A DNA stretch of 64,000 nucleotides, taken from Macrostomum lignano (Eukaryota). Made by a program: the position numbers and the translations under genes. Where the stretch lies: positions 189,393-253,392 of the forward strand of contig NIVC01001668.1 in assembly GCA_002269645.1 (NCBI GenBank), written 5' to 3'. How positions within the stretch are numbered: the stretch's first letter is position 1; each line of letters opens with the position of its first letter. Below the pieces are notes generated by a model. The model searched no databases, was not told the origin of the DNA, and was given only the letters and a program-made list of their open reading frames with translations. Below, in pieces: positions 1-64,000 of the stretch.

Positions 1-1555
1 TCTATATGGCATCAGTTTGTTCATCTACAGATCCATCTATGGCATCAGTTTGTTCATCTACAGATCCATCTATGGCATCAGTTTGTTCATCTACAGATCC
101 ATCGATGGCATCAGTTTGTTCATCTACAGATCCATCTATGGCATCAGTTTGTTCATCTACAGATCCATCGATGGCATCAGTTTGTTCATCTACAGATCCA
201 TCGATGGCATCAGTTTGTTCATCTACAGACCCATCTATATGGCATCAGTTCATTCATCTACAGACCCATCTATATGGCATCAGTTCATTCATCTACAGAC
301 CCATCTATATGGCATCAGTTCATTCATCTACAGACCCATCTATATGGCATCAGTTCATTCATCTACAGACCCATCTATATGGCATCAGTTCATTCATCTA
401 CAGACCCATCTATATGGCATCAGTTCATTCATCTACAGACCCATCTATATGGCATCAGTTCATTCATCTACAGACCCATCTATATGGCATCAGTTCATTC
501 ATCTACAGACCCATCTATATGGCATCAGTTCATTCATCTACAGACCCATCTATATGGCATCAGTTCATTCATCTACAGACCCATCTATATGGCATCAGTT
601 CATTCATCTACAGACCCATCTATATGGCATCAGTTCATTCATCTACAGACCCATCTATATGGCATCAGTTCATTCATCTACAGACCCATCTATATGGCAT
701 CAGTTCATTCATCTACAGACCCATCTATATGGCATCAGTTCATTCATCTACAGACCCATCTATATGGCATCAGTTCATTCATCTACAGACCCATCTATAT
801 GGCATCAGTTCATTCATCTACAGACCCATCTATATGGCATCAGTTCATTCATCTACAGACCCATCTATATGGCATCAGTTCATTCATCTACAGACCCATC
901 TATATGGCATCAGTTCATTCATCTACAGACCCATCTATATGGCATCAGTTCATTCATCTACAGACCCATCTATATGGCATCAGTTCATTCATCTACAGAC
1001 CCATCTATATGGCATCAGTTCATTCATCTACAGACCCATCGATGGCATCAGTTTGTTCATCTACAGACCCATCGATGGCATCAGTTCATTCATCTACAGA
1101 CCCATCGATGGCATCAGTTCATTCATCTACAGACCCATCTATGGCATCAGTTCATTCATCTACAGACCCATCTATGGCATCAGTTCATTCATCTACAGAC
1201 CCATCTATGGCATCAGTTCATTCATCTACAGACCCATCTATGGCATCAGTTCATTCATCTACAGACCCATCTATGGCATCAGTTCATTCATCTACAGACC
1301 CATCTATGGCATCAGTTTGTTCATCTACAGACCCATCTATGGCATCAGTTTGTTCATCTACAGACCCATCTATGGCATCAGTTTGTTCATCTACAGACAC
1401 ATCTATGGCATCAGTTTATTCATCTACAGACCCATCTATGGCATCAGGCATCTACAGACCCATCTCTATGGCATCAGTTCATTCATCTACAGACCCATCG
1501 ATGGCATCAGTTTGTTCATCTACAGACCCATCTATGGCATCAGTTTGTTCATCCA
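1..1555. repeat. Minisatellite with a 33-bp unit (ATGGCATCAGTTCATTCATCTACAGACCCATCT) and a central block of 35-bp variants
   Basis: Unit read directly. The three long + ORFs (6-1604, 17-1570, 274-1563) are translations of the repeat. Confidence 0.97.
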
Positions 1556-2747
1556 TCAAATGACGATTAATTTGGACAGACAAACTACAGAAAAAGGCTC
1601 ATAAAAGCGAAAAGTGCTTTGCGTAGAAGCAGGCTACATAAAACTTCATCCGTTGGAAAAGGCGAATCAGTGAGTCTGCCAGCAGATGAAGACGGGACTA
1701 CTGACTGGACAACAACGCAAATGCCCACGCAGTTGACGAGGCAGTTCGCCCTTGACATTTCGCAACACTTCTAGCAACCTGCTGTCCAAAGTGAAATCTG
1801 GGAATTCCAGTCCAGTCCACCCATTGCTTCCCATAGAGCCATTGGCCGTTAATTTCAAGGGTATCTAGCAATAAGTAAGTGGCCCAGATGCTGTAGATCT
1901 GCATAAACACGCTAGCTCCAGCCTCCACTCGCTCCGTCTCCTCTTCTGCATTCCACAGAGCTGCAGCGAAAGCGAACAAAGAATGCGAAACAGCCTCCAC
2001 GCCAGAACAACGCCAGTAACGCGGTGCAGGTGCGCCAACTACGGCACCGCATGAACTTAGGAAGGCAAGCGTAGCAATTTCTATTCAGTTATTTTTCACT
2101 AATCAGAGTTGAACTAGCAGTTATCCCTCCGCTAGCCTCCCCCCTCCTCCAATCTCTCCCTTCTCTCCAATCTCAACCCCCCCTCGCCTGGGCATTCGGG
2201 CAGCTGACATTTGATTGATGGCATCGGCACCGAGGCGGATCTTCACCGCATTCAGCCTCAGCCGGCGTGTCCTATGCCGACGAAAGGTCGGTAAAGTGCA
2301 CAGGCACTGGATGGCTGGTTTGCTTAACAACCCATGCAACAACAGGTTCCTCGCAGCAGGTCGTCGCTATCTCCTGCGACCGATCTGCTGTCCTTATTAA
2401 CTCGCTTTTCTGCTGCTTTCAGGTCTTCTGCCAGCGTGTTTATTGTGGCTTTCTTTTTTGTCAAAGTTTCCGATCTCCCGACCGTTGGGGGGGGGAGGGG
2501 GGTCAAATTGATGGTGAACATTGGGATCTGAGGTAACAACACCACGGCGGGATGTCATCGAGTAGAGATTCGGCAAGTGCAACCTCAGGTCACAGGAAGG
2601 AAATACCTGTCACTGCCAGCCAAGCAATGGAATTTGCATTCCAGGTGTGCGAGTGCAGTTTCCAAATTAATAACGGGAAACATTTGCAAAAAAGTGCTTG
2701 AAGAAAAACCCATAGACATCTGAGTAAGAATTGAGAGGTAAAAACTG

Positions 2748-2920
2748 GGTGACACCTGGATTAGGCATATGAGTGACACCTAGATTAGTGACTAAAGTGA
2801 TACATGGATTTAGATATCGGAGTGACACCTGGATCAGGGATCAGAGTGACACTTGGATTAGGGATCGGAGTGACACCTGGATTAGGTATCGGAGTGACAC
2901 CTGGATTAGCGATCAGAGTC
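2748..2920. repeat. Degenerate ~24-bp tandem repeat (GAGTGACACCTGGATTAGGGATCG), about 7 copies
   Basis: GAGTGACACCTGGATTAG recurs at regular spacing. Confidence 0.8.
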
Positions 2921-3002
2921 ATATCTGAATGAAGGACCAAAAGGAAAGAACACGCACTCTCAGGATGCCCCTAACAAGTTTCCACCCCCAGCCCGCTCGA
3001 AC

Positions 3003-3147
3003 CTCATAGTCAAACTCGTCCACGGCATTGTAGAAATTGTCATCGAACGCCGCGTTGATGGCTCCGCACTCGAGATCTGTGAGCACCAGGTCCTGACTGC
3101 CGGACAGGCAGAGCGGCTGACGGGTGCCCGGCCGCTGCAGCTGGCAA
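3003..3147 (-). CDS. PDZRN3/4-like gene, internal exon ((F)CQLQRPGTRQPLCLSGSQDLVLTDLECGAINAAFDDNFYNAVDEFDYE)
   Basis: CCAG acceptor and GT donor. Phase matches the phase-2 donor at 3709. It ends in EFDYE, like the E/DxEYE motif preceding the second PDZ of PDZRN3/4. Confidence 0.75.
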
Positions 3148-3169
3148 CTGGACGAAGGGAGGTGGGATT

Positions 3170-3690
3170 TCAGTATAGGATCAAATTGGGATTTCAGTAT
3201 GGGATCTGATTGGGATTTCAGTATGGGATCTGATTGGGATTTCAGTATGGGATCTGATTGGGATTTCAGAATGGGATCTGATTGGGATTTCAGAATGGGA
3301 TCTGGTTGGGATTTCAGTATAGGATCTGATTGGGATTTCAGAATGGGATCTGATTGGGATTTCAGTATGGGATCTGGTTGGGATTTCAGTATGGGATCTG
3401 ATTGGGATTTCAGTATAGGATCTGGTTGGGATTTCAGAATGGGATCTGGTTGGGATTTCAGTATGGGATCTGGTTGGGATTTCAGTATGGGATCTCATTG
3501 GGATTTCAGTATGGGATCTGGTTGGGATTTTAGTATAGGATCTGATTTGGATTTCAGAATGGGATCTGATTGGGATTTCAGAATGGGATCTGGTTGGGAT
3601 TTCAGTATAGGATCTGATTGGGATTTCAGTATGGGATCTGGTTGGGATTTCAGTATAGGATCTGGTTGGGATTTCAGTATGGTTTCAGTA
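3170..3690. repeat. 24-bp minisatellite (TGGGATTTCAGTATGGGATCTGAT) filling an intron of the PDZ gene
   Basis: Unit read directly. It lies between the donor at 3708 and the acceptor at 3148. Confidence 0.95.
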
Positions 3691-3708
3691 TGATTTCAGT
3701 ATACTCAC

Positions 3709-4217
3709 AACCCATTACTACTGCCGCCTGCGGCTGCGACAGGAAGGAAGCCTTGGTGATGGTAATGAAATTCTGGTTGCATGACAGCCTGTGGCAGTGG
3801 CGGCGGTGGCGGCGGCGGCGGCGGCGGTGGTGGAGGTGCCACGGTGGGGCAGCGCCATCCGCCTCCTTCGCTGCCAGCAAAGCTGCTGCCGCTGTCCTGG
3901 AAGCTCGGCGACACGCGCGATCCCGACCCCGAGCCTCGGCGTTGCACCGGCGACGTCTTCTTGGCGGCGGCGACTGAAGGCGGCGGTGGCGTTGGCGAGT
4001 TCCTGGAGGGCCCGGTTGGCACCTGCGGTAGAGGCTTCAACGGAGGCGGCGGAATCCGCAGGGGCTGCTGAACCGCTTGCTGTTGGTGCTGGCGTTGGTG
4101 CTGCTGGTGGGGGCTGTCTGGCTGTCGAACGACCTGCACGATGATTGGCTCGCGAGCGCAACGGAACGCCTCGACGGCCTCCTCGTGAGTTGCATTGCTC
4201 AAGTCTTGCCCGTTCAC
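3709..4217 (-). CDS. PDZRN3/4 (LNX3/4)-like exon: C-terminal half of a PDZ domain plus Q/P-rich linker
   Basis: [32 protein letters not shown] closely matches PDZRN3/4 PDZ1 (VNGxDLSxATHxxAVEAFxxAKEPIVVQVLRR). CAG acceptor, GTGAGT donor, 509 bp (phase 0 to phase 2). Confidence 0.88.
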
Positions 4218-4334
4218 CTGGGGTGGGAGCGAAGATTTTGAAACTCATTTGATGATGGGATCAAATGGGATGCTGAGTCTCATCGGGATCTGCTTCCGAT
4301 TGGCAAAGAAAAAGTCGGCTTCGATTCTAAATTT

Positions 4335-6365
4335 TGTCACTCTGGAACTCTAATAAACTCTCCTGTGATTATTTGTCACTCTGGAACCCTAATAAACTCT
4401 CCTGTGATTATTTGTCACTCTGGAACCCTAATGAACTCTCCTGTGATTGTTTGTCACTCTGGAACCCTAATGAACTCTCCTGCAATTGTTTGTCACTCTG
4501 GAACCCTAATGAACTCTCCTACAATTGTTTGTCACTCTGGAACCCTAATGAACTCTCCTGTGATTGTTTGTCACTCTTGGTACCCTAATGAACTCTCCTG
4601 CAATTGTTTGTCACTCTGGAACCCTAATGAACTCTCCTGTGATTGTTTGTCACTCTTGGTACCCTAATGAACTCTCCTGCAATTGTTTGTCACTCTGGAA
4701 CCCTAATGAACTCTCCTGCAATTGTTTGTCACTCTGGAACCCTAATGAACTCTCCTGTGATTGTTTGTCACTCTTGGAACCCTAATGAACTTCCTGTAAT
4801 TATTTGTCACTCTTGGAACCCTAATGAACTCTCCTGTAATTATTTGTCACTCTGGAACCCTAATGAACTCTCCTGTGATTGTTTGTCACTCTTGGTACCC
4901 TAATGAACTCTCCTGCAATTGTTTGTCACTCTGGAACCCTAATGAACTCTCCTGCAATTGTTTGTCACTCTGGAACCCTAATGAACTCTCCTGCAATTGT
5001 TTGTCACTCTGGAACCCTAATGAACTCTCCTGTAATTGTTTGTCACTCTTGGTACCCTAATGAACTCTCCTGCAATTGTTTGTCACTCTGGAACCCTAAT
5101 GAACTCTCCTGTGATTGTTTGTCACTCTGGAACCCTAATGAACTCTCCTGTGATTGTTTGTCACTCTTGGAACCCTAATGAACTCTCCTGTAATTATTTG
5201 TCACTCTGGAACCCTACTGAACTCTCCTGTGATTTTTTGTCACTCTTGGAACCCTAATGAACTCTCCTGTAATTATTTGTCACACTGGAACCCTAATGAA
5301 CTCTCCTGTGATTTTTTGTCACTCTGGAACCCTCATGAACTCTCCTGTAATTATTTGTCACTCTGGAACCCTAATGAACTCTCCTGCAATTGTTTGTCAC
5401 TCTGGAACCCTAATGAACTCTCCTGCAATTATTTGTCACTCTGGAACCCTCATGAACTCTCCTGTGATTGTTTGTCACTCTGGAACCCTAATGAACTCTC
5501 CTGCAATTGTTTGTCACTCTGGAACCCTAATGAACTCTCCTGCAATTGTTTGTCACTCTGGAACCCTAATGAACTCTCCTGTGATTGTTTGTCACTCTTG
5601 GTACCCTAATGAACTCTCCTACAATTGTTTGTCACTCTGGAACCCTAATGAACTCTCCTACAATTGTTTGTCACTCTGGAACCCTAATGAACTCTCCTGC
5701 AATTGTTTGTCACTCTGGAACCCTAATGAACTCTCCTGCAATTGTTTGTCACTCTGGAACCCTAATGAACTCTCCTGCAATTGTTTGTCACTCTGGAACC
5801 CTAATGAACTCTCCTGTGATTGTTTGTCACTCTTGGTACCCTAATGAACTCTCCTGCAATTGTTTGTCACTCTGGAACCCTAATGAACTCTCCTGCAATT
5901 GTTTGTCACTCTGGAACCCTAATGAACTCTCCTGTGATTTTTTGTCACTCTTGGAACCCTAATGAACTCTCCTGTAATTATTTGTCACTCTGGAACCCTA
6001 ATGAACTCTCCTGTGATTTTTTGTCACTCTTGGAACCCTAATGAACTCTCCTGTAATTATTTGTCACACTGGAACCCTAATGAACTCTCCTGTGATTTTT
6101 TGTCACTCTGGAACCCTCATGAACTCTCCTGTAATTATTTGTCACTCTGGAACCCTCATGAACTCTCCTGCAATTGTTTGTCACTCTGGAACCCTAATGA
6201 ACTCTCCTGAAATTATTTGTCACTCTGGAACCCTCATGAACTCTTCTGTAATTGTTTGTCACTCTGGAACCCTAATGAACTCTCCTGCAATTGTTTGTCA
6301 CTCTGGAACCCTAATGAACTCTCCTGTGATTGTTTGTCACTCTTGGTACCCTAATGAACTCTCCT
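4335..6365. repeat. 39/40-bp minisatellite (TGTCACTCTGGAACCCTAATGAACTCTCCTGCAATTGTT)
   Basis: Unit read directly. Periodic 40-bp variants (CTCTTGG) break the reading frames. Confidence 0.97.
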
Positions 6366-7825
6366 GTGTGCTCGAATTTTGTTCCTATCACTCGGGAACT
6401 CAATTTGATTTTTCGTTCCCTCTGGAACCCCAAAAAACTCACCTCTGCACTTAGTGTTTGTTACTGTTATCTGAAAACATAAACTATATAATTTACAATC
6501 TTGATAAGTCAACAGATTATCTAACATAAATCAACAGATCTGCCAGAGATACCGGACAGGCCATTAGATACTGTTATACAAGAGATCAAACAGACAAATC
6601 TCATTAAATTTTTGCTTTAATTCAAACTTCTACTGTAGCCGCAAACAACATTACACATCCATGGTGCAACCGAGTGTAGAGGCAAAGTTTAGCCAAGTAT
6701 GATGAAGAATAAAACGTATTCATTGTATATGCGAACCCCCCCCCATGCAAAGGTGGAGGCGGCATCGCCTTTGAAGAATCTTGAGGGGGGGCTTGCCTGC
6801 CTGCCTGACTGACTGGCTGGCTGACTAGAGGGACCGCTTGTTCGAGCGGGTGTGCAAGCATTGTTACGTAATCAGTGGGGCTGGGCGGCACAGCCATGCC
6901 ATCGGGGCTGACACGGCGAAAAAAACTGCTTTCACAGGGGCCGGCAAGGAGGGCCTCTGCCTAGTCAATATCGATCCACCTGCCTGCCAGCGGGATAGGG
7001 GAAAGAATTACAAGTTATGGTGTGGGAATGCGCCCATCTGCCAGGAAGAACAGAGAGAATCGCACTTGCTCCCCGCAGATACTGTAGCTAATATTCGATC
7101 TGGGCTATGCTGCATCATTGAACTCGGCCCACCTGTAACTTGCCTATCTGCCAGTACAGTCACTCTGGACTACACGAATACAGATTCCAGGGACTGCTAA
7201 GGGAAGGTGCCGCAACTCTCTAGTCTGGGCCGTCCGCAGCACTGCATGGTGGGGAGATAAGTTTAAATCTTCTGCGGAAATTTACCCGACGAAGGCCCCG
7301 GAATCGTCCGGAGAATTCGCTATCCGCTCCGACTGGTCCCACAGCCCCCTACCCGAGGCCCGCACTTTTTCTGTTTACCGCCGCCTCTCTCCCGGCTACA
7401 GGCTGGCAGGTGATGGTGGATGAGGGGGGGGGACTGCAGAATTTCTGCTAGCTATTGCTGGAAAAATGCCCCCCCCCCGACAGCCTCTAGAGGATAGCAG
7501 CGCTAGTAATTACTACGGAGGGAGGAAGGTAGCTGGATTTCTGCAGAAGCGAACGGGCGGTCCTGGCGATAATGAAGCCGACCGCTGGGGGCCTAGCGGT
7601 GTAGCAGACTGTAGCCCGCAGATTCTTTGCCTTCCCTCCGCTGGCTTGCGGCCATAGACAGTTGATGAGGGAGCGGCCGACGCGGCTCGTAGATTAAATT
7701 TAACAATTCGGCGGCTTGGTGAACTTATTGGGGATGTTCGGGTGGTCTGAGGACTGTGGCTGGCTTGACAGCTAAATTCATCGCGCCAGTCTGCTGAGGA
7801 ATCGCGACAGCTGCGGTAGCTGTCC

Positions 7826-7987
<162 letters not shown>

Positions 7988-8769
7988 TTAAGCTCTGTAT
8001 TCTAATTAATTTAACATTCATGTGTAGTCGTAAAAGAAATGAATCAAAATAAAGGTCAGCTGAGTTCACTCAGGCCCAGGCCCAGCAACTGCAGCCGGGC
8101 CTGTGTCTCCGCCCCCTCTTCTGCCATAGCTTCAGCTGCATAGGATAGGGCATGCTACGTCGATTGAATCGAATTACGTAACTGATTGGATCGAAAGAGG
8201 CGGCCAAGCGGGCTGGAACAGCTGTGCTCCTACAGTTCGAATCGAATAGTTGCTCAACTACTACAGGATTTGCTCAGTTGACTCGGCCGCTGTTACAAGA
8301 GATTGCTCAAGTCATGCTCTGTCCGGGATGCGGTCGCGCGCGAGCTTAAACAACAAGCCGCTATGCACCAATTGGCGCTGAGCTCATATTGAGTGTGAGT
8401 CATGGACGCACCGGTGAGGGCGAGACCATTGGGATTGTGGGGTCAATTTCGCCTATGCATGGGTCTTCTCAATATTTACTGTTTCAAAAGTAATCCAGCA
8501 GATTACAATTGCAATTTAAATATATTGTGTAATATAGTATATAAGTATATATAGACAACTAAAATTTTAGTATATAGGACTAGCAATCTGCGCCCCCCGT
8601 GGGTGGGGGTAATAAATGAGAGAATAAATATTATTTAATTTTAACTTCAGCATCAGCTCTGAAAGACAGCTATCCAGCCTAAGATATCAGCATTTCCCTG
8701 TGAGCTTTGACATCAAAGCCTCCCTTTAAGCCGTGGCCTTACCATAACTCTTACACTCTTCTTGGTGCT

Positions 8770-10205
8770 TGGATGAGATGGGACTCTGCTACTATCATCT
8801 TGGAGGAGATGGGACTCAACTACTATCATCTTGGATGAGATGGGACTCAACTACTATCATCTTGGATGAGATGGGACTCAACTACTATCATCTTGGATGA
8901 GATGGGACTCAACTACTATCATCTTGGATGAGATGGGACTCAACTACTATCATCTTGGATGAGATGGGACTCAACTACTATCATCTTGGATGAGATGGGA
9001 CTCAACTACGCTCGTACTATCATTTTGGATGAGATGGGACTGAGCTACTATCATTTTGGATGAGATGGAACTCAACTACTATCATCTTGAATGAGATGGG
9101 ACTCAACTATCATTTTGGATGAGATAGGACTCAGCTACAATCATCTTGAATGAGATGGGACTCAACTACTATCATTTTGGAAGAAATGGGACTCAACTAC
9201 TATCATCTTGGATGTAATGGGACTCAACTACTATCATTTTGGAAGAAATGGGACTCAACTACTATCATCTTGGATGTAATGGGACTCAACTACTATCATC
9301 TTGGATGTAATGGGACTCAACTACTATCATTTTGGAAGAAATGGGACTCAACTACTATCATCTTGGATGTAATGGGACTCAACTATCATCTTGGATGATA
9401 TAGGATTCAGCTACAATCATCGTGAATGAGATGGGACTCAACTATCATCTTGGATGAGATAGGATTCAGCTACAATCATCGTGAATGAGATGGGACTCAA
9501 CTATCATCTTGGATGAGATAGGACTCAGCTACAATCATCTTGAATGAGATGGGACTCAACTATCATCTTGGATGAGATAGGATTCAGCTACAATCATCGT
9601 GAATGAGATGGGACTCAACTATCATCTTGGATGAGATGGGACTCAGCTACAATCATCGTGAATGAGATGGGACTCAACTATCATCTTGGATGATATAGGA
9701 TTCAGCTACAATCATCGTGAATGAGATGGGACTCAACTATCATCTTGGATGAGATAGGATTCAGCTACAATCATCGTGAATGAGATGGGACTCAACTATC
9801 ATCTTGGATGAGATAGGATTCAGCTACAATCATCTTGAATGAGATGGGACTCAACTATCATCTTGGATGAGATGATTCAGCTACAATCATCGTGAATGAG
9901 ATGGGACTCAACTATCATCTTGGATGAGATAGGATTCAGCTACAATAATCTTGAATGAGATGGGACTCAACTATCATCTTGGATGAGATAGGATTCAGCT
10001 ACAATCATCTTGAATGAGATGGGACTCAACTATCATCTTGGATGAGATAGGATTCAGCTACAATCATCGTGAATGAGATGGGACTCAACTATCATCTTGG
10101 ATGAGATGGGACTCAGCTACAATCATCGTGAATGAGATGGGACTCAACTATCATCTTGGATGAGATAGGATTCAGCTACAATCATCTTGAATGAGATGGG
10201 ACTCA
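8770..10205. repeat. 31-bp minisatellite (GGATGAGATGGGACTCAACTACTATCATCTT) grading into a 28+31 = 59-bp dimeric unit
   Basis: Unit read directly. Alternation of the two sub-units starts at about 9380. Confidence 0.95.
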
Positions 10206-11959
10206 AATTTCTAAAACTTGTCAGTCTGAGTTTTGGAAAATCCGGGCCTTCAAAAAGAGATCTCCTAGAAAAAAAGAATGCTGTTTATTTGCTTCTGGTT
10301 GTGATTTGGTCCTGAGCGAAGCAGCAGCATCTGATCTAAAATAAATAAAATATTACCTTTAGAATTATGAAGTCCATTGTGTGCTTGAAATTGTTAAATT
10401 ATCAATTTCAGATGGCTGATCGAACCGAGAGCTGCGCTGTCGAAATCAAAGATGAAGCCTCTTTTAATTGCTTGAAATTTCGGACATTATTTCCGGTGAT
10501 TATTCTATGTCGGAACTGGACTTAGCAGGAATAAAGTGACTAGTCTACATGCCAACTTCGATATTCTGTTTTGCTGCAACAAGCCTTCTAGAAGTAAGTT
10601 GTTCATCGACCCCCACCCCAGTTATATGCCCGACCCATTCTATCAGCTTCAGTTTTTCATTGGCTGCATCAGGCCTTCCTCGTGTAGTTCTGACAGTTTT
10701 CTGCAATCTTTACATCAGTATATTTTATGGCTTAACTTGCTTTACTTACTACTGCACACCAGATTAGTCAGTAGCTTAATCGACCGTGGCAAGTATTTCT
10801 TTCCAAATGAAAAACCAACAAAAAATCGGAAACGGGGCGCTTTGCTGATTCCGAAGCGGGGCAGACAGACTGACTGACTGACTGACTGATTTAGAGAAAT
10901 TTTGCCTCCAGAAATTTCTTCTGACGGGCGAACTTCTCTCGCAGGGGGGGTGAGCTTAGGGGGGAGGGGCATGCAGTGACTCATCTTGAGTTGCCGAAGT
11001 CCCCGAGCCCGTTATTAGCTAGCTGATTCACTGAATCGATCCAAAGCGAACCGAACCCGATGAGCTCTGGCCAGACAGACTTATTCAATTGAACATAAAT
11101 TTCTCGGGAATTCTTTCGGCTCCCTGAATCCTACAGGAAATTTCTCCTTTAATGGAAACTCGCTGCGAGCCCAAAAGTCCTTGAACTGAACCTAATAGCA
11201 CAGACAGAGAGGGAGATCATTTGAAAAGTTGAATTAGAATTTTTTGCATCCGGGAATGGCCTCCGGTTATCGAGGATCTTCCCAAACTGCGGGCGGCTGA
11301 GCTTCCCTCTTCCATCTCAGAGTCATTACTCGACAGGCCTGCCCTCGAGCTGCACTGACTCACGCATAACATTATCGGGGAAGTGAGCCTTAAAATCCTT
11401 CCCTATAGTCGAAGGCAGGATCATCCCGCGGGAACATTGGGGATTTTCCGGTAAAGAAACGGACTAAAAAGAAGGCAAAGAGCTGGGAGCCGATCTCAGC
11501 TGCCTCATCTACATTCTGGTTAAGCCTGTATTATAAATGAGCAACAACAACAGGGCATGGACCTTCAGATTCAATTTCCTGAGCATAGCAAATTCAACTC
11601 TGGCAGCATGTGACTGGCTATTTGTCACCCGCTTCCTCAGTCTTGGCTACTCAAGCTCAGAAAACCGGACATTCCTTCCGCAGTGCAGCTCAGCGCGTAC
11701 AGTCAGCTAAGGCCACGCCCTGAGTGACGATTTTGATTGACAGGTGAGGAGCCGCTCACCAACCAACCCACTCACCCAGCCCTAAATGCTGTCTGAATGC
11801 ACAGCCGCTTATGAAACAGAAGGAGTGACTGAGCAGAGAGGGCTAGCTCATTGGCACTGTGGACTGCAGCCCAATGGTTGAGAGAAAAAGTGCAATGCTA
11901 GCGTCTAATGAACGCTGAGCTGCCATTCTCAAAGGAAAATATTCCCAGAGAAGAGAATC

Positions 11960-13065
11960 TCACAGGACAGGGGAGAGACTCACAGGACAGGAGAGATAGA
12001 GACTCTCACGGGACAGGAGAGATAGACTCTCACGGGACAGGAGAAATAGACTCTCACGGGACAGGGAGAGACTCTCACAGGACAGGGAGAGACTCTCACA
12101 GGACAGGGGAGAGACTCTCACAAGACAGGGGAGACACTCACGGGACAGGCGGACAGGGGAGAGACTCTGAAAGGACAGGGGAGAGACTCTCACAGGACAG
12201 GGGAGAGAATCTCACAGGACAGGGGAGAGACTCTCACAGGACAGGGAAGAGACTCTCACAGGACAGGGAAGAGACTCTCACAGGACAGGGGAGAGACTCT
12301 CACAGGACAGGGGAGAGACTCTGAAAGGACAGGGGAGAGACTCTCACAGGACAGGGGAGAGAATCTCACAGGACAGGGGAGAGACTCTCACAGGACAGGG
12401 AAGAGACTCTCACAGGACAGGGAAGAGACTCTCACAGGACAGGGGAGAGACTCTCACAGGACAGGGGAGAGACTCTGAAAGGACAGGGGAGAGACTCTCA
12501 AAGGACAGGGGAGAGAATCTCACAGGACAGGGGAGAGACTCTCACAGGACAGGGAAGAGACTCTCACAGGACAGGGAAGAGACTCTCACAGGACAGGGGA
12601 GAGACTCTCACAGGACAGGGGAGAGACTCTCACAGGACAGGGGAGACTCTCACAGGACAGGGGAGAGACTCTCACAGGACAGGGGAGAGACTCTGAAAGG
12701 ACAGGGGAGAGACTCTCACAGGACAGGGGAGAGAATCTCACAGGACAGGGGAGATAGAGACTCTCGCAGGACAGGGAAGAGACTCTCACAGGACAGGGGA
12801 GATAGAGACTCTCACAGGACAGGGGAGAGACTCTCACAGGACAGGGGAGAGACTCTGAAAGGACAGGGGAGAGACTCTCACAGGACAGGGGAGAGAATCT
12901 CACAGGACAGGGGAGATAGAGACTCTCACAGGACAGGGAAGAGACTCTCACAGGACAGGGGAGATAGAGACTCTCACAGGACAGGGAAGAGACTCTCACT
13001 GGACAGGGAAGAGACTCTGAAAGGACAGGGGAGAGACTCACTGGACAGGGAAGAGACTCTCACAG
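11960..13065 (+). repeat. ~22-bp minisatellite (GGACAGGGGAGAGACTCTCACA)
   Basis: Read directly, with 21-26 bp variants. Confidence 0.95.
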
Positions 13066-14149
13066 AACAAACTCAACTGAATCTTCAATAATCTGTCGGT
13101 AGCTGACTTGGCCCTGTTATCAATGGATAATGGGATAATTCTGAGGCAATAAATCCCGAGGCCAAATTACTACTACCCAGCAACACTAGGCCCTCATTTG
13201 TTAGGCTTTAATTTTACGATTATGCTGCTAAACAACCTTAGCGGACCTATCGATGTTAGCTTTGCTTCTTAAACCGAGTTTTACGAGGGCATTATTACCC
13301 AGGCCCTCAACCTCTCTCCTGGGGGTGTCATGTCATCTTTCAGCTCTTTATCGCGGTGGAAAGGGAGGGGATAGCGGTTGTTCCCAAAACTGGCCTTTCG
13401 AAAGGAGGGGGCACAGATGGCCCGCGGATTTGGGATTATCGGGGTGTGCGACTCTGCGTGTCTTTTTGACCCGACGGAGGAGGCGGCATCCTCTGTGATG
13501 CGTGATAGTCCTCCGCTGCCGCCCAAGCCTCGGCGGCAAACATCAAAGAGAATCGGCGGCGGTCCCTTCCCCCAGCATCTTTCCCTGCAATTGGGCTGTT
13601 CCTCTGCAGCTCGGGCAGCTGCCGGGTCAAAAGCCAAGGCCCTTTTTGTTTAGGCCATATATCTATCTATTAGTTAGCTTGCACAGCCGGGCTGCTTTAG
13701 TTGATGGCTTCACACGCTTGCGACTGTCAGCGCATTGCTAAGAGGGTTGGAGGGACATTGCGGACTCTGCCGCGGCCTGGAGCGAATGGAATGCAGAGAA
13801 TTTCTTTCACCCAGGCCATTGCAGCGGTTCTTCTTCAGCAAGCGATGTCAGTCATACTTCTGCCGCCTATTAATACTGCCGAATAGCAGAGGGCTGGGCT
13901 GGATGCGTGACAAAAAGATTTATAATAAAACTGTGTAATTATCATTGGGCTCGTTTGAAGCTGTACAGTTTATGGGCATGATGTCGTGGACTTCGTTTTC
14001 TACTAAAAGCCTGGACTGGAAGCCAAGGAGCGAAACTTGAAACTTGAGCAGAATTAGAAAATTCGAAAATAGATTATTTAACTCTCGTAGTGCGTCCAGT
14101 CCCAGGCAGATTTTTTCAGGAAACATGGCACCAGACATGACTGAATCTC

Positions 14150-14910
14150 TCCCCTGTCCTGTGAGAGTCTCTCCCCTGTCCTGTGAGTCTCTTCCTGTCC
14201 TGTGAGAGTCTCTTCCTGTCCTGTGAGAGTCTCTTCCTTGTCCTGTGAGAGTCTCTCCCCTGTCCTGTGAGAGTCTCTTCTCTGTCCTGTGAGAGTCCCT
14301 CCCCTGTCCTGTGAGAGTCTCTTCCTGTCCTATGAGAGTCTCTTCCTGTCCTGTGAGAGTCTCTTCCTTGTCCTGTGAGAGTCTCTCCCCTGTCCTGTGA
14401 GAGTCTCTTCCTGTCCTGTGAGAGTCTCTTCCCTGTCCTGTGAGAGTCTCTTCCCTGTCCTGTGAGAGTCTCTTCCTGTCCTGCGAGAGTCTCTATCTCC
14501 CCTGTCCTGTGAGAGTCTCTCCCCTGTCCTGTGAGAGTCTCTCCCCTGTCCTGTGAGAGTCTCTCCCCTGTCCTGTGAGAGTCTCTCCCCTGTCCTGTGA
14601 GAGTCTCTCCCCTGTCCTGTGAGAGTCTCTCCCCTGTCCTGTGAGAGTCTCTTCCCTGTCCTGTGAGAGTCTCTCCCCTGTCCTGTGAGAGTCTCTATCT
14701 CCCCTGTCCTGTGAGAGTCTCTTCCCTGTCCTGTGAGAGTCTCTCCCCTGTCCTGTGAGAGTCTCTATCTCCCCTGTCCTGTGAGAGTCTCTTCCCTGTC
14801 CTGTGAGAGTCTCTCGCCTGTCCTGTGGGAGTCTCTTCTCTGTCCTGTGAGAGTCTCTCCCCTGTCCTGTGAGAGTCTCTCCCCTGTCCTGTGAGAGTCT
14901 CTCCCCTGTC
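14150..14910 (-). repeat. The same 22-bp minisatellite in inverted orientation (CCTGTCCTGTGAGAGTCTCTCC)
   Basis: Reverse complement of the 11960-13065 unit. Confidence 0.95.
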
Positions 14911-15659
14911 TTTCACACCCTGCTTTCCCACCTGCTCCCTGAAATGTACCGAGATAAAGTTGAAAATCCCATTTAAATGACGACAACCTAGATTTTTTGT
15001 TATTCGTTTCTCCCAGTCCAGGCTGAATCCCAGACATCCGCGGTTCACTTCAAACAGACCGGCAGTGCATCGGGCGAGGAGGGGATTCAATTAATTTTTT
15101 TTCGAACTCTTCACCCTGGTTTTTGGTTGATATAAACATTTTCCCAATGCCTCCTAGGGAAGTGATAAACATCCCCACATTCGAGACACAGCTACTGGGC
15201 CCTGTAAACTGGCGGTCTCTGGTGATCTATGACTGACTGCCTGGCTCCATGGACTAACCAATGGGGCTTTGTCCTGGGACTGATGACACCTGGAACCAAT
15301 GCTTTGCATCGATTCTGGGAAACGACGCATCATCATCATCATCCTACGGGAGTCTGGGACAGAACCGGTCTGTCTAAGAAAATTGTTTATACAGTCCGCT
15401 CAGCTCTGTTTAGCTGCAGAGGGCCATTAAAAGCGGCATCTCCCTTTTCAGTGGCTATGGGAGTTTTGCAACAGTTGAGCCCACAGTATGAATGAGATTA
15501 TGGAGCAAGCCGAGTCAAATAAAATTTTATGGGATGAGATAAAAATAGGGAATAAAACCGCAAGGAATACTTAAGTATCGGATGGTAGAACTGCTACAGG
15601 ATATCTTGGATACATTTTTGTTTACCCGTCATTATTCGCCTAAATTATCATCAATCCAC

Positions 15660-15965
15660 CTCGATCCGCCCCGATCCGCCCCCGATCCGCTCCCGATCCG
15701 CTCCCGATCCGCTCCCGATCCGCTCCCGATCCGCCCCCGATCCGCTCCCGATCCGCTCCCAATCCGCTCCCGATCCGCTCCCGATCCGCCCCCGATCCGC
15801 TCCCGATCCGCTCTTAATCCGTCCCGATCCGCCCCGATCCGCTCCCGATCCGCTCCCGATCCGCCCCAGATCCGCTCTCGATCCGCCCTGATCCGCCCCA
15901 GATCCGCTCTCGATCCGCCCTGATCCGCCTTCAATCCGCTCCCGATACGCTCCCGATCCGCCCCC
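15660..15965. repeat. 11-bp tandem repeat (GATCCGCTCCC)n next to a splice donor
   Basis: Read directly. It starts about 12 bp inside the GTGAGT donor at 15982. Confidence 0.93.
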
Positions 15966-15982
15966 GACAAGCGGCCACTCAC

Positions 15983-16096
15983 GCAGAACAGCAGGTCACC
16001 CTGTCGCATGCCGGCAGCCCAGGCTGGCGAGTCGCGGTCCACCTTGGCAACAAACACCAGGCCGAAAACGGCCGCGGCAGCGGCGGTAGTTGAGTC
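15983..16096 (-). CDS. PDZ gene exon: middle of the PDZ domain ([38 protein letters not shown])
   Basis: TTCAG acceptor, GTGAGT donor, 114 bp, phase 0-0. It joins in frame to VNGQDL at 4217. FVAKVxxDSPAxxAGMRxGD is a PDZ signature. Confidence 0.85.
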
Positions 16097-16149
16097 CTGA
16101 ACGCGACGGGGAGGCCAGTCGGCGATTCAGTTTATGAGCGAACAAGGAC

Positions 16150-16460
16150 TGGGAAAAGCTTATGGGAGGAACAACTATTCAGGAAAGCAAAGATTGAGAT
16201 TCAGGTAGTGATAAGAATGAGATTCAGGAAGATATAAAAATGAGATTTAGGAAGAGATACGTATGATACTCAGGAGGAGAGAAGAATGTGATTCAGGAAC
16301 ACAGAAGAATGGGATTTAGAAAGAGATAAGAATAAGATTCAGGTAGTGATTAGAATGAGATTCAGGAAGAGATAAGAACGAGATTCAGGAAGAGAGTTAG
16401 AGTGAATCACAAACAAGCACTCGAGTGACAAGAGGATAGACTGGAGTGACAAGAGTAGAG
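16150..16460. repeat. Degenerate purine-rich tandem repeat (GAGATTCAGGAAGAGATAAGAA-like)
   Basis: GAGATTCAGG recurs through the intron between the two PDZ exons. Confidence 0.6.
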
Positions 16461-16492
16461 TGAACCAAGAGCTCCACAGTGATGCAACCAAC

Positions 16493-16585
16493 CATCCTGG
16501 AGAGCTCAGCAGCCTGCAGCCGGCCTCCGGCGAGGGTGACGCCCCATTGAACGGCTGCATCCGCGCGGCGCAAGATGAAAGTTTT
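16493..16585 (-). CDS. PDZ gene exon: N-terminal PDZ strands (KTFILRRADAAVQWGVTLAGGRLQAAELSRM)
   Basis: ILRR...WGVTLAGGR is the carboxylate-binding-loop motif. Phase-0 donor ATG|GTTGGT. The 5' boundary is uncertain (a CAG acceptor is assumed). Confidence 0.6.
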
Positions 16586-18627
16586 CTGCCAAGCGGCGCT
16601 CAGCACCGCGCCGGGCGTTACTTTTGTAGGAAAAGTCTGAAATTTAAGAAAAAATTAAAACAGAAAATAGACTTTCTAATTAGTGCTTTCAAGCTGTCGA
16701 CCCTGGGTAGGGGCTTAAGTGGAATCAAACGATAGAATAACATTCCAGCAGAGAGTCAAACAGCAGTCACCGCGGCCCCGCCCGCCCGACAGCAACAATT
16801 CTCCCCTTTGTCCTCATTCAAATTCCATATTCTACCCTCCCAAATTGAGGAGGAAAAGGCACGATTTTAGCGGACAGCAAAAACAGCCTCTCTCTCTCTC
16901 TCTCAGCTGCTTTCTCTTGTCACTTCCGCAGATGCCCGCCCACCGCCCGCTGTGTGCACCGCATGGGGTCGCCCGCTGAAGTCCTCCGAAGCCCATGGAT
17001 ACAATTAATCTGAAGGCAGCTAAGGATCTCAGAGTCTTTATCACAGCCCCCCCCCCCGAATAGTGAGGCATTCCAGTGCAAGTATAACAAGAAGCGAAAA
17101 GTTGAAAAAAAGCACAAGCAAAACTAACAAAGCGCCCACTCTCAAGGGCTGTTCAGCAGCTGGGCCACAATGGACTGGGAGCAGAATTTCTACGCAGACA
17201 CGGTCGATGGGAGTTCAACAGGCAGACAGAATGGCAGGCAACCCTGAACAATACGCAACTCGTGCTCATCTGGTGCAGGTCATGGGAGCGAGCCATCTGC
17301 TATCCATCTGCAGTTATCGACGCGGAGTTACGCAAGACCAACTCGACCCTTCATTCAACAGCTCAAAAAAGAGCGAAAAAGCAACGATTTATGGCCTGCT
17401 GGAGACAGTGAAAGGAAAACTGCCTTTTGTATTCCTGTCAAGTGTTGTTGGGCTTCTGTCGAACGCCACTAAAACTCTTCGTTTCTTCTTTCCATGCAGT
17501 TTGTGGCTCCATACAGCGACCCGTTTTCAGCAATAGAAGCACAAAAAGCTGTTTTTATGACAACCAAGACTTGCGTTTAATGACCTCCATCTGACCTCCA
17601 ACAGCTGTCGCCAAAAAGGATGTGAAACAAAGCGGCAGCCATAGTCAGCTCAATGAGTCCTATTCAGGATGATCAAGGATGCAGTTGAAGAAGTCAACTT
17701 GACCTCAAGTCCTATAGTCCCGTGCTCGACATATCTATTGTTTCTTTTTTTCTGTTGAAGATGCTCAAGAGTTTCACGTAATATCCGGGCAAGTGGAGAC
17801 TGGAACCTGTTTTACCTGACTTTGTGAATCATACTGACTCATGGCAGTACGAACTGGACTGCTAACGGATTTTTTCAATTGACAATAAAATAAACTGCCA
17901 CCCCCGACTGCAAACATGGCTCTGTTCGGATTGCGTAACCAGCGCCTTGCCTCGGGCCACAGATGGGCCGCAGATGGATCTGCCGAGGAAACACAGAGCG
18001 ACAGTTAGCGGAAGAGGGACTCATAATTAGATTTCGACGTGTGGCATATTTGATGAGGAACAGAGCTGGCCTCCTCCCCTGAGGGGAGGAGGGAAGAGAG
18101 AGAAAGAGAGGGTGTCAGTTGTCACTCCGGGTCTTTGTGCGTTAAATTTGTTACGTCATACATTGACACAACCGACCCATGCTTTACTCTGCGACACTTC
18201 GTCACTCACCGAATTCTGACGCCCGTTGAAAGCGACCAAGTCGATTTGGTCCAGTAGAACCATGGCTCTCACAGCGGGTTGGTTGGTTCCGCCCTCTCGT
18301 ACTCGAGTGATGAAGCGGATTGCTCCAGGAGTGGTCTCAGACTGCCAGTCTGTGGGAGAGACTGTCGGAGCAACTGCGGCTTTTATAATAACCGCCTCGA
18401 CGTTCCAGGGTCTGCGTCGCGGGTCTCCCCGTCCCTCCCCTCCATCGAGCGATTGGGGACGGGTGGGGACCCCGCCCCCCAACCAATAGGAAGTGCTTTG
18501 ACTTGCTTCTGGTCAAACATTCGCTCTCAGCAATGTGAATGTAAAAACCCTTAGCGCTTACTATTAGTAGGCGAATCAGCTTGTTAACATACAGTGACAG
18601 TGATGTTGTGGGAATGTCCTCCTAAAA

Positions 18628-18982
18628 CAGGGGTCGGCAAACTCCGGCCCGCTCAAAGCTTGTGTCTCTTCTTTCCTCTCTCCTCCCTCTCTCTCTCTCC
18701 TCTCCCTCCTTTCTCTCCTCTTCTCCCTCTCCTCTTTCCTTTCCTACCTCCTTTCTTCTCTCTCCTCTCCTCTCACTTCATCGATTGCATCCCTCCTCTC
18801 TTCTCCTTTATACCCTTACCTCTACTTTCTCCTATCTCTCTTCTCTCTTCTCTCTTCTCTCTTCTCTCTTCTCTCTTCTCTCTTCTCTCTTCTCTCTTCT
18901 CTCTTCTTTCCCCCTCATCCGACCCGAAGTCTGGTCTGGGTTCTCTATTTGGCCCTTGTTTTAAAAAGCTTGCCGACCCCTG
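18628..18982. mobile_element. hAT-family MITE containing a CT/GA microsatellite
   Basis: TIRs CAGGGGTCGGCAA / TTGCCGACCCCTG and a perfect 8-bp TSD TCCTAAAA (18620-18627, 18983-18990). Confidence 0.92.
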
Positions 18983-19402
18983 TCCTAAAACTATAGGAAA
19001 CCTTGCGGGAGACCCACAAATCATCAATATTAGCAGTTTGAGTTCAGTAGAGCAGCATCGTAAACAGTGCTCATACCAGTTTATCTTAAAATAAATTGCT
19101 TTGTTTTCCCCATAAAGCTGTAATTGCGTCAGACAATATTGCTCCCAGTAGCTACCTATCTGAGGCTGACTGACTACAGTTGTAGGCTATGGGGCCGCTT
19201 GGTTAAAATTAATTATTCCAGGCTCAACCGTTGTTGTTTGCCTCCGATGAAAAATGGCCAACAATCTAAATATATATATATACTGCTTCCCACACAGAGG
19301 TCATAATCCGCTATTGTTTGAGTATCTGTGAGCTCCGCTAAAAACTAGCCAACGTCCTCAGTAAAGTATACTTACTGATAGTGGCCTTTGTTGCGATCTC
19401 CA

Positions 19403-22400
19403 ATGGCAACGAGTCTCGGCAGTTGGATAAAGGAGAAGTTAAAAAAGGCTGGGAGCTGCGCCGGTTGCTACAAGCGAATGTACTCTGCCAGCAAGTCCTC
19501 AGCAGCATCGGTCAGGCCAGCGGAGCCAGCCGAGATGCAGGAAGCTCAAAAAGCCAACATCGGCGACACTGACGAAAAGGACGACAAGAACGACAAGTCG
19601 ATTTTGATGTCGCTGATGAGCTTCGCAGATTCCACCACTGCTCACGGGTTCTCTCGGCTGGCGGGCTCCTCAGGTCGAACTGGCAGCGGCCTGTGGCTGC
19701 TGTTTCTGCTGGCGGCCTACGCGGGCCTCTGCTACCACACCGCCACGCTGGTCCTCAAGTTCCAGAGCCACCCGGTGTCCACCAGCCTGATTGCGGAGGT
19801 TCCATTCCAGTACCCGGACATCTACCTGTGCAGCGCCAATCCTGTAGGCTACAGCCGCATCACCAAGTCCATCCAGAAGACGGCCGACTACGCCTACCTG
19901 TACGAGACCAACGTGACGGCTTACAACTTGAAGCTGCAGAGTGACGTCATTAACAACAGTGCGGCGGATGTCAGCCTAGGAATCCACACCGCTTGGCTTA
20001 ACTGGCAGACGGAGATTCTGTCTAGCAGGGTCAATCTGTCGAAAGGTGCATCGAATTTTAAAATTACATTACTGGTTGAATTGATTCTTTAAAGTGTCAT
20101 ACTCAGCATCTGGCCTACGGAAAAAGCGTTAGTCTCTCTTTGGTCAGGAAAGATATAAAGGTATGCAGGTGCGAATACGTAGCATTTGAAGCTTCGATGA
20201 TAGCAGTGACCTCATGGTCATGGCCATTTCGCTGGATTGAGTCAAGTTTCGGATTAGTTAAAGTTGGTGAAAATGTCACTTAGATTGACGAAATGTGGAG
20301 TTTTTTTTTCAAAAAAATCACTTTCCACAAAAATACAGACTTCTTCAACAGCTGCAGGATCTCTCTGCAAGGGGAAGAGTTCACAGGAAACTACACCACA
20401 GCGCTTACCTACAACCAGAGCCTGCAACCGATCCGAGTGCCCTGCGTCACCTGGTCGGAGGCCCGATCGCTCGTCAGCAACATCTCATCCACCATAGGAA
20501 ACTTTGTGCCCAACCTGAATCACTCTTCCTGCCTGTACAACTCGAAGTTGGACGTTTTGATGACAAAGACTGTTCTGGGCAATTGCAGTTTCTTAAACAT
20601 GATTCTTAATCTGACGTCCAAGGATGCACTATTACTAAAAATTGCTTTCTGCCTAAAACATTTGTAGGTGTTCCAAAATTAGACAGCAACTACACGATTG
20701 GCAAAGTAGTGCAAGGTCCGTTCTGCTTCCACAGATCTGGGAGTAGCGACAGCAGACTGGACATCAACTACTGCGGTGTGCCGTTCTGTAGTGAGTTCTC
20801 CGTGCTTTTTTGAGCTGAAAATTTATCGAAAATTCTAGAACACGGGTTGAATTTTTGTTGCGCACCTTCTGAAACATGAATGAAGTCGCCAGCCCTCCAG
20901 ACGGTCGAGATATTCAACGATTCTGCCAGAAGGTCGGATTTTTCCCATAAGCGCCAGTGTATTCAATACAACCTGTGCGCCAATCAGCACTGCGCCTCAT
21001 TACAGCCTTGCCAAGCCTCCAAATTTCATCAGAACGTCTACCGCATGTGTCTGCATCAGCTCTGACTTCGTTGGTCGCTGGCCTTCACCCAGACAGAGCT
21101 TCTGTCTGATAGATTATACTAGATTAGATCCAGACCAGAATAGAATAGACTAGGCTATATTAGAACTAGACTAGACTAGACTAAAATACTGTAGAAATAG
21201 ACTAGAATAGACTAGAACTAGATTAGAACTAGACTAGTCTAAATTAAAAATAGACTAGACTAGTGATTTGAAATTCCTACTGTAAAACCTTGCTGCAGGA
21301 AAACCCCCATCGGAAAATTCTCACAGACCCTTTCAAACGGTACTTAACTGAAAAGTTCCTAGAAATTTTCAATCCAGAATTAAAGTACACAATGTCACGG
21401 TTTAGAGTAGAAAACCATAAACTGGCCCGCGAAACAATCAAGGACTGCGAAACCAAGGATCCCTTACGAGAACCTACCCAAAGTGCCATGTGGGAGTGGA
21501 AAGTGAAGTTCACTTCCTGTTAAATTGTAGTTGGAACTTTCATAGTGCTCCCTGTGATAAATTCTTGAATAAACTTTAAAATTAAAAAACGTTACAGCAG
21601 ACGGCAAAGTATTTTATCTAATAATAAAAAAATAATTGATAACACCTGCCCCGATTGGGCCAGATGTGCAACCGACAGCTCAGCCGCAGCTATCTGAAGG
21701 CTGCGTACGGCTGTTCAGTCCAAGGACTGGGGGATCGCCACACGCACCCTCAATTACCCCAGCTAATGCTGGCACCCATTTTACAGCTGGGTGAACTGAA
21801 GCAATGCAGAGTTAAGTGTCTTGCTCGAGGACACTAAGTGTTCCAGTGAGATTAAGAATCGAACCCCCGACCTTCAAGTCGTGAGTCAGACGCTCTAACC
21901 ACTTGGCTACAGTCCCCTTTTAGTTAATGACTCCATAAGATCGAGACATATTGAAAATTTTAGCTAAGTTCATCAAATGCCCGGTACATGGCACAGGCCG
22001 GAAGGCAACTGCCCTGAGGCTTTATATTGGTTGAGCAAAAATATGCTCGAATTGCTCTGTTAGCGCACGATATTTCGAAGGCTCCTACACCGCATCTCCT
22101 CAATGAACTGTAAAACCGTCCCGCAGGCAAGGCTGAAAACAATCTTGCCGACTGCTCAGCTCGCATCACCAGCGGCAGCTCAATCAGCACAACCTACATG
22201 GGCTCAGAGCAGACGTCGCGTTCTGGAAAATCGTGCCGATCGTGGGAGGCCCTGGCGAATGGCAGCCTGGCTGCAGAGTTTCAAAATCTGAACTCCAGCT
22301 TCGAGTATCGCGTGTTCCTGCCCGACCCAGACTCGGTTGCCAGCGTTGGCAGCGGCTGTCGGAGCGCAGTCGTGATGTTCAAGGACCCCAGCAGTGGCCT

Positions 22401-25011
22401 GGGCTGGCAGTCCATCTACAAACTCATCATTGACAGCGACGTTGAAAATGAGTCTTGGTGTCTGGTTGAAAAGCCGAATTATAAAAACCTCACGCTTGAG
22501 GGCTGCGCTGTTCCTGACTGCTGTGAGTAAGGCGTGGCAAGGTGGGGAGAGTGAAGTATACTCGTACATTATGCATATGTATACTCGTACTTTGTATAGA
22601 TATATGTCTAACTCGCTGGGCTGTAAACTGCTTGCATGACTTATTAAACTTATTAAACCTGTCTTACAGCAATGACGCAAGCAGCCTATTCAGCTATGTG
22701 TAGTGAGTGAAACAAGGCTAGACTGCTTGTTGTAGTCGATAGTTGCCGAAAGCTTGCAGGCGAGAATAATAGCGATCAGTATATTTATTGAATTATTGAG
22801 CTGAGTCAGGGTGGTGGCTAAAGTCACACTATGCACATTTGATATTGTACGCACAAGGGTAGAGCTAGCAAAGTCACGCGGCGTAGCCGCTAACAACTAC
22901 CCCAACACACACGATAGTAGGCGCTGCCTACACTATGTACTAACCGGGGCTAACTTTGCTTAACTAGCAGCGCTAAACTAAACTGAGACTGACGTCCTAA
23001 TATGAAATTAGCATAGAATGTCTACAAACAACATTCTGATTTACAAACATCCTTTCAGCAACCTCGCTGAAGTGCATCTCAGGCCTGCTGCACCAGAAGT
23101 ACGGACCTCACGTGCTCTCCAAGCTGGTCGGTCCGAGCTTGGACGTTACCCTGCTCGACTGCAGCTTCGGTGACAAGAAGTGCACACCGGCTGACTTCAC
23201 TGCGCTGCACCATCCCTACTACGGCGCCTGCTACAAGTTCAACAGCGCTCCGTTCCTTCGAGACCTGACGCCGATGCAGCACGGTTTGCGTCCGCTCAGC
23301 CTGAAGCTGTTCGCCGACGATCACGACTACCTGGGGAACCGGCGTCCGGACACCTTCACGGCCGTCCGAGCAGTCATGGGCGGCCCGTACAACACCGGAG
23401 ACGTGAGCGAGCCGGCAGGTTTTCGGCTGTTCGTGATGCCGCCGGGACAGCATCCAAGCTCCCCGAATGCCATCATCATCTACACTGGGGCCCAGTCAAC
23501 GGTTCAAATTAAATTTGTTGAGAACACGGACCACACAACGAGAGGCCTGTGCAACCCGGTTGAGTCAACCATTGACTACAGCATCCACAGCTGGAGCCCG
23601 ACTGTACGTCGACCGAGGAACGAACAAAACTTCTCGTCACTAGATCCCTACTTTTTGTGAGTCAGACTCACACTTCTGACAAGAAACACTCGTACCATCC
23701 GTCAGACTCAATCTGAAACACAGTTCTTATCAATTTTGCAAAAATTTTAACTCCAACTTACTCACGAAAATTTCAGTGAGTTCAACAATAGCTGGACGTT
23801 TGTAAGCGACCAGGAGTCTTGCGCCAACCACATTGTTATCGACGAATTTATTAGGAACTGCGACTGTCTGCCCTACCTGTTGCCAATTCCGACCAAATAC
23901 AGAAACATCCCAGACTGCTTCTATCTGAACAGCTCCGACCCCGCTGGTATTGAAAAGTTGCAGCTGAGCGAGTTCTGCGCCGTCAAACTGTTCACAAAGA
24001 TGGAGACGCTCATAGAGAAGCATTGGGCTGCATGCAAGCCCAACTGTCGGAAGCCTCACTACTCGGTGCAGCTGGTGAGCATTCGATGTTGCTTGGCATT
24101 GAATTCGAAAGACAATAATTCAAGAGCTTGGTAGTGAAGTCGTGTGGCTTGGATACGTTTAGATACGCTTGGACTACGATATGCCCTAACGTCTATGACT
24201 CAAATTGTTACAGTTGTGGTTGCGTCTTGTTCAGGCCACAGATACTAAATAACTATAATTCGTTATATAGTATCTGTGATTCAGGCTTTTTGTATAGAAT
24301 AACACGCCATTCAATTCACATTCTACGAGCGTATGTTAATCCATCAGCTAGACAAATATACAATCGAGCTCATATTTCCGAAAGTCCGTTCTCTGAGTTA
24401 GCTTGTCCATGCTACACCCAAGAACTACTTAAGTTGTCCATGCTACATCTACTCTACGTTCAGGATTTTTGGTTCTGCGGTAAAACCCATTGCTGATTTT
24501 ATCAAATCAATTTTTATCGACATCAACCTTCTAGACGACTCAGCCGTGGCCCTACGCGTCCCACGCCGCTTACAACGCGACGCTGCAGTCGCTCACTTCG
24601 CTGGTCGGCTTCCCGAAGCAGGTGAGCCCCGACCAGGGCCTGGCCATGCTCTACTACTCCTACCTGCAGGGTGAGCAGCTGATCCAGCCCAGCTCGGTGC
24701 AGCGCTTCGGCCAGTCGCTGGCCATGCGAGAGGCGGCCCGCAGCAACCTGGCCTGGATCCGGGTCGAGGCCGAGTACCCGATCGGGTCCGGCAGCGCCCA
24801 GGCCGACGGATATCCGGTGGAGAATCTGCTGGCCGAGATGGGCGGCATTCTGGGTCTGTACTGCGGCGTCTCTGTGCTGACCATCTGCGAGCTGATGGAC
24901 CTGGTGGGCCGCCTGCTGCACCGGGCCGCACTGCGGTCGCTTCGAGGAAGACAAGTTGACAGCATCGGCGACTCGTCGAGTAATTCGAAAGTCGCTTCAA
25001 CCACAGTTTAG
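19403..25011 (+). CDS. DEG/ENaC (amiloride-sensitive Na+ channel family) gene A with two kringle-like modules; 7 exons, 924 aa predicted
   Basis: Exons 19403-20045, 20339-20578, 20668-20790, 22127-22522, 23059-23656, 23777-24074, 24535-25011 splice in frame (2775 nt). Motifs: FADSTTAHG, TM1, QYPDIYLCSANP, DCSFGDKKC, PYYGACYKFN, Cys-rich thumb, TM2 LLAEMGGILGLYCGVSVLTICE. Confidence 0.9.
20339..20790 (+). other. Kringle-like module 1 of gene A (exons 2-3)
   Basis: Six Cys in kringle spacing: C-RISLQGEEFTG...PCVTW...SSCLYN...GPFCF...INYCGVPFC. Confidence 0.75.
21100..21265. repeat. Degenerate (CTAGA)n microsatellite in intron 3 of gene A
   Basis: Read directly. A longer mirror copy lies at 55965-56340. 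Confidence 0.85.
21270..21560 (+). mobile_element. 5'-truncated LINE 3' fragment (C-terminus of ORF2, L2/Crack/RTE-X-like)
   Basis: MSRFRVENHKLARET followed, after a frameshift, by KCHVGVESEVHFLLNC. This is the typical RFRxxxHxLxxET...CxxCxxxxExExHFLLxC tail. Confidence 0.75.
21620..21910 (-). mobile_element. tRNA-derived CORE-type SINE
   Basis: The minus strand has box A TAGCCAAGTGG and box B GGTTCGATTC. A CORE-like segment CATTTTACAGCTGGGTGAACTGAAGCAATGCAGAGTTAAGTGTCTTGCTCGAGGACAC is present, with an AT-rich tail. Confidence 0.82.
22127..22522 (+). other. Kringle-like module 2 of gene A (exon 4)
   Basis: DC...TYMGSEQTSRSGKSCRSW...GCRS...ESWCLV...EGCAVPDC matches the kringle consensus YxGxxxxTxSGxxCxxW...CR...PWC...CxxPxC. 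Confidence 0.85.
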
Positions 25012-25819
25012 CGACCGTATACCGAGACCCCGAAAACCCCGGGTTTGGGCCATAGACTCTACCGGGTAGCTGCTGCCAGTGCTTGAGAGCATCAGAAGCT
25101 ACTGTCTATGGCCTTAACACCGCGGGGTTTTTCCTCTGCGACCTCGGATGACCCTCAGAAAATAGCACGAGAGCGTCAAGGTGAAATCAAGCAACAACAG
25201 TACAAAATTTCCCTAAAGGCAGCTTGCTTTTGTATTGTAGTAGCTAAACTTTAATTCTTTGATTGAAGTTTGTGACATATGAGTTATGAATCAAACTCAA
25301 CTTTTTTATACATTGTACGTGTTGTAATTAGCACCTAATTTGTAATTGCACTTATTTCCGTTTTTTTAAATTGCTTAAGAAAACTATAAAGGACCTAAGT
25401 AAAATATGCATTATTCTTAGCTGCTATTTGAAATCATATATACAGGACAGCAACTTTTGTGATCGTTTGATGTAGAAATTGGCGGGCTCTATGTTGGGGA
25501 CAGGCTGGGTGTTGGAGCTTAGCAGAATGTCTATGGTAGAAGTCTGTTTCTGATTCGCTGATGGAGTTCAGTGTTGATTAGGAGTTGTCAAAAATGAAGC
25601 GGACTTTTTGGGTACACATAATGATGGTAAAATGATGGAAAAAATAAATTTTATCAATGCTCTTCTATCAACTAACGACAACTAACGGAATTTTCCAGCC
25701 AAATTGAGCCTTGGAATTGAGTAGTTGAAGACTTGCTGTTCAATGTCTATTTGAAAAATTCTAAAATATGTGATCCTATTTTAGTATCATAGCTAGTTCC
25801 TAATCAGCTTAGTCTCGTT

Positions 25820-26008
25820 AATCAGCTAGTATCAGCTAGTATCAGCTAGTATCAGCTAGTATCAGCTAGTATCAGCTAGTATCAGCTAGTATCAGCTAGT
25901 ATCAGCTAGTATCAGCTAGTATCAGCTAGTATCAGCTAGTATCAGCTAGTATCGGCTAGTATCGGCTAGTATCAGCTAGTATCAGCTAGTATCAGCTAGT
26001 ATCAGCTA
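25820..26008. repeat. 10-bp tandem repeat (ATCAGCTAGT)n
   Basis: Read directly. The mirror copy at 47130-48400 is much longer. Confidence 0.95.
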
Positions 26009-26628
26009 AAGTCCAAAGTAAAACAGTCCAGCTACATTCCAAAGCCACGATCTACAACAATAGCCAGGGAGAATCAAATGGATTACAATTCGCCAGAGTC
26101 AGAGTAAAGGATGCTCAAGAGTCCTTGTAGCATCCAAATTGTAGCCGCAACGCTGATTTATTAATAAAATGATGCCATATGCCTACTCATCAGAAGCCTT
26201 TCCAAGAATAAACAATCGATGCTGAAAATATGAAGAGACAAAATTAGCACATAACGAATTAATTGACATTGTCACCCTGACGAAGAGGAAGTACGTGCTC
26301 CATGAAAATCAACTTCTCCCATTATTGACGCTCCTAGGAGTAACCGGCCCTGCTGGTATGAAAAAATTCTATCAGGAAGAGAGGAGGGGGGAGAATCATA
26401 ACTGTAATTTATGCACCTCTCCTTTCCCCAGTGTGTTCGCCGTCGCTTTTCAACTTCTCTCTCAGTGATTAACTATTCCGGTTGCCAATGACAACTCTTC
26501 AAACAATTGGGCAACGGCAGAGAGAGAGGGCATTTAAAACGGGTACCAGGAGCCAGACTGCTGCAGCACAAACATAGAAGAAAGCAAGGGAGCCCCTGTC
26601 TGAGTCTGCAAACTTCAGTGAGGCAGCG

Positions 26629-29600
26629 ATGTCTGATAAAAAAATGAGCAAAGAAGAAGAAGTCCATCAAGACAACCGAGACGAAAACGACGAGGAACGC
26701 AAAGCGTCGGTCTCGGTGTCGCTGCTAAGCTTCGCAGATTCCACCACTGCTCACGGGTTCTCTCGGCTGGCGGGCTCCTCAGGCCGAACTGGCAGCGGTC
26801 TGTGGCTGCTGTTTCTGCTGGCGGCCTACGCGGGCCTCTGCTACCACACCGCCACGCTGGTCCTCAAGTTCCAGAGCCACCCGGTGTCCACCAGCCTGAT
26901 TGCGGAGATTCCATTCCAGTATCCGGATATCTACCTGTGCAGCGCCAATCCTGTAGGCTACAGCCGCATCACCAAGTCCATCCAGAAGACGGCCGACTAC
27001 GCCTACCTGTACGAGACCAACGTGACGGCTTACAACTTGAAGCTGCAGAGTGACGTCATTAACAACAGTGCGGCGGATGTCAGCCTAGGAATCCACACTG
27101 CTTGGCTTAACTGGCAGTCACTAATTCTATCTACCAGGGTTAACATGTCACCGGGTGAGGCAGTGCTTTGGTTGTTCATTGTATGCCATTTTCACTGAAC
27201 ATTACACTATTCATTCAGGCAGTTTAACAGTTTGATTGATGCATCTTGAAGATGTTGATTTGATCTCGTGGTGCACGAAAGTAAGAATTCATCATTTAAA
27301 GACAATTCTTACTCATGTAGTCAATTGGTAGCTTTTGATTTAAGTTGCCACTTATTGCAAAACCAAAAACATTGCACCTGATCGTGCTAAAATTGTCTGA
27401 TTTACAGTGGGTAAAATGTTAGTTTTCCAAGTAAATAATTTGATTCAATCAGTTCGGCACGCTTCCTTGTTTGAGCAGCTTGAGCCATATGGGCTGAGCA
27501 CACTGCTTGTTGAGTGGTCTGTTGACGCTTAAAAAACTAAATTTGCAGGGCTACCTGCAGAGGGGAGCATAATTTCTGCTACAGTTTTTTGGTCTCAAGC
27601 GAACAGGAAATTTTAAGTCACAGCAGATGCGATTAACAGTAGTTAAGGTCCGACTGTGAATTTTTCATAAAGTTTGCCGGGCGCTACCCAAAAAGTTTTC
27701 GATGTCTTATTCAAACTAGAAGAGGTCTCAGGAAAGTCTGCTCAGCCCGTACCTTGCCTAAAAAGTCAAGTTGTTTGTCAAAGTTCTTATGCTACTTTCT
27801 GCTGCATTACATTTCAAATTTGACTTATTAATAACTTACTAAACAGAGTTGCGTCTCCTTACTTTGAGCACAATACCATAGCATATTGGGTTTCACTAGA
27901 TCAAGCATCTATATACCTGCAGACCTCCTCAACAGCTGTCGGATCTCTCTAAATGGCCAGGAGTTCACAGGAAATTACACCACAGCGCTCGCCTACAACC
28001 AGAGCCTGCAGCCGGTCCGAGTGCCCTGCGTCACCTGGTCGGAGGCCCGATCGCTCCTGATCAATATTTCATCCTATATTGGCAACCTGGTGCCCGACCT
28101 CAGCCACTCCTCGTGTCTGCACAACTCCAGTGTAAACATCTCGCTGATCAAGGCTGTGTTAGGCAAGTTCTTAAGCTAAAATTTCTGTTCTTGGTTCGTT
28201 AGAAAATGCTCGATCAGAAATTCAATCGAATCACACAGGCTCCTACGACGGTGACCAGAGTAGCTACACCATTGGCAGAGTCTTTCAAGGCCCGTTCTGC
28301 TTTCACAGATCCGCTAACAGCAGCAGCGGACTGGATATCAACTACTGCGGCGTGCCGTATTGCAGTGAGTTGCCAACTGGATAATCTGCCTGAAGCTTGC
28401 ATGGCTTCCTATGAAATTGCAGTGGCAATGTTTACCCATTCTGAATGCCAACTAGCCTGAGAGGGAATAGTTTCTAGCGCAAATAGCTATAAAGAATAAA
28501 ATTGCCAGATGCTGCAGTTGACATGCCTATAATTCAGATGTAGATCCTTGACGCAGCATTCCCGCAAAAACAGATGTCTTTTACCCGGATATCCTTGATG
28601 TACGCAGACAAGGCCAACAACACTCTGTCCGGCTGCACATCATTCAACTCGAACATATCCGTGAACACGGTTTTCATGGGCAGCGTGAGGACGTCACGAT
28701 CCGGCAGGACCTGTCAGCCCTGGCAAGCCCTGGTTAACGGCAGTCTCAGCACACAGTTCCGCAACCTCGATCCGGTCATGGAGTTCCGCGTGTTCCTGCC
28801 CGACCCCGAATCTGTTGCGAATGTTGGAAGCGATTGCCGCAGCGCCGCAGTGATGTACAGGGACCCCAGAAAGGGACTGGGCTGGCGACCCATCACTGAG
28901 CTCATCATTGATGGACAGGTGACCCAAGAGCCTTGGTGTCTAGTTGAGAAGCCAGGCTACAAGAATCTGACAATGGAGAGCTGCAGCGTGCCCGACTGCT
29001 GTGAGTTCCTAATGACTATTTTAAAGGGACAGCACGGTCCTCATATTCTAAAAGTACGTAGAAAAACTTACTTTTTGAAAATCCAAATTGCAGCATCTTC
29101 GCTGAAGTGCATCTCAGGCCTGCTGCACCAGAAGTACGGACCTCACGTGCTCTCCAAGCTGGTCGGTCCGAGCTTGGACGTCACCCTGCTCGACTGCAGC
29201 TTCGGTGACAAGAAGTGCACACCGGCTGACTTCACTGCGCTGCACCATCCCTACTACGGCGCCTGCTACAAGTTCAACAGCGCTCCGTTCCTTCGAGACC
29301 TGACGCCGATGCAGCACGGTTTGCGTCCGCTCAGTCTGAAGCTATTCGCCGACGATCACGACTACCTGGGGAACCGGCGTCCGGACACCTTCACGGCCGT
29401 CCGAGCAGTCATGGGCGGCCCGTACAATCTCGGAGAAGCGAGTGACCCGGCTGGATTCAACTTGATCCTGATGCCGCCGGGAGCTTATCCGGGCACCTCA
29501 CATGCCATTCCAATTTACACGGGGGCTCGGTCCACTGTTCGAATAAGCTACTTCGAGGACACGGACAACACAACAAGAGGTTTTTGCAACCCTCTGAAGT

Positions 29601-32600
29601 CAAGCACCAACTACAGTATCTACAGCTGGAGCCCGACCGTGCTTCGACCAAGATACGAGCAGAGCTTTTCGATGCTGGATCCGTACTTTTTGTGAGTTTG
29701 AGCAACTTTAGCTCATGTAAATGTAAAAAGCCGTTTTACTTCTTATATGTTGTGAGATTGTATTTCCGTTGATTTGTTTAAAAAATGAAAATGCAAATTA
29801 TTTCTTTTCGCAAATGATATTGATATCGCTTTTGACAAGCTAAATGGAAATTTGGACAATCAAAACGGGACGCAATAGACATTCAAGCCAGGCCGCAGAC
29901 TCGGGCTGCTTGGGAATACACAACCATAGAGTGTGAAATGGACAATCAAAACGGGACGCAATAGACATTCAAGCCAGGCCGCAGACTCGGGCTGCTTGGG
30001 AATACACAACCATAGAGTGTGAAATGGACAATCAAAACGGGACGCAATAGACATTCAAGCCAGGCCGCAGACTCGGGCTGCTTGGGAATACACAACCATA
30101 GAGTGTGAAATGGACAATCAAAATGAAAAAAAGCCATTCAAAACGGGAATTTGCCCAATGTAATGTATTTTTTATATCTCGGGCCACTGGAATATTTAAA
30201 AGTGAAGAAAGTGCCAGTTACCGGAAGATTCTTGCTCTTGTTCAATCGCATCTATGAGCCGCTGGCGATCTGCTACAGGAATTGGTGACGCCATTGAATG
30301 GGATCGCTTTCAGGCCAAAGACGAGCAAGCAGGAGAGGGAGGGACAGAGAGCTATAAAATCTCAGTCCGATTTCCGTTTTGAATCGCTTTTTACCATATC
30401 GAAGGTCCAAAGTTATAGTCTATGGCCAAGCCTCCCTCAGTAGACTCTGAAAGAACTGTTTAAGTCCATGACTAGGGTGAGATCTGTGGCCTGGCTTGAA
30501 TGTCTATGGCGTCCCGTTTTGATTGTCCAAATTCCCATTAATATCGCCAAAAGCGATAATACGAAGCTCATTGTCTAACAATTTGACGTAAACACCACAC
30601 CCCAAGGGAAGGGAAGACGGACGCGAGTGTTTGCGAGTATCGAGTACAGTGCGAGTGGATGCGACGGTCCAAAATCCGAAAAATGATGGGAAAAATAGTG
30701 AAAGAAAAACGGGGGGCACGCAGAATTCTGGTCACGCTTGCAAGCAAAATAAAATAAGCAGTCATTAAAACAGCACTTAATCGATAAAACAACAGTCATC
30801 ATTGCAAAAAAGATAAAATACAAAATAAGAAAAGTGCACGAGTTGAGAAGAAAGAAACCAGAGCATTTGAGTCCAAGCCAGAGGAAAAAGAAAGCAGACA
30901 GCACACAAGCTTCTACCCAGAGCAGGCAAACGAAAAATTATAGGCATTGAGACAGTTTGCGAACAGCCGCCAGCTGGAGGTCGAAGCCTTTCTCCAGCCC
31001 CAGGTACACCTCAACCGCCGAGCTCCGCCAGTCGCCCAGGGCCTTGACGACCGGCAGCGGCACACCGGCGCGGAACGCCAGCGAGGCGCCGCCGCGTCGA
31101 AGGCTGTGAGGGGACAGAGACCGGTCTGCCAGGCCGGCACGGTGGACGACGTGCTGAAACAGGCGACAGAACCGGGTGCCGGTCAGAGGCGTCAGGCCGC
31201 CGCTGCTTCGGTAGGCGAAGAGGTGGGCAGCAGCGGCGCGGTCGGGCTGGTTGATGCGCAGGTGGTGAAGCAGCGCTGCCACCGGGCAGAGCGGGTGCTG
31301 CGCGCGTGCCGGAGGCGCGCAGGACAACGCGGTGCACTCGCTGGCGGAACTGGTTCGTCTTGGAGCGCCGAATGTGCAGGATGGCCAGATCCGGTGATAC
31401 TTGCAGGTCGCCGCAGGTGACCGCCTCGCCGGCTGGTGGGAACGGTTTCGAGCAGCACAGATTGGCGCGGCGCAGGAGGCCCCAGAATCCGACCAGGGCC
31501 GCCGCCCAGAAGGCTGCATCTTGAGGCTGCTGCAGGCGCAGGGTTCCTCGCAGTTTGAGGAGGTCACCCAGAGTGATGGGCGCCTTGCGCACCGGCGGCT
31601 TGGCGAGTTTGCGCTGCACACCGCGGAGGAGCAGGTCGAGGCGGGGGTCGCGAGGAAGGCCGCGGCCGGTCTGGAGCTTGCAGTGCAGGTCTGCGGCGTT
31701 AATGTACGCACCGACGCTGGCATGCGAGGAGAGGCGGTCGGACAGCGCGATGATGTCGTGCGCGACCTGCTGCAGAGACGGTCTGGTGCTGTCGATGCGC
31801 ATCTGCTTGCAGAACCGCTTCCAGGAGTCGATCTGGCAGCGGTAAGAGCGCGCGGTTGTCTCAGCGAAGGCCAGGTGGCAGAGCTCGCGGTAGCGCTTGC
31901 TGAAGTTCGCGCTCGGGACTTGAGGCGGGCGATTTGTAGGGCGAGAAATTCGCAGGTGGCTGGCGAGAGGGTGTGCTCTCTAAGGTTGCTAAGGTCAACG
32001 TGAACAGAGCCAAAGAGCCGGAGCAGGAAGTTTGTCAGCTCGCTGATGTCATCGGCTCGGCTGCCACTATCAGCGAAGATCTGGAATGTCCCAGGGACGT
32101 GGAAGGCCTGGACGGAGAGGTCGCGGTGCGCAGCGAGGAGCATCAGCTGTTGCAGAGCCGAGTTGACGACCCGATTTGGCGACGAGCCCTTGTTGATGGC
32201 GCCGACTGCGGCGGTGCTGTTAGAGTAGATCACAAGCTGGCTGCCCAGTTGCAGCTGCTGCTGGAAATGCAGGGCCGTAAGCACTGGCGCGAGACTTTCC
32301 TTGAAGTTGATGTGGTTGAGTCGCGGTGCCAGTCCATGATGAGCCAACTGGTGGTGTCTGGGCCGCGGATGATGCCGCAGCCGCCCCAGTTGGACGCGTC
32401 GGACTCGATGGCCCAGCTGGGCCCGTGGAACGCCAGATTTTGCAGCTGGGGGAGGCGGCCAGGCAGGCGTCCCACCAGCTGGATCTCGCGGAGATCATTG
32501 TGCACGCGCAGTTTGTGCCGCTGCTGCTTCAGGTCGCTGAGCTCGAGCAGGAGTGGTCTCAGGAAGCACCTCCCAATGCGGACCACCTGGCAGACCCAGT

Positions 32601-34879
32601 TGATGCGGCCACAAAGCGATTGGAGTTGGCGCTTGGTGATGCGCTTGCGAGAGAGCGCGGACTGCAGCTGAGACTTGGTGGCGTCGAGCTTGTCCTTCGG
32701 AAGCTCCAGCAGGCCGCTGACGGTGTCGATGAGGACGCCCAGGTAGACCAGTCTGGTGCACGGCGCCACCACCTTGCTCCAGTTGATGGAGAAGCCAAGC
32801 TTCCGCAGCAGATTGAGCAGGGTGTCGAGAGCGAGCTGGCAGTCGTCCTTGCTGGAGGCTGCTATGGCGAAGTCGTCGAGATAGCTGCCGATATCGTTGA
32901 AGCCCCGTCTCTGCATCATGCGCTTGACGGCCTGGCTCAGGCGGTGAAAAACTTCCACGGAGGCAGCAGCGCCAAAGGGGAGCCGCGTGTCGCAGATGTA
33001 CGAATCGCTGCGCTGGTCGCTGAATTTCCACTTCAAGCCGGTGAGCCGAAAATCGTGCGGGCTGATGCCGACACTCCGGTAGGCATTGGCGAGGTCGACT
33101 TTGGCCATGAACCAACCGGGCTGCAGCTTGGCGGTGAAGTAACTGACGGTCTCGAACTTGATTCGGTAGTCGGAAGAAAATCGGCTGTTTAGGGAGAGAC
33201 CCGGAGGGTTGGAGCAGTCGTGGGTGAGTCGAATCTTGTTGTTGCCCTTCGGAATGGCGCCAAGGGCGCTGATGACCTCCGGTTTGTCACTGACTTGAAC
33301 GTAGCGGCCATCAAGGATTTCCTCTCGCACCTGCTGCTCGACCAGCTGCCGGTAACTGTTGACTTATAGGTAGTTCTGGATTTCTGACATAGTTGAGGCT
33401 CTTTCTGACGGGTCAGGGCAGGTGAGTTGGAAGCCGTTGCGGATGCCATTCAGCAGGAATTCGCGGTCAGGATCGTCAGCCAGCTCAGCTTCCCAGGCGG
33501 CTGTGGCGAGGTCGGATGAGAAAACAACGGACTCGAGGGGCTTGGGACAGGGCCAGCCGGGGGGCAGCGGGGGTTCGACTTTGGCTTCCGCCGGGGCAGC
33601 TGCGCTGCCAGTTGAGCCCCCGGCCGGCAGAGATCGCGTTGCCGCCCTGACTTGACTTTGGTGCCAGAATGTGCTTGGATAGCAGCTGCAGCGACTCCCG
33701 CTCCCAGCTGCCGCTCGACTGATGTTGCAGGATCCTGAAGTCTTCATCGTAACAGTTGAGGGTGGCCTGACTGAAACCCTGGTGCATAAACTCGCCGAAC
33801 TGCACACAGTAGCGAACGTAGGCCTTCAGCTGTTCAAGATCCACCGCGCCATCCTTAACGGTGACCAGGGAACCTCGTCGAGGAGTTTCAGCAGGATTCG
33901 GTTGCTGCCTGCTACCCACTGACCCGCCGAGATCTGCTCAGTCCAGACTCTGGACTTCTCGCCGGAGGCAGGCTCCTCGCCATCACGGTTGATAAAGTCC
34001 TTTACCAGAAGGGGCTTTGACGGTCCCGACGGCCTGGCAGAAGTGCTGTAGAGGCCTTGAAGGCCCAGGTCTGGCAGTCCCAGCTCCGGCTCATAGGCAG
34101 CAGGGGACCGGTCAATCGGCAAGGGGCTCCGCAACTTACGGCTCTGTTGGCAAGGCTTGTTCTTCAGCTCAGCCTCGATCTCAGCGGTCTGGCGTTGGAG
34201 AGTCCGTTGGAGAGACTTGCAACTCTCGCTTGCGACCGCCACTGGGGAGTCCCAGTTGGCGTAGACGGTCTCTAAGCTGCCTTGCAGTCATTTGGTCAAT
34301 TAAAATTTCGGCCATTGCAATTGCAGCCTAGGCAGCACTCACGGCACTCCGTACGATTAAAAAAAATTTCATGCAGCGCGAGAAAGGTGAGGCAGGCTGA
34401 GTAAAAGCTAGGTGATATAAACCTCACGGCGGAGGGGTGCAGTGCAGAGGGGGACTTGGGGTGGGTGTTTACAACCACAACAAACGCCGATTGGACACAT
34501 CATTGTTTATTTCTTACAATATCGCTTACAATAGTCGTTTTTAATCACTGCCTTCAACTTTCCACTTTAACTTTCCAGCGAATTCAACAGCAGCAGCTGG
34601 TCTTCGAGGACAACCAGGAGTCTTGCGCCAATCTCGCCGTTGTCGAAGAGTTCGTTGGAAAGTGCGGCTGCCTGCCGTATCCGCTGCCAATTCCGACAAA
34701 GTACATCAACATTCCCGATGCTTTACTTTGGAGAACTCCAGTTCGGCCGGCATCGACCAGCTGTTGACAAACCGAGGCCTGCGCCATCAACTTGTTCAAC
34801 CAGTTTTGAGACGCTCACTGAAACCTTCTGGGCGAAGTGCAGGCCGAACTGCGGAAAGCCAAAATACTTGACGCAGCTG
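26629..34879 (+). CDS. DEG/ENaC gene B (paralog of A) with two kringle-like modules; 6 exons seen, TM2 exon absent before the gap
   Basis: Exons 26629-27154, 27923-28162, 28239-28364, 28608-29000, 29094-29691, 34579-34879, with the same intron positions and phases as A. Exon 6 has 1-bp homopolymer indels that differ from those in the mirror copy. Confidence 0.85.
27923..28364 (+). other. Kringle-like module 1 of gene B (exons 2-3)
   Basis: SCRISLNGQEFTG...PCVTW...SSCLHN...GPFCF...INYCGVPYC. Confidence 0.75.
28608..29000 (+). other. Kringle-like module 2 of gene B (exon 4)
   Basis: GC...FMGSVRTSRSGRTCQPW...DCRS...EPWCLV...ESCSVPDC. Confidence 0.87.
29824..30558. mobile_element. MITE-like element with ~50-bp TIRs and three tandem 86-bp copies of one TIR-containing unit
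   Basis: TTTGGACAATCAAAACGGGACGC(A/C)ATAGACATTCAAGCCAGGCC near 29851 and its reverse complement at about 30488-30535. An outer TATCGCTTTTG is also inverted. No TSD identified. Confidence 0.7.
30938..31900 (-). pseudogene. Tyrosine recombinase ORF of the left element (frameshifted near 31310-31330)
   Basis: N-terminal AETTARSYRCQIDSWKRFC plus the catalytic R...HxxR...W...Y. The mirror copy reads through this position. Confidence 0.85.
32046..33620 (-). pseudogene. RT/RNase H (pol) of the left element
   Basis: WEAELADDPDREFLLNGIRNGF...DLANAYRSV...LPFGAAAS...YLDDF...YLGVLIDT. In-frame TAA at 33364-33366 and frameshifts in RNase H. Confidence 0.88.
33485..34315 (-). pseudogene. gag-like ORF1 with N-terminal SAP-like motif (frameshifted)
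   Basis: MAEILIDQMTARQLRDRLRQLGLPSGGRKRELQ, then YVRYCVQFGEF...CYDEDFRILQHQSSGSW. Confidence 0.7.
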
Positions 34880-36069
34880 GTGAGTCAGGCTTAGTCCAGT
34901 TGCCCAAAGTGTATAGGTTTGTTTAGGTAATTATTTTTACTATCGTGCTTTCAAAAATTTGATATGACTTGGCCTTTTCTTAGTAACCCTGTTGATATTC
35001 GTAGAGCCTTTGTTTAAAAACTCAGGGTTCTCTGTCAATTTAAAATTCCACATGCATGTCCGGTGCCTAATAATCATAAAAATGGCATACGATCGTATAT
35101 TAGCCTTTTGTTCTGAACGAAAAGCTCTACGAATATCGATAGAGCTACAAGAAAGGCAAATCATGTCAAAAGATGAACTTCGGGTCTGCTTCCAATATAA
35201 AGCAATTACAATTTTTTTGTGCTGAAAAAATTAAATCCTCCATTCTCCGTAATGTATTTTTCGGTAAAACCTGCCTCTTGAGCATCTCCTCTTCTCAATC
35301 TCGTCCTTCTCCTTGAGAATTTACACTTATAACTAGATGATTGATGAATGCTTCGTGTTAAGACTGATCAAAGTAAGAAAGAAATTTTCAGTCAAGAATC
35401 GCTTGAGAAGTTTGTTTAACGTCACGAACATCATACAATACGTGTTCGACATTCATTTCAGTGCAAAAGTGCATTCTTGATTTGACTTGGCACAGGGGGT
35501 TCTGGGAATCCGAATCCGGATAGAGCGGGGAGGCGTTGTCGCCCATTCCGCTAACCTCTGGCGACCACGGGCAGCTGGTGCTGCGGTGTCGCGCAGGGAG
35601 ACCGGTGGTGCCGGTGTTCGCAGCGCGGTCCCCCTCCCGGTCTCCCTCGCTCGCCCGGCTGCCCTTGGGTAGCGGATGAGCTGGCAGAGATTCTCGGGCC
35701 TGAAAACGGGTCGAGGTAGATGAGCCTGTCCTAAATAGAGGCAGGGCATTCTCAGATGAAGTGCTCCGCATTTTCAACAACGGAAAGGCGCTAGGAGGCG
35801 CTAGCACACCTCTCCCTGTGCTTGGTTGTCACCCACTGGTTAAATCCAAGTGGTGACAATTACAAAATGTCTATAAGAAGCTTGTTGCGCAAACAGAACC
35901 AAAATTCGAGTATTTCCAGTTGAGAACAACTAGTGCTTTTGGTGTCAAAAAAATCCCTTTTCTATATATTTTCCTATGCTAAAATCTGGTGGGATCCAAG
36001 CATTAATCACAAAGTTATTCACGAAACAAGTTGTAAAGTTACTTATGGGACACCCTGTATTTCCAATTG

Positions 36070-37016
36070 NNNNNNNNNNNNNNNNNNNNNNNNNNNNNNN
36101 NNNNNNNNNNNNNNNNNNNNNNNNNNNNNNNNNNNNNNNNNNNNNNNNNNNNNNNNNNNNNNNNNNNNNNNNNNNNNNNNNNNNNNNNNNNNNNNNNNNN
36201 NNNNNNNNNNNNNNNNNNNNNNNNNNNNNNNNNNNNNNNNNNNNNNNNNNNNNNNNNNNNNNNNNNNNNNNNNNNNNNNNNNNNNNNNNNNNNNNNNNNN
36301 NNNNNNNNNNNNNNNNNNNNNNNNNNNNNNNNNNNNNNNNNNNNNNNNNNNNNNNNNNNNNNNNNNNNNNNNNNNNNNNNNNNNNNNNNNNNNNNNNNNN
36401 NNNNNNNNNNNNNNNNNNNNNNNNNNNNNNNNNNNNNNNNNNNNNNNNNNNNNNNNNNNNNNNNNNNNNNNNNNNNNNNNNNNNNNNNNNNNNNNNNNNN
36501 NNNNNNNNNNNNNNNNNNNNNNNNNNNNNNNNNNNNNNNNNNNNNNNNNNNNNNNNNNNNNNNNNNNNNNNNNNNNNNNNNNNNNNNNNNNNNNNNNNNN
36601 NNNNNNNNNNNNNNNNNNNNNNNNNNNNNNNNNNNNNNNNNNNNNNNNNNNNNNNNNNNNNNNNNNNNNNNNNNNNNNNNNNNNNNNNNNNNNNNNNNNN
36701 NNNNNNNNNNNNNNNNNNNNNNNNNNNNNNNNNNNNNNNNNNNNNNNNNNNNNNNNNNNNNNNNNNNNNNNNNNNNNNNNNNNNNNNNNNNNNNNNNNNN
36801 NNNNNNNNNNNNNNNNNNNNNNNNNNNNNNNNNNNNNNNNNNNNNNNNNNNNNNNNNNNNNNNNNNNNNNNNNNNNNNNNNNNNNNNNNNNNNNNNNNNN
36901 NNNNNNNNNNNNNNNNNNNNNNNNNNNNNNNNNNNNNNNNNNNNNNNNNNNNNNNNNNNNNNNNNNNNNNNNNNNNNNNNNNNNNNNNNNNNNNNNNNNN
37001 NNNNNNNNNNNNNNNN
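36070..37016. other. Assembly gap (947 N) at the centre of the inverted duplication
   Basis: Run of N. Confidence 1.
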
Positions 37017-38161
37017 GAATAACTTTGTGATTAATGCTTGGATCCCCACCAGATTTTAGCATATGGAAAATATATAGAAAAGGGATTTTTTTGACACCAA
37101 AAGCACTAGTTGTTCTCAACTGGAAATACTCGAATTTGGTTCTGTTGTCGCAACAAGCTTCTTATAGACATTTTGTAATTGTCACCACTTGGATTTAACC
37201 AGTGGGTGACAACCAAGCACAGGGAGAGGTGTGCTAGCGCCCTCCTAGCGCCTTTCCGTTGTTGAAAATGCGGAGCACTTCATCTGAGAATGCCCTGCCT
37301 CTACTCAGGACAGGCTCATCTACCTCGACCCGTTTTCAGGCCCGCAGAATCTCTGCCAGCTCATCCGCTACCAAGGGCAGCCGGCGAGCGAGGGAGACCG
37401 GGAGGGGGACCGCGCTGCGAACACCGGCCACCACCGGTCTCCCTGCGCGACACCGCAGCACCAGCTGCCCGTGGTCGCCAGAGGTTAGCGGAATGGGCGA
37501 CAACGCCTCCCCGCTCTATCCGGATTCGGATTCCCAGAACCCCCTGGTGCCAAGTCAAATCAAGAATGCACTTTTGCACTGAAATGAATGTCGAACACGT
37601 ATTGTATGATGTTCGTGACGTTAAACAAACTTCTCAAGCGATTCTTGACTGAAAATTTCTTTCTTACTTTGATCAGTCTTAACACGAAGCATTCATCAAT
37701 CATCTAGTTATAAGTGTAAATTCTCAAGGAGAAGGACGAGATTGAGAAGAAGGAGATGCTCAAGAGGCAGGTTTTACCGAAAAAATACATTACGGAGAAT
37801 GGAGGATTTAATTTTTTCAGCACAAAAAATTGTAATTGCTTTATATTGGAAGCAGACCCGAAGTTCATCTTTTGACATGATTTGCCTTTCTTGTAGCTCT
37901 ATCGATATTCGTAGAGCTTTTCGTTCAGAACAAAAGGCTAATATACGATCGTATGCCATTTTTATGATTATTAGGCACCGGACATGCATGTGGAATTTTA
38001 AATTGACAGAGAACCCTGAGTTTTTAAACAAAGGCTCTACGAATATCAACAGGGTTACTAAGAAAAGGCCAAGTCATATCAAATTTTTGAAAGCACGATA
38101 GTAAAAATAATTACCTAAACAAACCTATACACTTTGGGCAACTGGACTAAGCCTGACTCAC

Positions 38162-41100
38162 CAGCTGCGTCAAGTATTTTGGCTTTCCGCAGTTCGGCCT
38201 GCACTTCGCCAGAAGGTTTCAGTGAGCGTCTCAAACTGGTTGAACAAGTTGATGGCGCAGGCCTCGGTTGTCAACAGCTGGTCGATGCCGGCCGAACTGG
38301 AGTTCTCCAAAGTAAAGCAGTCGGGAATGTTGATGTACTTTGTCGGAATTGGCAGCGGATACGGCAGGCAGCCGCACTTTCCAACGAACTCTTCGACAAC
38401 GGCGAGATTGGCGCAAGACTCCTGGTTGTCCTCGAAGACCCAGCTGCTGCTGTTGAATTCGCTGGAAAGTTAAAGTGGAAAGTTGAAGGCAGTGATTAAA
38501 AACGACTATTGTAAGCGATATTGTAAGAAATAAACAATGATGTGTCCAATCGGCGTTTGCTGATTGGTTGTAAACACCCACCCCAAGTCCACCCCCTCTG
38601 CACTGCACCCCTCCGCCGTGAGGTTTATATCACCTAGCTTTTACTCAGCCTGCCTCACCTTTCTCGCGCTGCATGAAATTTTTTTTAATCGTACGGAGTG
38701 CCGTGAGTGCTGCCTAGGCTGCAATTGCAATGGCCGAAATTTTAATTGACCAAATGACTGCAAGGCAGCTTAGAGACCGTCTACGCCAACTGGGACTCCC
38801 CAGTGGCGGTCGCAAGCGAGAGTTGCAAGTCTCTCCAACGGACTCTCCAACGCCAGACCGCTGAGATCGAGGCTGAGCTGAAGAACAAGCCTTGCCAACA
38901 GAGCCGTAAGTTGCGGAGCCCCTTGCCGATTGACCGGTCCCCTGCTGCCTATGAGCCGGAGCTGGGACTGCCAGACCTGGGCCTTCAAGGCCTCTACAGC
39001 ACTTCTGCCAGGCCGTCGGACCGTCAAAGCCCCTTCTGGTAAAGGACTTTATCAACCGTGATGGCGAGGAGCCTGCCTCCGGCGAGAAGTCCAGAGTCTG
39101 GACTGAGCAGATCTCGGCGGGTCAGTGGGTAGCAGGCAGCAACCGAATCCTGCTGAAACTCCTCGACGAGGTTCCCTGGTCACCGTTAAGGATGGCGCGG
39201 TGGATCTTGAACAGCTGAAGGCCTACGTTCGCTACTGTGTGCAGTTCGGCGAGTTTATGCACCAGGGTTTCAGTCAGGCCACCCTCAACTGTTACGATGA
39301 AGACTTCAGGATCCTGCAACATCAGTCGAGCGGCAGCTGGGAGCGGAGTCGCTGCAGCTGCTATCCAAGCACATTCTGGCACCAAAGTCAAGTCAGGGCG
39401 GCAACGCGATCTCTGCCGGCCGGGGGGCTCAACTGGCAGCGCAGCTGCCCCGGCGGAAGCCAAAGTCGAACCCCCGCTGCCCCCCGGCTGGCCCTGTCCC
39501 AAGCCCCTCGAGTCCGTTGTTTTCTCATCCGACCTCGCCACAGCCGCCTGGGAAGCTGAGCTGGCTGACGATCCTGACCGCGAATTCCTGCTGAATGGCA
39601 TCCGCAACGGCTTCCAACTCACCTGCCCTGACCCGTCAGAAAGAGCCTCAACTATGTCAGAAATCCAGAACTACCTATAAGTCAACAGTTACCGGCAGCT
39701 GGTCGAGCAGCAGGTGCGAGAGGAAATCCTTGATGGCCACTACGTTCAAGTCAGTGACAAACCGGAGGTCATCAGCGCCCTTGGCGCCATTCCGAAGGGC
39801 AACAACAAGATTCGACTCACCCACGACTGCTCCAACCCTCCGGGTCTCTCCCTAAACAGCCGATTTTCTTCCGACTACCGAATCAAGTTCGAGACCGTCA
39901 GTTACTTCACCGCCAAGCTGCAGCCCGGTTGGTTCATGGCCAAAGTCGACCTCGCCAATGCCTACCGGAGTGTCGGCATCAGCCCGCACGATTTTCGGCT
40001 CACCGGCTTGAAGTGGAAATTCAGCGACCAGCGCAGCGATTCGTACATCTGCGACACGCGGCTCCCCTTTGGCGCTGCTGCCTCCGTGGAAGTTTTTCAC
40101 CGCCTGAGCCAGGCCGTCAAGCGCATGATGCAGAGACGGGGCTTCAACGATATCGGCAGCTATCTCGACGACTTCGCCATAGCAGCCTCCAGCAAGGACG
40201 ACTGCCAGCTCGCTCTCGACACCCTGCTCAATCTGCTGCGGAAGCTTGGCTTCTCCATCAACTGGAGCAAGGTGGTGGCGCCGTGCACCAGACTGGTCTA
40301 CCTGGGCGTCCTCATCGACACCGTCAGCGGCCTGCTGGAGCTTCCGAAGGACAAGCTCGACGCCACCAAGTCTCAGCTGCAGTCCGCGCTCTCTCGCAAG
40401 CGCATCACCAAGCGCCAACTCCAATCGCTTTGTGGCCGCATCAACTGGGTCTGCCAGGTGGTCCGCATTGGGAGGTGCTTCCTGAGACCACTCCTGCTCG
40501 AGCTCAGCGACCTGAAGCAGCAGCGGCACAAACTGCGCGTGCACAATGATCTCCGCGAGATCCAGCTGGTGGGACGCCTGCCTGGCCGCCTCCCCAGCTG
40601 CAAAATCTGGCGTTCCCACGGGCCCAGCTGGGCCATCGAGTCCGACGCGTCCAACTGGGGCGGCTGCGGCATCATCCGCGGCCCAGACACCACCAGTTGG
40701 CTCATCATGGACTGGCACCGCGACTCAACCACATCAACTTCAAGGAAAGTCTCGCGCCAGTGCTTACGGCCCTGCATTTCCAGCAGCAGCTGCAACTGGG
40801 CAGCCAGCTTGTGATCTACTCTAACAGCACCGCCGCAGTCGGCGCCATCAACAAGGGCTCGTCGCCAAATCGGGTCGTCAACTCGGCTCTGCAACAGCTG
40901 ATGCTCCTCGCTGCGCACCGCGACCTCTCCGTCCAGGCCTTCCACGTCCCTGGGACATTCCAGATCTTCGCTGATAGTGGCAGCCGAGCCGATGACATCA
41001 GCGAGCTGACAAACTTCCTGCTCCGGCTCTTTGGCTCTGTTCACGTTGACCTTAGCAACCTTAGAGAGCACACCCTCTCGCCAGCCACCTGCGAATTTCT

Positions 41101-44100
41101 CGCCCTACAAATCGCCCGCCTCAAGTCCCGAGCGCGAACTTCAGCAAGCGCTACCGCGAGCTCTGCCACCTGGCCTTCGCTGAGACAACCGCGCGCTCTT
41201 ACCGCTGCCAGATCGACTCCTGGAAGCGGTTCTGCAAGCAGATGCGCATCGACAGCACCAGACCGTCTCTGCAGCAGGTCGCGCACGACATCATCGCGCT
41301 GTCCGACCGCCTCTCCTCGCATGCCAGCGTCGGTGCGTACATTAACGCCGCAGACCTGCACTGCAAGCTCCAGACCGGCCGCGGCCTTCCTGGCGACCCC
41401 CGCCTCGACCTGCTCCTCCGCGGTGTGCAGCGCAAACTCGCCAAGCCGCCGGTGCGCAAGGCGCCCATCACTCTGGGTGACCTCCTCAAACTGCGAGGAA
41501 CCCTGCGCCTGCAGCAGCCTCAAGATGCAGCCTTCTGGGCGGCGGCCCTGGTCGGATTCTGGGGCCTCCTGCGCCGCGCCAATCTGTGCTGCTCGAAACC
41601 GTTCCCACCAGCCGGCGAGGCGGTCACCTGCGGCGACCTGCAAGTATCACCGGATCTGGCCATCCTGCACATTCGGCGCTCCAAGACGAACCAGTTCCGC
41701 CAGCGAGTGCACCGCGTTGTCCTGCCGCGCCTCCGGCACGCGGCGCAGCACCCGCTCTGCCCGGTGGCAGCGCTGCTTCACCACCTGCGCATCAACCAGC
41801 CCGATCGCGCCGCTGCTGCCCACCTCTTCGCCTACCGAAGCAGCGGCGGCCTGACGCCTCTGACCGGCACCCGGTTCTGTCGCCTGTTTCAGCACGTCGT
41901 CCACCGTGCCGGCCTGGCAGACCGGTCTCTGTCCCCTCACAGCCTTCGACGCGGCGGCGCCTCGCTGGCGTTCCGCGCCGGTGTGCCGCTGCCGGTCGTC
42001 AAGGCCCTGGGCGACTGGCGGAGCTCGGCGGTTGAGGTGTACCTGGGGCTGGAGAAAGGCTTCGACCTCCAGCTGGCGGCTGTTCGCAAACTGTCTCAAT
42101 GCCTATAATTTTTCGTTTGCCTGCTCTGGGTAGAAGCTGGTGTGCTGTCTGCTTTCTTTTTCCTCTGGCTTGGACTCAAATGCTCTGGTTTCTTTCTTCT
42201 CAACTCGTGCACTTTTCTTATTTTGTATTTTATCTTTTTTGCAATGATGACTGTTGTTTTATCGATTAAGTGCTGTTTTAATGACTGCTTATTTTATTTT
42301 GCTTGCAAGCGTGACCAGAATTCTGCGTGCCCCCCGTTTTTCTTTCACTATTTTTCCCATCATTTTTCGGATTTTGGACCGTCGCATCCACTCGCACTGT
42401 ACTCGATACTCGCAAACACTCGCGTCCGTCTTCCCTTCCCTTGGGGTGTGGTGTTTACGTCAAATTGTTAGACAATGAGCTTCGTATTATCGCTTTTGGC
42501 GATATTAATGGGAATTTGGACAATCAAAACGGGACGCCATAGACATTCAAGCCAGGCCACAGATCTCACCCTAGTCATGGACTTAAACAGTTCTTTCAGA
42601 GTCTACTGAGGGAGGCTTGGCCATAGACTATAACTTTGGACCTTCAATATGGTAAAAAGCGATTCAAAACGGAAATCGGACTGAGATTTTATAGCTCTCT
42701 GTCCCTCCCTCTCCTGCTTGCTCGTCTTTGGCCTGAAAGCGATCCCATTCAATGGCGTCACCAATTCCTGTAGCAGATCGCCAGCGGCTCATAGATGCGA
42801 TTGAACAAGAGCAAGAATCTTCCGGTAACTGGCACTTTCTTCACTTTTAAATATTCCAGTGGCCCGAGATATAAAAAATACATTACATTGGGCAAATTCC
42901 CGTTTTGAATGGCTTTTTTCATTTTGATTGTCCATTTCACACTCTATGGTTGTGTATTCCCAAGCAGCCCGAGTCTGCGGCCTGGCTTGAATGTCTATTG
43001 CGTCCCGTTTTGATTGTCCATTTCACACTCTATGGTTGTGTATTCCCAAGCAGCCCGAGTCTGCGGCCTGGCTTGAATGTCTATTGCGTCCCGTTTTGAT
43101 TGTCCATTTCACACTCTATGGTTGTGTATTCCCAAGCAGCCCGAGTCTGCGGCCTGGCTTGAATGTCTATTGCGTCCCGTTTTGATTGTCCATTTCACAC
43201 TCTATGGTTGTGTATTCCCAAGCAGCCCGAGTCTGCGGCCTGGCTTGAATGTCTATTGCGTCCCGTTTTGATTGTCCAAATTTCCATTTAGCTTGTCAAA
43301 AGCGATATCAATATCATTTGCGAAAAGAAATAATTTGCATTTTCATTTTTTAAACAAATCAACGGAAATACAATCTCACAACATATAAGAAGTAAAACGG
43401 CTTTTTACATTTACATGAGCTAAAGTTGCTCAAACTCACAAAAAGTACGGATCCAGCATCGAAAAGCTCTGCTCGTATCTTGGTCGAAGCACGGTCGGGC
43501 TCCAGCTGTAGATACTGTAGTTGGTGCTTGACTTCAGAGGGTTGCAAAAACCTCTTGTTGTGTTGTCCGTGTCCTCGAAGTAGCTTATTCGAACAGTGGA
43601 CCGAGCCCCCGTGTAAATTGGAATGGCATGTGAGGTGCCCGGATAAGCTCCCGGCGGCATCACAATCAGGTTGAAACCAGCCGGGTCACTCGCCTCCCCG
43701 AGATTGTACGGGCCGCCCATGACTGCTCGGACGGCCGTGAAGGTGTCCGGACGCCGGTTGCCCAGGTAGTCGTGATCGTCGGCGAACAGCTTCAGACTGA
43801 GTGGACGCAAACCGTGCTGCATCGGCGTCAAGTCTCGAAGGAACGGAGCGCTGTTGAACTTGTAGCAGGCGCCGTAGTAGGGATGGTGCAGCGCAGTGAA
43901 GTCGGCCGGTGTGCACTTCTTGTCACCGAAGCTGCAGTCGAGCAGGGTGACGTCCAAGCTCGGACCGACCAGCTTGGAGAGCACGTGAGGTCCGTACTTC
44001 TGGTGCAGCAGGCCTGAGATGCACTTCAGCGAAGATGCTGCAATTTGGATTTTCAAAAAGTAAGTTTTTCTACGTATTTTTAGAATATGAGAACCCGTGC

Positions 44101-46517
44101 TGTCCCTTTAAAATATTCATTTGGAACTCACAGCAGTCGGGCACGCTGCAGCTCTCCATTGTCAGATTCTTGTAGCCTGGCTTCTCAACTAGACACCAAG
44201 GCTCTTGAGTCACCTGTCCATCAATGATGAGCTCAGTGATGGGTCGCCAGCCCAGTCCCTTTCTCGGGTCCCTGTACATCACTGCGGCGCTGCGGCAGTC
44301 GCTTCCAACATTCGCAACAGATTCGGGGTCGGGCAGGAACACGCGGAACTCCATGACCGGGTCGAGGTTGCGGAACTGTGTGCTGAGACTGCCGTTCACC
44401 AGGGCTTGCCAGGGCTGACAGGTCCTGCCGGATCGTGACGTCCTCACGCTGCCCATGAAAACCGTGTTCACGGATACGTTCGAGTCGAATGATGTGCAGC
44501 CGGACAGAGTGTTGTTGGCCTTGTCTGCGTACATCAAGGATATCCGGGTAAAAGACATCTGTTTTTGCGGGAATGAAATCATGCTGCCTCAAGGATCTAC
44601 ATCTGAATTATAGGCATGTGAACTGCAGCATCTGGCAATTTTATTCTTACTTAGCTATTTGCGCTAGAAACTATTCCCTCGCAGGCTACTTGGCATTCAG
44701 AATGGGTAAACATTGCCACTGCAATTTCACAGGAAGCCATGCAAGCTTTAGGCAGATCATCCAGTTGGCAACTCACTGCAATACGGCACGCCGCAGTAAT
44801 TGATATCCAGTCCACTGCTGCTGTTAGCGGATCTGTGAAAGCAGAACGGGCCTTCAAAGACTCTGCCAATGGTGTAGCCACTCTGGTCACCGTCGTAGGA
44901 GCCTGTGTGATTCGATTGAATTTCTGATCGCCAATTATTGAATCGGAGCATTTTCTAACGAACGAATAACAGAAACTTTAGCTTAAGAACTTGCCTAACA
45001 CAGCCTTGATCAGCGAGATGTTTACACTGGAGTTGTGCAGACACGAGGAGTGGCTAAGGTCGGGCACCAGGCTGCCAATATAGGATGAAATATTGATCAG
45101 GAGCGATCGGGCCTCCGACCAGGTGACGCAGGGCACTCGGACCGGCTGCAGGTTCTGGTTGTAGGCGAGCGCTGTGGTGTAATTTCCTGTGAACTCCTGG
45201 CCATTCAGAGAGATCCGACAGCTGTTGAGGAGGTCTGCAGGTATATAGATGCTTGATCTGGTGAAACCCAATATGCTATGGTATTGTGCTCAAAGTAAGG
45301 AGACGCAACTCTGTTTAGTAAGTTATTAATAAGTCAAATTTGAAATGTAATGCAGCAGAAAGTAGCATAATAACTTTGACAAATAACTTGAATTTTTAGG
45401 CAAGGACGGGCTGAGCAGACTTTCTTGAGACCTCTTTTAGTTTGAATAAGACATCTAAAACTTTTTGGGTAGCGCCCGGCAAACTTTATGAAAAATTCAC
45501 AGTCGGACCTTAACTACTGTTAACCGCATCTGCTGTGAGCTGAAATTTCCAGTTCGCTTGAGACCAGACATTATGCTCCCCTCTGCAGGTAGCTCTGCAA
45601 AGCTAGTTTTTTAAGCGTCAACAGACCATGCTCAACAAGCAGTGTGCTCAGCCCCTATGGCTCAAGCTGCTCAAACAAGGAAGCGTGCAGAACTGATTGA
45701 ATCAAATTATTTACTTGGAAAACTACATTTTACCCCCTGTAAATCAGACAATTTTAGCACGATCAGGTGCAATGTTTTTGGTTTTGCAATGAGTAGCAAC
45801 TTAAATCAAAAGCTACCAATTGACTACATGAGTAATATAATTGTCTTTAAATGATGAATTCTTACTTTCGTGCACCACGAGATCAAATCAACATCTTCAA
45901 TATGCATCAATCAAACTGTTAAACTGTCTGAATGAATAGTGTAATGTTCAGTGAAAATGGCATACAATGAACAACCAAAGCACTGCCTCACCCGGTGACA
46001 TGTTAACCCTGGTAGATAGAATCTCCGACTGCCAGTTAAGCCAAGCGGTGTGGATTCCTAGGCTGACATCTGCCGCACTGTTGTTGATGACGTCACTCTG
46101 CAGCTTCAAGTTGTAAGCCGTCACGTTGGTCTCGTACAGGTAGGCGTAGTCGGCCGTCTTCTGGATGTACTTGGTGATGCGGCTATAGCCTACAGGATTG
46201 GCGCTGCACAGGTAGATATCCGAGTACTGGAATGGAACCTCCGCAATCAGGCTGGTGGACACCGGGTGGCTCTGGAACTTGAGGACCAGCGTGGCGGTGT
46301 GGTAGCAGAGGCCGGCGTAGGCCGCCAGCAGAAACAGCAGCCACAGGCCGCTGCCAGTTCGACCTGAGGAGCCCGCCAGCCGAGAGAACCCGTGAGCAGT
46401 GGTGGAGTCTGCGAAGCTCAGCAGCGACACCGAGACCGACGCGTCGCGTTCCTCGCCGTTTTCGTCTCGGTTGTCTTGATTGTCTTCTTCTTCTTTGCTC
46501 TTTTTTTTGTCAGACAT
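38162..46517 (-). CDS. DEG/ENaC gene B' (mirror copy of B), 6 exons seen
   Basis: Exons 46517-45992, 45234-44995, 44902-44777, 44524-44132, 44037-43440, 38461-38162. Lengths of exons 1-5 match B (526, 240, 126, 393, 598). The TM2 exon is not seen. Confidence 0.85.
38730..39559 (+). pseudogene. gag-like ORF1 with SAP-like motif (frameshifted)
   Basis: ATG at 38730, MTARQLRDRLRQLGLPSGGRKRELQ. Confidence 0.7.
39450..41000 (+). pseudogene. RT/RNase H (pol), right copy
   Basis: YLDDF RT in ORF 39714-40814. In-frame TAA at 39678-39680 and RNase H frameshifts shared with the left copy. Confidence 0.88.
41140..42108 (+). CDS. Tyrosine recombinase (phage-integrase-like) of the YR retrotransposon
   Basis: Open through LLRRANL...RSKTNQ...HPLCPV...HSLRRGGAS...GDWRSSAVEVY. 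Confidence 0.9.
   Translation, partial: FSKRYRELCHLAFAETTARSYRCQIDSWKRFCKQMRIDSTRPSLQQVAHDIIALSDRLSSHASVGAYINAADLHCKLQTGRGLPGDPRLDLLLRGVQRKLAKPPVRKAPITLGDLLKLRGTLRLQQPQDAAFWAAALVGFWGLLRRANLCCSKPFPPAGEAVTCGDLQVSPDLAILHIRRSKTNQFRQRVHRVVLPRLRHAAQHPLCPVAALLHHLRINQPDRAAAAHLFAYRSSGGLTPLTGTRFCRLFQHVVHRAGLADRSLSPHSLRRGGASLAFRAGVPLPVVKALGDWRSSAVEVYLGLEKGFDLQLAAVRKLSQCL
42488..43307. mobile_element. MITE-like element, mirror copy, with four 86-bp tandem units
   Basis: Same TIRs as 29824-30558, with one extra 86-bp unit. Confidence 0.7.
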
Positions 46518-47129
46518 CGCTGCCTCAGTTTGCGGACTCAGACAGGGGCTCACTTGCTTTCCTCTCTGCTTGTGCTGCAGCAGTCTGGCTCCTGGTACCC
46601 GTTTTAAATGCCCTCTCTCTGCCGTTGCCCAATTGTTTGAAGAGTTGTCATTGGCAACCGGAATAGTTAATCACTGAGAGAGCAGTTGAAAAGCAAGGGC
46701 GAACACAGTGGGGAAAGGAGAGGTGCATAAATTACAGTTATGATTCTTCCCCCTCCTCTTTTCCTGATAGAATGTTTTCATACCAGCAGGGCCGGTTACT
46801 CCTAGGAGCGTCAATAATGGGAGAAGTTGATTTTCATGGAGCACGTACTTCCTCTTCGTCAGGGTGACAATGTCAATTAATTCGTTATGTGCCAATTTTG
46901 TCTCTTCATATTTTCAGCATTGATTGTTTATTCTTGGAAAGGCTTCTGATGAGTAGGCTTATGGCATCATTTATTAATAAATAAGCGTTGCGGCCACAAT
47001 TTGGATGCTAAGGAGGACTCTTGAGCATCCTTCACTCTGACTCTGGCGAAACGTAACCCATTTGATTCTCCCTGGCTATTGTTGTAGATCGTGGCTTTGG
47101 ACTGTGCTGGACTGTTTTACTTTGGACTT

Positions 47130-48400
47130 TAGCTGATGCTAGATGATGCTAGATGATACTAGCTGATACTAGCTGATACTAGCTGATACTAGCTGATACT
47201 AGCTGATGCTAGATGATACTAGCTGATACTAGCTGATACCAGCTGATACTAGCTGATACTAGCTGATACAAGCTGATACTAGCTGATGCTAGATGATACT
47301 AGCTGATACTAGCTGATACTAGCTGATACTAGCTGATACTAGCTGATACTAGCTGATACCATTTGATACTAGCTGATACTAGCTGATACTAGCTGATACT
47401 AGCTGATACTAGCTGATACTAGCTGATACTAGCTGATACTAGCTGATACTACTAGCTGATACTAGCTGATACTAGCTGATACTAGCTGATACTAGCTGAT
47501 ACTAGCTGATACTAGCTGATACTAGCTGATACTAGCTGATACTAGCTGATACTAGCTGATACTAGCTGATACTAGCTGATACTAGCTGATACTAGCTGAT
47601 ACTAGCTGATACTAGCTGATACTAGCTGATACTAGCTGATACTAGCTGATACTAGCTGATACTAGCTGATACTAGCTGATACTAGCTGATACTAGCTGAA
47701 ACTAGCTGATACTAGCTGATACTAGCTGATACTAGCTGATACTAGCTGATACTAGCTGATACTAGCTGATACTAGCTGATGCTAGCTGATACTAGCTGAT
47801 ACTAGCTGATACTATAGCTGATACTATAGCTGATACTAGCTGATACTAGCTGATACTAGCTGATACTAGCTGATACCAGCTGATACTAGCTGATACTAGC
47901 TGATACTAGCTGATACTAGCTGATACTAGCTGATACTAGCTGATACTAGCTGATACTAGCTGATACTAGCTGATACTAGCTGATACTAGCTGATAATAGC
48001 TGATACTAGCTGATACTAGCTGATACTATAGCTGATACTAGCTGATACTAGCTGATACTATAGCTGATACTAGCTGATACTAGCTGATACTAGCTGATAC
48101 TAGCTGATACCATCTGATACTAGCTGATACTAGCTGATACTAGCTGATACTAGCTGATACCATTTGATACTAGCTGATACTAGCTGATACTAGCTGATAC
48201 CATCTGATACTAGCTGATACCATTTGATACTAGCTGATACTAGCTGATACTAGCTGATACTAGCTGATACTAGCTGATACCATTTGATACTAGCTGATAC
48301 TAGCTGATACTAGCTGATACTAGCTGATACTAGCTGATACCATTTGATACTAGCTGATACTAGCTGATACTAGCTGATACTAGCTGATTATAGCTGATCC
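47130..48400. repeat. (AGCTGATACT)n 10-bp array, expanded relative to the left arm
   Basis: Read directly: about 1.3 kb here versus about 0.19 kb at 25820-26008. Confidence 0.95.
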
Positions 48401-49140
48401 TAGTTGATAATAAAATACAAAAACTGATAGCTACTTGTCTGACACGAACTGCCCAGCTGGCCTAGATGAAGCGCACTTGTAGTAAGCAGAAATAGTCCAT
48501 TTAGCTCACTGTCAAAGCTTGCTCTTGTGACAATAAAATATATGCATTTATAAAAATTTGTTAGCTTATCTAGGGCTTCCGCTATGAGGCGCCAATTAGC
48601 AAAGCTAAACCTATCTGTCCGTGGCTAGCATTCTAAAATTATGACTCGCGCGTTTGTTCTGAATGGAATCGCATATGTTTTACCATTGTGCTAAGGGCTA
48701 TGCTGCTGCACATGTGAAAAACAGCCTAGGGCGCAATTAACGAGACTAAGCTGATTAGGAACTAGCTGTGATACTAAAATTGGATTACATATTTTAGAAT
48801 TTTTCACATAGACAATGAATAGCAAGTCTTTAACTACTCAATTTCAAGGCTCAATTTGGCTGGAAAATTCCGTTGGTTGTCGTTAGTTGATAGAAGAACA
48901 TTGTCATTATCTTTTCTGGACTCAAGTGTGCCTTTTCAGGATAACGTCTGGTCTTCCATAGTCTATGGTAACTCCCACTTTTATGAGTGACTGCTTACCA
49001 CTAATACCGCTTCAATTGAAAGTGCAAACCTGGAACGTCCCATTGAAGTTCACGACAATTGATGGCATAGCCTCATTAGATCTCTTTTCTTCCAGGTTCC
49101 GTTCGGTAGAGATGAGTATTGAGTAGCAAAGACGCAAGTA

Positions 49141-50158
49141 TTCCTTTTTGCGGCCTAGTTGGTACTGCAAGCTTTCAATTTAATCATAGATACGGAAATC
49201 AGGCTTGCGAGACTGAAAATTTTCTGTCTATGGTCGACACTCGCTGGCATAGCGGATTTCAATTTAATCCTGGGGGCATCAATTTGATCTTTCTAATCAT
49301 ATAACGTTAGATATCCAGCGCTATAACACAAGTCGTTTACTTGTCATTGAGAAAATCTGAAGCAGAACAATACAATAAACAAATAAAAGCTTTAGCGTCG
49401 GATGTCGTCGAGTCAGGCTGGAATAAACCTCAGCATCTGCCGGTACCAGCCTCCGCATTTTGCAACGGTCACTTCACGGGTCCTCTACAACCCTCTGTAG
49501 GACAAGGATTCGCCACTCTCGTAGCGAATGACCATCAGGCGGAGTGCAGTTGTGGTTGAGCCAGCTGGCTTTTGGCTGCCTTCAGGCAGGCGTGCGCGTT
49601 TTCCACAGGATTGAGGAATGGCGAGTATGGAGGCAATGTCACCAGGCGCCAAGCGGGCTGAAATTGATCTGGGATTGTCACTCCATGATGAAAACGGGCG
49701 TCATCCATGATCACACAGACTTCTCGCCATCAGGTACATCACCACGACTCGTCACGCTTTGCACCAGATCATTGATGAACGTCTGGTACCTGACTGCCGT
49801 CATAGGGCCCGTTCTATAAAGCCATCGTAAGATAAGATCGATCTTAGCTCCTATCTTCGCAGTGTAAAAGTTCTGACGTACGATCGAACTTACGCTACGA
49901 CAGCTTTATAGTACGACCCCATAGTCTCTCCGAAGATCAAATGATGAAAAAACAAGTTAAAAACAGGTTTCGCTAAGAGTAAAAATGTGCATTGAATGCA
50001 TAGAATGATCAAATTGATACCCCCAGGATTAAATTGAACTCCGCAAATGCCAGCGGAGACAGAAACTATAGACAGAAAATTTTCAGTCTCGCAAGCCTGA
50101 TTTCCGTATCTATGATTAAATTGAAAGCTTGCAGTACCAACTAGGCCGCAAAAAGGAA
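49141..50158 (-). mobile_element. Non-autonomous IS630/Tc1-mariner derivative with ~170-bp TIRs and a DDE transposase remnant
   Basis: TA|TTCCTTTTTGCGGCC...GGCCGCAAAAAGGAA|TA. The minus strand at about 49550-49810 encodes GPMTAVRYQTFIN / VIMDDARFHH...LPPYSPFLNPVEN. Absent from the left arm. Confidence 0.9.
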
Positions 50159-50892
50159 TAGTTCCACTCAGTTGCTTCAGACATCGAGTTGCGGATTCGG
50201 ACGTCACCCAAAGCAGCTCCTTCTTCCTAAAGAACTTTGCTAGTAGTCAATATTATATTGTTTACGAATAATATGCCAGGAATACACCTATTTGCGAAGT
50301 CTATTTTACAGCTTGTTGTGCATATTAGAGTTGTGCACTCAATGTTGAGCACATTTCTAGGCAAGACAAAAGCAATTAAAAGTTTGATTAAGCATATCGC
50401 GCAGCAAAACTCAAGAAGGCAGCTTATAAAAATTTGCAAACGATCACAAAAGTCCTGTATATGTGATTTCAAATAGCAGCTAAGAATAATACTTATTTTA
50501 CTTGGGTTCTTTATAGTTTTCCTAATCAATTTAAAAAGCGGAAATAAGCGCAATTACAAATTAGGTGCTACGAGCTATTAAATGGTAAAACAGAGATTGA
50601 AAAAGTAAAACACGTACAATTTACAAAAAAGTTGAGTTTGATTTATAACTCAAATGTCACAAACTTGAATCGAAGAATCAAAGTTTAGCCACAATACAAA
50701 AGCATGCTGCCTTTAAGGAAATTTTGTACAGTTGTTGCTTGATTTCACCTTGACGCATTTGTGCCATTATCTGAGGGTCATCCGAGGTCGCAGAGCAAAA
50801 ACCCAGCGGTGTTAAGGCCATAGACTGGCAGCAGCTACCCGGTAGAGTCTATGGCCCAAACCCGGAGTTTTCGGGGTCTCGGGAGACGGCCG

Positions 50893-53800
50893 CTAAACTG
50901 TGGTTGAAGCGACTTTCGAATTACTCGACGAGTCGCCGATGCTGTCAACTTGTCTTCCTTGAAGCGACCGCAGCGCGGCCCGGTGCAGCAGGCGGCCCAC
51001 CAGGTCCATCAGCTCGCAGATGGTCAGCACCGAGACGCCGCAGTACAGACCCAGAATGCCGCCCATCTCGGCCAGCAGATTCTCCACCGGATATCCGTCG
51101 GCCTGGGCGCTGCCGGACCCGATCGAGTACTCGGCTTCGACCCGGATCCAGGCCAGGTTGCTGCGGGCCGCCTCTCGCATGGCCAGCGACTGGCCAAAGC
51201 GCTGCACCGAGCTGGGCTGAATCAGCTGCTCACCCTGCAGGTAGGAGTAGTAAAGCATGGTCAGGCCCTGGTCGGGGCTCACCTGCTTCGGGAAGCCAAC
51301 CAGCGAAGTGAGCGACTGTAGCGTCGCGTTGTAAGCGGCGTTGGAGGCGTCGGGCCACGGCTGAGTCGTCTGGAAGGTTCAATATCAATAAAAAAATTGA
51401 TTTTTAAAATTAGCATTGTGAGGACCAAAACACCTAAAAATAGAATGGGTGAACCATTGGACAGGTAACTCAGAGAGTGGACTTCAGGAAATGTGACCCC
51501 AATCCTGTATTTGTCTAGCATAACATTCTAACTAACAAAAAACTTAAAATGCATGTACAAAGGCTGACAAATTAACATGGAATTTTAATTGATCTGCGTT
51601 TTATTCTATATACATAAATAAACAAGACGCAGCCACAACTGTAACAACTTATGCCATAGACGTTAGGGCATATCGTCGTCCGATTGCGACTGCAACAAAC
51701 AAGACGTAAAAATAATGCCTGCTTCATTCGAAATTCCTAAAGGTGGGATGTCCAGCGAAGTTGGCACGATTTAAAAAATCTTCTGTTCTAGTTGTCCACG
51801 AGGTTTGCGAGGCTATGAAGTGTATAATTACATGTGTCATTGCCTACATTGTGTGTACGATTCCCTGTACATGTGCGCGACGCGATCATGGGTCATAGCT
51901 ACGAGCGTACTGTTAATTGTGGCCAAGGTTTTTCAGCAGCACCCAAAAATCAAAAGCGCGTACGAATTGACGTCCTGGTATCGTCATAGTGTATCAAGCC
52001 ACACAACTTCACTACCAAGCACTTGAATTATTGTCTTTCGAATTCAATGCCAAGTGTATTGATCCGCTAGTTTGGTGTTAGGCGTCGCACTATTGTCAGC
52101 AGCTTCCTTCGCCCTCGCCCTCGCCCTGGGTTGCTGTCTGCCGCTGGGCAGCCTCCCTCCCCTTTTACTGCCTGTTCTCTGGCGCCCCCCTTCTCTGCGC
52201 TCTTGCTTGCAGCCACGAGCTTCTCTGCTGTGGCCTGCTCTGCGGTTCGTTCCTGTCCTGAGGTCACGCTGGCGGCCTGTTTCCCTTGTCATGTGAGCAA
52301 GTCACCTGACAAGTCTTGTTTTCTCGAAGTCCTAAAGTCCTCGTTGGCCCGTGTTTACGGGAGGAATCACGTGCTTCGGGGCCTTGCCTTCTCTAAGGTA
52401 ACAGGTGACTCATGTTTCTAAAAATAGATACTGAGTCATGAGGCATTGTGCGCTTTACCCGCAGACCCTGCCTTCTCTAAGGCAGAGAATGACGTCAGTT
52501 CTAAAAATAGAACAAAGTCACGAGGTCCGGCGCACACTGGTGCAGCGGGGATTCCCTGCCTATAAATACGTGCCCCTCACCCTTGGTTCGGTCAAGGATT
52601 CTTGGTCTTCTTATTGGCTTCTTCTTTCTTCTTCTTGTTGTTATTCTTTAGTCTAGTTTTCCAGACCTCGTTCAGTTGCCCATTTAAACTATCTGTAATT
52701 GGCCTGACTAAACTTAGACGCCCAAGCCTAAGGGACGCTAACACTGCCTTCCCAGCCACCCCCTGAGCCCGGCGGGATCTGCTGACCAGACGCCTTGTTT
52801 ATTAATCTGCAAATCTGCACGCTGTGCTGAGTTCCTTGACTTATTTATTTCGTTCCGACGGGAAGCTCACTTTCCCGAAGGCCGAGACCTGAAGGAACTG
52901 GTGGCAGCACTACCTACGCTACTAAGAGCTAATAGAAGGCTTCCGGTTGAGAAGACGGAGAGCCCAAATCGCTGTGCTAGACAGCAGGAGAAGCACAAGT
53001 ACAACATTGGTGGCAGCGGTGGGATTCAAAGACCTATCAGGCCACCTCGAGACAACCCTAAGTACTTCACAAGCAACATCGAATAGCTCACCAGTTGCAC
53101 CGAGTAGTGAGGCTTCCGACAGTTGGGCTTGCACGCAGCCCAATGCTTCTCTATGAGCGTCTCCATCTTTGTAAACAGTTTGACGGCGCAGAACTCGCTC
53201 AACTGCAACTTTTCAATACCAGCGGGGTCGGAGCTGTTCAGATAGAAGCAGTCTGGGATGTTTCTGTATTTGGTCGGAACTGGCAACAGGTAGGGCAGAC
53301 AGTCGCAGTTCCTAATAAATTCGTCGATAACAATGTGGTTGGCGCAAGACTCCTGGTCGCTTACAAACGTCCAGCTATTGTTGAACTCACTGAAATTTTC
53401 GTGAGTAAGTTGGAGTTAAAAGTTTTGCAAAATTGATAAGAATTGTGTTTCAGATTGAGTCTACGGATGGTACGAGTGTTTCTTGTCAGAAGTGTGAGTC
53501 TGACTCACAAAAAGTAGGAATCTAGTGACGAGAAGTTTTGTTCGTTCCTCGGTCGACGTACAGTCGGGCTCCAGCTGTGGATGCTGTAGTCAATGGTTGA
53601 CTCAACGGGGTTGCACAGGCCTCTCGTTGTGTGGTCCGTGTTCTCAACAAATTTAATTTGGACCGTTGACTGGGCCGCAGTGTAGATGATGATGGCATTC
53701 GGGGAGCTTGGATGCTGTCCCGGCGGCATCACGAACAGGCGAAAACCTGCCGGCTCGCTCACGTCTCCGGTGTTGTACGGGCCGCCCATGACTGCTCGGA

Positions 53801-56800
53801 CGGCCGTGAAGGTGTCCGGACGCCGGTTGCTCAGGTAGTCGTGATCATCGGCGAACAACTTCAGACTGAGCGGACGCAAGCCGTACTGCATCGGCGTCAG
53901 GTCTCGAAGGAACGGAGCGCTGTTGAACTTGTAGCAGGCGCCGTAGTAGGGATGGTGCAGCGCAGTGAAGTCGGCCGGTGTGCACTTCTTGTCACCGAAG
54001 CTGCAGTCGAGCAGGGTGACGACCAGCTTGGAGAGCACGTGAGGTCCGTACTTCTGGTGCAGCAGGCCTGAGATGCACTTCAGCGAGGTTGCTGAAAGGA
54101 TGTTTGTAAATCAGAATGTTGTTTGTAGACATTCTATGCTAATTTCATATTAGGACGTCAGTCTCAGTTTAGTTTAGCGCTGCAAGTTAGGCAAAGTTAG
54201 CCGCGGTTAGTACATAGTGTAGGCAGCGACTACTATCGTGTGTGTTGGGGTAGTTGTTAGCGGCTGCGCCGCGTGACTTTGCAAGCTCTACCTTTGTGCG
54301 TACAGTATCAAATGTGCATAGTGCGACTTTAGCCACCACCCTGACTTAGCTCAATAAAAATAAATATACTGATCGCTATTATTCTCGCCTGGAAGCTTTC
54401 GGCAACTATCGACTACAACAAGCAGTCTAGCCTTGTTTCACTCACTACACATAGCTGAATAGGTTGCTTGCGTCATTGCTGTAAGACTATGGGCCGTATG
54501 CAGAAAGCTTAGTCCAGACTAGCTTGCTTCCCCCTCTCTCTCTGCTTCCCCCCTCTCTCTCTGCTTCCCCCTCTCTCTCTGCTTCCCCCCTCTCTCTCTG
54601 CTTCCCCCTCTCTCTCTGCTTCCCCCCTCTCTCTCTGCTTCCCCCCTCTCTCTCTGCTTCCCCCCCTCTCTCTCTCTGCTTCCCCCTCTCTCTCTGCTTC
54701 CCTCCTCTCTCTCTGCTTCCCCCCTCTCTCTCTCTGCTTCCCCCCTCTCTCTCTCTGCTTCCCCCTCTCTCTCTCTGCTTCCCCCTCTCTCTCTCTGCTT
54801 CCCCCCTCTCTCTCTGCTTCCCCCTCTCTCTCTGCTTCCCCCCTCTAGTCCGGACTAAGCTTTCTGCATACGGCCCAATGCGGCAGCTCTGAGCTGCAGA
54901 ATAAGTCATGCAAGCAGTTTACAGCCCAGCGGGTTAGACATATATCTATACAAAGTACGAGTATACATATGCATAATGTATACTCCACTCTCCCCACTTT
55001 GCCACGCCTTACTCACAGCAGTCAGGAACAGCGCAGCCCTCAAGCGTGAGGTTTTTATAATTAGGCTTTTCAACCAGACACCAAGACTCATTTTCAACGT
55101 CGCTGTCAATGATGAGTTTGTACGAGTAGATGGACTGCCAGCCCAGGCCACTGCTGGGGTCCTTGAACATCACGACTGCGCTCCGACAGCCGCTGCCAAC
55201 GCTGGCAACCGAGTCTGGGTCGGGCAGAAACACGCGATACTCGAAGCTGGAGTTTAGATTTTGAAACTCTGCAGCCAGGCTGCCGTTCGCCAGGGCCTCC
55301 CACGATCGGCAGGATTTTCCAGAGCGCGACGTCTGCTCTGAGCCCATGTAGGTTGTGCTGATTGAGCTGCCGCTGGTGATGCGAGCTGAGCAGTCGGCAA
55401 GATTGTTTTCGGCCTTGCCTGCGGGACGGTTTTACAGTTTACAGCTGTAAAATGGGTGCCAGCATTAGCTGGGGTAATTGAGGGTGCATGTGGCGACCCC
55501 CCAGTCCTTGGACTGAACAGCCGTACGCAGCCTTCAGATGCTGCGGCTGAGCTGTCGGTTGCACATCTGGCCCAATCGGGGCAGGTGTAATCAATTATTT
55601 TTTTATTATTAGATAAAATACTTTGCCGTCTGCTGTAACGTTTTTTTAATTTGAAAGTTTATTCAAGAATTTATCACAGGGAGCACTATGAAAGTTCCAA
55701 TTACAATTTAACAGGAAATGAACTTCACTTTCCACTCCCGCATGGCACTTTGGGTAGGTTCTCGTAAGGGATCCTTGGTCTCGCAGTCCTTGATTGTTTC
55801 GCGAGCCAGTTTATGGTTTTCTACTCTAAACCGTGACATTGTGTACTTTAATTCTGGATTGAAAATTTCTAGGAGCTTTTCAGTTGAGTACCGTTTAAAA
55901 GGGTCTGTGAGAATTTTCCGATGGAGGTTGTCCCGCAGCGAGGTTTTCCAGTCGGAATTTCAAATCACTAGTCTAGTCTATTTCTAATTTAGTATAGTCT
56001 AGTCTAGTATAGCCTAGTCTAGTCTAGTTCTAGTCTATTTCTATTTTAGTCTAGTCTAATTCTAATCTAGTCTAGTCTAGTCTAGTCTAGTCTAGTATAG
56101 CCTAGTATAGCCTAGTCTAGTCTAGTTCTAGTCTATTTCTGTTTTAGTCTAGTCTAATTCTAATCTAGTCTAGTCTAGTCTAGTATAGCTTAGTCTAGTC
56201 TAGTTCTAGTCTATTTCTATTTTAGTCTAGTCTAATTCTAATCTAGTCTAGTCTAGTCTAGTCTAGTCTAGTCTAGTATAGTATAGTCTATTCTTATTCT
56301 AGTCTGGTTCTAATCTAGTATAATCTAGTCTAGTAAAGTCTACAGACAGAAGCTCTGTCTGGGTGAAGGCCAGCGACCAACGAAGTCCGAACTGATGCAG
56401 ACACATGTGGTCGACGTGCTGATGAAATTTGGAGGCTTGGCAAGGCTGCACTGAGGCGCAGTGCTGATTGGCGCACAGGGTGTATTGAATACACTGGCGC
56501 TTATGGGAAAAATCCGACCTTCTGACAGAATCGTTGAATATCTCGACGGTCCGGAGGGCTGGCGACTTCATTCATGTTTCAGAAGGTGCGCAACAAAAAT
56601 TCAACCCGTGTTCTTGAATTTCGAGTGCCTGCTTTACTCCATTCCGGTGCAAAAATACACTGTCAGGAGGAAGCCTCCTTGGTAGTTCTATTGTTAAACA
56701 GGATAAATTTTCAGCTCAAAAAAGCACGGAGAACTCACTACAGAACGGCACACCGCAGTAGTTGATGTCCAGTCCGGTGTCGCTGCTGCCAGATCTGTGG

Positions 56801-58164
56801 AAGCAGAACGGACCTTGCACTGCGCTACCAATCGTGTAGTTGCTGTCTAATTTTGGAACTCCTACAAAATTTTTTTAAGCAGAAAGCAATTTTTAGTAAT
56901 ACTTGGGGCGTCAGTTAAGAATCATGTTTAAGGAGCTGCACTTGCCCAGAACAGTCTTTGTCATCAAAACGTCCAACTTCGAGTTGTACAGGCAGGAAGA
57001 GTGATTCAGGTTGGGCACAAAGTTTCCTATGGTGGATGAGATATTGCTAACGAGCGATCGGGCCTCCGATCAGGTGACGCAGGGCACTCGGACCGGCTGC
57101 AGGCTCAGGTCGTAGGTGAGCGCTGTGGTGTAATTTCCTGTGAACTCTTCGCCTTGCAGAGAGATCCGGCAGCTGTTGAAGAAGTCTGTACTTTTGGGGA
57201 AAGCGATTTTTTGAAAAAAAAAACTCCAAATTTCGTCAATCTAAGTAGCATTTTCACCAACTCTAACTAATCCGAAACTTGACTCAATCCAGTGAAATGG
57301 CCATGACCATGAGGTCACTGCTATCATCGAAGCTTCAAGTGCTACGTATTCGCACCGAACAGGCTGTTCAACCTGGCAAAAGAAATCCACTTACCTGCAT
57401 ACCTTTATATCTTTCCTGACCAAAGAGAGACTAACGCTTTTTCCGTAGGCCAGATGCTGAGTATCTATGACACCTTGAAGGATCAATTCAACCAATAATG
57501 TAATTTTAATATTCGACGCACCTTTTGACAGATTGACTCTGCTAGACAGAATCTCCGTCTGCCAGTTAAACCAAGCGGTGTGGATTCCTAGGCTGACAGC
57601 TGCCGCACTGTTGTTGATGACGTCACTCTGCAGCTTCAAGTTGTAAGCCGTCACGTTGGTCTCGTACAGGTAGGCGTAGTCGGCCGTCTTCTGGATGGAC
57701 TTGGTGATGCGGCTGTAGCCTACAGGATTGGCGCTGCACAGGTAGATATCCGGGTACTGGAATGGAACCTCCGCAATAAGGCTGGTGGACACCGGGTGGC
57801 TCTGGAACTTGAGGACCAGCGTGGCGGTGTGGTAGCAGAGACCCGCGTAGGCCGCCAGCAGAAACAGCAGCCACAGGCCGCTGCCAGTTCGACCTGAGGA
57901 GCCCGCCAGCCGAGAGAACTCGTGAGCAGTGGTGGAGTCTGCGAAGCTCATCAGCGACATCAAAATCGACTTGTCGCTCTTGTCGTCCTTTTCGTCAGTG
58001 TCGCCGATGTTGGCTTTTTGAGCTTCCTGCATCTCGGCTGGCTCCGCTGGCCTGACCGATGCTGCTGAGGACTCGCTGGCAGAGTACATTCGCTTGTAGC
58101 AACCGGCGCAGCTGCCAGCCTTTTTAAACTTCTCCTTCATCCAACTGCCGAGACCCGTTGCCAT
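50893..58164 (-). CDS. DEG/ENaC gene A' (mirror copy of A), 7 exons, 921 aa predicted
   Basis: Exons 58164-57522, 57185-56946, 56861-56739, 55418-55017, 54091-53509, 53389-53092, 51369-50893 splice in frame (2766 nt). Carries HG->HE, a 2-aa insertion in kringle 2 and a 5-aa deletion (GPSLD). Confidence 0.88.
52055..53069 (+). mobile_element. Solo LTR (1015 bp) in intron 6 of A'
   Basis: Starts TG and ends CA, with a 4-bp TSD CAAG (52051-52054, 53070-53073). Internal TATAAATA at about 52561. The empty site GTTGCTTGGCATTG is present in the left arm at about 24088-24101. Confidence 0.88.
54490..54877. mobile_element. MITE with 33-bp TIRs enclosing a CT-rich ~19-bp tandem repeat, in intron 4 of A'
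   Basis: TGGGCCGTATGCAGAAAGCTTAGTCC(A/G)GACTAG at both ends, inverted. Absent from gene A intron 4. No clean TSD. Confidence 0.8.
55440..55610 (+). mobile_element. 3' remnant of the CORE-SINE (head deleted in this arm)
   Basis: Mirror of 21620-21790 only. 21790-22105 has no counterpart here. Confidence 0.7.
55680..55960 (-). mobile_element. LINE 3' fragment, mirror copy
   Basis: Mirror of 21270-21560. Confidence 0.7.
55965..56340. repeat. (TCTAG)n degenerate microsatellite
   Basis: Read directly. Confidence 0.88.
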
Positions 58165-58614
58165 TGGAGATCGCAACAAAGGCCACTATCAATCAATATA
58201 CTCGTACTTTTGGGAAGGAAAAAAACAAGAGGTCGAGTTCAGTGATTCTCTTTAGTGTAGCGGAGCTCACAGATACTCAAACAATAGCAGCTTGTGACCG
58301 CTGTGTGGAAAGCAGTATATATATATATATAGATTGTTGGCCATTTTTTATCGGAGGCAAACAACGGTTGAGCCTGGAATAATTAATATCAACCAAGTGA
58401 CCCTATAGCCTACAACTGTAGTCAGTTAGTCTCAGATAGATAGCTAGTAGGAGCAATATTGGCTGACGCAATTGCAGCTTTATGGGGAAAACAAAGCAAT
58501 TTATTTTAAGATAAACTGGTATGAGCACTGTTTACGATGCTGCTCTACTGAACTCATGCTGCTAATATGGATGATTTGTGGGCCTCCCGCAGGCTTTCCT
58601 AAATAGCTTTAGGA

Positions 58615-61600
58615 CAGAGGTCGGCAAGCTTTTTTATAAAAGGGCCAAATAGAGAACCCAGCGCAGACTTCGGGCCGGAGGAGAGGGAGAGAAGAGAGAA
58701 GAGAGAAGAGAGAAGAGAGAAGAGAGAAGAGAGAAGAGAGAAGAGAGAGAGAAGAGAGAAGAGAGAAGAGAGAAGAGAGAAGAGAGAAGAGAGAAGAGAG
58801 AAGAGAGAAGAGAGAAGAGAGAAGAGAGAAGAGAGAAGAGAGAAGAGAGAAGAGAGAAGAGAGAAGAGAGAAGAGAGAAGAGAGAAGAGAGAAGAGAGAA
58901 GAGAGAAGAGAGAAGAGAGAAGATAGATGAGAGAAGAGAGAAGATAGATGAGAGAAGAGAGAAGAGAGAAGAGAGAAGAGAAAAGAGAAAAGAGAAAAGA
59001 GAAAAGAGAAAAGAGAAAAGAGAAAATAGAAAAGAAAAAAGAGAAGAGAGGAGAGACAGGAGAGAAGAGAGAAGAGAGAAGAGAGAAGAGAGAAGATAGA
59101 TGAGAGAAGAGAGAAGAGAGAAGAGAGAAGAGAAAAGAGAAAATAGAAAAGAAAAAAGAGAAGAGAGGAGAGACAGGAGAGAAGAGAGAAGAGAGAAGAG
59201 AGAAGAGAGAAGAGAGAAGAGAGAAGATAGATGAGAGAAGAGAGAAGAGAGAAGAGAGAAGAGAGAAGAGAGAAGAGAGAAGAGAGAAGAGAGAAGAGAG
59301 AAGAGAGAAGAGAGAAGAGAGAAGAGAGAAGACAGAAGAGAGAAGAGAGAAGAGAGAAGAGAGAAGAGAGAAGAGAGAAGAGAGAAGAGAGAAGAGAGAA
59401 GAGAGAAGAGAGAAGAGAGAAGAGAGAAGATAGATGAGAGAAGAGAGAAGAGAGAAGAGAGAAGAGAAAAGAGAAAAGAGAAAAGAGAAAAGAGAAAAGA
59501 GAAAATAGAAAAGAAAAAAGAGAAGAGAGGAGAGACAGGAGAGAAGAGAGAAGAGAGAAGAGAGAAGAGAGAAGAGAGAAGAGAGAAGAGAGAAGATAGA
59601 TGAGAGAAGAGAGAAGAGAGAAGAGAGAAGAGAAAAGAGAAAAAGAAAAGAGAAAAGAGAAAAGAGAAAATAGAAAAGAAAAAAGAGAAGAGAGGAGAGA
59701 CAGGAGAGAAGAGAGAAGAGAGAAGAGAGAAGAGAGAAGAGAGAAGAGAGAAGAGAGAAGAGAGAAGAGAGAAGAGAGAAGAGAGAAGAGAGAAGAGAGA
59801 AGAGAGAAGAGAGAAGAGAGAAGAGAGAAGAAAGAAGAGAGAAGAGAGAAGAGAGAAGAGAGAAGAGAGAAGAGAGAAGAGAGAAGAGAGAAGAGAGAAG
59901 AGAGAAGAGAGAAGAGAGAAGATAGATGAGAGAAGAGAGAAGATAGATGAGAGAAGAGAGAAGAGAGAAGAGAGAAGAGAAAAGAGAAAAGAGAAAAGAG
60001 AAAAGAGAAAAGAGAAAAGAGAAAATAGAAAAGAAAAAAGAGAAGAGAGAGACAGGAGAGAAGAGAGAAGAGAGAAGAGAGAGAGAGATAGATGAGAGAA
60101 GAGAGAAGAGAGAAGAGAGAAGAGAAAAGAGAAAATAGAAAAGAAAAAAGAGAAGAGAGGAGAGACAGGAGAGAAGAGAGAAGAGAGAAGAGAGAAGAGA
60201 GAAGAGAGAAGAGAGAAGATAGATGAGAGAAGAGAGAAGAGAGAAGAGAGAAGAGAGAAGAGAGAAGAGAGAAGAGAGAAGAGAGAAGAGAGAAGAGAGA
60301 AGAGAGAAGAGAGAAGAGAGAAGAGAGAAGAGAGAAGACAGAAGACAGAAGAGAGAAGAGAGAAGAGAGAAGAGAGAGAGAGAGAGAGAAGAGAGAAGAG
60401 AGAAGAGAGAAGAGAGAAGAGAGAAGAGAGAAGAGAGAGATAGATGAGAGAAGAGAGAAGAGAGAAGAGAGAAGAGAAAAGAGAAAAGAGAAAAGAGAAA
60501 AGAGAAAAGAGAAATAGAAAGAAAAAAGAGAAGAGAGGAGAGACAGGAGAGAAGAGAGAAGAGAGAAGAGAGAAGAGAGAAGAGAGAAGAGAGAAGAGAG
60601 AAGATAGATGAGAGAAGAGAGAAGAGAGAAGAGAGAAGAGAAAAGAGAAAAGAGAAAAGAGAAAGAGAAAAGAGAAATAGAAAAGAAAAAGAGAAGAGAG
60701 GAGAGACAGGAGAGAAGAGAGAAGAGAGAAGAGAGAAGAGAGAAGAGAGAAGAGAGAAGAGAGAAGAGAGAAGAGAGAAGAGAGAAGAGAGAAGAGAGAA
60801 GAGAGAAGAGAGAAGAGAGAAGAGAGAAGAGAGAGAGAGAGAAGAGAGAAGAGAGAAGAGAGAAGAGAGAAGAGAGAAGAGAGAAGAGAGAAGAGAGAAG
60901 ATAGATGAGAGAAGAGAGAAGAGAGAAGAGAGAAGAGAAAAGAGAAAAGAGAAAAGAGAAATGAGAAAATAGAAAATAGAAAAGAAAAAAGAGAAGAGAG
61001 GAGAGACAGGAGAGAAGAGAGAAGAGAGAAGAGAGAAGAGAGAAGAGAGAAGAGAGAAGAGAGAAGAGAGAAGAGAGAAGAGAGAAGAGAGAAGAGAGAA
61101 GAGAGAAGAGAGAAGAGAGAAGAGAGAAGATAGACGAGAGAAGAGAGAAGAGAGAAGAGAGAAGAGAAAAGAGAAAAGAGAAAAGAGAAAATAGAAAAGA
61201 GAAAAGAGAAAAGAGAAAAGAGAAAAGAGAAAAGAGAAAAGAGAAAAGAGAAAATAGAAAAGAAAAAAGAGAAGAGAGGAGAGACAGGAGAGAAGAGAGA
61301 AGAGAGAAGAGAGAAGAGAGAAGAGAGAAGAGAGAAGAGAGAAGAGAGAAGATAGATGAGAGAAGAGAGAAGAGAGAAGAGAGAAGAGAAAAGAGAAAAG
61401 AGAAAAGAGAAAATAGAAAAGAGAAAAGAGAAAATAGAAAATAGAAAAGAAAAAAGAGAAGAGAGGAGAGACAGGAGAGAAGAGAGAAGAGAGAAGAGAG
61501 AAGAGAGAAGAGAAAGAGAGAAGAGAGAAGAGAGAAGAGAGAAGAGAGAAGAGAGAAGAGAGAAGATAGATGAGAGAAGAGAGAGAGAGAAGAGAGAGAG

Positions 61601-63798
61601 AAGAGAAAAGAAAAGATAAAAGAAAGAGAAAATAGAAAAGAAAAAGAGAAGAGAGGAGAGACTGGAAAGAAGAGAGAAGAGAGAGAGAGAAGAGAGAAGA
61701 GAGAAGAGAAGAGAGAGAGAGAGAAGAGAGAAGAGAGAAGAGAGAAGAGAGAAGATAGATGAGAGAAAGAGAGAAGAGAGAGAGAGAAGAGAGAAGAGAA
61801 AAGAGAAAAGAGAAAAGAGAGAAAAGAAAAGAGAAAAGAGAAAAGAGAAAAGAGAAAAGAGAAAAGAGAAAAGAGAAAATAGAAAAGAAAAAAGAGAAGA
61901 GAGGAGAGACAGGAGAGAAGAGAGAAGAGAGAAGAGAGAAGAGAGAAGAGAGAAGAGAGAAGAGAGAAGAGAGAAGAGAGAAGAGAGAAGAGAGAAGAGA
62001 GAAGAGAGAAGAGAGAAGAGAGATGAGAGAAGAGAGAAGAGAGAAGAGAAAAGAGAAAAGATAAAAGAGAAAAGAGAAAATAGAAAAGAAAAAAGAGAAG
62101 AGAGGAGAGACTGGAAAGAAGAGAGAAGAGAGAAGAGAGAAGAGAGAAGAGAGAAGAGAGAAGAGAGAAGAGAGAAGAGAGAAGAGAGAAGAGAGAAGAT
62201 AGATGAGAGAAGAGAGAAGAGAGAAGAGAGAAGAGAGAAGAGAAAAGAGAAAAGAGAAAAGAGAGAAGAGAAAAGAGAAAAGAGAAAAGAGAAAAGAGAA
62301 AAGAGAAAAGAGAAAAGAGAAAAGAGAAAAGAGAAAATAGAAAAGAAAAAAGAGAAGAGAGGAGAGACAGGAGAGAAGAGAGAAGAGAGAAGAGAGAAGA
62401 GAGAAGATAGATGAGAGAAGAGAGAAGAGAGAAGAGAGAAGAGAAAAGAGAAAAGATAAAAGAGAAAAGAGAAAATAGAAAAGAAAAAAGAGAAGAGAGG
62501 AGAGACTGGAAAGAAAGAGAAGAGAAGAGGAAGAGAGAAGAGAGAAGAGAGAAGAGAGAAGAGAGAAGAGAGAAGAGAGAAGAGAGAAGATAGATGAGAG
62601 AAGAGAGAAGAGAGAAGAGAGAAGAGAGAAGAGAAAAGAGAAAAGAGAAAAGAGAGAAGAGAAAAGAGAAAAGAGAAAAGAGAAAAGAGAAAAGAGAAAA
62701 GAGAAAAAGAAAGAGAAAAGAGAAAGAGAAAATAGAAAGAAAAAGAGAAGAGAGGAGAGACAGGAGAGAAGAGAGAAGAGAAGAGAGAAGAGAGAAGAGA
62801 GAAGAGAGAAGAGAGAAGAGAGAAGAGAGAAGAGAGAAGAGAGAAGAGAGAAGATAGATGAGAGAAGAGAGAAGAGAGAAGAGAGAAGAGAAAAGAGAAA
62901 AGAGAAAAGAGAAAATAGAAAAGAGAAAAGAGAAAAGAGAAAAGAGAAAAGAGAAAAGAGAAAAGAGAAAAATAGAGAAAGAGAAGAGAGAGGAGGAGAG
63001 AGAGAAGAGAAAGAGAAGAGAGAAGAGAGAAGAGAGAAGAGAGAGAGAGAAGAGAGAAGATAGATGAGAGAAGAGAGAAGAGAGAAGAGAGAAGAGAAGA
63101 GAGAAAGAGAAAATAGAAAAGAGAAAAGAGAAAATAGAAAATGAAAGAAAAGAGAAAGAGGAGAGACAGGAGAGAAGAGAGAAGAGAGAAAGATAGAAAG
63201 AGAGAAGAGAAGAGAGAAGAGAGAAGAGAGAAGAGAGAAGAGAGAAGAGAGAAAATAGATGAGAGAGAAGAGAGAAGAGAGAAGAAGAGAAGAAAAAGAA
63301 AGAAAAAAGAGAAGAGAGAAGAAAAAAGAGAAGAGAGGAGAGACAGGAAAGAAGAGAGAGGAGAGAGAGAGAGGTAGAGAGAAGAGAGAAGAGAGAAGAG
63401 AGAAGAGAGAAGAGAGAGAGAGAAGAGAGAAGAGAGAAGAGAGAGAGATAGATGAGAGAAGAGAGAAGAGAGAAGAGAGAGAGAGAGAGAAGAAGAGAGA
63501 AGATAGATGAGAGAAGAGAGAAGAGAGAAGAGAGAAGAGAAAAGAGAAAATAGAAAGAAAAAGAGAAGAGGAGAGACAGGAGGAAGAGAAGAGAGAAGAG
63601 AGAGAGAGAAGAGAGAAGAGAGAAGATAGAGAGAGAAGAGAGAAGAGAGAGAGAAAGAAAGAGAAAAGAGAAAAGAGAGAAGAAGAGAAGAAGAAAAGAG
63701 AAAAGAGAAAATAGGAAAGGAAAAAAGAGAAGAGAGGAGAGACAGGAGAGAAGGAGAAGAGAGAGAGAGAAGAGAGAAGAGAGAAGAGAGAAGAGAGA

Positions 63799-63830
<32 letters not shown>

Positions 63831-64000
63831 AGAGAGAGAGAGAAGAGAGAAGAGAGAAAGAGAAGGAGAAGAGAGAGAGAGAGAGAGAGAGAAGAGAGAA
63901 GAGAGAAGAGAGAAGAGAGAAGAGAGAAGAGAGAAGAGAGAAGAGAGAAGAGAGAAGAAGAGAAGAGAGAAGAGAGAAGAGAGAAGAGAGATGAGAGAAG
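58615..64000. mobile_element. Mirror copy of the hAT MITE whose internal GA microsatellite has expanded to more than 5.3 kb
   Basis: TTTAGGA|CAGAGGTCGGCAAG TIR at 58615 mirrors 18982. (GAGAA)n with higher-order units runs from about 58680 to the window end. Confidence 0.88.

Follow-up and report, generated by a model that had tools for sequence, protein, structure and literature searches.

The window, that is, the whole stretch of 64,000 nucleotides of Macrostomum lignano DNA analysed here, contains four related gene copies designated A, B, B′ and A′ (Table 1). Gene A occupies positions 19403-25011 of the plus strand, which is its exact span from ATG to stop, and its seven exons, when spliced, give an intact open frame of 924 aa. 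The exon 2/3 junction requires a GC-AG intron with the donor G/GCAAGT in B, B′ and A′ and G/GCAATT in A. Gene A alone has an alternative GT donor 12 nt downstream of the GC donor of exon 2, which would add the residues NCS and with them a 13th cysteine, and which is used by the UniProt model P0002. No tRNA genes or Rfam families were found in the window.

Table 1 Positions of the gene copies and the assembly gap in the window (phases are given as start-end of the exon)
Feature	Position	Strand	Exons	Content
Gene A exon 1	19403-20045	+		N-terminus, HG motif (TTAHGFSRL), TM1 (~aa 96-118), PDIYLCSANP strand, initial ~55 aa of the finger; phase 1 end
Gene A exon 2	20339-20578	+		Phase 1-1; module 1 Cys 1-3 (CRISL..FTG..PCVTW..SSCLYN)
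Gene A exon 3	20668-20790	+		Phase 1-1; module 1 Cys 4-6 (GPFCF..NYCGVPFC)
Gene A exon 4	22127-22522	+		Phase 1-1; module 2, six Cys: YMGSEQTSRSGKSCRSW, CRS, SWC, CAVPDC
Gene A exon 5	23059-23656	+		ASC core: DCSFGDKKC, PYYGACYKFN; palm/beta-ball
Gene A exon 6	23777-24074	+		ASC extracellular segment, Cys-rich
Gene A exon 7	24535-25011	+		Wrist, LLAEMGG, TM2 with GVS filter, C-terminus, stop
Gene B exons 1-5	26629-29691	+	26629-27154, 27923-28162, 28239-28364, 28608-29000, 29094-29691	
Gene B exon 6	34579-34879	+		1-nt indels compared with B′
Assembly gap	36070-37016	.		947 N; centre of inverted duplication symmetry ~36,522
Gene B′ exon 6	38162-38461	-		One frameshift compared with B
Gene B′ exons 1-5	43440-46517	-	45992-46517, 44995-45234, 44777-44902, 44132-44524, 43440-44037	
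Gene A′ exons 1-7	50893-58164	-	57522-58164, 56946-57185, 56739-56861, 55017-55418, 53509-54091, 53092-53389, 50893-51369	

A′ and B′ are inverted copies of A and B across the 947-N gap. Exons 1-5 of gene B have an open frame, encode both of the cysteine modules described below and show the same exon phases as in A. The 1-nt indels in exon 6 of B are probably assembly errors. Exon 7 of gene B was not found between exon 6 and the N gap, and both B and B′ are without this exon, and hence without TM2, in the assembly. The frame of B′ exons 1-5 is also open (dS 0.076 and dN/dS 0.17 compared with B). Gene A′ (dS 0.081 and dN/dS 0.16 compared with A) carries a stop in place of W253 (TGG to stop, at the tryptophan of the CVTW sequence of module 1), an HG to HE change, a 5-aa deletion and a 2-aa insertion, and among the four copies, gene A alone can be shown to be intact. 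The first-pass annotation spoke of four copies with 12 conserved module cysteines, and all 12 are indeed kept in A, B, B′ and A′; the four copies are present, but their independence was overstated, as they are two paralogues (A and B share 72% of the residues of module 1 and 60% of those of module 2) together with diverged inverted copies of these across the gap. A simple read-through artefact as the source of the palindrome was rejected for the outer arms, where dS is ~0.08 and dN/dS ~0.16 for both A/A′ and B/B′. The inner arms around the N gap are 100% identical and stay suspect.

The predicted protein of gene A matches the Pfam ASC family (PF00858) with 157.4 bits and an E-value of 8.2e-46 (curated cutoff 23.6), the match being split into two stretches, one on each side of an insert. 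The best PDB match is FaNaC 7yvb (E-value 2.4e-15), followed by the beta, gamma and alpha subunits of ENaC and by ASIC1, and these alignments likewise consist of an N-terminal block and a core block with the insert between them. Hydropathy peaks are located only at ~aa 96-118 and 865-890 and align to TM1 and TM2 of FaNaC, ENaC and ASIC. Gene A shares with the DEG/ENaC channels two transmembrane segments, a large Cys-rich ectodomain, the HG motif (TTAHGFSRL), the G/S-x-S selectivity filter in TM2 (LYCGVSVLT) and a small residue at the degenerin position, which lies in the LLAEMGG sequence of exon 7. It is therefore predicted to contribute a subunit to a trimeric cation channel of the DEG/ENaC type, and the ASC match, the structural relatives and the two transmembrane segments bear out the family assignment made at first reading.

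The insert comprises two six-cysteine modules at aa 215-467 (~250 extra residues), encoded by exons 2-4 and located after the PDIYLCSANP strand (aa 138-147) and before the DCSFGDKKC segment (aa 501-509). Residues 65-161 of A align to residues 62-160 of FaNaC and residues 491-623 to residues 199-322, and as these blocks flank the insert, ~330 aa in A stand in place of ~39 aa in FaNaC; the length between the same blocks is ~133 aa in ENaC beta. The finger is thus the enlarged region in gene A too, as in ENaC and the degenerins. The modules had been placed in the finger from the sequence alone, and this position is correct, since the FaNaC-aligned blocks bracket the insert. Every sequence string cited in the first-pass annotation is present. 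The cysteines of module 1 are at positions 220, 250, 279, 314, 330 and 335 (exons 2 and 3) and those of module 2 at positions 345, 372, 413, 447, 462 and 467 (exon 4). The distance from the first to the last cysteine is 116-123 aa in the modules (123 aa in module 2) versus ~80 aa in kringles.

Mobile extracellular modules spread by exon shuffling are expected to be bounded by phase-1 introns on both sides. Exons 2, 3 and 4 are in phase 1 at both ends, as are the end of exon 1 and the start of exon 5, and the phase 1-1 module boundaries hold in A, A′, B and B′. The two modules, exons 2 and 3 on the one hand and exon 4 on the other, are located within what would otherwise be a single phase-1 intron, and the cassette of exons 2-4 is frame-neutral, as joining exon 1 to exon 5 keeps the frame. 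Nine of the 16 N-glycosylation sequons of the gene A protein fall in the modules. Neither RxxR nor dibasic motifs, i.e. furin-type sites, were found in the finger of A, so proteolytic activation in the manner of ENaC was discarded as a mechanism for A, and furin-type release is unlikely. Comparison of A with B gave dN/dS values of 0.20 (exon 2), 0.11 (exon 3) and 0.17 (exon 4) at dS of 0.7-1.7, which means that the modules are constrained coding sequence; purifying selection acts on both of them.

At least four paralogue groups that have diverged from one another, namely A, B, C (P0003) and D (P0018), show the module architecture, the record for D covering module 1 only up to its third cysteine. 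For C, no genomic position was found in the records. Kringle (PF00051) is the sole Pfam family matched by module 2 in the three paralogues A (21.9 bits, E-value 2.3e-4), B (25.6 bits, 1.6e-5) and C (24.2 bits, 4.2e-5), all three scores being under the curated gathering threshold of 34.3 bits. All PDB matches of module 2 at E-values up to 10 are kringle proteins, both with a single sequence (9 of 9) and with a profile (30 of 30). Compared by hhalign with genuine kringles extracted from P0004, P0005, P0008, P0010 and P0012, module 2 was matched over its full length (76 columns, probability 96%, E-value 6e-9) with a score of 50.8, which was reached by none of 150 column shuffles (null maximum 20.5). 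Its six cysteines and flanking motifs are co-linear and in register with those of kringles, the domain known from plasminogen, apo(a), tPA, HGF and ROR1/2: the Y-x-G..T..SG..C-x-x-W motif has identical spacing, including the distance from Y to the second cysteine as read from the sequence, the C-R, W-C and C-x-x-P-x-C motifs are present, and phase-1 introns are found on both sides. It differs from them in two conserved insertions, one of ~12 aa between the second and third cysteines and one of ~22 aa between the third and fourth, the latter standing in place of the NPDxD loop, and in its host protein, which is a channel ectodomain here and a protease, growth factor or receptor kinase in the case of the known kringles. 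On this evidence, module 2 is to be regarded as a divergent but bona fide kringle derivative.

Some of the evidence is less specific. The matches of the module-2 profile in an exhaustive search included bacterial proteins with BNR/Asp-box repeats, and hhalign of module 2 against the BNR/Asp-box repeat gave a probability of 68% over the N-terminal half, so that part of the module 2 signal comes from a short S/T-G-x-x-W motif and from composition. The idea that the matches of the profile outside Macrostomum are all kringles was rejected, as three of them (P0006, P0007 and P0009) are bacterial proteins with PKD/BNR repeats and P0011 is of low complexity. For this reason, the summed E-values of the exhaustive search overstate its support for the kringle assignment, which rests on the hhalign, Pfam and PDB matches. 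The AlphaFold2 model of module 2 is of low confidence (pLDDT 57.7, pTM 0.50), and a Foldseek search of the PDB with this model gave no match with an E-value below 1 and no kringle, a result that speaks neither for nor against a kringle fold. The triple loop with 1-6, 2-4 and 3-5 disulfides, which takes up ~80 residues in kringles, is thus to be regarded as presumptive in both modules.

The lysine-binding pocket of kringles is formed by Asp55/Asp57, Trp62, Phe64, Arg71 and Trp72. Module 2 retains only Trp62 of these residues: the Asp site reads DSD in A, DGQ in B and DGE in C, and the aromatics preceding the fifth cysteine are replaced by L-E-G or M-E-S. As the canonical aromatic and anionic residues are not conserved in the modules, classical lysine binding by them is unlikely, in agreement with the doubt expressed about it from the start.

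The kringle character of module 1 is less evident. Neither its single sequence nor its profile matched any kringle in Pfam or PDB, and hhalign aligned only the C-terminal 23 columns to kringles (E-value 1e-3, probability 20%), with a score of 23.2 compared with 10.6 ± 2.4 for the null and with none of 100 shuffles scoring as high. The C-terminal part encoded by exon 3 (GPFCF..NYCGVPFC) scored 23.1 when taken alone (0 of 150 shuffles), and the kringle scores of the N-terminal two thirds encoded by exon 2 were matched by 30 of 150 and 104 of 150 shuffles, leaving exon 3 as the only portion of module 1 with significant kringle similarity. The two modules resemble each other with an hhalign score of 20.4 (0 of 150 shuffles), and all six cysteines of module 1 are in register with those of kringles in a forced global alignment. 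The AlphaFold model of the spliced UniProt protein P0002, which is imperfect and includes module 1, has a pLDDT of 29.4, too low to be informative about the fold of this module. Of the original claim that both modules are kringles, the part concerning module 2 can be retained, and for module 1 only the C-terminal 23 columns agree with it and the exon-2 part does not, while both modules fail at the Pfam threshold.

It is possible, if doubtful, that only module 2 is kringle-derived and that module 1 is a lineage-specific Cys-rich elaboration of the finger or some other fold with a convergent CxxPxC tail. This would agree with the missing Pfam and PDB matches, with the shuffle results for the exon-2 part, with hhalign probabilities of only 5-20%, with the distance from F to the second cysteine, which is 8 aa longer than in kringles, and with paralogue C (models P0003/P0015), where the part of module 1 spanning the fourth to sixth cysteines is absent. 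The last point may reflect a 123-nt exon missed by the automatic gene model, however, and the C-terminal third of module 1 is clearly above the null, as is its resemblance to module 2; moreover, the global alignment has the six cysteines, F-x-G, C-x-x-W, GPFC and YCxxPxC in kringle order, and the phase 1-1 boundaries are the same as those of module 2. Most probably, then, module 1 is of the kringle type but older or more strongly eroded, and only its C-terminal third can still be recognised.

Another explanation would be that the kringle-type exons are real but lie outside a working channel, being either skipped or part of a decaying or mis-assembled pseudogene cluster. The frame-neutrality of exons 2-4 would permit skipping, and the lesions of A′ (the nonsense codon, the HG to HE change and the deletion), the exon 6 frameshifts and missing exon 7 of B and B′, and the palindromic arrangement of the cluster about the N gap would all fit decay or mis-assembly. 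This is nevertheless improbable: the dN/dS of 0.11-0.20 for the module exons over dS of 0.7-1.7, and of about 0.16 for A/A′ and B/B′, indicates that the encoded peptide has been under selection over a long time, gene A itself is intact throughout, B and B′, otherwise identical, have different indels as would be expected of assembly errors, and automatic gene models from another assembly join the modules with ASC sequence.

Still less probable is that neither module is homologous to kringles and that both are disulfide-rich finger expansions, like the degenerin Cys-rich and ENaC GRIP domains, sharing motifs with kringles by chance, for although the Pfam scores are sub-threshold, the predicted fold, itself of low confidence, does not resemble a kringle and the unrelated Asp-box repeats show that short motifs and an S/T/N-rich composition can yield summed "significant" matches, the full-length co-linear profile match of module 2 is far over the 150 shuffles, Kringle is the sole Pfam family in three paralogues that are 42-60% identical, the weak PDB matches are all kringles, and the automatic rules of UniProt assign kringle as well.

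These UniProt rules name fragments of the genes "Kringle domain-containing protein", and P0003 has a precomputed Pfam match to PF25866.1. The spliced 924-aa protein gave no match in a word-index protein search, and an alignment search returned M. lignano fragments only; a search with P0003 found no match beyond P0003 itself. The architecture was found in one species only, M. lignano. No paper on a kringle combined with a DEG/ENaC channel was found in a literature search, and this pairing of domains is an unusual one that seems not to have been described before, as the first-pass annotation had supposed, with the reservation that its fragments already bear an automatic kringle name in UniProt.

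The ENaC GRIP domain and the extra Cys-rich domain of nematode degenerins are lineage-specific expansions of the finger that regulate gating. The insert of gene A is likewise a lineage-specific expansion of this region of the ectodomain. No sequence similarity of the modules to either domain was detected, and gene A differs from these cases in having no protease sites and in the apparent origin of the insert from shuffled kringle-type exons. With respect to its DEG/ENaC relatives in general, it is distinguished by a finger built of two six-cysteine kringle-type modules and by the absence of furin-type sites. A parallel is provided by EGAS, in which a mobile extracellular module rich in disulfides is joined to a DEG/ENaC subunit (PMC10424705) and which demonstrates that such module fusions do occur in the family, although the module is an EGF and not a kringle and the lineage is also different. 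No currents were obtained from EGAS channels in the screen reported there (PMC10424705), so they offer no functional guide for gene A. Three other DEG/ENaCs of M. lignano, encoded by different genes, were unresponsive to neuropeptides (PMC9234716).

The best overall explanation, which we consider probable, is that gene A encodes a DEG/ENaC subunit whose extracellular finger was enlarged by exon shuffling and whose modules would form a regulatory crown; the architecture and the homology taken by themselves can be stated with somewhat greater assurance. According to this explanation, the two modules, presumably locked by disulfides and glycosylated, would crown the finger in every subunit and might bind an extracellular macromolecule, either a protein ligand or the matrix, or mediate regulation by it, and so bias gating. 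In relatives, the finger is the site of FMRFamide binding (FaNaC), contains the inhibitory tracts that proteases release (ENaC) or is turned towards the thumb (ASIC). The ligand- or matrix-binding mechanism is put forward only tentatively, and the idea that a protein ligand gates or tethers the channel is purely conjectural. It is rather unlikely, in the more specific form, that these genes constitute a small Macrostomum-specific DEG/ENaC family in which a kringle-derived finger crown acts as a sensor and an extracellular protein or matrix component gates or tethers the channel.

The significance of the architecture is tempered by its presence in one species, by there being one secure kringle module and by the existing automatic annotation in databases. 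The DEG/ENaC family is otherwise known for responses to protons, small peptides, proteases and force, and if the sensor reading were true, gene A would represent a protein-ligand-gated or matrix-tethered mechanosensitive member. The diversification of stimuli in this family happens at the finger, and the recruitment of a classical protein-binding module to this region would amount to a natural experiment in acquiring new gating inputs via exon shuffling. The in-frame junction of exon 1 and exon 5 provides a clean deletion construct, and since M. lignano is a transgenic, regenerating model, expression and knock-down experiments are feasible.

The main gene in the window, A, is complete, its seven spliced exons giving an open frame of 924 aa. 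Splice junctions are GT-AG throughout with the exception of intron 2, for which the sole phase-compatible donor common to all copies of the gene is a GC donor (G/GCAAGT in B, B′ and A′, G/GCAATT in A). A further GT donor, the use of which would add 'NCS', is located 12 nt downstream in A only and is the one used in the UniProt model P0002. The Pfam channel domain ASC (PF00858) matches the protein (E 8.2e-46) in two stretches flanking a 253-aa insert, and the best solved-structure match is the FMRFamide-gated channel 7yvb (FaNaC; E 2.4e-15), with ENaC beta, gamma and alpha and ASIC1 also among the top matches. Residues 65-161 align with FaNaC 62-160 and residues 491-623 with FaNaC 199-322; between these blocks the gene A protein has about 330 residues, compared with about 39 in FaNaC and about 133 in ENaC beta. 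Judging from these alignments, the insert sits in the finger, the outer region of the ectodomain, as the first-pass annotation had proposed. The HG motif (TTAHGFSRL), two hydrophobic segments (about aa 96-118 and 865-890), the LLAEMGG motif and the GVS filter are all present, and every string quoted in that annotation was found in the gene A sequence.

Positions of the DEG/ENaC gene copies, their exons and other features in the window
Feature	Position	Strand	Remarks
Gene A	19403-25011	+	complete
Gene A exon 1	19403-20045	+	ends in phase 1
Gene A exon 2	20339-20578	+	module 1 (with exon 3); phase 1 at both ends
Gene A exon 3	20668-20790	+	module 1 (with exon 2); phase 1 at both ends
Gene A exon 4	22127-22522	+	module 2; phase 1 at both ends
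Module 2 N-terminal half	22,147-22,326		part aligned to the bacterial repeat; C1..YMGS..W..NL..EYRVFLP
Gene A exon 5	23059-23656	+	begins in phase 1
Gene A exon 6	23777-24074	+	
Gene A exon 7	24535-25011	+	
Gene B	26.6-34.9 kb	+	tblastn
Gene B′	46.5-38.2 kb	-	tblastn
Gene A′	58.2-50.9 kb	-	tblastn
Inverted duplication	19,365-58,202		symmetry centre ~36,522
Inner arms	about 29-35 kb and 38-44 kb		
Run of 947 N	36070-37016		contains the symmetry centre
Retrotransposon ORFs, intron 5 of B	30,938-33,330	-	
Retrotransposon ORFs, intron 5 of B′	~39,714-42,106	+	mirrored
86-bp tandem repeat	29,853-30,123 and 42,922-43,278		flanks the retroelement
(TAGCTGATAC)n	47,130-48,409		10-mer array, ~127 copies, between B′ and A′
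(GAGAGAA)n satellite	58,687-64,000		5.3 kb, ~767 copies, runs beyond the window end
Dense minisatellites	1-19,000		
Long repetitive ORFs	6-1604, 3124-3693, 4365-6454, 11,908-13,041		within the minisatellite region
PDZ-domain-like exon fragment	15,635-16,057	-	PDZ_6, E 1.8e-5, below threshold
Possible second PDZ-domain-like exon fragment	3,708-4,217	-	no Pfam match

The insert contains two six-cysteine modules, with cysteines (C1-C6) at residues 220, 250, 279, 314, 330 and 335 in module 1 and at 345, 372, 413, 447, 462 and 467 in module 2. Given the exon phases, each module is a symmetric 1-1 cassette. Without the cassettes, exons 1 and 5 would be separated by one phase-1 intron; such an arrangement is the expected mark of exon shuffling, and the reading frame survives the removal of exons 2-4. 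Nine of the 16 N-x-S/T sequons fall within the insert. Identity between A and B is 72% for module 1 and 60% for module 2, and their dN/dS values of 0.20, 0.11 and 0.17 in exons 2, 3 and 4 (0.27 in exon 5) show the modules to be translated and under constraint. The A-B divergence is mosaic, with dS of 0.16 in exon 1 (A 19,535-20,044 versus B 26,641-27,150), 0.34 in exon 5 and 0.7-1.7 in the module exons (exon 4 of each gene also being compared), suggesting that the exons of the channel core have undergone gene conversion between these tandem paralogues.

Kringle is the sole Pfam family matched by module 2, in three paralogues (A, 21.9 bits, E 2.3e-4; B, 25.6 bits, E 1.6e-5; the third paralogue C, P0003, 24.2 bits, E 4.2e-5), all below the family threshold of 34.3 bits. 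In the PDB, kringle proteins including ROR2, HGF, tPA K2, ROR1, prothrombin, apo(a) and angiostatin account for 9 of 9 matches of the single sequence and 30 of 30 of the four-copy profile, each match being weak individually (best E 0.014). When the modules 2 of A, B and C were compared by hhalign with kringles cut from true multi-kringle proteins found in an exhaustive profile search, the alignment covered 76 columns, from before Y-x-G through the last Cys (Prob 96%, E 6e-9), and scored 50.8 against a maximum of 20.5 among 150 column shuffles. Relative to a kringle, module 2 carries about 12 extra residues between C2 and C3, and a further stretch of about 22 aa follows C3 in place of the NPDxD loop; both stretches are conserved among the paralogues. 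Its lysine-binding residues are not conserved save the Trp before C4, bearing out an earlier doubt about classical lysine binding, which is unlikely for the modules.

The exhaustive search with module 2, covering 1.84 billion representatives, returned 12 proteins: three Macrostomum channels, five real kringle proteins (from Diadema, hedgehog, Ptychodera, Branchiostoma and Lineus), three bacterial PKD/BNR-repeat proteins (P0006, P0007, P0009) and one low-complexity protein. The N-terminal half of the module aligns with an ~88-aa BNR/Asp-box repeat found in PKD-type surface proteins from Bacteroidota (hhalign Prob 68%, E 4.7e-5), a likeness that is probably a convergence of motif and composition, the Asp-box (SxDxGxTW) mimicking T-x-SG-x-x-C-x-x-W. 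Because of this mimicry, and since the large E-values arise from many weak per-repeat matches being summed, the search mainly shows that, among the 1.84 billion representatives, only M. lignano has this stretched module.

Neither the sequence nor the profile of module 1 had a match in Pfam or the PDB. Aligned with kringles by hhalign, the whole module scored 23.2 (E 1e-3, Prob 20%), reached by 0 of 100 shuffles (null 10.6 +/- 2.4). This signal stems from the last 23 columns (GPFCF..NYCGVPFC versus GPWCY..YCDIPxC): the exon-3 part alone scored 23.1 (0 of 150 shuffles), and the exon-2 part was not above the null (30/150 and 104/150 shuffles). A forced global alignment places all six cysteines, F-x-G and C-x-x-W in kringle order, and module 1 resembles module 2 beyond shuffles, so module 1 is probably an eroded kringle-type module. 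Thus, of the two kringle-like modules originally proposed, the second holds, and the first does so in its C-terminal 23 columns and not in its exon-2 part. The gene models of paralogue C lack the C4-C6 part of module 1, which could be a small exon overlooked. The predicted model of module 2 from a 6-sequence alignment was of low confidence (pLDDT 57.7, pTM 0.50) and gave only noise in Foldseek against the PDB; that of P0002, which carries a slightly corrupted module 1, reached a pLDDT of 29.4.

Three more copies besides A were found by tblastn within the window, arranged as an inverted duplication. All four retain the 12 cysteines, as first reported, yet they are not four independent witnesses, A/A′ and B/B′ being paired by the duplication. 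The inner arms are 99-100% identical and differ solely by scattered 1-nt indels that look like assembly errors. The outer arms (84-98% identical, dS about 0.08) are real, diverged sequences, given the dS of 0.081 for A/A′ (dN/dS 0.16) and 0.076 for B/B′ (dN/dS 0.17). The whole could reflect either a true palindrome subject to gene conversion or the mis-joining of homeologous or haplotype contigs. Of the four copies, A alone is demonstrably intact. All seven exons are present in A′, with a W253-to-stop change in module 1, HG changed to HE and a 5-aa deletion; unless the stop and HE changes are base errors, A′ is a pseudogene or null allele of very recent origin. The stop codon, in exon 2, hits the conserved kringle Trp, the G-to-E change in the HG gating motif lies in exon 1, and the dN/dS to A is 0.16 overall despite both. 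In B and B′ exons 1-5 are open and exon 6 has copy-specific indels; their exon 7 was not found before the 947-N assembly gap.

In DEG/ENaC relatives the finger is the site of FMRFamide binding, of the ENaC inhibitory tracts or of contact with the thumb, and kringles are protein-binding modules. On these grounds the leading candidate for the role of the modules, put forward tentatively, would be a binding or regulatory cap coupling an extracellular macromolecule or the matrix to gating. The gene A protein would assemble as a trimeric channel, its fingers bearing six glycosylated, disulfide-locked modules. An ENaC-like furin mechanism is unlikely, since the finger of A has no RxxR or dibasic site.

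Exact-sequence matches assign these genes to the flatworm Macrostomum lignano, and UniProt represents them by fragments: P0001 (A0A1I8GPM0, B-type) and P0003 (A0A1I8FXR6, 38% identical to A), both auto-named Kringle domain-containing protein, P0002 (A0A1I8G9S9, A-type; Acid-sensing ion channel 1-like) and P0018 (A0A1I8G934, an N-terminal fragment of a fourth paralogue, D; Acid-sensing ion channel 4). P0003 combines ASC (E 4.8e-29) with module 2 as in A; alongside ASC its precomputed annotation gives Pfam PF25866.1, which may be a newer model covering the insert. Full-text literature searches for kringle with ENaC/degenerin or acid-sensing ion channel returned protease and plasminogen papers only, and the papers covering M. 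lignano DEG/ENaCs do not mention a kringle domain, the genes tested there for peptide gating being others. As far as we found, the kringle-DEG/ENaC architecture is visible in database auto-annotation and otherwise undescribed, in agreement with the first-pass annotation, where no description of it was known. The C. elegans EGAS channels ('EGF plus ASC domain', PMC10424705) are an earlier case of ASC joined to a mobile module, which there is EGF rather than kringle-type.

The element in intron 5 of B and B′ encodes a reverse transcriptase (RVT_1, E 1.9e-15, YLDD motif), after which comes a tyrosine-recombinase-like ORF (Phage_integrase, E 1.2e-4, below threshold), and is therefore DIRS-like. 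Nothing corresponding to the (TAGCTGATAC)n array occurs in the A-B spacer, which measures 1.6 kb versus 4.4 kb between B′ and A′. The (GAGAGAA)n satellite, with one purine-only strand and a GC skew of ~0.97, starts ~0.5 kb upstream of the A′ start codon.
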